A stretch of 56,699 nucleotides of DNA, the filler included, from Sluysia triapertura (Eukaryota): the NCBI GenBank assembly GCA_046118255.1. It is 4 parts of 4 records of this genome, joined end to end, with 100 filler letters (N's around TTAATTAATTAA, not from the genome) between each part and the next. Parts side by side here need not be neighbours in the genome. Positions count along the whole stretch, not along the records: positions 32,958 to 45,194 come from JBJNIA010126631.1; 3 more parts are not named here. One strand, 5' to 3'. Position numbers and translations under genes: made by a program. This document shows, piece by piece, positions 1-56,699 of this stretch. The notes under the pieces were generated by a model that was given only the letters and a program-made list of their open reading frames with translations, was not told the DNA's origin and did not search any database. Within the stretch, counting starts at the first letter, position 1. Each line of letters starts with the position of its first letter.

Positions 1-74
1 CTTATTTTATTTACATTGTAAAATAGTGCGATATTACATCTACATCTACGGTTAATATATATTTCATTATATGG

Positions 75-148
75 AGGGGGTCGTTTAAAATTTCCTAAGC
101 TTGAAGGGGGTCGCTATATAAAAAAGTTTAAGAAGCCCTGATTTATAC
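75..148. mobile_element. Terminus of a hAT (Buster/Charlie-type) DNA transposon or MITE
   Basis: 121-140 read on the minus strand is CAGGGCTTCTTAAACTTTTT, a typical Charlie/Buster TIR. Subterminal AGGGGGTCG repeats lie inside it. The flanking 8-mer ATTTATAC fits the nnnTAnnn target consensus. The other end is outside the window. Confidence 0.6.
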
Positions 149-1723
149 CATAAAAGTTTATTTTTTCATTTTTATTACACATCGTAGAGATTTGTTATCA
201 GTAGATTTAAATGCGAATTAAAATAGGAAAAAAATTGAAAATGTTTTAGTACAAAATATATGATGAGAAGAAGAGGTGTGCCCTAAATATAACATGTATA
301 ATTTGCAAATTAGGATTAGAAGACCAGTAATAGATACATTCTGACATGGTGGTGGCTCAATTTATTACTCATAATTTTATTATTTCACCAGTACACAATC
401 ATCGAACAACTCTTAAAATATTTAATGAAACCTTCTTAGAGAATCCAATAGTCATTTTTACAAACCTTACCAAACCTTTTAACACGCAGTGTTACTCGAT
501 AAAGAAAAAATCAATACAAAATTCAGGCCTCATTATTATTATTATTATTATCAATATTGTCACAAACCAATGGAATAAATTGGCTACATTAGTTATTGTG
601 CAGCATTACTGATATTAGTCACAATTTTTATGGTTAGATAAAAGTGAATCAAACAGTTGGGTGATTCCTTTTAGTAATTCATTTATATCTGTTATTTTTC
701 TTCTAGTTGCAACCTAATCAAAAAATTGTCACATAATTCACTTGAAGTTCGAAAAATGAAGTTAATTATGGATAAATCTAATAGGTAATATAGAGTTCTT
801 CTTAAGTTTAAGACTAAATATTACGAAAGCTATAAAATTCAGATTAAATACAGTTGACAAAGAAATGGTTGAAAATAGATTCTAAATCAATCCAGATCCA
901 TAAATGAACAAAATTCGATGACATGAAACTACAAAATTTTACTTTAATTCAAAGCAAGAATGCATTCACGAAAGTATTATTAGGATGAAGAACGTTACCG
1001 TTTTCGTCATAATCCATAGTGAAATTAATTTGTGAGAATTTCAAATTTAGTAAAATCCTTTTTTACACTGACATTATCATCAGAAAGTACAATGCATTTT
1101 GTTCTAAATTCAAATTTGTTCAAAGTTCTGACAAAGTAGCATTAATAAACGCTTCTATCTAAATGACCGAATATAATAACTATTAGAGCATATTAAAGCA
1201 CAAACAAAAATTCGAAATTCAATCTGTTAGTCCAGAAACATTACTTAATTCATTAATTATACATTAGAATGATTATTTGAGATGCACGTTCAATAAATGT
1301 TATAATAATACCACCAGGAATTTTGTAAGTGTTTGTCAATAAGTGAAACATTTAAAAAACTTTAAACAGAAATTACATTCGTAAAATTATGCACTTCCAG
1401 AACCAACATCAACCATATAAAAGATGACTCACAACAATTCAGAATATCTATAGACTTTTGTAATCGATTTTATTTTAATAGAATCGTAATGAAACAAAAT
1501 CAATAAAATAGTCCAAAAATCAATCAATATCCAACTAAAATTCATCGTCTGAAAATACATCTTTTCCATCTAGTTTACGCTATCAATTTTGGGAACTCGA
1601 CAAATATGAACACAGAAAATGAGGTAATGATTAAGCTATAATTATTTATATTCATTATTTTATATGAATAAATACAAACTAACTTGACTTTGTCTGCGAC
1701 ACAACTTTTCGTTTTTTATCGAC

Positions 1724-1851
1724 NNNNNNNNNNNNNNNNNNNNNNNNNNNNNNNNNNNNNNNNNNNNNNNNNNNNNNNNNNNNNNNNNNNNNNNNNNNNN
1801 NNNNNNNNNNNNNNNNNNNNNNNNNNNNNNNNNNNNNNNNNNNNNNNNNNN
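1724..1851. other. Assembly gap (N run)
   Basis: Run of N. Confidence 1.
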
Positions 1852-3131
1852 ACATAAGATAATCAATAAGTCTCTTTCTGATATTAAAGTCATTATAATG
1901 TTTGTGCCAACTTTATTTAACCAATAAAATTAGTAATATTTAATATTATTCGACTAGTTTATGCTCCATTATTTTCAGTGCTACTAATCAACCGAACAAA
2001 AAAGACATCAAATTTAAGACTGATATTTCGGCATTCTTCCTAAATGAGCGTCTGCAACTTTCTGTATCTCGCGAATGAAGGATATTTCCATAGTGAAACT
2101 TTAAAAAAAACTTCATAAATAAAATAAACACAGTTTTAATAACAAAATGTATTCTTCTGTTTCTTATAAATTAAATATTATAAAAACAATAGTTCTGATT
2201 CTTTAGCAAAACAATAAAGAAAAATTAACAAAATTAAATTTTAATTCTTTATATCAAAAGTGCAATATATTAATATATTTCACTTATGTGAAATATTAAC
2301 AATTTTTCAACACGTCGCTGTTATTTAATAGCTGCTATTTCGCGATTGTGATAGCAGTGTCTGCTAACGTTATTTTCAATTAACAGCTAACAAATAGCAG
2401 AATACCAAAAATCATAACGTCTCTAGTGCACATGTATAATTGATTTATGAATTTGTTAATATATTTGCGTTGAAATTATATTCTTGATGATTATTCACAT
2501 CAAGAACGTAAATTATGGAATTAGATGATTGAATTACTTGAATTGGTAAAAAACAAAAGATATTCAAAGAAACAACAAAACTTTGTAAAATCTAACAATT
2601 TTAAAAAGTTTGCGCACCTTTGAATTAAGCTAAATACGCGCCTGGAACATAAAAAGTTGTTAATTTAAGTTTTGAAAATGTACTTAATTTTTGTAAATTT
2701 TAATTTAATTAGTGTCAATATATATATATATATATAAACAAATTATAAAATTTTGGCTGTTTTGAAAACTTAGATTTTCTGCAGCAGAAGTATCACAAAT
2801 TACTTCTGAAATTGAAAGAAAATGCTAATACGAACCATAAAGCTGCACAAAGATAGTATCGATTATTTAGCGGTGAAATAACCAGATCAATGGAATTAGT
2901 GCACAATTTTGATTTTAATTTAAAAAACATAATGAACATATCAATATATTTAAATGTCACAGAAGTTATAGGAAATATTACTGCATGTTATAGGAAATGG
3001 TTACTGCATGTTGGATACGATAAACAAATTCTCTTCTAGTTTTTGATGTACTACGATTATTAAAAAATGGTTCGATTAAATTCTAGCTTAAATATAATGG
3101 TGTAAAAAGAGATTAAAAAATTGTGGCGACA

Positions 3132-3597
3132 TTAAATAATTCTGCTAATTGTATGGTATTCATGATAAATAACTATAGATATATTAAAACCTGCATCTAT
3201 GTCTGGCATAGGTATATTTTCTAATGATATATTATCTGGTATTGGAATGTCTTCTGGTTTAATAATATCTTCATCTTTCTGTTTTTTGCTTTGTTGCAGC
3301 ACTGTATCAACTGTAGTGGTAGTTGTGTCTACAGGTGTTATCGATGATGTTCTAACTGCTTCGGCTTTCTTCACTTTCTGTTTGACTTCATTCTCATTCG
3401 ACTCTATGGTATTCTTTTTCGGAGTAACACTGTTAGAAGACAAATAGCCATCAGTCGAAGTTATAGTACTAGTTGTTTTCGAATAAACATCACTGTTGAA
3501 ATTAATACCACCGTGCTTATTTTCTAGATTGTGAGTTTCATCAAATTTAGGTCTAAAAAGTAAATTAGTGCTATTCGTAAGTAATTGCAATTTGAAG
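3132..3597 (-). CDS. DIDO1/PHF3-like gene, exon downstream of SPOC (low-complexity C-terminal region)
   Basis: Acceptor TTGTTAG|C at 3598/3597 is phase-2 compatible with the preceding exon. The frame is open to the stop at 3132, but the exon may instead end at a CAG|GTTTTA donor near 3191. Confidence 0.7.
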
Positions 3598-3704
3598 CTA
3601 ACAATTATAAAATTATAAATTCAGGTTCGATCTAACAATATTTTAATACGAAATTACAATTATTTGAATAATTTCCAAAAATATCTAAACAATAAAAAAC
3701 TCAC

Positions 3705-3988
3705 GAAATAGGATTGAAGTGCACCAATTCAGAAAGTGGAGTTCGAACAATAATTAAAAGTAACAAATGTGGTCTTTTTCGTTCCAAACCGGGTCCATTA
3801 AATGGTAACAAATAAGTGGGCAATTTTGCGTGCGCATTCAGAGGATAAATGTAACAATCTTTTAATCCGCATCTCTTGTGATTTGTAACTCCACAACGAT
3901 TGCGAGAATATAGTTCTTGGAAAATCTGCTGGTACGATTGACGCCCGATCTCCAAGTTAGCTGGATGCAGACGAAACACAATAAATTC
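3705..3988 (-). CDS. DIDO1/PHF3-like gene exon, C-terminal half of SPOC domain
   Basis: EFIVFRLHP...ELYSRNRCGV...LKDCYIYPL...LLPFNGPGLERKRPHLLLLIIVR matches the DIDO1/PHF3 SPOC C-terminus. Splice sites are AAG|GAA (phase 0) and TC|GTGAGT (phase 2). Confidence 0.9.
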
Positions 3989-4372
3989 CTTAATTAAAAC
4001 ACACAATCATTTATAATAGTAATACCAAAGGTTCGTAGAAAAATTCAAAGATCGCGTAACACTTAAAATATTTCTTTAAAATATTAGCTGTCTTCCGAAT
4101 TGGAAATGACTTATTCGAGTAAATATCTCCTGTGTGAAGATAGAGGTTGAGCATCATTCAGTTATTCTTCTTTAAGTGAAAGATGAAATCTTGAAAACTA
4201 AAGCTAACTTTTCCATATTTCTTATTTAAATTGTCTACTTCCTTTATAATCAGTATATATTTCACAAATTCGTTTTCTATTTTGCATACTAAACTAGCGT
4301 TCTTTGAAGATCACTACTTAAGTTTTGTTGTTTGACATCACTATTACTATTTTTATATTTAAGAAAACTTAC

Positions 4373-4906
4373 TTTGTTACTATGCTTACGCAACTTCTTC
4401 AAATAGTCTTCCACTACAGTCATTTTTACTCGCCCATGTAAATTGATTTCCCTACCAATATTTGCAGATAAATTGATTATTTTCTTCAAATTTTCTTGAT
4501 CCTCTTTTGAATTATGTTTATTTTGTTGATTTCCCAATAATAAACGAGAAACTAGAAATGCTTTGCATTCCACAGAACCTATTTCACGATAAACCACAGT
4601 ACCAATCCACATAGGAACTAATTTATTCCTCGGTTGTTGTAGTTGCTGTTGCTGCTGTTGAAATGATTTATTTTCATTGGTCTTAACTACTGTTTGCTGC
4701 TGCTGATTGGACTCAAACGATAATTTGTTTTGTGACTTGATAGGTGTTCTGCTATTCTCTGTCGAATATTCAGGTTGCTCTTCGGATTCCGATATATCCA
4801 TGTCGATGAGGATTTCCGGTGTACGGACTGATGTGGTTACCTTGTCTTCATCGTTGATTTCTGGTGGAGGACTTTCTTTTGATTTTGGTTTGTGTTTATC
4901 AGCAAC
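4373..4906 (-). CDS. DIDO1/PHF3-like gene exon, linker plus N-terminal half of SPOC domain
   Basis: WIGTV...CKAFLVS...INLHGRVKMTVVEDYLKKL is the SPOC N-half. TTTAG|GTT acceptor and AAA|GTAAGT donor are both phase 0. Confidence 0.85.
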
Positions 4907-6173
4907 CTAAATAAAATTTTATAAAAATGTTCTGGTAATAAACATAAAATACTAAAAAATTGAAGATATGAATACCGACTTAAATCCGCGGAACGGTCTG
5001 AACAGTCATACAACTTGCATCTATAATGCAAGATAATCCAAAAATTTCCTTGTCCTTGCTTTTTAGTCTGCGAGACGCTATAACTTAAAAAAATTTATCA
5101 CCACCATTAAAATCCAAAAGAAATGACAAAAATGAACTTTCTATTTTGTTGAAACTCTTCCGCAACATTTCTGTACTTATATTAGTGACTAACTAAAGGT
5201 AATTGTCGAGTTTGACTCATCTCAGAGTGCTGATGAATTATCATTGAAGTTAGGTTTTAACAGAGAAACAATATTAACTAATTTAGCTAAAATCGGTAAA
5301 GTGAAAAAGTACATAAATAGATTCCATATAAACTGAATGAAAAGCAGAAAAAGTTTGGAAGCTTGCTTAATGTCCTAAATCGGATCCATTATTTTTGAGT
5401 CGAATTTTCGAAATGACAATCGCAAACGTTAGACACAGTGGTTGGACATTCCAAAGCGCATTAGTAATCAATAGAAGCTGATAGCAAGATATGATCATTT
5501 ATGATTTCAAGAAAGTGACATCAATATTAAAAATTGAAATTATTATTCTACTACGTCTAACTGGAAGATGGTGGCATGTAGGGCACTTAGAAACGTATTT
5601 ACAAAATTATTAACTTTTAAACTATCAAACAAGTAATAAGGAGGCTTAATCAACACAACTTTGAGACAAGCTAAACTACGATTAAAATCTGATAAAAATT
5701 GTTGAAAGTTTCCAAATTTCTGTTGACTAATTTCATCAACATCCACTCATTTTACTAGAAGTATCATAATCATCTACTCCATGACTTATGAATACTTGAA
5801 TTACAGGTAATTATTTCATTCATTTTTAGACTTAATCTTACTTTATGTTTAAAGGTTTTATTAAAGTTTTAAAATTATTCAGTGCTTCATAAGACATTCA
5901 CATTCACCACTGTAGTTCCTTTTTCTAATTCTTTATTTTAATTATTAATGTATCAAATTTATCTTTAATATTAGTAAGAATGATTTTGTCTTTCAAATAT
6001 TCTAAAAACTTCAACTACTATTCTTAAATGACCATCAGAGTTCAAGATTAGTAAGTCAATAAGGTCTTAAGTGTCTCAAAGTTCACAAATATGTTAGATT
6101 GTACTTTATTGTGTATATATTTTTATATCATTTCTCTAATAATAATTAATTTGTAAATAATAATAATAATAAT

Positions 6174-6532
6174 TGTAGCAGCCATACCCATTACTCAAAA
6201 TTTTGACCCTTCGTAATACACCAACATAAACAACTACACAACCACATAACACTTAAATCACTCAAAACATTAAAATTCAATAAACTCATGTTTAAAATCT
6301 ATCAAAAAAATGAAATGAAATTTCTATAAAAACATCATTCACTTCTCTTAATTCTTTTTTATAACTCACTCATTTATTACTCATTCTCACTTCTCTTTTT
6401 TCGCCATCATACCCACTTTTTAATCATGAACGTCTTGTTCATCACCATGATCGTTTAGAATATCATTATAACTATCATTTACATATTCTAAATACTTGCC
6501 TACCGCACAGCAGGACCGCTACTAAGCTGCAC
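6174..6532 (+). mobile_element. C/A-skewed LTR-like segment
   Basis: Starts TGTAGCAGCCATACCCAT, is strongly C/A-rich and G-poor, and ends near AAGCTGCACA. The start motif recurs at 11859, 41415, 54921(-) and 56422. Confidence 0.45.
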
Positions 6533-6562
6533 AAAATTGAAGATCATATTAATTTAATAGAT

Positions 6563-7420
6563 TTGGAAAATGAGAACAGAGTCATTGAAGAACATGATCA
6601 AAACATAACTGTCAGTGACAATTTTACATCAATATCAACAAACTCTGGTGTTGGTAACAGTAGTCAAAGTAATGTATGTCAACGAAGACCACTTGCAAAT
6701 AATAATGAAAATGGTGAATCACAGATAAAAGAACCGGACCGTGTGTCAAAAGTATGTCAGCATTCAATTACCGGATAACAAAAAGAAGTAAGCGCAAAAT
6801 GTTCAGAAATGCTAGATCCGAAATTAGTACCTAAATTAAGTGTTGATCAATTGTCGGATTATAAAGTGATATCACAATTGATTTATGAGACATAAATAAA
6901 AAGAAAAATTCTAATAATAATGGTAATAATGTTAAACAATAAAAAGTTCTTGCACAAATGTACAATTAAAAGAAAAAACTATAGATAATTTATTGGGCAA
7001 CGAGAACATTAAAACAAATGATATTTATCATATAATAACTGAAAAGATGATATTGAAAATGCAGAGAAAATAAATAAAGATATTCGCAAAGAACACAGCG
7101 AGTAGAAAAGCACTGTTAATAATAGGGATATTGAAATAGTAAAAAAAATAACATCGAATTGTTAAAAGATAATAAAATGGAAAATCAGTTAAAAAGTAGA
7201 AAACAATGTAAATGAAAAGTATTGTAAAATTTTACCGAACGATAAAGAACATATCGAAAATAATCAAAATGAATCTGAAATAAACAAAGTTGTTGCACAA
7301 ATTACAAATTTGGTCGATATTGTTGATGATATAGAATCAAAGACAAATGAAAACGAAAATATGTTTGTTAGTACTAAATCTAAATTAAATGGTTTAATAT
7401 TAAAATTTCAGATCTAATAA
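6563..7420 (+). pseudogene. Decayed N/E/K-rich gag-like ORF of a mobile element
   Basis: Fragmented coding-like frames (e.g. 6563-6778) directly follow the LTR-like segment, with many stops and frameshifts. No diagnostic motif. Confidence 0.3.
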
Positions 7421-8240
7421 TAAATTAATAGTAATAATCATAAATTACTATTAATAATAATAACTATAATAATAAAATGTTCATTTTTTATTTAACTGCA
7501 ACGCAAAAAGTTGCAAAATTCTGCCATATATTAGGACTACTAAAATTAGTAGTCCTCCACAAGTCTACCACAATTTTTAGATAGAATACAATATATTTTG
7601 GCAACCATTATTTCAGAAGCACATGAACTTATAATCATCAAAAGTTAATGTTAATTACTCAACTAGACGAGTATTTACTAATCTCGATGTCGATGAATTT
7701 GATGATATTAAATCAAGTTGTAAAGTTATTTTAATATTTATACAAAATGATTATTTTACTAATTCTACCATTATTAAATCTATATATTTTAGAAATTCCG
7801 AAATATTAACCACTTATGACACAGTGGAATTGAAAGATGTTAGGAATCATGCTAAAAACCATGAATTATTCAGTCAATGAAGTCGGTACCAGCAACAAAG
7901 GCTCACGTGACAGTTACATTAGTTTCATGCAATGGCTTACATCTGATATTCCTAATCCTATGGTGAAATGTGACGATGTGATGAAAGATTATACATGGTC
8001 TGTCTAATCCTGAACGATCGATGCACATCGTGCGAAGTAAAGCTTTCTTAATTCTCTTTCTTCTTCTGTCTTTAATGATAATGAATCATTACATTTCCAT
8101 CTCTCAATGTGTCAGTGTTTAATAGATTAGTTTCGAAGTCTCATTTCAATGATATTTTGTTTTTCAAAGAATATAATATAATTATTTATGTTAAAACTAA
8201 TTTTAGTAATAAAATAATTCTATAATAACTTTCAACCTAA

Positions 8241-8241
<1 letters not shown>

Positions 8242-8303
<62 letters not shown>
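8242..8303. repeat. (AAT)n microsatellite
   Basis: Perfect trinucleotide run. Confidence 0.95.
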
Positions 8304-8304
<1 letters not shown>

Positions 8305-10091
8305 TTTTATTGAGATTAGAAATTGAAATATTGAATTGAAATATTAATGGATTGTTAATTGAAATATTATATTTTTGTAAAAGTATGTATCTCGTTTTTA
8401 ATGGATTTTTTAAAGAATCCATTTTAATGGATTGAATTAATGGAATTTTAAAATTAGAATATTTTAAACTACAATATTAATGAACTTTTAATTACAATAT
8501 TTTATTATGAAAACGCTACTAAAGAAGCAGCAGTAACATAATTTGATTTGAATAAATACATTAGTGAAGTACCAACAATTTTAACGTATTCAGTAATTGT
8601 CTTTCTGAGGTTCAAAGAAGGAAATTTAGACATAATCACTATGAGATTATTATCGAGCTAAAAGCCTGAATTCTTATACGTAAGTTTTATGCTTCATTTA
8701 CTTGAGGTACAATTTTATCACTTAAAATATTTTTATTTAGGCTGGCTTAGACTAGTCACCAACTTCGTTTTAAAGTCAATTTATATTTCACTATGGGTAA
8801 AATTATAGTGTTATAATATTTTATAATTTATTATTATCATGCTTTTTAAGTTTATTGAATATTATATGTAAACGTAATTTAGCTTATTGACTTTGATTTT
8901 TTGTGTTGTTCAAAAGCGTCCTCCGTTAAAAGTTTAGTGACCTGATTTTGATATTTCGTTGGAAGGAATGAACAAATATAAATAAAATAAAAACTCGATA
9001 TTTAATAATTCCCAGAAGTACGTCCTTTTACATAAAAGATAAACCGTGTACTATAGGAGAACCCATTTAAAATAATTTTGCGTATAGGAATTTAATTTTT
9101 AATAAAAATCCTATCTTAATACCTCTAGGTTTTTAATATATTTTAGTATAATTAAAGGATTCAGCCCAGACATTAATAAAAGATTTACATTCATCAAATA
9201 TTCATTACCAAACAATTACAAGATCAACACATGGCAATTCTTACAACTTCGCACGTTTCATCTTCTATATCATGTCAGCAACACTGTGGCATTTAAACAT
9301 ATCCATTTTAAAACATTTTCAGTATTTAACATTCAATTTTCATTTTCATTCTCTGTACCAGCGGATGAAATAAAATAACAGATTCAGTAGTTATCTCATA
9401 TAAAAACTGTAATATCAAGATAAACTCCTCGAATAAAAAATACATTTGTTAGAATATTAGCTGTAATCAGTCATGATAATGTTTACGCCAACTATCGGAT
9501 GTACAGGAGTAAAGAGGCGAGAGTGATGATTTGTGAGTGCATGATCTAGGACAAGATGTTTTTCAAACTAAATAACGAACTGAAAACAAATTGTTCCATG
9601 CAGTTCAACATAGTAAATGAAACCTTTTACCTTACTATCAATGAGTATTTTATATTGAATATGTCATTTTAGTTTTCTCTTGTACTATATAAATCGCATT
9701 ATTCTAGTTGATTTTTCAAGAGTTTGGATCACTCCCATTTACTCTTTAAAATTAAACATGACACATCATAAAGTATATAGAGTTATTAAAGTTTTGCAGA
9801 TTAATCGAAATTAAAACAATCAGGACTTTCGAGTAAAAATATACTCTCGATCATTCATTTTAATTGGCATTGGATAGAGGTAAAGCAATAGTAAAGTTTA
9901 AAGTTAGTACTGATACTAATGAAAGCAAAAGACCTCATAAACACCATAAACTGAACACAAATTGCAGTTATTATAGATTGCAAAGAGAAAGAAAAGATCG
10001 AGTAAAGATTTAAAAGAATAAAATGTATCTGTTTTTATATATATTATTATTATATTTATTTATTTTATTACAATTATTATTTTTCCAACCA

Positions 10092-10093
<2 letters not shown>

Positions 10094-10140
<47 letters not shown>
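10094..10140. repeat. (TAT)n microsatellite
   Basis: Perfect trinucleotide run. Confidence 0.9.
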
Positions 10141-10637
10141 TAATTATTATAACTATTATCATTTTAACTGTTTTATTATTATCGTTTTATTACTATCTGA
10201 GCCTAGCCGTCATCAGTGACAGCATTTTAAATAAACTTAAAATGCTGGTTATGTAGCTGTCTACTGATGACATTACACATTAATGAATTGGTACATTGAT
10301 TGTTTGTTACACACACGCTATCGTTTTATTATTTGATTCAATTGATTTGATTGGACGTCCAATCAATCCAATCATTGTATATTTTTATTTCACATTTATC
10401 TGGACATCCAATCACAAATCACATGCAATACACTTATCATTTCACAACGTGACTCTTAAAAATAACTTCACAATTATAAAATTTATTTACCAAACCAATA
10501 AATTAATAAAAATAGGGTAAAAATCGTTTTGAAAGTGTAAATTAACAAATCGGCATCACCAGAATCACAAATGTATACGAAATCTAAATATAATCATTGA
10601 CCTTTACATGGTAGAAATTAATTAATTAAATACTAAC

Positions 10638-11109
10638 TTTATTGCATAATTTGCAATTGATATCATAAAGATGAATACCGTGCAAATGAGTATTATCTGC
10701 TGTCAGTAAATTAACAACAGATGGCAAGTTATTCTTTGTGGTTGCAGTACTTGATTGACCAATTCCTAGATACTTGTGTGACTTTGAGACATTATTCGAA
10801 TGATTCATTACGTTCGAAGATTCATCATCGATTAAAAATGCTGCGCGATACTTTCCATCTGAATTTGAGACGCACATACCAGTTGCTAAATGTTGCGGCG
10901 ATATACGGCAGCGTAGAAAGTCGTGACTTAATTCAGAATCGGTCTTAAGTAAGTGACACAGATCTTTGGCTCGTTGTAAATAATTTGAAGACAAAACACC
11001 ATTATTGATATCATCTTGATAACTCTTGAATAAAGACTCTTCCAGTTGAGCACAAAGTTCCCATATTTGATGGAAATTGAAATATTTATTATTGGATAAA
11101 TTGGAACCT
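10638..11109 (-). CDS. DIDO1/PHF3-like gene exon, TFIIS central domain plus HxxHLxDxNCKxC motif
   Basis: WELCAQLEESLF...YLQRAKDLCHLLK...ISPQHL is TFIIS-M-like. It is followed by DNTHLHGIHLYDINCKLC, matching the DIDO1/PHF3 'HRAHLFDLNCKIC' motif. TTTCAG| acceptor; the AAA|GTTAGT donor (phase 0) joins the 4906 exon in frame. Confidence 0.85.
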
Positions 11110-11858
11110 CTGAAATGTCAATTTTGATTTTTAAATTCATTTTATCTGATGAATTTCATTTATTATAAAAGAATCTACGAACGAGAAAATTTAAATTCAT
11201 ATTCTTTGTAATGGTAAAAATTTTGAAGGACAAAGAAAAAATTAAAACAATACAGGCAAAAACGCAATAGCGATGTATGTCATTTATTATATGTTCAAAT
11301 AAAAGCTTTTAGCAGAATAATAATTATATATTAATCATTCACTACAATAATTCTGAAACAGAAAGAACTTTGTCTTTTTCTTAAATATTTCATGTAATTT
11401 GACACATTCTCTGGTAGCTAGAGTTAGATCGTCAAATTATTCTTCATGCTCCAGATACATATCAATAAGCATACTTAAATTTTATTGCATGTACCTTTGT
11501 GTTACAAGTGAAGATGTTGAAAGAAAAAAATTAATTAATTAGAATGTTAAGACTAAAATTGATTAAAAGCAAAATTCTTAGTTTTAATATTAATACTAAT
11601 TATAAAGATAACTAATACAGTAATAAAACAGCCAAGCGATACAATAGTACATATATAACTACAACACTTAGCAAATGTGCAAAAACTGTCATGCGAAATT
11701 TTTATTTAAAGTCAAAACTGTATATATAACAGTGATGTAATGGTTTGTTGATTATGCATGTAAAAAATTGATTTTTTGGCATAAAAGAAATTAAATTAAA
11801 ATACGGGTAATAAATTAATGAAAAAGGTATAAATTGTATAAATACGGTTAGTTGTCCG

Positions 11859-14430
11859 TGTGGTGGCCCAGCCTACACCTATGTAAATATCACATCAATC
11901 ATAACATTCTTCGACACAAACCTCATTACAAAAAATTACATTATAACAAGTCTCACCTATATCATTCACAACATTACAACACTCATCCTTAAAAAATCAC
12001 TCATGCCTAACAAAATCTTTTTGCTAACAAAACACAGCGCATTGTCATCTTGCCATCATTGTGAACATTTATGTAGTATAATTGTAGACTAATCCTAACA
12101 TTATCCATTTGTGATTATACAAATAAAGTTCAATAATTTTGTAATTTATCGAGTCGATATTAAATTTAAACTTAATCATCTATCGTTAATGGATTGTGAA
12201 AATAAATCAAAGACAATGAAATAAATCAACGAAATGAAGTTTATATGCAACCAAGAGAATATTTAAATCAGAGAATACGTTTCTAAATTACATATTTTTT
12301 ACATTTAATACAATTTTTTTAAAAGGTGAAAATGCTCGTTTACAAAAAAAGATATCAGAAATGAAAATAGAAAATGACGAAATAGTAAGAAATTTAAATT
12401 GTTGATTTAGGTAATTAGAAGATGAAAAGAAAGGCTTATGCATATTTAATGAACAATATTAAAAAAATTAAAGAAATTAAAGAAAGAAGTAAAATGAAAT
12501 AAAGATTCATTTTTAATTTGATAAATCACAAAATATTAGTTTAAAAAGTAACGCCTATACTTAAATTGAATGCTGTCAATAACATGGAAAGTGAAGATAA
12601 AATTGATAAGGAAGAGTTACTGGCGGGTTTACCAAAAAATTATGAAGAATTTATAAAATATTACAAATTGTTGAATTGGCCTATTTCAATAACACCAGAA
12701 TTAATTTCACATTTATATGAAGAAACGAGCGAATATCAGAAAAAAGAAGCTATTTATGAATGGGAAGAAGGACGACAAGAATACGAAAGGGGATTATTTG
12801 ATGTAGCCCCAGATGTTATAAACATACACCAAGATTTACAAGAAAGTAGGTTTTAGAATGTAGAAGAATTTCAAAATTTAGTTTATTCAGTCAGAAAATT
12901 ACCCAGTGCGGTCGATGCGTATTGCGGTTTGACCCAAAATCAACCTATGGAAACAAAGTAATTCGTCGAATTTCGTTTAAATTTTAGAGATACTGCATTA
13001 ACAGTACGAACAGCGTCTGGAGCAATAATGCACCGAGGTTCTTTAGGAGGTTCCAGTCGAGAAGTTGGTCTGAATGCGTGATGACTCGAGGCATTTCAAA
13101 ACAGTCACGGAAGGAAGAGATAATTAAATCGCTATAAGCAAAGCAATACAACTCTAATGTGGCGGAGACCCGTAGGTTAAATCTTGTGTTTTTAGAACCG
13201 AGCAGTCTCAACTTTAGTTCCAAGTTTGGCAAAAAAACATACGATAATTTTGTTTTTTTATTGTGTGGTTAATAAACGTGAGGTTAATCTCGCGTCGGGT
13301 ATCAAATAATGGCGCCCTTGTCCTAAAAAGAGATCAAGAGTACAAAGTTTTCGAAGTCGATCAATCGTATAAAAGCATTTGTTTAAACTTCGTAATTAAA
13401 CCGCTAAAAGGTATTCATATCGGACGAGGACGACCTTTATTTGATACTGACGACGAGCCACTGAGTTTACCAGTTTATAACGTTGTTTCTCATCTGAATT
13501 TTTATGCTTTTATTTTCGTATTTAAAATCACGCGTATGATGCATCATTATCATGATGATGATTTCACTTGTACGATATGCTTCCATAAGTTGTCTATCGA
13601 GACTAGTAATAATTTTGTATAATTTTAAATAATTTTAAAAGTGAAAAAATGTGTAAGGTTGACGCTTATATGGCAAATGAATACGTCCATAAGAGGATGA
13701 AACCTACTAAGATTTATTGTGACCATATTGTTTTTCATTCTCAATAAAATACTCGGATTATTTTTACGTTTTATAGTGTTGACGTAAATTTTGATTATGT
13801 AGTTATCATTTCAGATAATTTAAAACTAAAAAGGCGAGTAAAGTTAATACGAACCGATTAAATGAACGTATTCATGGAGGTCAATATAATGTCTTGAACA
13901 ATTTTGAAATTCGCAGTAGTGACATCACTATTTACATTTTGTATAAAGTTTTTATTACTTCTACGTCTTATTGTACAAATCATATTTTTCGAAGTTTTGA
14001 GATAAGTACATACGATGACTTCATACTCGATAAATCCGCTGCCTGTAATGAACGTAAGTTTTATATGATTACGGTTGTGCACTTTTTGAATGTGTCGCCA
14101 ATTTTTATAAGGTTTGTCCGATTTATCTATAATAAAAAATTCTCGGGTTGTTGTTACTTCAGAGTTTGTTTCCATAAAAGAATTTTTGAGTGCCTTAAGC
14201 ACCAGATTTATAATAACCTTTATTTTTATGTAAATGAAACCTTTTACAACGACTCAAACAAGAACAGAAATAATGATACTTTTAATTTCATAAATAATAA
14301 AACTAAATTTACAATACCAAACTATTAAGTTAACTATTAATATTATATCAAAATATTAGCACGATTTTAAAGGCAAATATTAAATTACCGAAATGCTTTA
14401 GTGATTTAATTATACTTTACTTATCTTAAA
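11859..14430 (+). mobile_element. Decayed element: C/A-skewed LTR-like start followed by broken orphan ORFs
   Basis: TGTGGTGGCCCAGCC start and C/A-rich leader, then intronless plus-strand ORF fragments (12566-12856, 13263-13622, 13894-14328) separated by stops and frameshifts. Confidence 0.35.
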
Positions 14431-15567
14431 CAGGCAAAACATAAATATGCGTAAACTGAAGCTGATATCTTAATGATTGAAAAGAGAATTACAATAACTG
14501 TGACTCGTGACTTATACATATAACTATAATGTTTCAATTATTAATCTTTGTGCAGTATATCTCGACTAATTTTATTTTAAATTTGAGTTCGTACTTTACA
14601 AATGTTTTACTTTCCAAAAATATCTGAACTGTCAAAAAGTATTTCCAAAATGTGATTCTCTCCGATTCTCTGTGATGAACTTTTAAAACCCTTGTAATTT
14701 TTAACTTTCAGCTTATTTTGTTATAATTCTTATATAAAATTGTTTCCCCATTTCAAATCAGTATTAATAATAATAAAGTAAATATTATTATTACAACTGT
14801 TTTCTAATTTTTCTTAACTCGAAGAAAAATAATAAACATCAGGGTTCGCCTACTGTCGATGCATTATATCTCTCTGGAGGACCTTTGCTTCAAGCCGAAC
14901 ATCACTTTTGTTTTGAAAATATAACTTGTTTAAATACTTCTTTTCGTAAAGATTTCTATTACATATCATTGTTTTTATTATTTTCGAAATTAAAAACTAT
15001 TAAACACAAAACTATATTAATAACTGTATCACTAAAAGATGAATACGAACTATATATAAATGCATAAACAGAGCTGGAACGACGAAGAATTCTTTTTAAT
15101 TGAAATCAGTTTTCTTGATAAATGATTGCCTAGAGTGATTAACCAATTAACCACAAGATACTTTATCTAATCAATAACAAGTCAAAATTCGAATAGATTT
15201 TATCCGATGATTTCTTTAATCAAATACTAAACGTCACAAATCTTATGTACAAATTTTTATTCTACATAAATCGAATTTTTTTTGAATTTTATTTTACTCT
15301 TGTGTTATTATTGTGAGATTTGTAGATTTTTATCATTTACGTATTGTAGAATGTTTGCCAAGCAATTAATTTTAAAGTAATTAATCTTTTATTTATATTA
15401 TACAAATTAAATTAACATTTACTCAAATGTTTGAACTTTTCTAATCAGTTTTAATTAGACAAAATAATTCAGATTAATTCTTATTTATTTTTAATTAATT
15501 CTAGATTTGATATTTGGTTTCTTTTAATTAATTTAATGAATTTAGATTTCACATAAAATTGAGTTAG

Positions 15568-15667
15568 NNNNNNNNNNNNNNNNNNNNNNNNNNNNNNNNN
15601 NNNNNNNNNNNTTAATTAATTAANNNNNNNNNNNNNNNNNNNNNNNNNNNNNNNNNNNNNNNNNNNN
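15568..15667. other. 100-nt scaffold gap with TTAATTAATTAA linker
   Basis: N run with a six-frame stop spacer at 15612-15623. Confidence 0.95.

Positions 15668-15738
<71 letters not shown>
15668..15738. repeat. (AAT)n microsatellite at contig end
   Basis: Perfect run abutting the gap. Confidence 0.95.
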
Positions 15739-15739
<1 letters not shown>

Positions 15740-17979
15740 TAGGAATGGAATTTAAATTTCTTGAAGGAACATCGCTTAATTTTTGAGATCTCAAGTGGTA
15801 CTGCATTATTTGGCCATTAGTCACAACAGAGTATGTCTACATAACTTGAGAAGTAATTGGACATGGAATGATTTTATAAATACTTTAAACTTTTCTAAAT
15901 GATAGGATATCAGAATTTGTCAATTTCAATTAAAATTCGGTCATTTAGCTGCATGACCAAGACATTATCTATATGTCGGATAAAGAGGAAAAAGAACCCT
16001 TTCATTCATAAAAGGGTTTATCAGCATCAAATGGTCCATGTTGCTGCCAGTAATAATTGAAAGTGTTTTCTTTTTAAAAATGAACTTACAAAATAAAATA
16101 TATTAGGGTTCGTCTATAGTTAACGATGTATACCTTCGTAGTAGACGCTTCTATAGGATTTAGAATAAGTTTTAATTTTCATGATGGACTAAATTCAAAG
16201 TTAGTGCAGTTTCTACTCTAGCTATAGATTTATATCGATTGAGTATTTCTTATTACTTTCTGCAGCATGTGGTCGAATCATATGGATTCTCTAGAATTTA
16301 ATGTGAAGGGATTTGTCAAAATAATATTGTAAAATTTAAAAGTTATGTATGCATTGTGTTTAAACGAATTCTTACTCTCTAGTTTAGTTATACATTAATA
16401 ATGTATACTTGGAAGATATCAAGTTTTATTTGGACGATCAAGATTCTAAAGGTTAAATTATTGTTAATGTAAACTTCTTTAATAATATATGTACTCTATA
16501 TTAATATATTAGCTTTATTTTTTCTCAAAGTACGATTTATTATTATTATAAACTTCTAACAAACTTATTCTACAATTGATATCTATATTCTATATGTTAA
16601 ACTTATCTTCTCTGGAAATATAAATTCGAATACTCGTTCCAGTTGTTTGAGATGGAAGTGCCTTCTGTTACTCTGGAGTTAATTTACTCAAATACTTTAA
16701 TTTTATCTAAAAGACTTTATCTTATTTATAAAAAAATTTATCCGATTTGCTTTTAAAAAAATTTTTTGGACTTTAAATCCTTTGATACAATTTGTATGAA
16801 CTTTTAATATGTTTTCCTTCTATCTTTCACTCAACTTTTTAAAATTTTTTTACTGACTGCTCTATTTTCAGTCCCTCAAAGAAAATAAATAAGACTATAC
16901 GATAGAATTTACTTTAAAATATAATAGTTTACAATTACTTTTATTGATAAACAAGCAGACAATTTAGTTTGTTAATTTTTCTATTCAGATTAAAATCACT
17001 GACTCTTTTTTTTCTTTTTAAAAAAAACCGGGATAAGATCAGATCCCCTTTATGATCAATCGTTGGTAACAAAGTAATTCTTCTGTGTTTTGATGAAACA
17101 CTTGATAACAAATTAATTCTTCGATTAACAGCGACGTAACATTAAAATTAAAAAAATCTGATTCTTTTCTTTATTTGTTATTATGTGTAGTTTGTCAAAT
17201 GACAGTAGTATTTAAACTGTCTTTCAAAATTTTGTTACTACACTTAATGATAATTAATTTATAAGTTTTATTTAAAGTAATTAATTCTTATCTGAATACG
17301 TGCAATATTATAGTTAATATACAATCAATAATAATATATACACAAATAATATATATACAATAGCAATTGATTTATCTGAATACATATAATTAATTTAATT
17401 TATTCTAGTTATACTTTAAATTATATTACGTACAAAATTTTTAATTTATTGATTATTAAAGAATTCTTAATAATTTTATTGATTATTAAAGAATTATTGT
17501 TATTATAATTATGTTATTGATTTGTTAAGAATTTAAATTACATTGCTTAATTATTTTATTGACATATAAACATTGCATACAGCCATTATAACATTATATT
17601 ACATACAACCATGCATACAACATTATAACATTATGTTATAATATAAAAACTTATTTCATTTAGTAATTTCTTAAATCTGAACCTCGTTAATCTACAAGTT
17701 GTTACAATTAACTTGTGTATGACTACTCCCTCAATCTGTTAACGGTTTTTTTTGTTAAGTTTGCTTATTTAGTTAAGTGTTTATTGAAAATTCATGTGTA
17801 TTAAATCAACTCCATATGTATTTCCTTTTTATCATTATTATATTAAACAGTCAAAACAACTAATATATATTAAAGATAATATTAAATATTATAGAGAGTG
17901 AAAGTTAGCTGAATAATCTGAGGCCTGTCTCGTAAATCCAAGGCATGATTAAATGCCACAAAAGCACCTTATCATGAAC

Positions 17980-18355
17980 GGAAAGAGGTGGCACATGGGT
18001 GAAAGATGTGCCACCTACCGCGATTGTCATGCTGGTAAAATTTAGGTAAAAAGATTGTGACCCAACAAGTGTTAATGAAGGTCAGGTTTTACTGTGCTTC
18101 TATTTTAACGAAGCATTTTTTATTCAATGAAGACTTGCGAAGAGATGAGAAACCATACGTCTGAATAAAAAGCAGTGTCACTTCAACTATGAGAGTAACT
18201 TTAACAAGCTCTCTAGCCATCGTGATGTACATCGCATCCAAATCATCGGGACATTTGCTAAGCCATGTAGGGAAATTCGAGGGTATTTATATTCAACTGG
18301 TTTTTAGAAAAAATGCAGGACATAAAAGTTTTTAAGTTGATCTTGGCTTGTAGTT
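17980..18355 (-). pseudogene. Decayed homolog of the orphan gypsy accessory ORF at 39190-40386
   Basis: Minus-strand fragments QAKI..KNFY, PAFF, PRISLHGLANVP..LDAMYITMARELVKV, FSSL..LNKKCFVKIEA, QSFLPKFYQHD and GGTSFTHVPP align in order with QARI..KNFY, PAFF, PLISLDGLSQIP..IDSLYLAVARGVVKV, FSSL..IHKKCNIVIEA, QSFLPNLYKED and NGTSFTHVPP. Confidence 0.85.
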
Positions 18356-18866
18356 GTTGAAAGAAGAAAAAATGTAGTTAGTTTTAAATGCTCTTATATA
18401 TTGATACTTGTAATTATTAACTCATAACTGGCCGCTAAAAATTCTTAATTGAGCCGCCGCTGAGCCGGGCCTTGTTTACATTTCAAACGTTTGAATACCT
18501 GCATTACACACCGCGATATGTGAATAAAAAATAACGTATTATTACGTCAACGGCTTCTGGATTTCGGACAAAATTGACGTACTACTATGTCAAAGGCCAA
18601 TAATGAGTTAATAGAATTTTAAAAACATCTTATTTTCTCTTAATAAAATGATTAAGTGGTTTTTTTAGTAATACACTTTTTGAAGGATGTTGAAAATATT
18701 TATGGTATTATTTTAATTTTGTTTTTAAAACTAGATTTTATTTTTCGTTTCCTTTCCATACTTATTATGAAAGATTATCTTTTAATTTTGCTTACTATTA
18801 ATTTTAATTTTAAATACTTTAAGCTGGCTTAAGGCCTAGCGAAACAAATTGATTTTAAGCGGTGAT

Positions 18867-20221
18867 TCAACCATTTAAACAAAAGCGAAGAACAATGCAT
18901 AAAATCATTTGAACAACAAATATCGATCTTACAAAATTCTGAAAGAAAAAACGTTTTGTCGTTTCATGAGAAACATTAATATGTGTGTTAACATTGATAA
19001 TATCAGAAATATCATGACCATTTGTACCTAAAAATCGACGAACACCAAAAGATAATGGTTTAAGTTCAACTTTATCACGTTTAATTCGAGCAATGTGCGA
19101 TAACATTATATTAAAACCTGCCTTAATAAATCTCAAAGTATAGTTTAAATCGTGATGTTCACTATAATTAAACTTTGATAGCAGCTTTATCATTTTACCT
19201 GCATATTCTATCCAATAATTTATAGCCTTTTTTAATTCGTAGAAATAAATATAGGCATAATGACTTAAAAATTTCATGATGCACGTAATCTAAATATTTA
19301 CTAAACTCTTTATAAAAAATATGCTTAATTAGAGTATAACATCATTTTATAATCAACGGTAGTTGTTGAATGAAATTGAATTGTGTTATAAATCTTAATT
19401 TATTTAAACATCTGATAGGAATTTCATATTAGCATAGTTGGACTAAAATTCATATTAACTGAAAATATTAGTTTATCGTAGGTTGACTTCAATTTTAAAT
19501 AATACCATGATAAATAACGAGTCCAGTTTTCTTGTTATTTGATAATATTTTTACATTATCTGCTGCCATATGTTTCGACCACTTTATTAAAATGTTGCAT
19601 AAAAAAGCCAAATACGCAATAAATTTAAATCAATCAATTAATATTATTTACAAGAATGTGTAACATTGAAATTTGTCCATTGTTGAACATTGGTAGAATG
19701 TTCCAAATCTTATTGCAAATTTTCTGCTTCTGCTTCTTTTAATATCAAAGCTTTTAAAGCTGCTGATTTGTCAACTGGTAATTGATGATAGCCTTCTATT
19801 GCTAGTTTAACACTATTAATTTATTTATCAATATTTGCAACATATTTTTTAATTTTTCAAAAAGAGATAATGGAAAAATTTCACCCTGATTTCAATTTCG
19901 CTTTTGTAAGCCATTAGATTTTCTTCATTAGTTCTGCATTTTTCATAATTAGACTTCATTCTTTTTGAAATCTTGCATTAGATTAATTTTCTTTGCAGAA
20001 TTTAGTAATTTTTTAATAGTATCATTAATATTTGAAAATTTTGAAGCACGAAATTTAATTTTTTTTGTAAATTTCTTGTCTGAGTTTAATTTTTTTACTA
20101 CAGATTGGTGATATTTATTATAAGAAGCTTCCAGAAACTTTATCACTTTCAAAAACATCATTAGTTTGACTTTGTGATGCAAATTAGTTGCGTAACGATC
20201 TATAATATCTATAAGATTCAA
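18867..20221 (-). pseudogene. Broken intronless orphan ORFs (coiled-coil-like fragments and a 136-aa ORF), probably TE cargo
   Basis: ORFs 19949-20221 and 18867-19277 with interrupted frames between them, preceded by a strongly T/G-skewed leader. No recognisable domain. Confidence 0.3.
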
Positions 20222-21208
20222 TAATAAATGTGAAAATTAAAAATAAAATTTAGAAACAAAAAAATTCCAAAAACCGAAATAATAAAACAAAGAAAGGATA
20301 AAAATGAGTAATAAAACAAGAATGAAAGTGAAAAAATAGAATAAAAAATAAAATACAAAATAGAATAAATATGACAATAATACAGTATGATATTATATTC
20401 GACGACAAAAATATAATAATACAAATATAGAGAATAAGATAAAAAATGAGAACAATATTAACAACAATGATACACCCCACAAACAAACATAAACACAAGT
20501 ACAAATATAATTCACTTCAATCTCATCTACAAACATTTCATCCATCTCATAACTTCATCACATTTTACTCAACTTACAAAATTCTGAATAACTGAATCAT
20601 TTAATATTTTTTAATAATATATATTAATAATAATTACATATTTTAATAATATATAAAATTATACTAATCTACGAATTATATTAATTACAAATGAATCATA
20701 CGTATTCTTGTTGATATTGCCTCCTTCGTCCACTTTGGCGGCACGCCTGAAAATCTAATTTATTATGTAGATATTTATATTTTAAAAATGTTGAAGCAGA
20801 ATTCTTTGTGAAACCTTTTAATGTTACAATTTTTGTGATAAGTTTGGTCAAAGAATGCATGTAAGTAAAAATGTATAATGATGCATTGTGAAGACAAAGA
20901 ATAAAGAATAAAGTTTTAAAGTTTTGTTTTAATATTTTACTTTTTTATGTATATTTTAAAATGTTAAAAATTTTGAAAACAATGGAAAAATCGTGCCAGT
21001 AAATGAAATTAATTTAGAGGATTCCGACTCAAGATATGTGCAGATTTCAGAACAAGGTAGTAAATTTTACCGGAAGATGTCTAAATTAACTGATTTTTTT
21101 CGAAAAGAGCTCTATTTTTCAGGCGTTCAGTTTCCATCAGTGTTACCTATTTTGTTGTATGATCTCTACAATTTTTATTTGCGTGAATTTGTTACTAAAT
21201 ATTTTGAA

Positions 21209-21800
21209 ATGAAATTCACGAAACTGGAAATTAGTAAAGAAATTAAATATGCATTACGAGAAATGGATATGAAAAAAATGAAACATGTAATGTGAAACAT
21301 AAAAGGAAAAATGTATTCCGGAATTGTTAAATGGTTTTGATTTAATGTGAGCTGCTAAAACCGGCAGTGGCAAAACATTGGCATTTTTGGTACCCATTGT
21401 AGAAAAGGTTTTAAGTGTGCCTCAAACTTCAAATTACGGTACCATAGTTCTTATTATTTCACCTACAAGAGAATTATCTGAACAAATTTATGGTGTCTTA
21501 GAAAAGTTGATATCAAAAACAGATATAAAAATTGACATAATTATAAATGGAAAGAACATGAAAAACCAAGGTAAATAATTAAAAGAAGGTATTTCGATTT
21601 TGGTCTCGACGTCCGGTCGACCTCTCATTTTTTATACGGTAAATGTGTAATATTAGTGATTGATGAAGCTGATGAACTTATGAGTCAAGGATTTTTAGAA
21701 GACGTCATTTATTTGTAGGAAATTACCAAAAAAATAGTCAAACTGCTTTGTTTTCGGCAACATTAAATATGAATAAAAAGAAAATGAAGAAATACCTTAG
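21209..21800 (+). pseudogene. Intronless disrupted DEAD-box RNA helicase (DDX18/HAS1-like) N-terminal domain
   Basis: Q-motif region F..L.IS, then AAKTGSGKTLAFLVP (I), IISPTRELSEQIY (Ia), STSGR (degenerate Ib), LVIDEAD (II) and FSAT (III). It has in-frame stops and frameshifts, no introns, and is truncated before domain 2. Confidence 0.85.
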
Positions 21801-22429
21801 AGAAGAAACCAAACATCTTGGGGAAATTTTTGTGTTAGGTTGTGTTGAAGTTTTGTTTAAGATTTTGTTTATGAGAAACTTGTTAGATTGTGTTGGGGTT
21901 TATCTATGATTATGCTTATAATAAGTATGTTTTGGCTTTGAGCTGACCACAAGCTGGGTGTAGTTGTTTAACTTATAGAAGTTGTCGTCTGTGGCGATTT
22001 TGTGAGGCACGATGATAAATTAGGTTCAGATCTCTTCAAACCGTTTCTCATTTTCAGTTAGAATTGGTTGAATGATATTTTCTTCTAATATATTTCTAGT
22101 AAATCTATAGGAAGGCGATGCTACACATATATTTAACGGTAAACGAATCTGATCACTGCAATTTCTTTTAATAGTAAATACTATACTCATTAATTGTATT
22201 CCTGTAATAGTGCAGAAGGAAAATAAAACAGCGTGTACATCTTTTAAGATTGAGTAATACTTTTTGGTAGTGTAGAGAAATTGAACAAATGGTGAAGCGT
22301 ATTTTTGATAAAATTGTAGTAAGGTTATAACTTAAATTAAGTGTTTGAAAATAAATTAAAATATTTAAGCTAAAAAAAATATTTTAAGCTAGGAAAAGAA
22401 AAACGGTCTTTATCGCCATTACTACATGA

Positions 22430-25400
22430 CCCAAATTGGTAGAGGAAAATCATCACATATGGTTCGTTGCCTATACTTTGATGAAAAAATGAGCTCGGTT
22501 CTTAATGAATAAGTAAAAGTTACGAAATAAGTAATTTCAGAAAATGATATTTAATTTTAAAGTTAATTTATAATAAATTTTAATTGTTGTGAAATTATTA
22601 GTACCTTTATTCGATGATAACTTATAAGTGACAATACTCAGGTTTATAATCGTGTGCTCTACTGTTTGGCCAAAATTCATGTTTATCATATGGTTCAATC
22701 TTACACAATATTCATGTTTGAACAAATACAAGTTTATTATTTATGAAGTTTGAGTTTGGGAATGTAAACCCGTAATGAATACCATCTTATAAGTCACATG
22801 AAACATTGGAAAGTGTTCATCGAAAAAAAACTCGAATATTTTTATAACATTCTAACACGTATCTCGGTATTTGAGTTATGAAAATCAAAATATTCAGACT
22901 TAAACATTTGTTCATTGCTGTAAGTGATGGCTACTAATGCTATAAGTATCATAGGCATTAAATGTATCTTTTTGGCATTCTGAGATTTCTACCGAAATTG
23001 ATTAAATAAAACGCTGTGAAAAATAGTATTATAAATAACTTATAAGTGGCCTTTATACTATCGAAAATCAATGGATTAGCTTTATGAATGTTTCTTACCA
23101 ATTTAGTTGTAAATGTTTTGTTGGAAATTGCTGCGTGGATATTTTATTGTTATATTGTTTTATTTCTACAAAATTTTTAATACTACGTGTGTTTTGTGCA
23201 TTATCCATCGTTATTCATATTAGAATTCGTCTATATGCATTATGTATGTTGTTAATATTAAGGATTTAGATAAATTCAATCAATTTCGAAGGCGTGTGGT
23301 AAAATTAATTTTTTAGCAATAAATTTCATTCTCCAGTATCGATTATAAGTATTACTGATCATATTTTTGTTATTTTCCGGTCTTAATAGCTGTGTTCCTG
23401 TTTTAAAATTCTTTCTAAGTATAGTTAAATACACAAATAAAAATAATAATAATGATTAATTTCATCCAAAAAGGAAGTTTTTCTTAAGCTTATTTTCATT
23501 ATTAGTACCTAGTTGAAAACTATGATGCTCGGAAACTATTCCTAATGTATCTGACTCTACTTCGTATGATGCTATTGACCATGTGGAAGAATCCGACGAT
23601 ATATCTGGAAAATAATGAAACGTAGTTGATACTAATGATTTTGGAAGATTTGTTGTAGATTGTAGTAAGTGTGGAATCATTGGTGATACGCGCAAGTTTG
23701 GAATTTGGATTTGCAGTACCATACGCGACCTTGTGAAAATTTTACAAATCCGCATTTATTTGTATTACTATAATTATATCCTTTTATATTATTTTACTTA
23801 TATCTTACATTTGTGTGTCTACCAAATGATCCTTCCAGTGGAAGTAAAGTTGAGACTAAATCTGGATTTGTAATTGCTACTGCTAACATTGTGCGTAGTA
23901 TCGCTTTATTTAATTTCAGACTCTTTGTAACTATTCCTTTCTTAATCTGTAATATTACTGGTCCGAAAGATAAATGCCTTGGTAATTTGTTTCTGCAATC
24001 TCTTTACCGCATCGAATTATTAACCTACTGATATAAATATTAACCTATCTTTATTGGTCATTAAAATTACATAGTTTCTATATCATTTACTCTTTCTTAG
24101 TAATGACTCTTTGTTTTCTTTGTTTATTTGTCTTCTATTTATTTATATTAAGAATTCGTAATTATCCTGATGCACGAATCCAACTTCGCTTAAACTTTAT
24201 TTGTTTTAGAAATACTAATGGATACTGAAATACTAACTCTGGTATCACAACTAGTTTGATCGGTTCAACAAAATTATCATGGCATTATAGTACTTTTTTC
24301 TACGTCAAAACTTTTGATTTCAAACTTAAGTCTCGAGCTACGATAATTGCGCTACATTACTTCTATGTTTGTTTGAGTTTTGAAATTACTACTGTTACTA
24401 CCATTATAATTATTGTAATTGTTCGGTCTTCCTATACTTTTGTTTCTTCCTACAAAATTATCGTTGTGTTGATTATTTGATAATCTAGGCGGTAATAGTG
24501 CTTGTATTTCCGAGAACCAATATTATTTTGATAACTTCTTTCGTTATATACTTTTCTTCGGCTGTAATTTTTTTGTATTTCTTCTGTAATTGTTTCCACA
24601 AAAATTAATGATTCTTTTGCAATTATAATCTGAAGCATTTCAATACTTGGGAGATTCACTTTTTAAATTATATCTTGGGTTTTTATCTCTTTTAAAACTA
24701 GTATTACTCACACAACTTATGTTATCTTTTTCTTCGGCTTGAGATTTCTCGATGTCCCTTAATTTCTTAATTACTTCCTAAAGTGTGGAGGGCGATAATT
24801 TTTTAATTTTATAAATATTAAACCTTAAAAAACAATTTTTACTTTACAAAAACAATTAAACAACTTGAATTTAAATTTAAACAAGAAGGGCTTAAGGCCC
24901 GAAATGATTACTAATAAACAGTAAATTAAAACGCTTAAACAATTCACAAGGTTTATTAATTTACAAACATTATTAAAAGGATATATAGAATATAAATTTT
25001 TAAAACAAGATAAAACAAAAAGTAAATGAATTAGGATGAATTTTATGTGATGAGTTCCCTACACTTCCTTAATTACTTTCGTAACCATCTTTTAAATTTA
25101 TATATTAAAGTTGTATTTTTTATCTTCAGGGATTTTTGTCCTTGCCACTAAACAAATTCGTAAACCGTTCCATTCGGCTTCTGCTTCTTAATATTTAACA
25201 TCTTAATTTATTTTCCAAGGTCATCTAAAGCAATTTCTTCAGCAAAAAAATGTTCCAATTTTGATTTTTTGTATTATCAGCTTCTTTATATGTTGGAATC
25301 CGGTTAAATAATTTTGGATTAAGTTTTTCTATTTCGGTGCAGCTGTTAGTTTCGCTTTTCAAATAAGAAATCATAGAGCTCTTCTTCGGCTCCGTTAAAC

Positions 25401-25440
25401 TACAGTCGGTTTAAATATCTGGGCAAATTGTGCATTTCTT
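22430..25440 (-). mobile_element. Heavily deleted Ty3/gypsy relic related to the 33.9-41.3 kb element
   Basis: Order on the minus strand: gag-like fragments, degenerate protease (CDTRVSIS ~24250), env-like fragments (23800-24030), post-protease linker, then membrane polyprotein pieces clearly homologous to 36.4-39.05 kb (e.g. MISNTYNRYWRMKFIAKKLILPHAFEI; NEQMFKSEYFDFHN; FYLFIKNRAHFF). Confidence 0.8.
24784..25063. mobile_element. Possible solo LTR inserted in the gag relic
   Basis: TGTGGAGGG...CCCTACA termini (TG..CA with imperfect IR), internal AATAAA, non-coding. No clean TSD. Confidence 0.35.
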
Positions 25441-25662
25441 TTGCTTTATTTTTTTTATTTTCCTTATTCCCTATTAAAGCTTATAATGTATTACATTCTA
25501 TGAATAACCACATTTATTATTTAATACACTCTTAATATATATATATTGCTTTTTAATATTTATTACAAATTTTTATTAAGTCTAAAATAATGCTATTTAA
25601 ATTAATAATTTAGCATATGTTAGAATATACTATATGATATGATGATAATTATTTTATTACAG

Positions 25663-25850
25663 ATTATAGATTATTAATGCTTGTAGCTGAGTGTATAACT
25701 TGTCTTTTATTTCCTTTCGTATGGTCTCACGTTTACGCGCCTATTTTGCCGTTGGCTGCTCGCCAATTTCTTAATGCACCACTACCATTTATTATGGGTA
25801 TTCGAACTGGTTGTTATGAAGATGAAGAATCTGTACAGTTGGCGAGTGAG
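25663..25850 (+). CDS. DENND5: DENN domain protein (DENND5/Rab6IP1-like) exon
   Basis: YRLLMLVAECITCLLFPFVWSHVYAPILP...FLNAPLPFIMGI is core cDENN. TTACAG| acceptor and GAG|GTTAAT donor (phase 0). Confidence 0.85.
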
Positions 25851-27092
25851 GTTAATTTAATGTATTTAATATTTTTATATAATTTATAATAATTAAATTA
25901 GATATTTTTTAAGACTATTGATCAAATATTTTAAAATTATTTATATTGTTTCCCATATATAATTATTTTCATGCAATGAATGTTTATGGTTTTAAATAAA
26001 TATAAAACAAAAACTCTGAGAAATATAATCACAAAATTATATCGGTTAAACAAAACACTAAAAATATCAAGGAATATTGTAAATAAAATTGACAGTTTAA
26101 TAAAATTTTTGATACTCATTTTAAAATGGTAATAAATGATATCATTTAAGTTAACGAGGATAAAAAGAAATCGTATAATTGATTGAAGAAACTGAACATT
26201 TTTGTCAACTATGTTCATAATATCTTTAAAAATAATGAATTTATTTGAATAGGCAGTCAAATTTACTTTGGTAATATACTAATAATTTTATAAACTTTTA
26301 CAAAAATTGTAGAAATGTACAATAAAAAATTTATTTTATTAAACTGGAAATAATTATAATAATTACTGACCTTAAACTGATCATTCATTGGCCAGAAAAA
26401 CAATAAGAGTAAATAATCATAGCATGTTAAATGCTTACAATGCTTCATATTGATTAGGTGTAGAGTGTTAACTAAAAATTAAAATAACATTTTCGCAACT
26501 AATGTTATAACCGGAAACAAACTGATAAACAATTATAAATATATACTTGATAAATATTTACCCTTATAACTTGCCACGTCAAATGAAATGAAGATAAACT
26601 ATTATTAAAATCATTTATGTATGTATGTATAATACTAAAAAATTCAAAAGTAATAGTTACTTAGAGAGTAGAAGCTTATTATTATGCTTTTGTTATTGAA
26701 ATGGATGATAGATTTTGGTTAATATTTATAACTGAATCTAAAATACTTCCAAAAATATAACCATAAAACTAATATTTCATATAATTATTACTGTGTTGAT
26801 TGTAGTTATATTTGTTAAAAACATTATTTATCTGTTTATATCCATTTAATCTAATGTTTCGGAAACATCTTTAGAATAAATAAAGCTAGCTCAAAATTCC
26901 ACAATGAAAAATCAAAAGCAAGCTTACGGTTGAAAATGAACTTCACAATAAAGTTTAAAATGTGTTCCATGTTTAATATATTTTGTACACAGTTTAAAAT
27001 TATGTCTTATATGGTGATCATTTTTAATAAATTAATTAAGTTAATTAATTTGTTCAATAATAACAAATATTAATTCATATTTAACTATAAAG

Positions 27093-27246
27093 GCATCAGT
27101 ATGTTATGTCAATGTTGATAAAAAAATGGTTCGTACTCCTGAAGGCATCCCATCTTTTCCATTTGAATTAGAGCTTCGAAAATTAATAACGGACTTGTTA
27201 ATGGATAGTGTTAAAGACAATGTACGGTGTATCGAACCTAATCTTA
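27093..27246 (+). CDS. DENND5: DENND5-like exon
   Basis: ASVCYVNVDKKMVRTPEGIPSFP continues the DENN fold (cf. ANLCFVDID...PEDLPQFP). AAG|GCA acceptor (phase 0) and A|GTAAGT donor (phase 1). Confidence 0.85.
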
Positions 27247-27364
27247 GTAAGTATTATAGCATTCTTAATAAAATTATTATTATTATTATTGTTGTTGTTA
27301 TTATATACTGTGTTATATTATTTCGTGGTATTATATATTACAGATGATGATTATGATTATGGCG

Positions 27365-27366
<2 letters not shown>

Positions 27367-27413
<47 letters not shown>
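27367..27413. repeat. (TAT)n microsatellite in intron
   Basis: Perfect run just upstream of a splice acceptor. Confidence 0.9.
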
Positions 27414-27416
<3 letters not shown>

Positions 27417-27431
27417 TGTTATTATTTATAG

Positions 27432-27607
27432 TAAGTAAACAGAAAGTACCTTCAAATTCAAAAGCTTCTATAAAACTACAGTCTCTTTCAAGATTACCAC
27501 CACGTCCTATTCCTCCATCTACACAAACTTCTCTTTTTAAGTCAACTGTTTCAAATTCCGATGTAAAAACTACAAATTTCGATGAACTAATTGACGTTTC
27601 GTCTGGG
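27432..27607 (+). CDS. Probable next DENND5-like exon (S/P-rich linker)
   Basis: TATAG| acceptor is phase-1 compatible. Open frame SKQKVPSN...LPPRPIPPS, ending at a GGG|GTTTGT donor. Confidence 0.6.
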
Positions 27608-28657
27608 GTTTGTTTAGATATCATTAAATTTATGTCATTTATTTTTTACAATTCATTATTTAAAATTTATTATTAAATTTTAATTTAATTTACACGAAAT
27701 CAAAATTATAGTTTTAATTTTACAAGTACAAGTAGAAATAACTGTATTTTCTTTACTTTTAAAATTAACTTCATTATAAAAATATAATAATAATATTTAA
27801 ATAAAAATTTATAGTATTGAAAATTAATAAACACCCAAAATTGTATAGCATTATCTAGATATATTTTGTTAGTAATTTTTATTTTATAAAGTTATTTCCT
27901 GAGAAATATAAACTTCGAAGAAAATTCGAATCTAAATATTAACTAAATAAATAAATAGGAATAACTAATTGAGTTAAGTGATAATGCTTTTTTCTAGATT
28001 AACTATATAAATTTGTAATAGAAAAATAAAATAAATATACATAATTGCAAGTTACTTTGTTATCTTTTAAAATTTATTTATCCATTCGATTTTAATTTCT
28101 AAAGTCGTTTTGCTTTGATATTTTAAACTTTGACTATTATTCAATGATTATCGTCAGTACTTTTGACTCTCCGTGGATTGCCATAGATGGATGTGTTAAA
28201 TTCAATATGAGTTTGAGTCCGATATTCTCGTAAAATCTAAATCAAGCTTCTACAGAATATTTATTTAGCATTGTAAAATTTAAAAAATGTGTTTTAATGA
28301 TATTATATGTTATATTTTAGTCTCACGTTTTAATTCTAGTCGGTTTTAGACTTTAATTCTCAAAATTTATTCTTTTATTGATAATTTTAAACTCTAAGAT
28401 TTTCAAATTCTGTTCCTTAATAGAATTTTCAAATTGTATTTAATGTAAAACTGATAACTTTAATTATAATTCTTTAATTGTTTATCGTTATTACAATTTA
28501 ACATTTACCGATAAACATAAATGTTAACTTTATGTTTATAAATTACTTCAAAGTTTATTCTCTGTCATTCTTCACTTATTAATCCAGTGATTCTTGATCT
28601 ACATTAAATTCTCTTTATAACTTTAACTTAAATGCGCTCTTTCTCTTTTACTTAATA

Positions 28658-29094
28658 CCGTGTTTCACGAAAATAAGACCTAGCGTGATGTTTCAGGATT
28701 ATTTTAATTTCAGACCTACCTCTAAAATAAGCCCTGGTTAATATCCGATTAAGATACCTGATAAAAGTCAATGAAAGGCTTGATACGACGTTCAATGCAT
28801 TCTTTAGCATATACGTTAAAGTACAATCCATTCTGAGATACTTTCAATGAAATTCAGTTAAATGAAAACTCCGCATAAACTTTGGAATCAAGTGACTTGA
28901 AACACTTTCCAGAGGACGACGATATGGTCATTTTTGAATGATTTACAGTTAGTGGTTTTTAAAAATATATTTTAGAAAATATGTATTTAGAAATTTCATA
29001 ATTCTCTACTTTGTAACTTTGTTTTTCGATAGATTAAATAGAAACCCCTTCAAAAATAAGCCCTAGTATCACAGTTTGGAGTGAAAATTAATAT
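28658..29094 (+). mobile_element. Tc2/pogo-like non-autonomous DNA transposon, truncated
   Basis: TA|CCGTGTTTCACGAAAATAAGACCT terminus, repeated AAAATAAG(A/C)CCT motifs and a TTTGGAG..AAAATTAATAT subterminal block. The second TIR is missing. Confidence 0.65.
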
Positions 29095-30065
29095 TTGGGG
29101 TTGTAACTGTTAATATCAGATTAAAATTAAAATACATTGAATTATAAAAATTTATTGAATTGTTAGGAAAATAATTGGTTAATTTTATTTTAAAACTTTT
29201 TATATCTACTTTGGTATCAATATCGTTAAGAAAATAAAAACATAAAATTTTATTTTGACATACAGAAAATCTAATTTTTATATCTAATGCTAATAAAATT
29301 TGTTACTTATCTCTTATTTTGTCCAAAATAGGATACATTGCCAAAAGTTCGAATTGTGGATTCCTAAAAAATAAATAATCGATATAAAACTCATGTTCAG
29401 AAGATAACAAAATTATAATTACTTTCAGTATCGATTTATGATGCGGATCATTATTGTTCAACTTTTCTAAATTTGAATCAATTATAAAATTACTAAATTT
29501 ACGGGTTCGCCTGTGATGCACGATTTATTTTTACGTGAAAAAACGTGTTCACAAGGATTTTTGGTGTCAAGTACTGCGCAAAAGGATTCCTTATTACTTG
29601 AATGCAATTTCTTAGTCGTTACGATACTTACTACATCGATTAACTTCATATATTTAATAACTATTTAATTAAATTCTAAAAAGAATGAAGTTATAACTTT
29701 ACTAAATGTATTATTCAAAATTACGACTCTTGTAATTAAAATAAGAAGAACCTCTAAAACGAATGTAAGTACTCTCAAATATAACAAAATACAAAAATTA
29801 TACAATAATTTTAAAGATATAAATATGTAAGTATAAAACTTCAGGATTTCTCCTGGATAAACAAATATTAGATTTTAGCTGAGATTTTGACTCAGGCGAA
29901 TGCTTGAGTTTTGGAAATAAATTAGTGATTTTACGTTGATTTTAAGGCAAGTTATTTATGCCAGAACCTTACAAAAATAAACATACTTATTCATGGAATT
30001 GTTAAGTAATTGTTAAATTTCTAATATCTGCGATCGTGTTAAATTTAATATTTGCAATTAATTCG

Positions 30066-30139
30066 CGTATCCGAACAATGTCTGCGAACAATCCACGTAT
30101 CAAAATAATGTCTGCGAAAAATCCACGTATCCAAAAATG
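30066..30139. repeat. 30-bp tandem repeat, about 2.5 copies
   Basis: CGTATC..AA.AATGTCTGCGAA.AATCCA units start at 30066, 30096 and 30126. Confidence 0.85.
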
Positions 30140-32093
30140 AGAAGTGCAAATCGCGTTACTATTGTTATTAGTATAGTTGTGAGAATCTTCGTTATAATTT
30201 TATGTCTTTTATATTGTTTTCCATGAATAAACGTTTAAATAAATAATTTTGTTTTTTAATGTAAATATTTACAAAATTAAATAAAGTTACTTTTCAATCA
30301 AATAATTAATATAAATAAAAAGTAATAATATAAATAAATCGTATGTTTTTATTTCCTTTCGATCTTTAAAATTTTTTGACCTTTAGAATTAATTAATATT
30401 TTTCGTACTGATTAATTTTTTTAATTAATGATTTTTAAAAATTTTTATTTAATTTTATAAAAATTTCTTTAAATTTATACAAAGAATTCTTTTAAATTTA
30501 CAAAAATGTACAAAATGTCTTTAATTTTATTATTATTTACACATTGATAATAAGAATAAAACAGCAATAAGATAGGTAATAATAATAACAATATCAATAA
30601 TGGCAAAACAATGACAAAAGTAGTAAAACAATAATAAAATTGTAATAAGAAAATAATAAAATTATTTGGTTCGTTTATAGTTTAAGTTAATAGGGATTGT
30701 TAAAGGTGTGCAGCTTGTGCAAGAGAATTTGTTGACGAATGAGAGCATGTAACGATGTACAAATATCAGAATGAATAGTAGTGATTAAATTGTTTGTATT
30801 ATGATTATGTCTAAAAGCATATTGTTATTTGAAAGTATATAGTGGTTTGGGTCCTCGACGCATCATAATCTAACGGACTAATGCACGATTATAACATGAT
30901 TTCTCTGTCATGATAAGTACCGGCTTTAAATTCTAGAGATACTCTTAAAATAATCGTTCAATAATTGAATTATATTATTGTGAATATTAAAACAAAATAT
31001 ATTTTGTTAACCTAAATTTAATTATAACTTTTCAAAAAAAATCAAAATTTTCTTAATTTTTTCATTAATAGATTTGCTGCTGACTACACGCACCACGTAA
31101 ACGATAAACAATCATGAAGTAAACATAATATATAAAATTTATACATTTAGAACATCTGATTAGCAATTTATAAACATAGATTTTTAATTCTTAATGTTAA
31201 TTTTGTGTTTTGTTATTGACTTCCTAAATTAAATACAGTAATAAAATATTTTTAAATAATGTTATTAAACTTTCCAAAATTTAATTCAACTAGTGAAATG
31301 TATAAATATAACCGTAAACGTTAAGATTCAAATCACTTTTGTATTTTTGTTCACCAGGATTACACATGAATTTTATTATACCACTGTGGTCGACGTAGTA
31401 CAGTTTAATGATATTTTGATTGACAATTATTCCAGATTGATTAGGACCAACAATATTACATTGTGGTTGCAGATAATCAGAAATACTATCATGATAAATT
31501 GGTTAAGTGGTATGTATGTGAAGCATTAACAAGATTACCGTAGGGGTTTAAGAAATATTTAAGTGAATAATTTATTTTGAACAATTTTAAAAATATAATG
31601 ATGTGGGACCAGTGGAAATAATAACAACAGCAGTAACAGAATAACAATAACAGGGATAAAATGTTGTGTAATAAAGTATATTCACAGAAGAAAAACAAAT
31701 GAAAACATTGAAACGACAATAATAGTTATAATAGCAGTAATGATAGTGATAGAATTATGTATTGATTAGCTGTTGTGATTCCTTTTCACTAATATCGTTG
31801 GAACACTCAACAAATTACAATTTTTTCAATCTGTATTTTATTAAAATTTTAAAAATTTAATTCAAATAAATAATCAATTTAAAGCATTAAAACAAAACAT
31901 AAAGAACATATTTAATATGATGTACAATTTATAAATTGTACTTTAATGAGTTAATAAATAAAAAATGTTTCTTAAAATACTAACCAATCAAAAGAAAATT
32001 ATTTACCATATCATAATAAGATTCAATACCAATTTTGTTACCGTATTTCTATTTTTAAAATAAATTAATTTTATTTACATAAGTAAAACTAAC

Positions 32094-32364
32094 TTCACAA
32101 GTTTCATGTACTAATGTTACTATATCTTCTAATTGTTGATAAAAAGCTATCTTGAATTTTTCCAATTGTTGTTCTTGCAAATCAATAAACTTTTCTGGTT
32201 CAAGAGGCAATGAATCATTTATGATTACTCCTGATAAATTTTTGTAACTAGCTTCTTCAGAAATTGAGATTGATTTAACAACATTTTGTGATATGAATTC
32301 AATTTTAGATAGACAATTTTCAAATATTGTGTTCACTCTTACTAAACTGTGGGACAAGGCAAAT
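32094..32364 (-). CDS. Exon resembling the N-terminal tail of an axonemal dynein heavy chain (DNAH6-like)
   Basis: LSHSLVRVNTIFENCLSKI...EKFIDLQEQQL...IVTLVHETCE recalls DNAH6 'L..NLFIVN..L..ALLKI...L.EF...Q...L...V...C'. ATGCAG| acceptor and GAA|GTTAGT donor. The exon structure is solid; the identity is tentative. Confidence 0.45.
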
Positions 32365-32368
32365 CTGC

Positions 32369-32400
<32 letters not shown>

Positions 32401-32785
32401 TTATTATTATTATTATATATTTGGGGTTTTTAATAAATTATGTACATACTTAATAAATGCTTAACAAATAATGCTTAATAAATAAAATTAAGTAAACTTT
32501 ATTACATAAAAGTTAATTTTAATTACAATGCTGGAAATAATTATAAAAATATTTCTTATTGTATAAATAAATTACAAAACTTTCTAACTGTAACAAAAAA
32601 AACTATGACATTTCAGTGCTAAAGTAAATTTGTCATAATTTGAAAAGATGAATAATTTCTTCAACTCATGTTCGTCATTTTTGTGTAATATTTGTAAAGT
32701 AATTTGTAAACAATTGAACTATCATGAAAGAAAAATGTGATTATAAATAAGTATATAGTTTGAAACATTTTAAAATAAAAAAATA

Positions 32786-32857
32786 CAGTGGAATCCGCTT
32801 AATCGGACCACATCTGGACACAATTTTTTTGGTCCGATTAAGCGGCTGGTCCCATTA
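32786..32857 (+). mobile_element. Tigger/pogo-like transposon terminus running into the gap
   Basis: TA|CAGTGGAATCCGCTTAATCGGACC with a perfect 16-bp internal inverted repeat (32795-32810 / 32830-32845), typical of pogo-family ends. Confidence 0.7.
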
Positions 32858-32957
32858 NNNNNNNNNNNNNNNNNNNNNNNNNNNNNNNNNNNNNNNNNNN
32901 NTTAATTAATTAANNNNNNNNNNNNNNNNNNNNNNNNNNNNNNNNNNNNNNNNNNNN
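32858..32957. other. 100-nt scaffold gap with TTAATTAATTAA linker
   Basis: N run with spacer at 32902-32913. Confidence 0.95.
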
Positions 32958-33858
32958 TTTCTGAGGTGGCAATCTTTAAAATGTCAATCTCTTCTCACAT
33001 CTTCTCTTGCCCAATCTAAACTCTCTAACAAATTACTTCTTAGCTCTGAACTTTCCGATAATGCCTTCTTCTTCTTACTTAAAGCTCGTACCAATACTTT
33101 GCCTCTTAACTTTTCTGCACGCAATCTTAAAACTAACTCCCTTACAAACTGCCGAAGATGCCACGTACTAAATCATTGCGCCTTCAACTCTTCTCTAATT
33201 ACTGATCGACATAATCATGCTCTAAACCTTATCTGCTCTTTCTTTAGGGACCGTGGGGTTGATATTGAATGTTACTCTGAGTACAGGCTTTTCTCTAATC
33301 GCTCAGATGTCCCCGATGAGGTAAAAAGACAGCGACCGGATCTCCTTTTTCAATTCAACTCTTGTTTCTATCTAATTGATGTAAAAACGCCTTTTGATAA
33401 AATCGAAACTTTCTCTTCTATTCATAAAGAAAATTCTCTTAAATATCTTCCCTTCTCACAATATCTCTCTAAAATCACTCGCTCTAAAGTTCTGATCTAT
33501 ACTTTAATCTTTCCTTCTCTAGGCTCTATCTATCCAGAAAACTTCAATACTCTCAGAACCTTCAACTTCAACAAATCAGATATCAACAAAATTTTGGTGG
33601 AAATCTCATTCAACATGGTGAAAATGTCTCACAGAATCTTCATCAACTATATTCTGTCCAGATATCCGAAAATCAAACATCTAACAGCTGCTGCAACTGT
33701 TAAATAAAGAAAATAAAGAAAATTAATGACAATTTATCAATCTCAAAGACAATTTGTTCATCTTTTTCGTGATTCATCTTTTCCATTTTCTTCTCATATG
33801 TAAATCATCATAATATACAGCCCTCGGGCATCGATTTAGCGTTTTGTATATAATAAAA
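32958..33858 (+). mobile_element. 3' end of an RLE-endonuclease non-LTR retrotransposon (NeSL/Utopia/R4-like)
   Basis: KARTNTLP, CRRC-HVLNHC (zinc knuckle with spacer deleted), RHN, RPDL...LIDVK..F...KY (PD-(D/E)xK endonuclease). Stop at 33707, short 3' UTR ending in AATAAAAA. Confidence 0.9.
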
Positions 33859-33919
33859 ATTTGGTAGTTCGAATTATAAATTATACGAATGATAATAAAT
33901 GGTTATTTACAGGAACTAA

Positions 33920-35990
33920 ATGGGAAGAATTGTTAATTATAAAATACCAACACATATTAATGTAATAAGCGATACGAAAAATAATAAAATAAAATTACGA
34001 CGGGATATACAAGAAGAGGATTATGGAGAAATTCATATCAATAACAAAAATTTAACCAAAAGGCAGAAGGAACAACTACATGAAGTTATACATCGATTTC
34101 CAAGAGCAATTTCAAAAAATAAATACGATATTGGAGATTCAGTAATTATAAAACATGTGATACCATTAACAGAGGATAAGGTAATTCGAAGAAAACCGTA
34201 TAGAATTCCTATTTGCAATCAAAAAGAAATGCAAGATCAAATTGACACTATGAAGAAAGCTGGAGTAATAAGACCGAGTTTCTCTCCTTTTTCATCACCA
34301 GTATTATTAGTGAAAAAGAAAGACGGTACAATGCGATTCTGTATAGACTTTAGAGAATTAAATAAGATAACAAGAAAAGATGTATTTCCCCTACCACGAA
34401 TAGACGAGATGTTAGACAAATTAGGGAATGCCACGACTTTAGATTTACAAAGCGGATATTGGCAGATAGAAATAGCGGAAAAAGACAAGCAAAAAACGGC
34501 GTTCACATGCGGAAATGAATTATACGAGTGCGAAAAGATGCCATTTGGTTTAACAGGTGCACCAGCAACGTTCCAACGTTGTATGAATTTTGTACTATCA
34601 GAATGTAAAAATGTCATGGTTATATAGATGACATTATAATATTTTCAAAGGACTTTAAAATTCATCTGGAAGATATAGATAATATATTAAAAAGATTGGA
34701 AGTTGCCAGACTTAAAATAAAGCCTACAAAATGTGTATGGGCAGAAGAAAAAGTTGAGTTCTTAGGACACATAGTATCTAAATATGGTATTAAACCAAAT
34801 CCAAGAAATATTGAAGAGGTAATTAAGTTTCCTCAACCGGATAACGTTAAAAAGGTTCAGAGTTTTCTAGGTTTGGCTAATTATTATAGAAGATTTGTTA
34901 AAAATTTTGCGAAAATTGCACAACTTCTTAGAAAACTTACAAAAAAGGATGTAGAATTTAAATGGATCGAAGAACAGATGAAGGCATTTAACGAATTAAA
35001 AGAACATTTAACTACAGCACCAATATTAATATTTCCGGATGTTAATAAACCTTTTATACTAACTACGGATGCTAGTAATTACGCTATCAGTGCAATTTTA
35101 GGCCAAAAGGATAAAAATAATCGTGAAACAGTTATAGCATACGCCAGGAGAAGACTTAATAAAGCAGAAATGAATTATTCAACAGTTGAAAGAGAATACA
35201 TAGCAATTGTATATGCATGTAAATTGTTCAGACATTACTTGTTAGGACAAAAAGTTTATTTGTATACTGATCATAAACCTTTAACATATTTGTATAATCA
35301 CCGAGATGAAGTTAGCAGACTCAACCGATGGTTTAATAAATTATCAGAATTTAACTTGGAGATTGTCTACAAATCTGGTAGTTTAAATAACGGGGCCGAT
35401 TGTATGTCTAGATTGACGAATGTAGATGATGAAGGAAATATCAATTTAATACAAATTATGTCAGTATCGGGAAATTTACAGAACTATGAAGATATTATTA
35501 AACATCAAAGAGAAGATAAAGAAATTTCGGCTATTCTAGATGGGTTAGCTAAAAGAACTTTAAATGAGTTACATTCAAAAAGATTAGCTATTATTGATGG
35601 AATATTGAGATTTAAAAATAATAAAGACGAATGGAAAACTATTATCCCAGAATCATTAATTATAATATTTTAATACAATTAGGTCACTTATCAACGAGGA
35701 AAACATTATTGAGAATTAAAAATAAATATTACAGGGAAAATATGGAATCAGATATAAGAAAATGGTGATGAAAAGTAGGTGATGAAGTACTCAAAGATTA
35801 TACGATAACTAAACCTGGACATTCGCCAAAATTACAAAAACCTTTTAAAGGATCTTATTTGATAACAAAAGTTACCGATACAAATTTGTTTGTTAAGGAT
35901 CCTAATAAGATTAATTCTGAAACGTTTGTGGTACATGTCAACAGGTGTAAATTAGCACCGAAAGAGGAATATAATTTAAGAAATAGAAAG
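33920..35990 (+). pseudogene. Gypsy pol: RT, RNase H and integrase remnants
   Basis: RT: KPYRIP, SPFSSPVLLVKKKDG..RFCIDFRELN, LDLQSGYWQI, MPFGL..APATFQR, and YIDD at 34621-34632 after a 1-nt frameshift. RNase H: TDAS, E, TDHKPL, ADCMSR. The integrase HH region (~35680) is joined directly to the GPY/F module (KLQKPFKGSY), with the DDE core deleted. Confidence 0.95.
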
Positions 35991-36119
35991 GTACAAAAAT
36001 CAAAATTAAAAATTCAACCAAGACATAATGATCGAGATAAACCGCCGTCAATTCATACACTAAGGAGTAATCAAGTGGTATTCATGATGAATTCTCATAG
36101 AAATGACTTAACTCATATA

Positions 36120-36470
36120 ATGCAAAATGTACGATTTAACGGACGATGGGTTAGAGCAATCGTAGATACCGGCGCTACTATTACTGTGGTTCATAAAAAC
36201 TTTCTAATTACTTGGGAATCAATATTCTTAAACAGACCAAGTCTAATAACATGTAATGTTAATCAAACACCTATAAATATCAATGGAACTTTATCATGTT
36301 ATATAGAAATATTAGGACAATATGTACAAACTGTAGCAAATGTTTGGGATAATAGCCCATATGAACTAATACTGGGAATGGATGTTATTAATAAATTGGA
36401 AGATATGGTTATTCATAGCATGTATGGATTTATAAAAATACCACCAGGTTCAAACATGATCATACCATAA
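36120..36470 (+). CDS. Second retropepsin-like aspartyl protease, downstream of integrase
   Basis: VRAIVDTGATITVV active site and YELILGMDVI C-terminal motif, in frame with the integrase C-terminus (ORF 35859-36470). Confidence 0.85.
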   Translation: MQNVRFNGRWVRAIVDTGATITVVHKNFLITWESIFLNRPSLITCNVNQTPININGTLSCYIEILGQYVQTVANVWDNSPYELILGMDVINKLEDMVIHSMYGFIKIPPGSNMIIP

Positions 36471-38925
36471 CTAGTAGTTCCACAAGACGGTGATTAGTTA
36501 ACTTTATATCAAATGCCAATGTCAAATCCACCACTACAAGTTCCAGACTTACCCGACATTGTCGAATCTACACTCCACTTATCAGATGTGTCATGAGGTT
36601 CACCATCATCAATTACATCAGAAGAAAATTCGGATTCAGGAATCAGTTCAGATAATAACTAATATAAGAAAAAGAAATTGTCTTAGTAAAAATCGTTTTG
36701 GGAAAATAACTTGTTGGCTTTCTATCCTAATTATGATTTTTCTATCACTAATAACTAATGTCATGGCAACAGAAACAGCCGAAGAATATAAAAATATGAA
36801 TATATCTACAAATCATGGCAGGGAACAAAAAATAATGATTAGTGACATTTACAACCAATATTGGAAATTCGAATTCATTTCTAAGAAAATGATTCTTTAA
36901 CACAAATTTGAAATTTATTGTATCTCTTTGAAACCATTATTAGTGGGAAAGCCACATCATTTGGACGGTATCCCACATTGTTTACATTACGGTTATAGAC
37001 AAATGCTAATAACTTTCTCTTTTGACACTCCAAGAAATACACGAGACATCCGAAAATTTATTAAGCAAATAGATCAGTTGAGTAATGAAGACACAACGAA
37101 AATACAGACAACCCTATCTGATTATAGTGCAATTGGGAAATCAATAGTTAATTTAAACAATTCAACTGCAATCGGTAAAATGGAACACTCTTATAAATTC
37201 TTTATAATATTACTAATTTTTTACATTACTATACTTATTTTGGACGATACTCTATGTGTATCAGATAGGTAAGAAAATACAGGTCCCGCGAACAACAAAA
37301 ATCTAATACCTTTAATTTTGATTACGATAATTACAGTAGTTCAATGTCACGAACAATCTTTTAAGACGGAGTATTTTGAATTTTATAATGGAAACAATGA
37401 AGCAAAAGTTAAAATATTAAATGAAAATGTTCATGCCAAATTTGCATGTTTGAAACCTGCCAGACTTAACTTTCGCTCATAGGTTATATACGAAAATTAT
37501 ATTAATAGTGAATTGAGGTATCCCGTCACGGTTTGCTCAGATATTTTACGTGTTGAAGATAGACATTATAGTGAAATACCGTCACTCATCAAAATACTTG
37601 CACTTTGCATTTAAATGTACAAGAAAACATCTAACAATATTGGAGGTATTACGGAATGATCCAGCGTTAATGATGCTAATTGTGGTGGCAATGCTATTCA
37701 TAATTGTTCTAGCTATAGTGGTATTAACTATTATTATGTTTGTTTCGAATAGATGCCGATATCCATGTCTATCGCATAACAATAATAATGTCGACGACGA
37801 CGCGTATACAGTTCCACATAGAAACAATTACGCTCCTCCTCCAGGTATGCCAATACTCCCACCTCCAATTTACGAATACGCTACAAACAATCAAATACCG
37901 CTTATATACGGAGATTGGCAAATGACTCAAGTAAAATCTACAATCTTGATATGTATCTACCTATCTTGTATATCAAGTACAAATTATTTATCAGAAAACT
38001 CCACGCCTAAAATAATTTTAGTCTCTACTCAAAAAGACGTATACGCTAGAATATTAATTGACGAAATTAAGTTATTTTCGGCCCGAATAAAATGTTGTAT
38101 AATGGATTGGTGTGAAATTGAGACAAGAGCAAGTAAACAGGATTCCTACTGGTTCATATCGTGTATCGATCTTGCTGAATATCAACTAATTAGTGTAACA
38201 ATAACTATGGAACTAGAATATGACTCCCAGAGTGACTCCAGGACTATTTTAATGCGATATTACAAGATAAGAACTAAACCATTTGTTTTTCGACAATCTT
38301 CAATAGTAGTTGAGTTTCCAATGATCATCTATCGCGATCTCCGAAATGTTGTACGCATATATAATCCGCTATACAATAATACATTATTGATCGCCTACAA
38401 ATTGAGTAATGGTTTACGTTATGGAATAATATTGCCTAATGAAACCATTCGCTTATATCATATTCCGAATTATATACTCATGTTTGTCAAATTCTGGATA
38501 ATAAGAAAAACAGAAATACTTAATTCTAAAGGATTCTAGCCAACAATTAGATATCACGACGAGCAGGTACCAATTATAGATAAAAACGAAAATGATTCTG
38601 ATACAAAATCAGAAAAATGCTTCTAATCAATAACAATGGTACGAATATAGCTTATGGCAAGCATAAGAACTTTAGTCCAGCCACTATCAGTAGGAATAAG
38701 AACGTAAGTCTGAATGCTACTAGTATAGATAAGAAAGTAAATAAGGAAAACACTAATTTTTCAATTATGAGAGAATCTAACAATAATTTCATCATAACTG
38801 TAAACTGTATTTTAATAATAACTTCTTTGTTAACCTTAATAATTAATTTTGTTATCCCAAAATTCTATTTGTTTATTAGGCATAGGGCTCATTTCTTTAT
38901 AATGGTTTTAATACATATTGCATAA
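36471..38925 (+). pseudogene. Accessory membrane polyprotein (several signal-peptide/TM segments, PPxY tail), mildly disrupted
   Basis: Frames continue across single stops and frameshifts. Hydrophobic segments lie at ~36710, ~37195, ~37300, ~37665, ~37935 and ~38790, with LPPPIY after the TM. The homologous relic has a sense codon where this copy has the 36898 stop. Confidence 0.7.
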
Positions 38926-39189
38926 TTGACCATATATACTCCCATTCATGTTGGAACATATGTGATATTAAAATTGATTTTGTAATATAGTAAGGATCGT
39001 GCATATGACTGAATGTGATGGTTTACCATCCATCTCGGCTCATGCACGAACTTAAAATTTTATATATGTGTAGGATTTTTCTTTTTAATTTTCTAATACT
39101 AAGTTTTTCTACAATTAATTTTGTTAATGAAATATAAAATTAAATGATTTTAATAAGCTTACTTATTTATAATTTTTCTGTACAATTTT

Positions 39190-40386
39190 ATGTTTCTCTC
39201 CAGTTACAGAATTAAGATGCAAGCCAGGATCCTGAACCAACCAAAAAATTTTTATCTCCACGTGGACAAATTCTGCCACCAGTGTATTATCCCCGCTTTC
39301 TTTTCTTGCTCTGTCGATACCCCTAACAACCTTAAGTCAGAACTAAATCTTAATCTGGAAACACCTTTGATTTCACTAGATGGCTTATCCCAAATTCCTC
39401 AGATGATAGATTCCTTGTATTTGGCTGTGGCACGAGGAGTAGTTAAGGTTGCACTAGTTGATAATGGGGTCCAGTTTCATACTCGTGCCCACATGTTCTC
39501 CTCACTATACATCTCAAAGATACACAAGAAGTGTAACATTGTTATCGAGGCTACAGAATACCCCACTTCGATTACCCTTCTTTTCCCATTGCTACCCTCT
39601 TCCTTCCAATCGTTTCTCCCTAATTTGTATAAGGAAGACATCGCTAATCTGACGCGATGGAGAAATGGAACGTCCTTTACGCATGTTCCACCTATGTTCC
39701 ACCGCTTGGTCTTCGTCGCATATTCGTACGCTTTCGATTTTTTAAATCAACCTCATATCGCCCATTTGTCCTGTGTTCCTTACTCCCGCCAATTTCCCAC
39801 AGATGTAAATATTAAATCTCGCCTGCGTATTAAGAATTTTGTGAAGGACGTTCACGAAATGAAGGATTCGGATATTTCCGAGGCGAAGGATGTTGACGAT
39901 GTCGGCCCTTTTCTGTTGGAACATATTCACGATAAAATTCTAGTTTCATTAAATCCTTGCCTCATCATCCGTGACCTGAATCTTCCTTTCGGGTGGCTTA
40001 AAGGAATTATAAACTTATCCAACAATAATCTTTTATCTTATACCACGGACAATGAAATCTTGAGGGGACGGCTTACTTTTAAACTGCTTTATCCCGTGCC
40101 TCCCCGGATGACATGCTCACGAATGTCATTCGAACTGGTGAGCCTTTTGGATCTGATTCGTGAGAAAGACCCGACCTTTATTCTCCCTCCACCATCGCTT
40201 TTTTCTAATTTCCCCCTTTTCTCCTCTACTAATACTCTCGTGGCACATTCTAAATCAACATTACCATCACTAACTACGACACCTCCCCAATTAACAGCCA
40301 CTCCATCAACATCAACTGAATTATTGCAGACAGCAACTACTCTACCAAACCATCTATCATCACATACTCAATTACATAATAAATAA
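39190..40386 (+). CDS. Intact orphan accessory protein of the gypsy element (likely start at ATG 39217)
   Basis: 398-codon uninterrupted ORF, GC-richer than its flanks, with a T/P/S-rich tail. The second ATG is preceded by a pyrimidine tract + CAG (39193-39203). A diverged homolog lies at 17980-18355. Confidence 0.8.
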   Translation: MFLSSYRIKMQARILNQPKNFYLHVDKFCHQCIIPAFFSCSVDTPNNLKSELNLNLETPLISLDGLSQIPQMIDSLYLAVARGVVKVALVDNGVQFHTRAHMFSSLYISKIHKKCNIVIEATEYPTSITLLFPLLPSSFQSFLPNLYKEDIANLTRWRNGTSFTHVPPMFHRLVFVAYSYAFDFLNQPHIAHLSCVPYSRQFPTDVNIKSRLRIKNFVKDVHEMKDSDISEAKDVDDVGPFLLEHIHDKILVSLNPCLIIRDLNLPFGWLKGIINLSNNNLLSYTTDNEILRGRLTFKLLYPVPPRMTCSRMSFELVSLLDLIREKDPTFILPPPSLFSNFPLFSSTNTLVAHSKSTLPSLTTTPPQLTATPSTSTELLQTATTLPNHLSSHTQLHNK

Positions 40387-40620
40387 CCAAAAATTCCTCA
40401 ATCACCACCGGAGTCTCCTCGACCAACACACATACCACGTGGATCGAATACAAAAATTCGTCAATGGAAGAAGAAATTATACCAATCTATGAGTAGCCCA
40501 CCGAAATTGACGATGTGGAGCGACGACTCCGAAGTGGACCTAGATGATTTTTAACTCATTATGATCTTCTTATTTGTTGTATTATCACAATACTTCCACG
40601 ATTCGAGACGAATCTTCCCG

Positions 40621-40632
40621 AAGGGGGAAGTA
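40621..40632 (+). promoter_or_regulatory. Polypurine tract
   Basis: AAGGGGGAAG just before TGTGAAA at 40634. Confidence 0.8.
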
Positions 40633-40633
40633 T

Positions 40634-41175
40634 TGTGAAATATAAAAATTTTGTTGTAAAAATTGTAAAAAATCAATTTTGTGTAAATATTGTCTTGTTT
40701 TTGTATAAATATTATCTTAAAAAAATTAAAAAAATTAATTAAAAGTATTTATGAAAATATTTAATATTATTAATTAAATCATAATTAGAATTTTAATTAT
40801 TGAGCATAATTAATCTAACGTATTTTAAAAATAGAATAAAAGATTACAAATTTATTATAAATATTTATTTTGAATAAAATTAGAAAATTTATCATACATA
40901 TTTATAAAACATTGAATAAACTTAGAAAAATTATAAATTTATAAATATTTAATATTTAACTCTATAATTAGAATTAGCTTGCATAAGAATATATGAAGAA
41001 AAAGACAAGTAAAGCCTTTTCACAATTTCTCAGTCAATAATTTAGTTGGACAAAAAGGTCGTTTAACTCTTGGAAATTTGGTATTACTGGTAACGCATAA
41101 TATATTTACCTAAGGAAAATTAAGGAGAAAACTAATATATTCAATTTATGATCTGAAGACGTTGAGAACAATCGA

Positions 41176-41212
<37 letters not shown>

Positions 41213-41275
41213 TCGTTTTTTGGAAAATTTATATATACGCAACTTAAGTAAGCTTATTCATATTAAGTTTTGACA
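40634..41275 (+). repeat. 3' LTR of the gypsy element
   Basis: Starts TG after the PPT and is AT-rich. Candidate ends are TTTCACA (41024) or TTTTGACA (41275). No 5' LTR is present for comparison. Confidence 0.55.
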
Positions 41276-41414
41276 TAGATAAGTGCCTCAAAATCTCACG
41301 CAAAATCTCCATTTGTTTTTGTAAAGCCAAAGATTACCTCTGGGTTAAATTTGAATTTAAAATATTATAATAATTAATCATTTGTATTATATAATCTACT
41401 TTTATTATATATAT

Positions 41415-43865
41415 TATAGTGGTCAACACTCATAATTTAAAATTATTCAAAATTTCTTGATCAATATTTACAAATTAAATTCCACTAAAATTCAAATTTT
41501 AAAATAATCATACTTTTCATTTTCGAACTAAACCAACATAAACATCATAAAACAACATTCGATATTTACAACACCCACCAACTCACATATATTAACAATT
41601 CAACTAATATTTCAACCATCTATAGCATAACAAACTTCGACATTTAATCTCGAATAATTCACAACATTTACCCACAAGACGTTTCAACAAACAAACCACA
41701 ATCACAATACAAAATACACAAATCATAAACATAACAACATTATTCATCAACGCTAAAAACATAGACTATTGCCATCTAAAACCTAAATCAACAACACCGA
41801 CCTACATCCACTTCATATACACATATTCATCATTCACAGTTACTCGCAATAACATTATAAAATATGAAGACTTATTTTGTAATCATCATTAAAATTAAAA
41901 TAACTTCAACTTTCCAATAAACATTTTAAACCATTAAATCTAATGCAAAAATCTTGTTTTTAAATTGTAAACCTTCAATAAGTTTCAATAAATTATTCTA
42001 ACATTCTCCACTTCACTTACAATCTAAACCATTACATCTGTTAAAAACAAATTTAAGATAACTTTAAAGAATTCATTATTCGACCTTGAAGCAACAACGA
42101 TAACCGACATTTAATATATCTTATTACCGTTGCTCCTTTACAGTGTATTATTTGTTTGTTGTTTCTCTATTAATTTTATCATTTTTATATGTAAGAAGGT
42201 TTAAAAATACAAAGAATAAGATCGTGTTTAAGAGTGTTAAAGGTTTATGCGTTTCTTTTAAAATTTTATAATAATAATAACAATAATTTTATCATTATTA
42301 TTATTATAATACTGTTATTATTATCATCATTATTGCTGTTATTATTTTATTTTCGTCAATACCTAAAAATAAAATAAATAAAATTTAATTATTGTAGTTC
42401 AGACTGGTTACTGCAATCACCAACACTGACAACCTATTTACATTTTTCATTAGGCTGTCAGCGTTGATGATGGTCGGTGATCAGACATAATTCACAGGAA
42501 TCGATTTTGTGTCACAAATTAGTTGATTTTTCTTATCGCCCAATCAGAGTGAATATAACTCTCAAAATACTTACAATACTCTGATTGGGCAGGCTAAAAA
42601 AAGAACTAAAACTAAAAAATAATCAATAAAAAATTTTTGTACGCACAGTTAAAAATTTTCTGACAACAATTAGAAAATTCCAGACAGTAAAAAATTCTCC
42701 AGACAAAATGGATCATCATTTTAGTAAATCATGTATTAATATTAATGCAAGAGCAATGCAGTTTTCATCGCATATTTTAACTGATCTTTTATGTCATTCT
42801 ACTCATTATATGATGAAAAATTGTATGGAACAAAAGGATAAAGCATTCTCAACAATCTTATCAACAGAGTTATCAACAATCTTATTATTGTGTTAAGAAT
42901 CAACCATTTTAAAGTGTACAATTTGGATTTGTCAAATGAGTTATCTGAAGAATTAAACAATATATTGTTATTTTTATTAAGACTACTAACGATGACAAGA
43001 CAGATGATTCATATCGATTTATAATTGAACCAATTCTCAAGATTAATGTAAACGATTGGAATCTACTCGAACTAAAACATAAATTGTTAAAGTCACTAAT
43101 ACCAAGCAGGTGGGCCCACTTTCCAAAATCTTTATGGTGTAATAATTACAATTATGATAAATACGTTATGACTCAGCTTCGTGTTCGACATGAAAATAAT
43201 TTTATATCATTCAGAATGCATATTAACAATCAATTTTCAATTTTAGTATATCATCATGAAGGAAATGAGTCCAGTTTGATGCGATATATTTTATACGCAA
43301 ATGTGACGTCAAAAAAGAGTTTAATTGATTCGACAATCAAATTATTGCGACATCGGTGTGAATTGACGGATTCAAGATTAAAGTTCATTTTGATTAAAAT
43401 ATCAACACTAGGAGATAGATATGTCAAGAGATGTAATTCAATTTATGATAAAGTCGGAAGTATGATGACAAAACCTTATAGATTAATCCAAACTCCTACT
43501 CTTTTGTTTTTTTCAGATCGTGTTACATATACATTCAATTTCATATGAAGTAGATGAAATGATTTTTAGAAATGTCACGAGATACATCTATAAGTTGGAA
43601 TATGCTGCAGATATCCTAAAACAAGAAAAAGCGATCTATGTAATAAAAACGTTTTATCTGAATATAAAGTATGAATCATCAATTAATTGTGATTTATCTT
43701 GAAACTTTTCAACAGTATCTTTTAGGGTCTCGAGTACCTTTCAATATCGTAGTGTGGAAAATTCAGCGATTTGCTTTATCATTGCATGGTGATATAAACA
43801 TAATTCCAATTAAATTCTGTGAAGTTTCATTTAATAACAAATTTGTAAGTCTTAATTCGATTTAA
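41415..43865 (+). mobile_element. Decayed element: C/A-rich leader, T-rich tract, hairpin/CCAAT module, broken orphan ORF
   Basis: TATAGTGGTCAACACTCAT start (family motif), inverted repeats at 42416-42471 and 42538-42590, and overlapping ORF fragments 42708-43865 consistent with one frameshifted gene. Confidence 0.4.
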
Positions 43866-45194
43866 TTATTTAATTGTCTTTTAGTCATTTTATCATTCTA
43901 AGGTTGATAAAAGATATACTGACATAAAAGTAAATAAAATTAATTACGAAATAAATATAAATCTCATAAATATAAATAAATATAAATACCAAACTTTAGA
44001 TTAAACAGTTATCTTATAGATACTTCATGCTTATTCTTATTCTGTAGAAAACCACTTAGCCCAATCCTTTTTATTGAAAACAAATATGTGCCCTCAAATA
44101 TAGCTTATGCCTTGAAGATTAATAATAAGTTCAAAAATAGATCTTCAAAACTTTGTTCATCACATTACAAACCCATAGTATCAACTATATCCACGATTGA
44201 GTTCCATTCTATCAAGTGTACACAGAAAAAAGTAAATATCAAATAATGTCGGTATTTAACGGATAATCAATTAAATAGCTCTATCAACTGAGCGATTAGT
44301 TAGATGTACACAAAGATGATCCCACTTAATTCAAAACACGTGATTAAAACATTTTCTTAATCAAAAGTAGATTGAGTTTATTAACATTTTGGTTCTCAGT
44401 AAATCGGATATAAAAAGTAGAAGATTTTGACATGCATTTTAGTGCTCATAATACGATTGTCCTTAAGCAAGTATTAAACTTACTAAACTGTAAAAATTAT
44501 CAATTTTCTCAAAACAATGTGGCATCTGAATTGTGACGAATGACAAATTGAATTTTATAAATTGAATAGTATAAAATGATTAAAATAGTGAAATAGTATT
44601 TTTACTGACTTTCATCCAATCAGTATTTCGTATGTGTGACACTTGATATTTAATTATATTTAAAATAACAATTAATTTTTCAAATTAAGATTTAAAAATT
44701 GTTTATTATTATTATTATTAATCAGATGAAGATGTGAACGTTATCTCAACCTAACAATTCAGAGCTTTAATTTAAACGAAGCTGCTGTAAATGTTTTGCA
44801 GTGGTTTTCCTAACCTTACGCTAAAAGAATAAAATAAACTTATAAGTGAGTTCACCAACGTACTAGGCTTACCGATTAGAGCTAGCCGTTAGATTTTTTA
44901 AATAAAAGAATTTTATTTGACGATTAAAAATTTCTTAATGCTCATGGTTTAATCCTAAAGCATTTGCTGGCTTAGTTAAAAATTGCTGTTGGCTTAATGA
45001 TAAAATGAAATTTGGAGGTTATAAAACTTTTATAATTCTATTATAGGTTCTATATAGAATTTATATAAGTTGATTTTACAAATAAGAATGAAATTTTGTT
45101 AAAACTTTAATGCACAGGCGAATTTTTGTGATTTTGAAGCTATATAAGTTACTGTCTAAATTCAAAACAAAAGTCGAATTTTAAATTAATCCTC

Positions 45195-45294
45195 NNNNNN
45201 NNNNNNNNNNNNNNNNNNNNNNNNNNNNNNNNNNNNNNTTAATTAATTAANNNNNNNNNNNNNNNNNNNNNNNNNNNNNNNNNNNNNNNNNNNN
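45195..45294. other. 100-nt scaffold gap with TTAATTAATTAA linker
   Basis: N run with spacer at 45239-45250. Confidence 0.95.
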
Positions 45295-48200
45295 ATATTC
45301 ATATGCCTATCAAATATTATTAGTAAAATTTAGTAGTTTGTTCGTTTATTAAATAAAATCTAATCTAGACAACTGAATATTATTTTTAGTAAAATTTCAT
45401 CATGTTGGTATAGAATGTAAACACTAGCGATTTATTATTGCTGTATTGTGAATTAGTAATTCATTTTACCACTGCTATTATAATTATTGGAAATATTTAT
45501 GATTATTAAAACTGGAAATATAGAAAAAGTACGCGTAAGAGTGTTTCGTACCATTGAGGGGTAATTGATAAATTCACACAGAAGAAATTTGTATTTGAAA
45601 ATAGTAAATTAGAGACACCATGAATTATTTCAATCACAGATTATACGCCATTGTCGAAGTCTAAGATTGAAGCAGATATACTCAACGGATCTCACTCCAT
45701 TGTTTAAAGAAACTATAATTGATTTAGTGAGTGATATTATACTTTTCAGTCTAAATTCTATAACATTTAAATTTATTAGTTTTTAAATTGAGAATTTTTT
45801 GTATAACTAAAATTTAGTATACCATTATTAATATTATAATTTAATTTTATTGTTTTGTAATTAATAATTTTTATCGGATCTGACTGGATTTCATTTAATT
45901 TCTTGACTTAAATCTATTAAAATTGCGAAATTTTATATAATCGAAATTTTGTGTACTAGTGTTAACATTGTTATTTAATCCCATTATTTTATAATTTATA
46001 AATTTCGTCGAGTTTAATTTTAATCTCTTGAGGGTAGAGCTTCAAAGAAAACATAATCCAAATTTACGAATAAGCCGAGAATAAATTTTGATTAAAATTT
46101 TCTTACTGTAAAGAGAAAAATTTCAAACAACTTACCTGCGTTTCCATTCTCTGTCATCGGAACGAGTATCAGAGCTCACACTTTTATATGAAAACAAATT
46201 TATAAGAGTTTGTAGAATATGATAACTGATAAGAGACTTTAAATTATTGCTAACTAATAATATTTTTCCAGAACTAAAGAAGTTAGAACTTGTTGAGAAT
46301 ATATATTAATAAAGCTGAGTATTTGTTAAAGACGTCTATAAAATTTGCATTGAGTAGCTTAATTGTCCACATTTTTCTTAAGCATAGATAAAATACGTTA
46401 GTAGATTTAAATTCATTGAAATAATTATGCACCTAGAATTAAAACATTATAAGAATTTATCAATCAAACAAATGTAATAATACGTTATTATAATTTGTTA
46501 AGTTAATAATTTATTAATTTCCAGTAATGAAGTGTTTCTCTTTGCAATAATAACTTCGATTATATTTTTCATTTGCCATTTCCGAACTAAGCAAATGGAT
46601 AACATTATCTTTATAAAGTCTTTGAGCCTTTCTTCAGTAACCAGTGACTATAAATATTGTTAGATTTATATCCGGTATCTGGTTTCTAATTGTGTCATCT
46701 ACTGAAAGATATTATTACTTTAAATTTCTTTAAATTATACAATTATTATACAATTACATAATTTCTTTAAATTATCCGTTTCGTTAAGTTTCATATAATC
46801 CAGGATTTTTAAAATATTATTATATTGTACCAATTCAGTCATGTTAAATAAGCTAAATTAATGAATGTGGAATAACTATATAAATAAAAATGATCAGAAA
46901 AATTAAAGAATACTAAACTCCAGTTTGAAGCCATGCTAATTTGTCTTACCCGTCTGGCAAAAATGAATTTCTCAGTATGTGTTGCATATTTTGATGAAAT
47001 ATTATTTACAACAAAACAGTTAATTTTTGTAATCATTCGTGACGCATTTAATTCATTGAGATCACCGGTAACCCCCACGGCGCTAAAATTCACTGTTATT
47101 TTATTTTAATCTTGGCTTCGCGGTGATCTCCATGGCATTCAACGTGTTCGTAATTATGTGGCCAAATTCTTTTATATAATGGTTAATTTAATTCTCTGTT
47201 ATACTTTTGGCCATGTAGTTTATCAGAATATTAAAGAGAAGTTACAGTTTCAATTTTCTAATTATATTATTAATAATGTTAATTTTCGGTAAATTAATGT
47301 GTTACAGGGTTTACAAGGTCTTACATTTACATTATTATTATGGATAGTAAATTCTTTAATTCCATTCTATAATGTTTTTATAGTTAATTTCTCAATACAG
47401 TTAAATTTCACTTATAACCAAATTATACATATTGTTATAACCTTATTCAAATTTATTTATTCCTTCATTTAATGGTTAAGTTTTGCTACGTCTTAGTATT
47501 CGGCTTTCCATTTCTATTTTAATACATTTTGACCCATAAACTGATTTTCTAATTAAGTTTAAAAGGTTTAATCCGTTAATTTTTTTAAATTTTTAAAATT
47601 ACTAAAACATATTTTTTTATTTTATTTAAAACTTTATTTTAAGATTATTATAATATTTTTACGATTATAATTTTGTTAATTTATTATAAAACTATTAGAA
47701 ATACAAAAGTATTCTCAAACTAATACCAAATTTCAGAATATTATCTGATAATATTCTCATAAAACAAAATGTTGGGAAAATTAATATGGATATTCTCGAA
47801 ATGAATAGATAAATAATTTTATTTACATATTTTGTAATATTTTCTTTTGAAAGAATAAAGAATATTGCTTTTTTGTTTCTATTCATTTTATTTTATTTAA
47901 CTTGTCAAGTGTTATTACACCCATCGTAAAACTTTAACTAAAATTTATTACAGTCGAAAGAAATCCACTAAAAAAATTAAAATAATAATTGAATAATAAA
48001 TATAGAATAATAAATTAGTACTTTTTTTTCTAAACTTCATACTTAATGTCTTAATGTTATTTTTAATTTAGGACCTATGTAAGACAAATTATTCACAAAA
48101 TAATTGACAAATTCTTGGCTACTTTTCTTTGTGAAAAGTATTAATAATAAAGCAACTGATTAAAATTATTATTCGTAATGTGATATAATTTTTTTGATTT

Positions 48201-49587
48201 TCCATTTTTGTTTCCGAAGTTATTAAATTTTTAAATATCGCCATTTGTTTTTTTTCAATTAATTATAAGTTTATAAGTTATAAATCACATAATTCATGCA
48301 ACACGTCTTTAGAATATTTCAGAACTTTAGACAGTTTATATATAGCTTATTAAAGAAAATTAAAACTTGTTAATTATTAATTAAGCTATTAATTATAAAT
48401 ATTTCTATAAATTAATGAAAGGCTTACTTTATGATAAATTTTAGTATTATATAAATTAATATGTTATTATTATTATTGTTATTATAAACTTTTATTTTAA
48501 TTTTATTACACTAATAATAAATAGCCATTATTTTTTAAACATCGCCTTATGTAAAGAAATAATTTTGGATCATTTTTATTATAATCTGAAAAAATTATCA
48601 GATAATATTGTTTTAATAAAGTCAGCCATCTGATAATTTAATAACAACTAAAACAACAACAATAATGAATAATAATAATTGCTAGTTTAATTTTTTTAAG
48701 ATATTATCTGCTTACATATTTGTTATTTCAGTCTCTTTAATATTTATTGCATTATTTTGTTTGATACCATGCATCAAAATTAAAAAATTCTTAAATTTTA
48801 ATCATCAAAACAGACCAACTATATATTTGTCCAGTGGCATATGATATGTAGAATTTATAAGGTTTACATTCGCAACGTTTGAAGTATAACAATCCATTAA
48901 CTATTGATTATAATTACTAATTAAGCCAACAAGGGAAATAATACATTAAAATGTTTCGGATTTTAGTAGAGGTAATAAAACTTTATTACAAGTAAAAATG
49001 ATTTAATTACCAATGATAATGGAGTATTATTAACGTCACTGAAGAATATATTCAGCTTCAAAAGAAAAACAAAAGTATTTCAGGAAGTGTGAATACTTGT
49101 AATGATTACATAAATAAAATTTATAGGATTCAAAAAAGAAATTAAAAGTAAATTTCGAAAACAAAAATAAATTATGCTATAAAACATTTTATTACAAAAT
49201 TGAGAAAATATTAAATCAATGTGCGTATTACATAGATTAAAGAACAAATGTAAACGAGTTATAGTTTTTCTTTTATAAAATGGCTAAGTACGGAATTACT
49301 AAATAATGAATAAATAAATTATCATGCATGTATAATATTCATTCTCAAATGACCAAATAATTTTTAAACGTGGCAGTGAATTTGGTTTATGATAACATTC
49401 TTTTTCTATTTGGAATTTCATTAGAATGACAGGCTGTTTCACTGTCAAATCAATAATTACACAAACTTTATGTTCAAGTACCCAATCATACATTGCCTTT
49501 AAAATCATTTAAAATGTCATTATCACGCTCTTAAATCATTTAAAAAATTTCATTTTCGAAAAGAAAATTCGCTTTTAAAAACAGAAT

Positions 49588-49617
49588 AGAAGCTTCTAGA
49601 ATATTCTAGAACATTCC
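49588..49617. promoter_or_regulatory. Heat-shock element (six perfect alternating nGAAn units)
   Basis: aGAAgcTTCtaGAAtaTTCtaGAAcaTTCc, with a second 3-unit HSE at 49699-49713. Confidence 0.7.
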
Positions 49618-50682
49618 ATCTATTCACATTAGCTGATAACAAGTATACAAACTAGTGATTTTTAAAATATTTTGTTAATTGTTTTATATTCACAATCTGG
49701 AAACTTCCTGAAATTTTTAGTTGATTCATTCGAAGTTATTAGGTGATCCAACAATTACATTAACTGGTATCATCTGTAGATCATCAGTAGATCAAGATCG
49801 TTCAAGGATTTTCGTTTATTATCCAGTCTATGTTTTGGGAAATATACATTGTTAAGGTAAATTGCAACTTTCGAAGCTGAAATTATAAAATATATTCAAA
49901 ATCTCATTTATTTTAATTATTAGTCCCCGCTAAACTACATTTAATATAGTACAATTATAAAATTAAACACTCGCATAGCTTTAATCTTAAAATTTTAATT
50001 TTTATATTTTACTTTTAACTCTTATTCTCATAACGCTTAATTGTTCGTTTTGTTGTGCAATAGAATTATAATCTTGTTTTCATTTAATTGGATAGGCAAA
50101 CCTTAGGTTTAAGTAAAAATATTTTTTGCGAGTTATTTTCAGATAAAGCAACTTAGTTTCAGAACTTATTGGGTAAACTAAGTTTTCATAAAATAGCATC
50201 GTGACATTTTGACATTATTTTAAATGGTGTCCAACCAATATTAAATAGACCATAAGAACTTGAACAATTTATTTGATTATCATTTTGTCAAATGATATTG
50301 CAGAACTCATTCTTACTTGTTCATAGATGACACTTGATTAAGAAAAATTAATAATCAGTCTTGTTTTAGGTTATAATTGATAATATTTATTATTATATTT
50401 CATTGAAAAAATAAGTAACATTTTCTTTACTAAACCTAATTTCTAATAATAATGAAGATACATATAATACTAACAGAAACAAAAAATGATAATAAAATTG
50501 TCCATAATAGTTAAATCTATTTTTAGTAAAAATGTCGTCCTTTTCATTTTACAAAGCGAAAAATGCTTAACTATTCATAAGTAATATAATTTAATTTGAA
50601 ATTAAATTATTCTGTTTAAAGTATATAAGAACTAAATAAAAGTTACATTTTGATTTTAACGTGCTAAAATATATATGTTGAG

Positions 50683-50910
50683 CCCTTTTGTTGAGCAACA
50701 CGTTTTGAAATTTGCGACCGCTGTGCGCATATTTTTTTAGTGGTTGCGAGTTTATTTGTTTTGAGCAGTTTGAGTTACAGTCGATAGTTCTTTATACGCT
50801 GTGCTCGGGACAATGTATTATAAAGAAAAAAATGATACGAAAATACTTGCTTGGAGCGTTTGAGCCATTATTTTTACGAATATAAGCGTGCAGAGCACCG
50901 AAAGGGTTAA
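50683..50910. mobile_element. piggyBac-like terminus / degenerate MITE
   Basis: Right end ...GCACCGAAAGGG|TTAA. The left CCCTTTTGTTGAGCAACACG matches the reverse complement at 14/20. The interior is GC-richer than the flanks. Confidence 0.45.
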
Positions 50911-53902
50911 TGATAAACTTTCTAATTTATCTTTCATGTATTAATATATTTATGTATGAATTATAATTTTTATAATAAATTAATTTATAATATAAATAAA
51001 AATAAATTTATATTACTCAAATAGTAAATAAATTGCTATTTATTGAATATTATTATTGAATATTATACAATATCACTTTTAGAAAATTATATAGTTCTTT
51101 ATCGTATTATTAATTTTATAATTCAATTATTTTATAAAGAATCATAACTGACGTAAATTGTGAAATAAAAAGTAAAATCAAGTCAAGTGCTTGTACTAAC
51201 CAGTCATTTTAAATAAGAATGAAAATGAACACATCATTCAACTGTTAATTACCTGGTTTCTCATCGCCATATAATTTGCAATTCATACTAAAAAAAGTAT
51301 TAGTCATGCTTATTTATAATTACTAAATATTAAATTTGTCAGTAAAATATAAAATATAAATGTGTTCACTTTTTTTAATAGAGACTTATAAATGTCATAC
51401 ATACATTATTACATTTTCACAAAGCATTTATATAATTATATGCTATCTACGTTTATTAAATACGTAATATAATATAAGAGATTTTGTAAAAAAAATTTGT
51501 GGGATGAGCTTATTTAAAGGTAATGTAAATGAGACGTTGTTAAGCTGTGTGAATTTGAATAAACATTAACAATATGGCTTAAAAATTTTGAAGAGATTCG
51601 TATGACTGTTGCTTATGATATAATTAGTAATGCTTCAATCCCATAGTTTATAGATGTAAAAGTTATTGATAAAGATTAGAGTAACTTTTCACAATTCGAA
51701 GATGTGGCATTTTGTCAATATTTAAATGTACTTCGAAAAATATCTGTTTATCAATTGATTTATTATTTTTATAACTTTAATCACGTTTAATGTTAGAATT
51801 ATGTCGGTATTATTAAGACATAATTATGTCATTTATTTCAATTATAAGAATCTGGAAGAGTTTATTTCAACTCTCATCCTGAATTTGGATTTCATGAAGC
51901 TTCTTACTTATTTTATTTTATGATTTTTGGTAACATTATTTGTTGTCTCAAGAGAAAAACAAACATTTATCAATAACATCATAAATTGTGCTAACAAAAA
52001 AATGATAAGAATCACATGTAAGAATAGATTCTGAACATAATTATACAATTTGTTTGGATCGTTCGGTAGTATTACAGTAAGCTTTGACATCAAAGTTGGA
52101 AAGTTGAATACGTCTGGATCTCTTACAAAAATATATTTCTCTCTACTTAGCCTTTATTCTAATCATAACGTTATTATTTCATTCAATGTTTTGAATTTAG
52201 TTTCAAGTTCAACATAACCATATCTAACTAAATTATTTAATCGACTAACATATTTATAATTATCAAGATGCTGAGTGTTTTTCTTAATCTAAAAACCTAA
52301 CCTACAGCAAAATAATTAATTATTCTGAGTCCGTTTACAGTATACAGTACCTGTAAAATTACGTGAAAACAATTACTAAGATTAATCGTACAAAAAACAC
52401 TGAGTCTTAACTTCAATAATAATGGGCGAAATCGTCGTTTGTGTCAACTAGCAGTAAATAACTTGAAAACTAATTAAGACCAACGCTAGCTTATGGAGTA
52501 TCTAAATTAATATAAAAATCAAGTAAATAATGATGGTATAAAAACGTGACGTTTCTTGTATCTCCAAATCCTAATATAATGACTGTTAGAACTTTTAAAA
52601 TTTAATGAGATAATATTACAATCAATGTATTCTAGATTAAAATTATATTTAATTATAAATTGTTCGTAAGTTAGAGTAACTATAAACTTAATTTAAATAA
52701 AAAGGATTCAAAAGTCTTTTAATATTTTTATTACACCAAAAATATGACTAAACTAAAATTAATATAGATATATAAAAATCCAACAAAAAATTGACTATTA
52801 ATAATACAAAAATATTATAAACGATAAATTTATAATAGTAATAATAATTAAACTATAATAAGTTCTGGCCGAAAGACTCTACCCTACAATAACTATTTTG
52901 TAAGTGACCTTAAGGGCCAACTAAAAATAAGAGAATTTATCTTTTAGATTGATTTTATGATTGGCCTTAAGGACCAACCGTGAAACTTGGTATTTTACGT
53001 ATAGATTTTAACTCAAAATAGAAAATAGTATTCAACTATGAATAACTAACTTACTAATTTAATTAATAAAAAATCGTAGATCAGCTTCTAAAAATATTTT
53101 GTCGAAGAGGATTTGATCAGTTGTGTCGTTGATATTCGGAAATAGCTATCCCTCTAATAGAATGTGCTGGATTTATGCGATAACTTGGAAGGTGAATTGA
53201 AGAATTGATGAAATATGGAGCACACTAATGAGTTGATGGTAATAGATGTAGAACTGTTCATAATGATTTTCTTTTGTAATTGTAGGCTTTGTCCGCTTTG
53301 TAACGAAAAATGGCGTATTCTGATTTCTTTTTGATTAATTGTTTATTTATATCATCATATACTTATAAAGACAATTTTATTTCTTGAAGCTTCTCTTGTA
53401 GAATATTTTAAAATAATTGAATAATTTTAATTTTAGCATAATTTAAATAATAATTTTTTAAATGATAATAATTTTAATAATTTTTACGTTTGTAAACATA
53501 AAAAATAAAACTAAAATATTTACACGTTTACAAAGATATACATAATCACTTAATCATGTTGTTTCCAGACCGAGTGACCATTAATATAAAAAATAGAATC
53601 ATGAGCAAACATTGCTTTTGGTATAATGATAATTTTCACTAACAATTTTAGCTACCTCTAATTTTTTAATTTTTTAGTCAAAACACTTTTCTTTCATTGT
53701 TTTAAAATTTTGAATTGTGGCACAATTTAATTATTCTGTCTGATACTTGCTCCAATGAAATGCGAATTGGCATTGATGTAGCCAATTTGTATTTCATTAG
53801 CTTGACAATCATGTTAATTTTTGTAAAATTATTGCTTGCGTAATTACTAAATTTTGCAAAAGTTACGAAATGCATATTCGTTATTTAATTTCGGTAAATT
53901 TG

Positions 53903-53905
<3 letters not shown>

Positions 53906-53951
<46 letters not shown>
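53906..53951. repeat. (TTA)n microsatellite
   Basis: Trinucleotide run. Confidence 0.9.
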
Positions 53952-53954
<3 letters not shown>

Positions 53955-54169
53955 TTGTTATTAATTTATTATTGAATATTTATTAAATTCATTAATTCCT
54001 TTGTCTAACTAATTTATATTTCTTTTCTTTTTTCTCCGCAAGATCTTTAGATAAATTACATATTGGCTGGAGTATGAAGATGAAAGACTAAGGAAAAAAC
54101 AAGTTAAGATTATTTAATGCTTGAAGTATAAATGATTTACTAAATAACATATGAGCTAATTGAATGTTA

Positions 54170-54921
54170 AAGGTGTAAAATACAAAATATACTAGGGTTT
54201 GTTTAATAATTTATGGTTGTTAATGAATTTAATGAATCATACTGTGATATGACTTGAATGTTCCGTGAAATATTAAATGTTTAAGTTTGTGGAAGATTTG
54301 TAAAATAAAATAATGCCAAGTTAATATTAAATGGTTTACGAATATAATGATTTAATGAATAACGTTGTGAATTAATTGATTGTAAAGTTGTGAGATAATT
54401 AATGGTTAAAGTGCATAGAACTTTTGGTGATCTTTGAGCGCTTCATAGTGATTAAAAATTTGCCGAGTGTCTCTAAATTGCAGAACAACTTTGTTTCTTT
54501 AGTGAGTCATCTTGTATTTAGTATTTCAAATTTTAACTTATTTATGTCATTTTTTGAATGTGGTGAATGCATTTTATACTGTAATTTGTCGATTTTCTTT
54601 TGTGAATGATGTTATTTGATTATGTATAATGTGTGGATATGAAGTGAATTTAGTGAATTATGTAGTAAGATCACTTTAATGTTGTGGAAAATATAAATTG
54701 TTTGAGTAAGTAGATGATCTGTAGAATGAATTTATCTAGTGTAACGTTGAACAATTTAAAAATCGATATAATTTGTTGAATAACATTAGGAACTAATTGA
54801 TTGCAAAACTTGTGAGATATAATATGGATAAAGAACTTTTAAATGATTTAGAAATGTTATGATGTAAAGGTTTATTGTGTTTTTTCTGTAGTAAGATTTG
54901 ATTTCATAGGATGAGCCAACA
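54170..54921 (-). mobile_element. C/A-skewed LTR-like segment (minus orientation)
   Basis: G/T-rich on the plus strand. The minus strand starts TGTTGGCTCATCCTATG, similar to the family start motif. Confidence 0.4.
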
Positions 54922-56421
54922 TAATAGAAAATAATTCTTAATACAGAGTTAGTTTAACTAAAGCATGATCAAATAATTTTTATTATAATTTTGAATTACC
55001 GAATTACGTTTGATGTTAATGGAGAATTATTTATAAACATTGATTTACATTTAAATACATTTGACATCTGCAGGGATTTGTTTAATAAACATCGAAATAT
55101 TCCTCGAACAATTTTCTTCGATTAAGTATAATATCCAAATTTTAAGTTTCACAAAATATTACTTCCTTTTGTAACAGTATCAGGGACACTAACTTTTAAA
55201 AATAATTTAATTTAATAATAATAAATTTTTCCATAAAATCAAAGTGAAATAATACTGTATTATATATTGTTATACATTGTGTAATTATTTGGTGTAATAG
55301 TTTTATGATAAATACTTAAGAATAGCTTTTAATTGATCATGAAAGAGAATTCATAATTAAAAATTAAACTTCATTAAGAACCTTTTTTCTCTTACATCAG
55401 TGAGGAGTGGAACTCCAATTTTCTTTACATTGTTACATAGTATTAGAAAAGTTTAAAATAACTTGAATTAATTTTGAGTTAAAGTAAAAGTTCTATTACA
55501 AATAAGAGTTATTATTCATAAGTATTACAAAGTTAAATTAAGAAAAAATAAACAAAACATAACAAAAATGTTTTACCACATTTATTGAAAACGTGGCAAA
55601 TTATTTTATTACAATAATAATAATAATATTATTATTATTATTAATGATAATAAACGAGTATTATATCTACGCAAAAAATTAATGTACATACTGTTCAAAG
55701 GTCAGTCAAGCTTACAAAATAATTAACTCAAGAAAATATTGTTACAAATAATTTGATCAGAAATTCACACAGAACAGACAACATATACAATAAGCAAATA
55801 ATAAGGTGAAATTACTATTGGAGAATTTGGAAGATTGAAAAAGAATTAGTAAGGCTTAATAAAAGAATTTTTATAAGTTAAATATTTATAAGCTTTCTTT
55901 GCTTCGACATGTATAAAATCAACAAAAATCATTCATAATTTTGAAGATAATTTAATAAATTAATGAAAATTGTTTTTATCTATTGCACATTTGATTTGAA
56001 TTTTTCAAATTTAGTGTCATTGTTTATTGTTTAATTTAATCATTCATTAACATTGATTTGTGATCATGTAGTGGGCTAACGTTATAAGCTTTTAATTGTA
56101 TTGGAACCCCTTAAGTATCATTTTACATAAAGATTCACAGAAATATTTTACTGTGTTTACAATATACATTCGATCTACGTCTTAATCCACCACGGAAATT
56201 TTAATTTACAAAATATAAAACAATTCGCAGATTGAAATTTTTTATAATTTTTAAATTATAAATTTTATTAATTCCACAAATAATATTAATTTAACGATCT
56301 TTGAAATATTTAATTAATTTTTTTCTTTATCATAAATTACTTTTTAATTTTAGTTTTTGATATTTTTAATAAAAATTTCATTATTTTAAAATATAAAGAA
56401 AAATCATTTTATGGAAAATTT

Positions 56422-56699
56422 TGTAGTGGCCAACTCCATAAATTAAGATTTAAAAACAATCTTGTCAAAACAAAATTCATCACAACCATACTCTGCAACT
56501 ACAATCACCACACAATTCATCACATAAAACAACAATACACAGTCATAACACTTTTCCAACTCACATTTACCAACGAAATAATCTATATCTCAAACACTCA
56601 CAACTCAATAAACCACTACATTCACCCCAAACAATTCATAACATCCATTCATCAAACACTTCATCAAATAAATCAGAACCATAACACAAATTTCATAAA
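56422..56699 (+). mobile_element. C/A-skewed LTR-like segment, runs out of the window
   Basis: TGTAGTGGCCAACTCCAT start followed by almost G-free CA-rich sequence. Confidence 0.5.

Follow-up and report, generated by a model that had tools for sequence, protein, structure and literature searches.

The window analysed here, a stretch of 56,699 nucleotides (filler included) joined from four records of the Sluysia triapertura assembly GCA_046118255.1, holds on its plus strand the remains of a Ty3/gypsy element at 33900-40630 and, on its minus strand, a decayed region at 22430-23760 which had been predicted to conserve the accessory genes, or cargo, of that element. This raises the question of whether the minus-strand region (the relic) is a second copy of the same cargo, and whether that cargo was kept under selection as a lasting part of the family. 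A further decayed copy is nothing unusual in itself; its value lies in the selection test that it permits, in the envelope fragment that it carries and in the gene junctions that it keeps.

Five matching peptides had been put forward, and tblastx, tblastn and DNA alignment place all of them where they had been seen and in the same order; the count of 17 identities in 27 residues given for one of them is right. The tBLASTx comparison proposed as a check, run with 18000-27000 against 32500-42500, recovered the collinear minus-strand matches. Relic positions 23368-23261 (all minus strand) correspond to 36829-36936 (58% over 36 amino acids), 23247-23164 to 36982-37065 (tblastx and tblastn), the YKLFIIL block at 23049-23025 to 37187-37211 (DNA alignment), 22976-22845 to 37288-37419 (43% over 44 amino acids) and 22608-22474 to 38773-38907 (tblastx and tblastn). 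The last of these contains the FYLFIKNRAHFF block, which pairs 22536-22474 with the third module of the plus copy. A weaker sixth block that had been missed, 22815-22650 against 38367-38559, emerged from DNA alignment. The best tblastn scores between the copies, 47.8 and 45.4 bits, compare with maxima of 23.1 across 63 other tiles of the window and 32.0 across 100 shuffles, and the DNA alignment scores of 377, 106 and 91 with shuffle maxima of 231, 93 and 81 (200 shuffles each); in each of five segments, including the exonuclease-homolog relic described below, the DNA score beats all 200 shuffles. The view that these matches are not due to chance is therefore borne out. Local DNA is roughly 25% GC, which inflates blastn E-values, and permissive ones are untrustworthy here (an AT-rich stretch matches unrelated window DNA at 1e-17), so it is the shuffle controls that carry the claim of homology. 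The region at 22430-23760 is thus a paralog, now decayed, of the accessory region at the 3' end of the plus-strand element. The copy is partial and internally deleted: DNA alignment finds no counterpart for some 900 nt of the plus copy (37468-38366) or for a further stretch of some 190 nt (38560-38753). It also reaches past the interval first proposed. Both copies within the window are dead.

The plus-strand copy has the order reverse transcriptase (RT), RNase H, integrase of Ty3/gypsy elements (Metaviridae). RT and RNase H occupy 33920-35670 (Pfam RVT_1 and RT_RNaseH), with a frameshift near 34620, and are followed at 35682-36050 by an integrase whose N-terminal zinc-finger start (Pfam Integrase_H2C2) is joined to its C-terminus, the catalytic core having been deleted near 35767; 27 records of a sequencing run, X1, continue with other sequence behind that point. 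The 5' part, with gag, env and the first protease, is missing. The sole protease of this copy, an aspartic protease with a DTG motif at 36111-36467 (Pfam gag-asp_proteas, 1.7e-7), lies after the integrase and in frame with it; the relatives described next have a protease upstream of RT. Towards the 3' end a polypurine tract at 40620-40630 is followed by TG at 40634 (feature 40620-40640), likely marking the start of the 3' LTR, for which there is no partner within the window.

Two of the RT relatives, P0007 and P0009, stand out among the best 120 examined of 1,290, being the only two of the 120 listed to have the RT motif of the window. A scan of metagenome contigs with this motif returned one locus, L001, and a scan of viral contigs for relatives returned none. 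In two trees, built from two unbroken RT pieces (122 and 106 sequences, short matches dropped), the RTs of the window, P0007, P0009 and L001 form a clade with support of 0.988 and 1.0. The main ORF of L001, an intact-looking gag-env-pol element, is 3,703 aa long and encodes gag, ENV, two proteases, RT, RNase H, integrase and, as the end of the polyprotein after the integrase, a type I membrane protein; ubiquitin-like domains are also present, and three more ORFs lie 3' of the main ORF, one with an RNase T-family (ISG20-like) exonuclease. L001 showed no LTR pair. Its ENV is of the chuvirus type (Pfam PF24664, 1e-83), which we take to be the gB-type ENV of the GAG-ENV-POL errantiviruses. The plus-copy integrase aligns with L001 residues 2927-2954 and then 3163-3280, and the plus-copy protease resembles both L001 proteases (0 of 500 shuffles reach either score). 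In P0007, P0009 and L001 alike, pol ends in an in-frame module of signal, ectodomain, transmembrane (TM) segment and tail, which is homologous among the three (scores of 143 and 161 against shuffle maxima of 64 and 62).

With L001 as reference, two features that the original prediction had not indicated could be recognised, one at either end of the cargo. At 23750-24023 (minus strand) the relic retains two pieces, in collinear order, of an envelope glycoprotein gene of the chuvirus type (class III). They match the L001 ENV by tblastn (E 1.6e-5), the two pieces scoring 97 (0 of 500 shuffles reach this) and 47 (4 of 500), and Pfam gives no direct match to the fragments. An integrase assignment for 23818-23949 was rejected, since this segment scored no better than chance with integrase and far exceeded chance with ENV. 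No pol is detectable in the relic, integrase, protease and gag comparisons being at chance, and the relic passes straight from env into a Ser-rich ORF. Gag and protease sought across 24050-25600 with Pfam and a shuffle-controlled comparison with L001 were not confirmed, the gag candidates having scores reached by 89-240 of 500 shuffles; there is no LTR pair for the relic within the window. The position of env between gag and pol is seen in L001, and no window copy has env and pol together; from the comparison, the window family carries a chuvirus-type envelope gene, likely in gag-env-pol order.

Downstream of env, the relic's Ser-rich ORF (97 aa, 23462-23755) resembles 36462-36740 of the plus copy (DNA score 123, shuffle maximum 104). 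Module 1 of the relic (22958-23465) is interrupted by stops and frameshifts, and its layout comprises a signal-like start, an ectodomain of about 130 aa, a hydrophobic helix and a short basic tail. Of module 2 the relic retains, at 22802-22958, a Met-initiated signal-like peptide and the first part of the ectodomain, the remainder being deleted; there follow a C-terminal piece of the ORF at 37550-38626 (22650-22815; DNA score 91 against 81, tblastn E 0.025) and a piece of the last membrane module (22444-22631; tblastn and DNA alignment). In the plus copy, the Ser-rich stretch and module 1, read from ORFs and hydrophobicity, span 36513-37306, with a hydrophobic start at 36697-36774, an ectodomain and a hydrophobic helix from 37186. 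This module bears a stop at 36898-36900 and a frameshift near 37215, and ends in a stop at 37304-37306; four run-X1 contigs have a 1-nt indel at 37217. Module 2 (37305-38626) has a signal-like peptide, an ectodomain, a strong TM at 37655-37756 and a Pro-rich tail with PPIY, and continues into a further domain of about 200 aa after a Met at 37922; its lesions are stops at 37477-37479 and 38537-38539 and a frameshift near 37564. The last membrane module (38617-39010) has N-glycosylation sequons and a TM at 38782-38865.

The last ORF, at 39190-40551, is open for 398 aa and, after one stop, for 55 more codons. It consists of an N-terminal domain, a DEDDh-exonuclease homolog without the catalytic acids and a Ser/Thr/Pro tail. 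Against the exonuclease ORF of L001 (ORF3), which matches Pfam RNase_T, it scores 92 (0 of 300 shuffles); the exonuclease part aligns without gaps over 107 aa (0 of 500), and the N-terminal match is weaker (18 of 500). A two-sequence profile of the pair finds ISG20L2 (5e-8) and ISG20 (1e-4), driven mainly by L001. The window ORF by itself gives no direct Pfam match, a homolog search returned no match among 4,383 candidates, and the ESM Atlas returned nothing. Its own relic lies at 17886-18315 on the minus strand (tblastn E 1.8e-10; DNA score 192, shuffle maximum 113). Strand and order agree with the rest of the relic, from which it is 4.1 kb off and separated by a DEAD-box pseudogene and other decayed DNA, so that its belonging to the same insertion as 22430-23760 is unproven. 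L001 has the DEDDh catalytic residues. In the plus copy the D, E, D, H and D residues are absent at the aligned ExoI, II and III positions, and the relic lacks them at ExoI. The window homolog is thus likely, judging by its residues, to be catalytically dead, and the absence of the ExoI acids from both copies suggests that the active site was probably lost before they split.

The two copies also allowed us to ask whether the cargo had been under selection. For this we picked blocks by DNA alignment rather than amino-acid likeness and counted those of at least 20 nt. Within 22430-23760, mismatches fall on 91 of 265 first, 77 of 270 second and 127 of 263 third codon positions, a third-position excess (p = 5.6e-6) whose value of 0.169 is reached in none of 200 shuffles (maximum 0.150). 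With 37213-37310 excluded, a part in which the plus copy is frameshifted, 217 codons give an in-frame pN/pS of 0.52 (bootstrap 0.41-0.66); the wrong frames give 1.34 and 1.10, and contain 29 and 42 stop-bearing pairs against 11 in frame. The weakest block by itself gives 0.75, and the last-ORF relic 0.47. The cargo has therefore evolved under purifying selection. Given this ratio and a dS between the paralogs of about 1.2 (dN about 0.4), the two lineages must have split long ago under protein constraint, the copies decaying later. Codon-position bias, pN/pS and the many divergent contigs of run X1 all support the proposal that the cargo is a stable, selected part of the family. The further description as independent evidence holds in the sense that the copies are long-diverged paralogs, and not beyond that, both being from one genome. 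Run X1 has 14,148 contig records on 32960-41500 at 80-100% identity, most at 80-95%, and the listed cargo differences are common to up to 58 contigs; depth in this run does not equate to copy number, its contigs are too short for linking cargo to pol, and the run, which might itself be source material, gives no independent support for range. The plus copy was found in one public run, and no RNA run was among the matches listed.

How the cargo was expressed needs more careful interpretation. It had been described as an accessory polyprotein kept in the same order; the order is indeed collinear, and it is the polyprotein that the junctions make doubtful. The relic's Ser-rich ORF terminates within ATGA, and the ATG of this motif (23465) is the start codon of module 1 with its hydrophobic signal-like peptide. 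Module 1, followed in the frame of YKLFIIL, terminates at TAATG (22960-22956), which likewise supplies the start codon of the next signal-like peptide. At each of the two module junctions that survive in the relic, stop and start codons therefore overlap ahead of a Met-initiated signal-like peptide. In the plus copy, module 1 is frameshifted within the corresponding helix, closes with a comparable tail and has its stop at the homologous place, 37304-37306; a start codon is absent from that junction. Overlaps of the kinds UAAUG and AUGA are a hallmark of termination-reinitiation in viruses (caliciviruses, influenza B), and reinitiation also serves SART1 translation, according to the portion of the source available (PMC10275272). 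The overlaps were noticed post hoc in a frameshifted relic, and TAATG occurs four times in 1.33 kb. On balance we favour separate, coupled ORFs, since stop/start overlaps before signal-like peptides make several small ORFs a more likely arrangement than a polyprotein.

The strongest competing account is rather unlikely, and has a single polyprotein running from pol through the second protease and the modules, processed by the extra protease together with signal peptidase, with the stops and overlaps a product of decay. It would fit the relatives, where the membrane module is in frame with pol, as well as the protease directly preceding the cargo and the passage of plus-copy module 2, with no stop in between, into the domain that follows. 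Most run-X1 contigs covering 36468 and 36898, moreover, lack the stops that the plus copy has there, some plus-copy stops being private. Against it stand the two junctions, both of which (two of the two kept in the relic) take the form of stop/start overlaps ahead of Met-initiated signal-like peptides, and the plus-copy stop at the homologous place despite a dS above 1. Spliced RNAs, or a mixture, take the share of probability that coupled ORFs and a polyprotein leave.

Separate, coupled ORFs being the preferred arrangement, it remains to consider what the membrane modules are. Against the relatives' module, window modules 1, 2, 3 and the TM-tail have scores reached by 9, 49, 74 and 2 of 100 shuffles respectively. 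Alone among them, the last membrane module exceeds all 100 (4 bits), likely through its TM, and tail likeness is marginal (36-62 of 1000 shuffles). With scores at or near chance, these modules are not explained by L001. A likeness by eye between module 1 and the relatives' ectodomain was unsupported in the shuffle comparison, and an FN3 fold for module 1 likewise found no support. Pfam gives nothing for the membrane modules, modules 1 and 4 having been compared with Pfam and locally only. The ORF at 37550-38536, or its C-terminal half, has no match in the PDB or among 1.84 billion representatives, and none of 271 pattern matches to 37550-38536 in metagenome contigs is a homolog; a search among longer proteins for the integrase C-terminus with the protease gave 422 candidates and no match. 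Two AlphaFold models were of low confidence (pLDDT 37 and 30).

It is improbable that the ORF at 37550-38626 is a captured IL-17-receptor-like protein (TM plus SEFIR/TIR) acting as an immune-signalling decoy. The ten best named ESM Atlas matches are to the SEFIR family or clan, with a top score of 0.80, and a strong TM lies upstream of the candidate domain; such scores below 0.9 are leads only, and recognition (2259) is below the tool's mark. SEFIR found no support in Pfam, in the PDB or in the 1.84 billion representatives, and the poor model of the ORF consists mostly of beta strands rather than the alpha/beta fold of TIR type, which is a weak point. Capture of such genes would have a parallel in planarian Burro elements, which carry MATH/TRAF, BIR and BCL2 domains according to the sections available (PMC6431247).

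More improbable still are small membrane ORFs acting as cell-cell fusogens of the sORF2/FAST kind, whether as a reserve for the envelope or in its place. A class III envelope is already present in the family, and the modules, with their signal-like peptides and with ectodomains of at least 100 aa, are larger than FAST proteins. What speaks for this is the spread of Drosophila MDG1-group elements via a short TM protein (available part of PMC11952523) and the small TM ORF3s of rotifer LTR elements (available part of PMC5408684). Lastly, a host gene duplicated beside transposon debris, or chance similarity, which could appeal to spurious blastn matches in this AT-rich DNA and to modules without a homolog in other elements, is largely refuted by the shuffle controls and frame-specific selection, by a cargo without introns where the host genes of the window have them, by the envelope fragment upstream in the relic and the pol and polypurine tract flanking the plus copy, and by the many divergent X1 contigs covering the cargo.

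Taken together, we put a probability of about 0.6 on our main reading, in which the relic is a decayed paralog from an env-carrying Ty3/gypsy family whose selected 3' genes probably comprise several small ORFs for membrane proteins and a likely dead exonuclease. The 3' ORFs would probably be read off one accessory RNA by termination-reinitiation at their overlaps, each module presumably entering the secretory pathway through a signal peptide of its own and becoming membrane-anchored. More tentatively, as one combined suggestion, the modules may work alongside the class III fusogen, helping particles to be released and to enter cells: NEDD4-type ligases, recruited through the PPxY tail, would promote budding, and the ectodomains would take part in attachment. 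The PPIY motif conforms to the PPxY type of late domain, and gB of herpesviruses depends on partner glycoproteins. The accessory membrane proteins may well have helped the element to spread between cells. Rather doubtfully, the dead exonuclease fold might bind RNA ends and so protect element RNA against decay or silencing by the host; the accessible portion of PMC5408684 describes Maelstrom and EXD1 as DEDD derivatives that are inactive and still bind RNA. A broader scheme, unlikely to hold in all its parts at once, would see here a clade of large (16-20 kb contigs) invertebrate complex retroviruses with a Ty3/gypsy core, a class III env ahead of pol, a protease in two copies and an exchangeable 3' array of accessory genes. 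In the window lineage that array would consist of translationally coupled orphan membrane proteins and end in an ISG20-type exonuclease homolog, selected after loss of its active site as an RNA-binding counter-defence decoy.

Several known systems are similar in part. GAG-ENV-POL errantiviruses with HSV/gB-type ENV occur in nematodes, bryozoans and flatworms (PMC13524379, in the part available, where the nematode study of Sacco 2022 is cited), and resemble the window family in their Ty3/gypsy pol, their class III env before pol (shown here for L001) and their animal hosts; for the window, a class III chuvirus-like envelope is attested by the match of the relic fragments to the L001 ENV. Unlike those described in the available text, the window family continues beyond its integrase with an additional protease, several ORFs for membrane proteins and an exonuclease homolog: that text contains 'protease' once, 'accessory' at most twice and 'exonuclease' not at all, and mentions no 3' array. 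Juno and Vesta of bdelloid rotifers likewise carry a 3' exonuclease or a small TM ORF as family-specific cargo. Their exonuclease, as presented in the sections available (PMC5408684), is an RNase D-like DEDDy enzyme with intact catalytic residues and usually replaces env, whereas the window homolog is ISG20/RNase T-like, stands alongside env and, in the window copies, is without the catalytic acids. Burro, a giant planarian gypsy element, likewise has accessory ORFs, ubiquitin-like domains (as in L001) and an env that lies between gag and pol and in frame with them; this env is similar to the F-type fusion proteins of gypsy, and the cargo consists of MATH, BIR, BCL2 and ankyrin (PMC6431247, available part), for none of which did our domain searches find a match. 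The sORF2 of the Drosophila MDG1 group offers a further likeness, as a small accessory TM protein of LTR retrotransposons involved in cell-to-cell spread, but those elements, in the text available (PMC11952523), are without env and the protein is short, whereas the window family has env and several larger modules. In the literature, outside most subscription journals and Repbase, we found no paper on this gene combination. The known type is the env-carrying gag-env-pol errantivirus, and what is new is the selected 3' array, the extra protease and the likely pseudo-exonuclease.

Envelope-bearing Ty3/gypsy elements outside insects have been surveyed only recently, as three-gene gag/env/pol elements, and the present family suggests that some have a selected accessory gene set, as in complex vertebrate retroviruses. 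The role of exonuclease cargo, left open in the available part of PMC5408684, where dead DEDD folds are noted to serve in piRNA pathways, becomes testable with the intact-motif exonuclease of L001 and the motif-less homolog of the window. The window also contains a spliced PHF3-type gene, from which the host was judged to be an animal.

In L001, a public metagenome-contig relative by RT that carries an intact-looking gag-env-pol element, a single ORF of 3,703 aa (L001 97-11208) encodes gag, two CCHC knuckles, ubiquitin-like domains and a chuvirus-type ENV, then a tandem pair of proteases, RT, RNase H and integrase, and finally a type I membrane protein. The ectodomain of this membrane protein has two repeats with a Cys pattern and is common to P0007 and P0009, two further public RT relatives; it corresponds to no Pfam family. 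Beyond the polyprotein lie three further ORFs (L001 11375-13852) of 222 aa, 462 aa (the exonuclease ORF) and 88 aa; they do not overlap but have short AT-rich spacers between them, and the product of the 222-aa ORF is likely a coiled coil.

Within the window, the decayed minus-strand paralog of the accessory region is in two parts, and between them, on the opposite strand, sits a broken, intronless DEAD-box helicase N-terminal domain (20960-21830, plus strand; Pfam DEAD, 5.8e-25), which may be either a retrocopy or captured cargo. The same 4-kb gap also holds three open frames on the strand of the relic (minus), at 22026-22331 (101 codons, with a hydrophobic stretch), 19949-20236 (95 codons) and 18867-19289 (140 codons). 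None of the three matches the plus-strand gypsy copy or L001, or scores above the Pfam cut-off, and they are possibly lineage-specific cargo.

Adjoining the plus-strand gypsy copy, and apparently replacing its 5' part, is what is likely the 3' end of an R2/R4-type non-LTR element (33042-33860, plus strand). It has a CCHC followed by a PD-(D/E)xK-like motif, and a Pfam search of this stretch returned no match. Directly upstream is one of three 100-base gaps (15568-15667, 32858-32957 and 45195-45294), across which the order is scaffolded rather than sequenced; each comprises a 12-base spacer flanked by two 44-N runs, the spacer being TTAATTAATTAA at the two gaps read. A short inverted-repeat sequence at 32785-32857, cut by the 32858-32957 gap, looks like one terminus of a Tc1/pogo-type miniature element.

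Host gene exons encode a PHF3/DIDO-type protein with TFIIS_M and SPOC domains (3132-11117, minus strand), which hits the PHF3 SPOC domain of solved structure at 6e-14, and a DENN-domain protein (25638-27260, plus strand); together, these exons indicate an AT-rich animal host.

What the first reader, a model, noticed from the sequence alone, without database searches (positions are those of the whole stretch)
35859..36470. Aspartyl protease downstream of the integrase
Seen: VRAIVDTGATITVV...ILGMDVI is in frame with the integrase C-terminus. Established: the gypsy protease lies upstream of RT. The relic has a protease remnant in the normal position (~24250) and also sequence homologous to the end and linker of this one (CGFVK ~ YGFIK; STTFHYFPDISSDSSTWSIASYEVESDTLGIVSE ~ ESTLHLSDVS*GSPSSITSEENSDSGISSD). 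The family therefore seems to have two proteases. Inference: PR2 may process the accessory or envelope polyprotein.
Basis: partly seen in the sequence, partly recalled or inferred. Interest (0 to 1): 0.75.

Follow-up and report, generated by a model that had tools for sequence, protein, structure and literature searches.

The report
Retrotransposon carrying extra protease copies
A decayed virus-like jumping gene in an animal genome has a protein-cutting enzyme in an unusual place, after its integrase, and related elements carry from one to seven such enzymes in one giant protein, where ordinary elements of this kind have one.

Summary
The protease is real. A retropepsin with an intact DTG motif (36114-36430) is in frame with the integrase C-terminus of a decayed Ty3/gypsy element. 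Its predicted fold is retropepsin, and a homodimer is predicted. The element resembles planarian Burro (gag-env-pol) elements. Relatives P0002, P0034, L002 and L004 carry both a pre-RT and a post-integrase protease in one ORF, and P0034 has seven. Post-integrase proteases occur in 3 of 4 related loci and 0 of 62 others.

PR1 is missing from this truncated copy and is inferred from relatives. Downstream lie signal-peptide/transmembrane proteins (FN3-like in relatives) and a degenerate exonuclease.

Best guess: PR2 is an optional self-excising module that frees integrase from the membrane-anchored 3' chain. Against this, 7 of 12 relatives lack it. My paper searches found no description of multi-protease LTR elements, but I could not see the Burro figures or Repbase. 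The scan's earlier notes showed no such finding.

The parts
36114..36430 (+). PR2: retropepsin (aspartyl protease) domain, catalytic DTG 36165-36173, ILGMD 36369-36383
   Evidence: Pfam; profile 100.7 bits; model pLDDT 80.4; fold matches DDI1 and retroviral proteases; homodimer prediction
35772..35990 (+). Integrase C-terminal (GPY/F, SH3-like) module, in frame with PR2
   Evidence: matches integrase C-termini of clade polyproteins
35991..36113 (+). IN-PR2 linker (~40 aa) with a cleavage-site-like hydrophobic motif (VVFMM); no gag or LTR
   Evidence: motif judged by eye; no CCHC knuckle anywhere in the window
35690..35768 (+). Start of the integrase H2C2 domain; the integrase core is deleted right after it
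   Evidence: sequence; loose ends of 27 contigs continue into C-x2-C at 35767
33920..35673 (+). RT and RNase H, broken by a frameshift near 34620
   Evidence: Pfam; tree
33855..33920 (+). C-terminal end of the dUTPase-like domain that follows the pre-RT protease in relatives; the element is cut off upstream of here
   Evidence: best of 111,889 six-frame windows, score 30.3 vs next 15.4
36471..36660 (+). Ser/acidic linker after PR2, shared with the relic; the stop ending the PR2 frame is not shared by the 21 contigs listed at that place
36706..38925 (+). Broken 3' accessory region: several signal-peptide/transmembrane segments (36706, 37198, 37303, 37679, 38809) and a PPxY motif at 37862
   Evidence: hydropathy scan; no Pfam match; no match to the relatives' FN3 repeat profile
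39157..40386 (+). Separate 3' ORF: degenerate DEDDh-type exonuclease homologue lacking the first catalytic D-x-E
   Evidence: profile from L001-L004 exonuclease ORFs E 1.7e-5, next best 0.15; Pfam RNase_T on the relatives' ORFs
40622..40660 (+). Polypurine tract followed by TG, probable start of the 3' LTR (no second LTR in the window to confirm)
   Evidence: only match of the PPT-TG pattern in the window
23818..24330 (-). Relic: broken fragment of a gB-type (Monjiviricetes_fusion) envelope gene; holds the false 'DTG' motif at ~24240
23451..23804 (-). Relic: last residues of a PR2 equivalent plus the acidic linker, joined to the env fragment by a large internal deletion
   Evidence: DNA alignment vs shuffles
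22474..23368 (-). Relic: 3' accessory region homologous to 36829-38907
   Evidence: tblastx E 5e-24 (summed)
17983..18262 (-). Relic: piece of the 3' exonuclease-like ORF
   Evidence: tblastx

Best explanation
SHOWN: the window holds a decayed copy and an internally deleted relic of a Burro-like gag-env-pol Ty3/gypsy element; a second retropepsin sits in frame between integrase and a membrane-anchored 3' accessory region. Relatives carry 1 to 7 retropepsins in one polyprotein. INFERRED (about 0.85): intact copies of this family also have the usual pre-RT protease. INFERRED MECHANISM (about 0.45): env lies in frame upstream of pol and a signal peptide follows integrase, so the cytosolic Pol segment is tethered to membrane at both ends and is not delivered as a simple Gag-Pol. 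PR2 dimerises, cuts itself out at its flanking sites and frees the integrase C-terminus from the accessory membrane chain, independently of PR1, which matures RT and integrase in the particle. It is an optional, repeatedly duplicated and shuffled processing module, not an essential one.
For: Both proteases in one uninterrupted ORF in P0002, P0034, L002 and L004. Post-integrase protease in 3 of 4 clade loci vs 0 of 62 other loci with room downstream, and in 5 of 12 clade proteins vs 1 of 32 others, at a fixed 138-150 aa after the integrase core. Window RT lies in a 13-row clade, SH-aLRT 96. All 9 clade proteins with enough upstream sequence have a pre-RT protease followed by the dUTPase-like domain (2 of them partial), and the window keeps the end of that domain. 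20 of 21 extra copies keep D[TS]G; the post-integrase protease of L002 vs L003 has dN 0.31, dS 1.0. Homodimer score 0.64 vs best control 0.04, runs agree in at least 91% of contacts, pLDDT at least 82, with Asp-Asp and Thr-Thr contacts; this mark was reached by 21 of 30 solved microbial homodimers and 0 of 23 monomers, 17 of 29 eukaryotic dimers and 0 of 30 monomers, and a pass may be from memory of solved retropepsins. Extra copies lie after the env transmembrane helix or between integrase and the 3' signal peptide. The 3' protein of relative L001 folds as tandem FN3, not a fusogen.
Against: 7 of 12 clade proteins have no post-integrase protease; six of them go on to the same signal-peptide/TM tail. 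L004 has it and P0043, 77% identical over 982 aa, does not. P0009 has only one protease. The 5 of 12 is inflated because P0002-P0005 were found with an IN+PR query; the five closest RT-found proteins (P0006, P0039, P0040, P0001, P0043) have none. PR1 is not seen in this family itself. The window's PR2 is not clearly orthologous to the other extra copies: it scores 73 bits on the pre-RT profile vs 64-68 on the extra profile and is unplaced in trees (p-AU 0.29). dS is near saturation. Cleavage sites were judged by eye. No activity was measured.
Confidence: 0.45

Rival explanations
1. PR2 is an accessory effector: once excised it cleaves host proteins (defence, apoptosis or ubiquitin pathways), like the other cargo of Burro-type elements.
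For: Patchy presence, rapid divergence (15-28% identity of PR2 to the other copies), variable copy number and position; neighbours are accessory-type domains (ankyrin, FN3 membrane proteins, exonucleases). Burro carries BIR, BCL2-like, MATH and SUMO-like domains (PMC6431247 section 7).
Against: No host substrate is known. Position always inside the polyprotein at domain junctions fits processing at least as well.
Confidence: 0.25
2. Extra proteases are near-neutral passengers from template-switch duplications, tolerated because each brings its own cleavage sites; the catalytic motif is kept only because dead subunits would poison PR1 dimers.
For: Gain or loss between close relatives (L004 vs P0043); tandem sister copies inside one element (P0013, P0034); weaker constraint than RT (dN 0.31 vs 0.06).
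Against: The 24 extra copies form their own old group apart from pre-RT proteases (78/80, weak) and 20 of 21 keep the motif at ~20% identity. A motif-less copy is kept in both L002 and L003, so dead copies are tolerated.
Confidence: 0.15
3. Relocation: this family has only one protease, moved from upstream of RT to downstream of integrase.
For: PR2 leans to the pre-RT type by profile score and C-terminal pattern; no PR1 is seen in the window.
Against: No clade member with upstream sequence lacks the pre-RT protease (9 of 9); the main copy is simply truncated inside the dUTPase-like domain; the profile margin is only 5-9 bits.
Confidence: 0.1
4. PR2 belongs to a nested or tandem second element, or is a captured host DDI1/ASPRV1-type gene.
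For: Such fusions occur in databases (P0031: protease 417 aa after integrase, two gag matches, sister to its own PR1). Best structural hits are DDI1.
Against: Only ~40 aa between integrase end and PR2, in frame, no gag knuckle or LTR; same spacing in five relatives; the diverged relic has the same PR2-end/linker/accessory order; DDI1-type Pfam model is below cut-off and DDI1 identity is 17-21%, like HIV and XMRV proteases.
Confidence: 0.05

Closest known systems
Burro / GYPSM1 giant gypsy elements of planarians (PMC6431247 section 7, read whole; its Figure 2 not seen; Grohme 2018 not held)
   Same: env with mononegavirus-like fusion homology in frame between gag and pol; dUTPase-like domain between PR and RT; giant polyprotein (4,873 aa there; 4,844 aa for relative P0034); ankyrin repeats in relatives; accessory ORFs.
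   Different: The text names one PR-RT-RH-IN set only; no extra or post-integrase protease, FN3 membrane tail or 3' exonuclease is mentioned. No Burro sequence was available, so membership was not tested directly.
GAG-ENV-POL errantiviruses with HSV/gB-type env in Nematoda, Bryozoa, Platyhelminthes (PMC13524379; abstract, sections 5 part 1, 14, 22, passage searches, one supplement table searched)
   Same: gB-type env upstream of a Ty3/gypsy pol.
   Different: The word 'protease' occurs once in the main text (Fig. 1 legend); no multi-protease architecture is described there. Figures and the GitHub sequences were not seen.
Bdelloid rotifer LTR retrotransposons with DEDDy exonuclease or TM ORF3 (PMC5408684; passages)
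   Same: dUTPase domain in pol; 3' accessory exonuclease and small TM ORFs.
   Different: No second protease in the passages seen; env, where present, is F-type ORF3.
Retropepsins: DDI1 RVP domain, HIV-1, XMRV, EIAV proteases
   Same: Fold, DTG motif, predicted symmetric dimer.
   Different: 17-21% identity; PR2 is embedded after integrase in a retroelement polyprotein.
Duplicated proteases of RNA-virus polyproteins (coronavirus PLP1/PLP2, arterivirus nsp1alpha/beta, closterovirus L1/L2) - recalled, no call
   Same: Large polyprotein with duplicated self-excising proteases that divide processing and accessory roles.
   Different: Those are papain-like cysteine proteases that work as monomers; analogy only.

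Membership tests
Retropepsin (peptidase A2-like) | D-[TS]-G catalytic motif and downstream hydrophobic-hydrophobic-Gly-x-Asp motif | tested here: met
Retropepsin (peptidase A2-like) | Retroviral protease fold and symmetric homodimer | tested here: met
   predictions only; may reflect memory of solved relatives
Retropepsin (peptidase A2-like) | Proteolytic activity | not testable with these tools
   needs an assay
Ty3/gypsy LTR retrotransposon | RT-RNase H-integrase order with H2C2 and GPY/F modules | tested here: met
   integrase core deleted in this copy
Ty3/gypsy LTR retrotransposon | Protease upstream of RT | tested here: inconclusive
   copy truncated at ~33855; present in 9 of 9 clade proteins with upstream sequence
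Ty3/gypsy LTR retrotransposon | Paired LTRs, PBS, PPT | tested here: inconclusive
   PPT plus TG at 40622-40635; no 5' LTR or long direct repeat in the window
Burro-like gag-env-pol elements | Mononegavirus-like (gB-type) env upstream of pol | tested here: met
   relic env fragment upstream of the PR2 end and 3' region; in frame in relatives P0002, P0009, P0034, L001
Burro-like gag-env-pol elements | dUTPase-like domain between PR and RT | tested here: met
   C-terminal 22 aa at 33855; the name of the domain is taken from PMC6431247, not from a Pfam hit
Burro-like gag-env-pol elements | Ankyrin, BIR, BCL2-like, MATH, SUMO-like cargo; >30 kb length | tested here: inconclusive
   none in the surviving part of the window copy; ankyrin in P0005/L002; 5' half missing
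Burro-like gag-env-pol elements | RT groups with named Burro1-4 sequences | not testable with these tools
   no named Burro sequence was returned by any search
Host DDI1/ASPRV1 proteases | Stand-alone host gene outside a retroelement ORF; DDI1 model above cut-off | tested here: not met
   in frame with integrase; PF09668 19.5 bits vs cut-off 26
Nested second LTR element | Own LTR and gag between host integrase and the protease | tested here: not met
   ~40-aa in-frame linker, no CCHC

The most novel reading that the evidence does not exclude
A clade of envelope-bearing gypsy elements has broken the one-protease rule of LTR retroelements: an extra retropepsin lineage has been duplicated and shuffled (up to seven copies, including kept catalytically dead ones) and has specialised functions, in staged processing of a membrane-threaded gag-env-pol polyprotein or against host proteins, and this architecture is undescribed.
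Probability: 0.5. Interest if true: 0.75.

Novelty: new variant of a known kind. Interest (0 to 1): 0.6.

Why it matters
LTR retrotransposons and retroviruses are generally described with one protease (my knowledge). Elements with several active-looking retropepsins in one polyprotein offer a natural series for asking how a gag-env-pol polyprotein, whose Pol is separated from Gag by a membrane protein, is processed and packaged, and how retropepsin specificity diverges after duplication. They also show that a protease after integrase is not always a nested insertion, which matters for repeat annotation.

Tried and rejected
No whole genome is held, so intact copies could not be fetched.

Word-indexed searches found nothing for the IN-PR2 frame among longer proteins (0 of 334 candidates) or for the last ORF (0 of 2971); the Atlas gave no usable hit for the last ORF. 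Single-protein locus scans found nothing (P0003 in viral contigs; P0005 in genome contigs).

One sequencing run holds the stretch; no RNA holder listed. That run may be the window's own source and is contigs only, so depth is not copy number. Only the best-supported rows were shown, so I could not see what lies upstream of 33855 in other copies or whether some copies skip PR2.

Rejected: the relic 'PR1' (it is env). Rejected as unsupported: a dUTPase-like start right after PR2 (rank 3 with a short motif, absent with the long one). The window's 3' ectodomains do not match the relatives' FN3 repeat profile (a first crude attempt was uninformative), so FN3 identity is shown for L001 only. Trees do not place PR2. 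dN/dS could not be computed for the window's own family.

Paper searches without a description of multi-protease LTR elements. Sacco 2022 and Grohme 2018 were not held. PMC12440569 was seen in outline only and not used; PMC8532177 and PMC11410931 passages added nothing on proteases.

Full report
1. Observation. The window is AT-rich eukaryotic DNA with no whole genome held. The frame 35772-36470 is open for 232 codons. It encodes an integrase C-terminal module, a ~40-residue linker and a retropepsin (Pfam gag-asp_proteas E 1.8e-7, above cut-off). An AlphaFold model (pLDDT 80.4) matches DDI1 and retroviral proteases (best E 4e-7, 17-21% identity). A homodimer is predicted at 0.64 against a best control of 0.04, with at least 91% agreement between runs, pLDDT at least 82, and Asp-Asp and Thr-Thr contacts. 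That mark was reached by 21 of 30 solved microbial dimers and 0 of 23 monomers (eukaryotes 17 of 29 and 0 of 30), and a pass may come from memory of solved retropepsins.

2. The element. Upstream lie RT and RNase H with a frameshift near 34620 and the start of the integrase zinc finger. The integrase core is deleted in this copy; 27 contigs of run X1 continue at 35767 into the missing C-x2-C. The copy is cut off at ~33855, inside a dUTPase-like domain (best of 111,889 windows, 30.3 vs 15.4), next to a non-LTR fragment and a gap. Gag, env and any pre-RT protease are therefore absent from this copy. Downstream are an acidic linker, several signal-peptide or transmembrane segments, a separate degenerate exonuclease ORF (E 1.7e-5, next best 0.15) and a polypurine tract with TG. 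In run X1, 51 contigs are counted at 36208 and 52 at 36421, one 332-base contig covers 36117-36397 with 56 differences, and the stop ending the frame is not shared by the 21 contigs listed there. That run may be the window's own source.

3. The relic. It shares the 3' region (tblastx summed E 5e-24) and the end of PR2 plus linker (87.5 vs best shuffle 74.5 of 200). Its supposed PR1 is not a protease: the protease profile finds nothing there. The region matches the gB-type fusion protein of relatives (E 3e-8), and the DTR-like motif aligns with an env cysteine motif. The relic is an element deleted from mid-env to the end of PR2. It shows that env is upstream and that the PR2-linker-accessory order is shared with a diverged subfamily.

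4. Relatives. A search of 1.84 billion representatives returned 33 proteins at E<=0.001. I scanned 18 of them with Pfam and all proteins held with my own profiles. P0002 is env-PR-PR-RT-RH-IN-PR-membrane tail. P0034 (4,844 aa) has seven proteases, five before RT and two after integrase. A tree of 43 chosen RT-RNase H rows puts the window in a 13-row clade (SH-aLRT 96, quick method). Among proteins with a near-full integrase core and at least 200 further residues, 5 of 12 clade members and 1 of 32 others have a later protease. The outlier P0031 looks like two merged elements. The 5 of 12 is biased upward by the query. Of 145 loci fetched with an RT alignment, 66 had an integrase core and 1 kb downstream; 3 had a protease within 1.2 kb, all among the four closest loci L001-L004 (assigned to the clade by identity). 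L002 is the same element as P0005 (99.8%). L002 and L004 have both proteases in one ORF. All 9 clade proteins with enough upstream sequence have the pre-RT protease, which is the basis for inferring PR1 here.

5. Evolution of the extra copies. 20 of 21 extra copies keep D[TS]G, and the post-integrase protease of L002 vs L003 shows dN 0.31 and dS 1.0, against dN 0.06 for RT (dS near saturation). In a 35-row tree the 24 extra copies form one weak group (78/80) apart from pre-RT proteases, and sister copies occupy different positions in different elements (P0034 post-IN with P0001 upstream, 99/92; P0004 post-IN with P0002 upstream, 98/94), so the module moves. Motif-less copies were left out of that tree. 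The window's PR2 leans to the pre-RT type (73 vs 64-68 bits; leave-one-element-out classification right for 27 of 28), but its place among the extras is not rejected (p-AU 0.29). It may be an independent duplicate. Presence is patchy: L004 has it and P0043, 77% identical over 982 aa, lacks it while keeping the same tail.

6. Mechanism. In this clade env sits in frame before pol and a signal peptide follows integrase, so Pol is predicted to be membrane-tethered at both ends (inference). Extra proteases lie after the env transmembrane helix or between integrase and that signal peptide, most preceded by a short hydrophobic motif like those at the RNase H-integrase junction (by eye). The 3' protein of L001 folds as tandem FN3 (pLDDT 81.9, best E 1.5e-6), so it is not a fusogen; the window's own ectodomains did not match that profile. 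I favour PR2 as an optional self-excising module that frees integrase from this chain (0.45), over a host-directed effector (0.25), a near-neutral passenger (0.15), relocation of the only protease (0.10) and a nested or host gene (0.05). No step of the mechanism is shown by experiment.

7. Known systems. The closest is Burro: env in frame between gag and pol, dUTPase-like domain between PR and RT, ankyrin repeats, 4,873-aa ORF (PMC6431247 section 7, read whole; figure not seen). GAG-ENV-POL elements with gB-type env are catalogued in PMC13524379 (abstract, sections 5 part 1, 14, 22, passages, one supplement table), whose main text uses 'protease' once. 3' exonuclease ORFs are known from rotifer elements (PMC5408684, passages). 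Nine searches found no description of several proteases in one LTR element. Grohme 2018, Sacco 2022, Repbase entries and paper figures were not available and could already show it. Membership in Burro proper is untested. Look-ups of the scan's earlier notes returned one unrelated note on a fungal accessory ORF, which I did not use.

8. Verdict. A real feature and a new variant of a known kind. Interest 0.6.

Noticed in passing
window 32958-33707 (+): 3' end of a non-LTR retrotransposon ORF (zinc knuckle plus restriction-like endonuclease motifs, recalled; no Pfam match above cut-off) abuts the truncated gypsy copy next to an assembly gap.
   Followed up: partly
P0034 (whole, 4844 aa); P0013; L001:2-10279: Seven, four and three retropepsin domains in single ORFs, some as tandem sister pairs; tandem pairs could form single-chain pepsin-like pseudo-dimers (untested).
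   Followed up: partly
L002:4152-4433; L003:3736-4023: A protease-like domain without the catalytic Asp is kept directly after the post-integrase protease in both elements (dN 0.44, dS 1.7): possible regulatory pseudo-protease.
   Followed up: partly
L002:7268-10371; L003:6861-9920: Two tandem 3' DEDDh exonuclease ORFs, the first degenerate and the second with intact motifs; the window's last ORF resembles the degenerate type.
   Followed up: partly
L001:9101-9775; P0039 1-260: 3' accessory protein is a tandem-FN3 type I membrane protein; P0039 has a second FN3-TM unit upstream of its pre-RT protease, so this module also moves.
   Followed up: partly
P0009: A eukaryotic env-pol polyprotein is labelled as a Flavobacteriaceae MAG protein; likely bin contamination. 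Many genome-contig loci (L081-L145) are likewise gypsy elements in prokaryotic MAGs.
   Followed up: no
window 10626-11117 (-) and 4289-4906 (-): Exons of a host gene with TFIIS_M (E 0.0012) and SPOC (E 1.3e-5) domains, PHF3/DIDO-like (name recalled).
   Followed up: no
window ~21300-21760 (+): Broken DEAD-box helicase fragment (motifs recalled, no family search run) inside the ~3.7 kb insertion that splits the relic.
   Followed up: no
window 32787-32857 (+): Short sequence beside the gap that looks like a DNA-transposon terminal inverted repeat (recalled).
   Followed up: no
window 42949-43548 (+), 13819-14328 (+), 18867-19289 (-): Open frames of 140-199 codons with no Pfam match.
   Followed up: no
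window 15568-15667, 32858-32957, 45195-45294: Three 100-base assembly gap markers (N runs with a central TTAATTAATTAA); adjacency across them is uncertain.
   Followed up: yes

Follow-up and report, generated by a model that had tools for sequence, protein, structure and literature searches.

The membrane-protein module at positions 36688-38982 of the window (the whole stretch of Sluysia triapertura DNA that was analysed, 56,699 nucleotides with its filler) is interpreted, with a probability of roughly 0.6, as the 3' part of an errantivirus-like Ty3/Gypsy element of the gB-type GAG-ENV-POL kind, made as one precursor. This reading draws on the order of the domains, a decayed open reading frame (ORF), an alternating pattern of membrane segments, the clade to which the element belongs, in-frame membrane cassettes in its relatives, and a gB-like piece in a second copy. 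The best reading of the module is three units in tandem, each made up of signal, ectodomain and anchor, with type-I, alternating orientation. A first-pass annotation had proposed a single precursor cut into several small proteins, secreted or type-I membrane-bound. The single precursor stands as the best reading, in keeping with the in-frame cassettes of intact relatives; its products would be three membrane-anchored units released by three cuts, and no unit looks secreted. In place of the suggested env-like precursor of an ordinary retrotransposon, the units would represent accessory glycoproteins in a gB-type family.

The element and its decayed coding frame

The window is AT-rich throughout (GC 0.20-0.38 per kb), and the module is part of a decayed, multi-copy Ty3/Gypsy element with the characteristic order of reverse transcriptase, RNase H and integrase and with Gypsy-type RT and RNase H. 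This copy is referred to as copy 1, and a second, older one as copy 2. The 5' part of the element, comprising gag, any env, the first protease and the 5' LTR, lies outside the window. Elsewhere, exons at 3135-11117 on the minus strand, with a SPOC domain (4292-4906, minus strand, E 1.3e-5) and a weak TFIIS_M match (10629-11117, minus strand, E 0.0012), probably form an intron-bearing host gene, which we take to be PHF3/DIDO-like and which gives the window a eukaryotic look; the type of element points to an invertebrate host. An ORF at 32958-33707, adjoining the shortened 5' end of the element and an N-filled gap, has CxxC..H..C and PD-(D/E)xK-like motifs and no significant Pfam match; presumably it resembles the C-terminal endonuclease of a non-LTR retrotransposon. 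The gaps at 15568-15667, 32858-32957 and 45195-45294 each consist of two N runs flanking a 12-base linker with stops in all frames. A stop-free frame of 199 codons at 42949-43548 shows neither a Pfam match nor likeness to the element, and an inverted pair of diverged sequences at 54206-54833, each about 210 bases long and 71% identical to the other, is perhaps a MITE or a DNA transposon remnant.

The Pol region of copy 1 lies on the plus strand, as do all features of this copy described below. Reverse transcriptase and RNase H occupy 33920..35673 in two frames with a break near 34620 (Pfam RVT_1, E 5.3e-18 and 1.8e-9; RT_RNaseH, E 6.6e-37). Of the integrase zinc finger, only the beginning is present (35676..35767, where 28 aa are 50-61% identical to relatives). 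The integrase core of about 245 residues is deleted from copy 1, residues 1139 and 1386 of the related protein P0013 abutting there, and at 35767 the sequence continues differently in 27 contigs. The integrase C-terminal domain follows at 35772..36083, with 38-49% identity to the relatives P0009, P0010, P0011 and P0013 (E 8e-18 to 1e-11), and shares an unbroken ORF (35772-36470) with a second aspartic protease at 36084..36467, whose DTG motif is intact (PF13975, E 6e-8). The best matches of this post-integrase protease are proteases of the same RT clade; the combination of an integrase tail with a second protease was found in none of 334 candidates among long proteins. Behind the protease, a Pro/Ser/acidic linker with a basic stretch at its end and with stops and a frame switch (36468..36711) leads to the module.

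Downstream of the module, an accessory ORF of 445 codons with one stop (39217..40554) has a homologue in copy 2 (E 3.5e-7). It is soluble in character, with no hydrophobic helix and a Ser/Thr/Pro-rich end, and beyond the window no homologue of it was found in Pfam, the Atlas database or PDB sequences. It precedes a polypurine tract followed by TG at 40620-40635, the likely start of the 3' LTR (feature 40620..40640). A partner LTR, sought as a second copy of 40601-41200, was not found within the window. An apparent LTR likeness between the two copies of the element was rejected as AT-rich noise.

The module lies 3' of the integrase and the second protease and is a genuine, if decayed, coding region. 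Its best frame contains 4 stops in 309 codons at 36688-37614 (27 and 31 in the other two frames, Poisson P 9e-9), 2 in 344 codons at 37595-38626 (31 and 31, P 2e-11) and 1 in 127 codons at 38602-38982 (21 and 14, P 5e-7). Within it, five in-frame stops (36898, 37270, 37480, 38537 and 38923) and two frame switches (at about 37595-37612 and 38602-38626) were recorded. The earlier statement that most segments read on in one frame across single stops is right as to a stop-poor coding frame; it overlooked the two switches, and only the stop at 37270 lies between units, the others falling inside ectodomains or past the last anchor.

The hydrophobic stretches, taken alone, are no commoner than chance in AT-rich DNA: per kb and frame the module has 0.75, compared with 0.83-1.19 in four flanks (six frames). 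This density, no higher than background, fits a very improbable alternative, in which the module is DNA of the host or of another source that the element captured and carries passively, or else a chimeric product of two neighbouring elements, and its hydrophobicity merely reflects AT-richness. Against it stand the open frame and a bias in glycosylation sequons. What does depart from chance is that all five plus-strand hydrophobic segments recovered by the scan lie in the stop-poor frame; a sixth, H5, falls below the scan threshold and its limits were set by eye. The predicted luminal parts hold 12 sequons in 514 residues, compared with 8 in 1349 predicted cytosolic residues, an approximately fourfold excess (binomial p=0.0024) that is partly compositional, since composition alone predicts 6.3 in the luminal parts.

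Three proposed signal-ectodomain-anchor units

The first unit would begin with the signal segment H1 (36712..36768), preceded by three basic residues. Its ectodomain (36769..37194) comprises 142 aa with 3 sequons, 2 Cys and the stop at 36898, and has a homologue in copy 2. The putative anchor H2 (37198..37242), assigned from topology and kept in copy 2, is 15 aa long, which is short for an anchor, and has acidic rather than basic residues behind it. A loop of 19 aa separates it from H3 (37300..37347), the proposed internal signal of unit 2, which is likewise kept in copy 2. Ectodomain 2 (37348..37660), of about 104 aa, has 3 Cys and lacks sequons. It is interrupted by one stop and one frame switch, and is followed by the 27-aa anchor H4 with a predicted cytosolic tail of 64 aa (37661..37933). 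This tail carries a juxtamembrane stretch rich in basic residues and Cys, and one PPxY motif.

The third unit would start at H5 (37934..37978), a candidate internal signal that begins at a Met and lies inside a 340-codon ORF. Its ectodomain (37979..38784), of about 270 aa, contains one stop, one frame switch and 9 sequons, 5 of which sit in a membrane-proximal stalk. The 24-aa anchor H6, a basic stretch and another short hydrophobic stretch complete the module (38788..38982). Basic residues are found ahead of H1, behind H4 and behind H6. The two transmembrane helices reported previously were confirmed as H4 (37661-37741, 27 aa) and H6 (38788-38859, 24 aa).

Four signal-peptidase-like sites had been proposed, and all four motifs are in place: LITNVMA|TE at 36768/36769, DDTLC|VS at 37257/37258, ITVVQC|HE at 37347/37348 and LSCISS|TN at 37978/37979. 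Three of them, at the ends of H1, H3 and H5, fit such sites, under a rule of small residues at -3/-1 that is lenient and has little power by itself. DDTLC|VS is probably not a signal-peptidase site, because it follows a stop-transfer anchor and would therefore be cytosolic in the topology proposed here, and because the residues behind H2 are not kept in copy 2. A model with four cuts was rejected, since the tail with the PPxY motif would then be luminal and either ectodomain 1 or ectodomain 2 cytosolic.

It is quite unlikely that the units are instead separate small genes, each with its own start and with a real stop at 37270, after the model of the adenovirus E3-type cassette of immunomodulatory membrane proteins. 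That stop does fall precisely at the boundary of units 1 and 2, Met residues occur shortly ahead of H2 and of H5, and copy 2 has Met residues within its H3. However, copy 1 has no Met between the stop at 37270 and H3, no stop separates units 2 and 3, and copy 2 has a frame break, with no in-frame stop traced to the matching place. Moreover, the anchor and tail of unit 2, H5 and most of ectodomain 3 form the single unbroken 340-codon ORF. This ORF, the missing Met before H3, the contigs and copy 2 together favour one precursor. At the junction of units 1 and 2 and at that with Pol, continuity appears probable from the sequence, at a strength below proof.

Other copies and relatives of the element

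Contigs from one public sequencing run, in which 42% of the words of the stretch are present and which may itself be the source of the window, provide a view of further copies. In total, 13,716 contigs were placed on 32960-41150, their depths not being taken as copy numbers. Sampled module sites are covered by 1-53 contigs, and the family therefore has many diverged copies; coverage by 21-53 contigs at sampled sites argues against passively captured DNA. No copy of this family with an intact module was found in the sequences analysed. The stop at 36468 in the linker is read otherwise by 21 contigs and that at 36898 in ectodomain 1 by 49, so both are private to copy 1; at the last frame switch, one contig has a different length. 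This comparison comprised 40 of 1,569 differences, with the stops at 37270, 37480, 38537 and 38923 and the first frame switch falling outside these. A single contig links 36875 directly to 38987. It suggests that there is a copy lacking most of the module, and such an omission would suit the passive-capture alternative.

Copy 2 (22474..24041, minus strand) retains a gB-like env piece, the linker, H1-ectodomain 1-H2-H3, the stalk and the H6 region, with Pol and units 2-3 largely deleted. It is 68% identical to copy 1 over 787 aligned bases, with a score of 202 compared with 56 as the maximum of 30 shuffles. The homologue of ectodomain 1 lies at 23413-23131, H2 at 23041-22994 and the preserved stretch behind H6 at 22536-22474 (all minus strand). 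H3 still has small residues at -3/-1, and 44 aa there are 43% identical to copy 1. A hydrophobic stretch occupies the place of H1 in an ambiguous frame. About 4 kb of unrelated sequence (22400-18300) separates this module from a remnant of the accessory ORF (17903..18276, minus strand), in which the homologous part is 18262-17903 (E 3.5e-7). The retention of H2, H3 and ectodomain 1 in so diverged a copy, with the same downstream ORF, likewise speaks against passive capture.

The gB-like piece of copy 2 (23955-23818, minus strand) is 47% identical over 47 aa to the Env of the relative P0121 (E 1.9e-8), and alone this 47-aa piece has no Pfam match. It precedes the post-Pol linker in a copy from which Pol is deleted, and its place just upstream of that linker probably ties the module to a gB-bearing family. 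A Gag in copy 2, suspected by eye, was unconfirmed by search. Copy 2 breaks at other places than copy 1 does: some 97 codons of its linker read through in the region that stops interrupt in copy 1, and two further stops of copy 1 are absent from it. Near H1 and between H2 and H3, copy 2 is itself frame-broken and too decayed to fix the frame.

The RT-RNase H of the element, searched against long proteins (the best 120 of 3,327 being retained), groups with P0009-P0013, which are unnamed ENA proteins, at an SH-aLRT of 98 in a quick tree of 120 rows; its exact place is somewhat doubtful because its branch is long. A hydrophobic segment was found in 4 of the best 120 long matches, all four in the clade of the window element. 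These four, P0009, P0010, P0011 and P0013, carry an in-frame signal-like segment, ectodomain, stalk and anchor after the integrase, with a Pro-rich tail in three of them, and the fifth clade member, P0012, ends inside its integrase. This cassette makes up the C-terminal 300-430 residues of P0009, P0010, P0011, P0013 and P0121, and the same cassette logic in relatives is a further point against passive capture. P0011 has an additional signal-ectodomain-anchor cassette ahead of its protease, and P0013 and P0121 each have two protease-like domains ahead of RT.

P0121, the longer member of the cluster of P0010, is a single ORF of 3,735 residues with the order Gag-gB-type Env-PR-PR-RT-RNase H-integrase-cassette. 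Gag, which consists of a capsid-like domain and zinc knuckles, and protease thus precede RT, and the gB-type env (PF24664, E 1.2e-91), with a PPxY in its tail, lies upstream of pol. The ectodomain of the relatives, folded from a four-row alignment (pLDDT 85.6), matches tandem fibronectin-III (FN3) domains, with a Foldseek E of about 1e-6 and VIA Z up to 9.6 (for one domain, Z 9.2 and rmsd 2.6 over 85 residues); its matches in a viral structure library are phage FN3 proteins. It is predicted to be tandem FN3.

These copies and relatives also bear on a rather unlikely alternative, in which the same signal-peptidase-cut precursor is expressed as a separate ORF3, through splicing or a subgenomic RNA, and Pol terminates within the acidic linker. 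The env of Drosophila errantiviruses is such a separate ORF, translated from spliced RNA. In the window, a frame switch and several stops lie between the protease and H1, the linker holding four stops and one switch in about 75 codons, a denser set of breaks than elsewhere. Additionally, an acceptor-like AG at 36687, with pyrimidines before it, stands directly ahead of the basic n-region of H1. On the other hand, copy 2 has an open linker frame as far as H1, the first linker stop of copy 1 (36468) is private to that copy, and a signal follows in frame in all 4 of the 4 relatives that extend beyond the integrase. The reading of the module as the tail of one Pol-containing precursor is preferred.

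Searches with the module itself gave no homologue. The ORF of units 2-3 had none in 1001 candidates among proteins of 551-2000 residues, units 1-2 had no match among 1.84 billion representatives, unit 3 had no usable match in the Atlas database, the module had none in PDB sequences, and two read-through stretches of it matched no Pfam family at E<=1. Such absence of homologues from the searches run is compatible with passive capture. No likeness to the F or gB families was seen within the module, whose ectodomains of 142, about 104 and about 270 aa include no large single one. Scans of viral and metagenome sequences returned 88 Gypsy loci, and none of the 88 had the module, the cassette of the relatives or a gB env.

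Similarity between the window ectodomains and the FN3 cassette of the relatives was also sought. It was absent in hmmsearch, and hhalign gave probabilities of at most 0.13%. Global alignment remained at background level (Z -0.4 to 0.5), in a comparison of limited power, the most divergent true member scoring 17.0 and the 99th percentile of background 17.4. The likeness to the cassette of the relatives is therefore architectural only, as the window ectodomains have no sequence similarity to it. A resemblance of unit 3 to the FN3 repeats, noticed by eye in a C-x-x-L spacing, was unsupported on testing. The single-sequence model of unit 3 is unusable (pLDDT 35); it is beta-rich, with a best Z of 4.9 and no clear match.

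Proposed working and comparison with known systems

The module would most likely form the tail of the Pol polyprotein, in the order ...RT-RNaseH-IN-PR2-linker-module. Such a polyprotein would enter the ER at Env, come back out into the cytosol, where the Pol enzymes lie, and enter the ER again at H1. H1, H3 and H5 would then act as internal signals and H2, H4 and H6 as stop-transfer anchors, and host signal peptidase would cut behind H1, H3 and H5 to yield three small type-I glycoproteins. On the cytosolic side, the post-integrase protease may release integrase from the membrane-bound tail. The three products could serve as accessory envelope proteins alongside the gB-type fusogen, most likely as attachment or receptor-binding partners, or else as host modulators. 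PPxY motifs bind WW domains of Nedd4-type ligases, and the tail of unit 2 might recruit such ligases for sorting or budding.

A bolder reading is offered tentatively, as possible and short of even odds. It holds that the element represents a new lineage of animal Ty3/Gypsy endogenous viruses with a multi-component envelope, in which one polytopic polyprotein weaves through the ER membrane, a gB-type fusogen before Pol is combined with one to three interchangeable type-I cassettes after or before Pol, of FN3 fold in the relatives and of unrelated folds here, and duplicated proteases free the cytosolic enzymes. If so, the cassettes would be partners of gB that bind receptors or modulate immunity, and the retroelement would divide these tasks in a herpesvirus-like manner. 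Envelope-bearing Gypsy elements are usually seen as three-gene systems with one fusogen. If this clade indeed has modular accessory glycoproteins, a second protease and a PPxY tail, it would possess a route to target-cell recognition or evasion of host defence, and the Pol enzymes would be embedded between membrane cassettes within one natural polyprotein. In effect, this reading predicts a component missed by env-centred surveys, and the unbroken proteins of the relatives allow the idea of accessory glycoproteins to be tested.

In its working, the module resembles the structural polyproteins of flaviviruses, alphaviruses and HCV, in which hairpins of anchor, short loop and signal are cut by signal peptidase and a viral protease acts on the cytosolic side; there is no sequence relation. 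Closer to hand, the relatives P0009, P0010, P0011, P0013 and P0121 share the RT clade and the post-integrase place of the cassette. They have one cassette there, with one or two FN3-fold domains, whereas the window has three dissimilar ones.

Polyprotein-borne glycoproteins in LTR elements are already known from Burro, Atlas and the GAG-ENV-POL elements, as described in the consulted parts of the papers cited here. The strategy, at first called unexpected in an LTR retrotransposon, is accordingly less so, given nematode BEL/Pao elements (PMC9094657) and planarian Burro (PMC6431247). Burro/GYPSM1, a giant planarian Gypsy element, encodes one very large polyprotein, within which env sits in frame between gag and pol, and also has accessory ORFs; its extra domains are apoptosis- or ubiquitin-related and cytosolic, and the consulted part of the source mentions no serial post-integrase signal-anchor units (PMC6431247). 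The nematode BEL/Pao element Atlas/Cer13 makes a single Gag-Pol-Env polyprotein with two post-integrase membrane glycoproteins cut by host proteases. It belongs to another superfamily, and its Gn/Gc are, according to the sections consulted, a phlebovirus-like fusion machinery with a Gc of 498 aa (PMC9094657), whereas the window units have 104-270 aa and match no fusogen family. Additionally, the bdelloid elements Vesta4 and Vesta6c carry small transmembrane ORF3s downstream of pol, without known homologues; as far as the consulted part of the report extends, these are single, separate and 210-230 aa long, in contrast to three serial units in the window (PMC5408684).

The nearest known system is formed by the gB-type GAG-ENV-POL errantiviruses, which occur in nematodes, bryozoans and flatworms (Chary and Hayashi, PMC13524379, with Sacco et al. 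2022 cited there). Judged by the portions consulted, the window element is like them in its Ty3/Gypsy Pol, in having a relative, P0121, with a gB-type Env between Gag and Pol, and in the gB-like piece upstream of the post-Pol linker of copy 2. The literature consulted contains no account of Gypsy elements with serial accessory type-I glycoproteins, with an FN3 cassette or with a protease after the integrase; Sacco et al. 2022 or the supplements of PMC13524379 may already describe elements of this sort. Those errantiviruses are described, in the parts consulted, as having GAG, ENV and POL only (PMC13524379), whereas the window element has extra post-integrase type-I glycoproteins and adds a second protease and a further ORF. 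The unusual part would thus be that its units are probably extra glycoproteins rather than the fusogen, placed behind a second protease, in a family with a gB-type fusogen upstream of Pol.

What the first reader, a model, noticed from the sequence alone, without database searches (positions are those of the whole stretch)
39190..40386. Intact orphan ORF X, probably expressed from a spliced subgenomic RNA
Seen: 398 codons with no disruption, while pol and the polyprotein of the same copy have multiple stops, frameshifts and deletions. It is GC/pyrimidine-richer than pol, and TTTCTCTCCAG sits 13 nt before ATG 39217. No signal peptide or known motif. Inference: a cytoplasmic or nuclear accessory protein (e.g. 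a silencing suppressor) translated from a spliced RNA, possibly still under selection or co-opted.
Basis: partly seen in the sequence, partly recalled or inferred. Interest (0 to 1): 0.7.

Follow-up and report, generated by a model that had tools for sequence, protein, structure and literature searches.

The report
Dead exonuclease gene of a retrotransposon
The supposed orphan gene is the last reading frame of a decaying gypsy-type retrotransposon; its protein is a distant relative of ISG20/REX4-type RNA-trimming exonucleases but lacks their catalytic residues, so it likely served the element as a non-cutting RNA-binding helper, probably made from a spliced RNA, and its survival in this copy is no more than chance decay would allow.

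Summary
The frame is real (39190-40386, 398 codons; likely start ATG 39217), GC- and pyrimidine-rich, and preceded by an acceptor-like tract. It is not an orphan and probably not intact. It is the 3' accessory gene of a broken Ty3/gypsy element, lying just before the polypurine tract. Residues about 163-317 are a DEDDh (REX4/ISG20/SDN1-like) 3'-5' exonuclease domain. A profile of ORF X and two database relatives picks, from 3,279 frames in 84 loci, the two 3' ORFs of L005 (E 9e-9, 1e-7; next 0.29). L005 has the same pol-second protease-polyprotein layout, and one of those ORFs is a Pfam RNase_T exonuclease. ORF X and three relatives lack the ExoI/ExoII acids where aligned, so the loss is family-wide: a pseudo-nuclease. 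The frame stays open 55 codons past the TAA, so that stop is likely premature. With 13 breaks in 5 kb upstream, 0-1 breaks here is unremarkable (P 0.05-0.24), so co-option is unsupported. Splicing, expression, dN/dS and function are untested; fold searches were inconclusive. Exonuclease ORF3s are known from rotifer LTR elements (DEDDy type, catalytic residues kept); a dead DEDDh version was not found in my searches.

The parts
39217..40386 (+). ORF X from the likely start ATG to the TAA (389 codons); upstream in-frame ATG at 39190
   Evidence: relatives P0128 and L005:7283-8740 align from their first Met
39217..39700 (+). N-terminal domain of unknown fold (residues about 1-160)
   Evidence: significant only against P0128 (score 63, 0 of 2000 shuffles reach it); not significant against the L005 ORFs; model pLDDT about 30
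39703..40167 (+). Degenerate DEDDh exonuclease-like domain (residues about 163-317), catalytic residues absent
40201..40383 (+). Pro/Ser/Thr-rich linker (49% P+S+T)
40387..40554 (+). 55 open codons in the same frame after the TAA: P/S-rich, a basic patch, acidic end; likely the original C-terminus
   Evidence: L005:7283-8740 ends in a similar S/T/P-rich then acidic tail
39158..39203 (+). Candidate 3' splice site: 44-nt AG-free stretch, pyrimidine tract, CAG; further AGs end at 39209 and 39216
   Evidence: use in vivo untested
40620..40630 (+). Polypurine tract, followed after 4 nt by TG (likely start of the 3' LTR, about 40635); LTR end not defined
   Evidence: no 5' LTR in this contig to compare
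33920..35770 (+). Broken pol: RT, RNase H, start of integrase; frameshifts near 34620 and 35650; integrase core missing near 35767
35772..36470 (+). Integrase C-terminal part followed by a second aspartic protease
   Evidence: Pfam gag-asp_proteas 1.8e-7; same order in L005
36471..38925 (+). Broken polyprotein region with several hydrophobic (signal or transmembrane-like) segments
   Evidence: one continuous frame at the same place in L005

Best explanation
ORF X is the 3'-terminal accessory gene of a decayed Ty3/gypsy LTR element; it encodes an unknown N-terminal domain, a DEDDh-type exonuclease-like domain that lacks the catalytic residues and a low-complexity tail, and in active copies it was likely translated from a spliced RNA and likely acted as a non-catalytic RNA-binding adaptor on the element's own RNA, while in this copy it is probably truncated and decaying neutrally. 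Shown: position, homology, absence of the ExoI/ExoII acids in this and related proteins, and a break count compatible with chance. Inferred: capture of a REX4/ISG20-like exonuclease by this gypsy lineage, then loss of catalysis under continued protein-level constraint; splicing from a donor in the missing 5' part to the acceptor at 39203; binding of RNA 3' ends or single strands to shield or escort element RNA. My odds by step: domain identity 0.9, catalytically dead 0.9, neutral decay in this copy 0.8, splicing 0.6, RNA-binding adaptor role 0.45.
For: Homology: phmmer of 1.84 billion representatives gives 2 hits, P0128 (E 9e-18) and P0129 (E 1.2e-4). The profile of X+P0128+P0129 (A4, no active enzyme in it) ranks L005:9043-10371 (E 8.7e-9) and L005:7268-8740 (E 1.1e-7) first among 3,279 frames of 84 loci, next best 0.29. 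L005:9043-10371 is Pfam RNase_T at 1.5e-11 and hits SDN1, ISG20L2 and ISG20 in the PDB. Against PDB sequences, A4's best hit is 2p1j (PolC fragment, E 0.0037; its other hit, TAF1 at 0.15, is unrelated). A5's 3 of 3 hits are 2p1j, ISG20L2 and SDN1 (E 0.00089, 0.059, 0.63). hhalign of A4 with the active pair: probability 87, E 4e-6, 96 columns. ORF X's own best NCBIfam hit is a 3'-5' exonuclease (E 0.07). Catalytic columns: X has A168, S170, I250, M298, M303; P0128 A/Q/I/F/E; L005:7283 S/R/Q/E/E; P0129 -/-/I/G/E; the active pair has D/E/D/H/D. Single mutation of any of the five abolishes activity in ISG20L2 (PMC10899777, passages). Element context: L005 is the only locus in the window's RT/RNase H clade (7 rows, support 99) and shares the second protease. 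Diverged copies cover ORF X in run X1 (2 of the 8 pieces shown, about 86% alike, net gaps of 27 and 3 letters). Decay statistics.
Against: ORF X alone hits nothing in Pfam above noise, PDB sequences or the 5.8-billion set; the two-sequence full-length profile A8 has 0 PDB hits at E up to 10; tblastn of X against the 84 loci gave no row at E up to 1. Identity to the active enzymes is only 17-22%, and the ExoIII register is uncertain (alternative reading S301/E306). The family is six proteins, with genomic context for only two elements. The active L005 exonuclease lies beyond a purine tract and an 89-nt tandem repeat, so it may not belong to that element. P0128 (365 aa) ends soon after the domain, so the TAA could be a natural stop. 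If it is, P(0 breaks) is 0.05-0.095, borderline. The 13 breaks were partly read by eye and assume one original polyprotein frame. The domain has no net charge (19 K+R, 19 D+E), and RNA binding is not shown.
Confidence: 0.6

Rival explanations
1. The pseudo-nuclease is a counter-defence protein: it binds small-RNA pathway intermediates or partners, or competes with host DEDD nucleases (a decoy), and so suppresses silencing of the element.
For: Inactive DEDD derivatives Maelstrom and EXD1 act in piRNA biogenesis and keep RNA binding (PMC5408684 discussion); the closest solved relatives include SDN1 (named small RNA degrading nuclease) and antiviral ISG20; loss of catalysis recurs in four sequences.
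Against: No functional data; resemblance of fold class only; a search for transposon-encoded exonuclease suppressors returned 1 opinion paper about helicases.
Confidence: 0.2
2. It works like Cer1 CERV or retroviral Rev: the last exon of a spliced mRNA, giving a nuclear factor that exports unspliced element RNA.
For: [quoted passage not shown]
Against: CERV's G domain is described as Rossmann/G-protein-like and its M domain as Cys-rich; ORF X's domain matches DEDDh exonucleases. No direct sequence comparison with CERV was possible.
Confidence: 0.12
3. This copy's ORF X has been co-opted by the host and is kept intact by selection.
For: It is the longest open stretch of the element (1,167 nt against 1,030 and 927 nt); if the TAA is the natural end, P(0 breaks) is 0.05-0.095.
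Against: Likely premature stop; P 0.14-0.24 with the tail; longest-stretch P 0.56-0.83; diverged copies exist in X1; PPT and likely LTR are still attached.
Confidence: 0.06
4. The exonuclease resemblance is spurious and ORF X is an unrelated fold (for example SGNH or Rossmann-like, my first guess by eye).
For: No single-sequence Pfam or PDB hit; low identity.
Against: Several searches converge on DEDD exonucleases, and the best hits lie in the one locus of the same pol clade. No SGNH family appeared in any scan.
Confidence: 0.05

Closest known systems
DEDDy exonuclease ORF3 of bdelloid rotifer LTR retrotransposons (Juno, Vesta; Rodriguez, Kenefick, Arkhipova 2017, PMC5408684)
   Same: [quoted passage not shown]
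   Different: Those are DEDDy/RNase D-like with catalytic residues intact (DEED). Here the relatives are DEDDh (ISG20/REX4/SDN1-like), the catalytic acids are lost, there is an extra N-terminal domain, and the ORF follows a second protease and a membrane polyprotein.
ISG20 / ISG20L2 / REX4 / SDN1 DEDDh exonucleases
   Same: Sequence-profile match across the central part of the domain; the active relative L005:9043-10371 has all five catalytic residues.
   Different: ORF X has none of the five in alignment A6 (the last position is uncertain); 17-22% identity; encoded by a retroelement.
Maelstrom and EXD1 (inactive DEDD derivatives of the piRNA pathway; as described in PMC5408684)
   Same: DEDD-family domain without catalytic residues, presumed RNA-binding or adaptor role.
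   Different: Host genes on the silencing side; no sequence match to them appeared; analogy only.
CERV of C. elegans Cer1 (PMC10309623)
   Same: 3' ORF of a Ty3/gypsy element, last exon of a spliced mRNA, includes a pseudo-enzyme domain.
   Different: Different domain (G-protein-like and Cys-rich M domain); shown experimentally to export genomic RNA; homology to ORF X not indicated and not directly tested.

Membership tests
DEDDh 3'-5' exonuclease family (ISG20/REX4/SDN1/DnaQ-like) | Sequence homology to the DEDD domain | tested here: met
   by profile and through relatives, not by a single-sequence Pfam hit
DEDDh 3'-5' exonuclease family (ISG20/REX4/SDN1/DnaQ-like) | ExoI D-x-E | tested here: not met
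   A168 and S170
DEDDh 3'-5' exonuclease family (ISG20/REX4/SDN1/DnaQ-like) | ExoII Asp | tested here: not met
   I250 in an ungapped block
DEDDh 3'-5' exonuclease family (ISG20/REX4/SDN1/DnaQ-like) | ExoIII H-x4-D | tested here: inconclusive
   M298/M303 in alignment A6; alternative register S301/E306 by eye; no His in either
DEDDh 3'-5' exonuclease family (ISG20/REX4/SDN1/DnaQ-like) | RNase H-like alpha/beta/alpha fold | tested here: inconclusive
   model mean pLDDT 39, residues 233-325 mostly 50-74 with strand/helix order compatible; fold searches matched only the unreliable N-terminal strands
DEDDh 3'-5' exonuclease family (ISG20/REX4/SDN1/DnaQ-like) | Metal-dependent 3'-5' nuclease activity | not testable with these tools
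   predicted absent from the missing residues
Rotifer-type DEDDy ORF3 of LTR retrotransposons | [quoted passage not shown] | tested here: met
   LTR inferred from PPT and TG only
Rotifer-type DEDDy ORF3 of LTR retrotransposons | DEDDy/RNase D type with intact catalytic residues | tested here: not met
   active relative is DEDDh (H395-x4-D400, RNase_T); ORF X lacks the acids
Ty3/gypsy (Metaviridae) element | RT-RNase H-integrase order | tested here: met
   integrase core deleted in this copy, whole in L005
Ty3/gypsy (Metaviridae) element | Two LTRs, primer-binding site, gag | tested here: inconclusive
   5' part absent from this contig; PPT and likely 3' LTR start only
CERV (Cer1) | Cys-rich M domain plus Rossmann-type G domain | tested here: inconclusive
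   C-terminal domain matches DEDDh instead; N-terminal domain unassigned; CERV sequence not available to compare
CERV (Cer1) | Spliced mRNA and role in export of genomic RNA | not testable with these tools
   acceptor-like sequence only
Domesticated (host co-opted) retroelement gene | Intact ORF beyond chance within a decayed element | tested here: not met
   borderline only if the TAA is the natural end
Domesticated (host co-opted) retroelement gene | Purifying selection on the copy, orthologous locus, expression | not tested
   no genome held; no usable sequences of other copies

The most novel reading that the evidence does not exclude
A lineage of gypsy elements captured an ISG20/REX4-type exonuclease, duplicated it and turned one copy into a dedicated pseudo-nuclease that binds element RNA or small-RNA machinery to block silencing or decay: a transposon-side counterpart of Maelstrom/EXD1, with L005 possibly preserving the active and dead paralogues side by side.
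Probability: 0.2. Interest if true: 0.75.

Novelty: new variant of a known kind. Interest (0 to 1): 0.45.

Why it matters
Few accessory genes of animal LTR retrotransposons have an assigned fold, and very few transposon-encoded anti-silencing or RNA-handling proteins are known. A family-wide dead DEDDh domain, with an active relative next to a dead one in a related locus, gives a concrete and testable pair for asking how elements protect their RNA. It also turns a claimed co-opted orphan into an ordinary decaying copy of an unusual element family (second protease, membrane polyprotein, exonuclease-derived 3' ORF).

Full report
Setting. The window is AT-rich eukaryotic DNA in pieces separated by N-runs; the finding lies on the piece 32958-45194. 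No whole genome is held. The host is not identified; an invertebrate animal is my inference from a DIDO/PHF3-like gene (SPOC, TFIIS_M; gene name recalled) and from insect names among more distant pol hits. On the + strand lie a broken RT/RNase H (33920-35670), the integrase C-terminus with a second aspartic protease (35772-36470), a broken region with hydrophobic segments (to 38925), ORF X, a polypurine tract at 40620-40630 and a likely LTR start.

Observation. The frame is there: 409 codons stop to stop, 398 from ATG 39190, 389 from ATG 39217. ATG 39190 abuts the pyrimidine tract, and relatives align from the Met at 39217, so 39217 is the likely start.

Is it intact? The same frame stays open for 55 codons after the TAA at 40384-40386. 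GC stays near 0.4 to about 40550 and then falls to 0.06-0.28. An open run of 55 codons has P 0.002-0.01 at flanking composition and 0.047 at its own. The positional relative in L005 ends in a similar S/T/P-rich, then acidic tail at a purine tract. Against this, P0128 ends soon after the folded domain. I put a premature stop at 70%. A contig of run X1 matches 40146-40638 with no difference, so the stop is not a one-off assembly error, though X1 may be the source sample.

Is it better kept than the rest? I counted 13 frame breaks in 5,006 nt of pol plus polyprotein. They were partly read by eye and assume one original frame, as in L005. ORF X codons are less prone to become stops (0.031 against about 0.04). 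Expected breaks are 2.6-3.5. P(0 in 1,167 nt) is 0.048-0.095, and P(at most 1 in 1,335 nt) is 0.14-0.24. Since the longest frame was picked after the fact, the fair test is the longest open stretch, P 0.56-0.83 for 11-15 breaks; stretches of 1,030 and 927 nt exist upstream. There is no signal of selection on this copy. Diverged copies cover ORF X in X1: of 8 pieces shown (19,678 in all), two lie in it with 54 and 45 differences and net gaps of 27 and 3 letters. dN/dS could not be computed.

What the protein is. Single-sequence searches were blank. A full phmmer scan gave 2 relatives among 1.84 billion: P0128 (29%, E 9e-18) and P0129 (E 1.2e-4), both unnamed. A pol-based scan of part of the metagenome collection returned 80 loci. 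The best, L005 (48% in RT/RNase H), shares integrase C-terminus plus second protease (E 2e-18). It is the only locus in the window's 7-row clade (support 99; FastTree on 63 of 84 loci, 30 of 120 proteins and the window). After its polyprotein come two ORFs: 7283-8740 (no Pfam) and 9043-10371 (RNase_T, E 1.5e-11), the latter hitting SDN1, ISG20L2 and ISG20. A profile of ORF X, P0128 and P0129 alone ranks these two first among 3,279 frames (E 8.7e-9 and 1.1e-7, next 0.29). Pairwise scores of the C-terminal half exceed 2000 of 2000 shuffles for P0128 and both L005 ORFs, and 1995 of 2000 for P0131. Independently of L005, that profile's best PDB hit is 2p1j, a PolC fragment (E 0.0037; second hit TAF1 at 0.15, unrelated); that 2p1j is the exonuclease domain is recalled, and fits. 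Adding L005:7283 gives 3 of 3 DEDDh hits. hhalign gives probability 87, E 4e-6, and ORF X's top NCBIfam hit is a 3'-5' exonuclease at E 0.07. Against: tblastn found no row for X at E up to 1, the full-length two-sequence profile had no PDB hit, and structure prediction was too weak (pLDDT 31 and 39) for fold searches to decide.

Catalytic state. In alignment A6 the five DEDDh positions read D/E/D/H/D in the active pair (P0130, which is L005:9043-10371, and P0131) and A/S/I/M/M in ORF X, A/Q/I/F/E in P0128, S/R/Q/E/E in L005:7283 and -/-/I/G/E in P0129. The ExoI and ExoII blocks are ungapped; the ExoIII register is uncertain. Each residue is essential in ISG20L2 (PMC10899777, passages). The loss is shared by proteins only 19-29% identical, so it predates this copy's decay. 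R202 and D225 are invariant in the four dead proteins and different in the active pair. Residues 1-160 are homologous to P0128 (z 7) but not demonstrably to the L005 proteins; their fold is unknown.

How it likely works. Shown: a dead DEDDh-like domain in the last ORF of the element. Inferred: a downstream ORF needs its own mRNA. A 44-nt AG-free stretch, a pyrimidine tract and CAG (one of 4 Y8CAG sites on both strands of the window) point to splicing from a donor in the missing 5' part; the L005 active ORF also has CTAAT and a T-run with AG directly before its ATG. A nuclease domain kept without its metal ligands most often serves as an RNA-binding or protein-docking module (own knowledge; Maelstrom and EXD1 as cited in PMC5408684). 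I therefore favour an adaptor that binds and shields or escorts element RNA. A silencing decoy and a CERV/Rev-like export factor are the specific alternatives. None is tested.

Comparison and novelty. Rotifer LTR elements carry DEDDy exonuclease ORF3s with catalytic residues intact (PMC5408684; abstract and passages). Cer1 encodes CERV from a spliced last exon in the same slot, with a different pseudo-enzyme domain (PMC10309623; abstract, outline and passages). PMC13524379 (passages) and PMC6338049 (passages) added no such ORF in what I read. My searches found no report of a DEDDh-type or catalytically dead exonuclease ORF in LTR elements, within a library that lacks most subscription papers; no supplements were read. 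ORF X is homologous to DEDDh exonucleases but fails their catalytic definition, so I file it as a pseudo-nuclease derivative and a new variant of a known kind. One caution: in L005 the active ORF lies beyond a purine tract and an 89-nt tandem repeat and may be outside that element.

Verdict. Real ORF, wrong emphasis: not an orphan, probably not intact, not shown to be co-opted. The worthwhile result is a family-wide dead DEDDh accessory protein in a gypsy lineage that also has a second protease. Interest 0.45.

Noticed in passing
window 35772-36470; L005 about 3465-4030: A second aspartic protease follows the integrase C-terminus in the same frame in both elements; in L005 it is followed by ankyrin repeats and hydrophobic segments in one frame of at least 2,368 codons. 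Unusual for gypsy pol to my knowledge and possibly more novel than ORF X.
   Followed up: partly
window 36471-38925: Broken polyprotein region with at least four strongly hydrophobic segments and a PPxY-like proline motif near 37850-37880; no Pfam hit and no clear env homology.
   Followed up: partly
window 32961-33707: 3' end of what looks like a non-LTR retrotransposon with a restriction-like endonuclease (motif recalled; Pfam only DUF5382 at 0.016), directly upstream of the RT, where gag and the 5' LTR are missing.
   Followed up: no
L005 8725-10374: Purine tract at the end of the dead exonuclease-like ORF, then a 2 x 89-nt tandem repeat, then an intact DEDDh ORF with an acceptor-like AG just before its ATG; a 71% identical relative, P0131, exists.
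   Followed up: partly
window 42949-43548: 199-codon + strand ORF with no Pfam hit and no match in the 84 loci, in a stretch covered by several diverged X1 contigs; possibly part of another repeat.
   Followed up: partly
window about 3100-11120, - strand: Exons of a host gene with TFIIS central and SPOC domains (DIDO/PHF3-like, name recalled).
   Followed up: no
window 15568-15667, 32858-32957, 45195-45294: N-runs with a 12-nt six-frame-stop spacer: assembly joins, so neighbouring pieces may not be truly adjacent.
   Followed up: no
L006, L008, L020, L025, L071, L084 (3' of pol): Other gypsy loci carry 380-580-codon ORFs after pol with no Pfam hit; L071 and L084 have downstream frames with aspartic protease matches, L071's also with a MYND finger. 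Unrelated to ORF X by profile.
   Followed up: no
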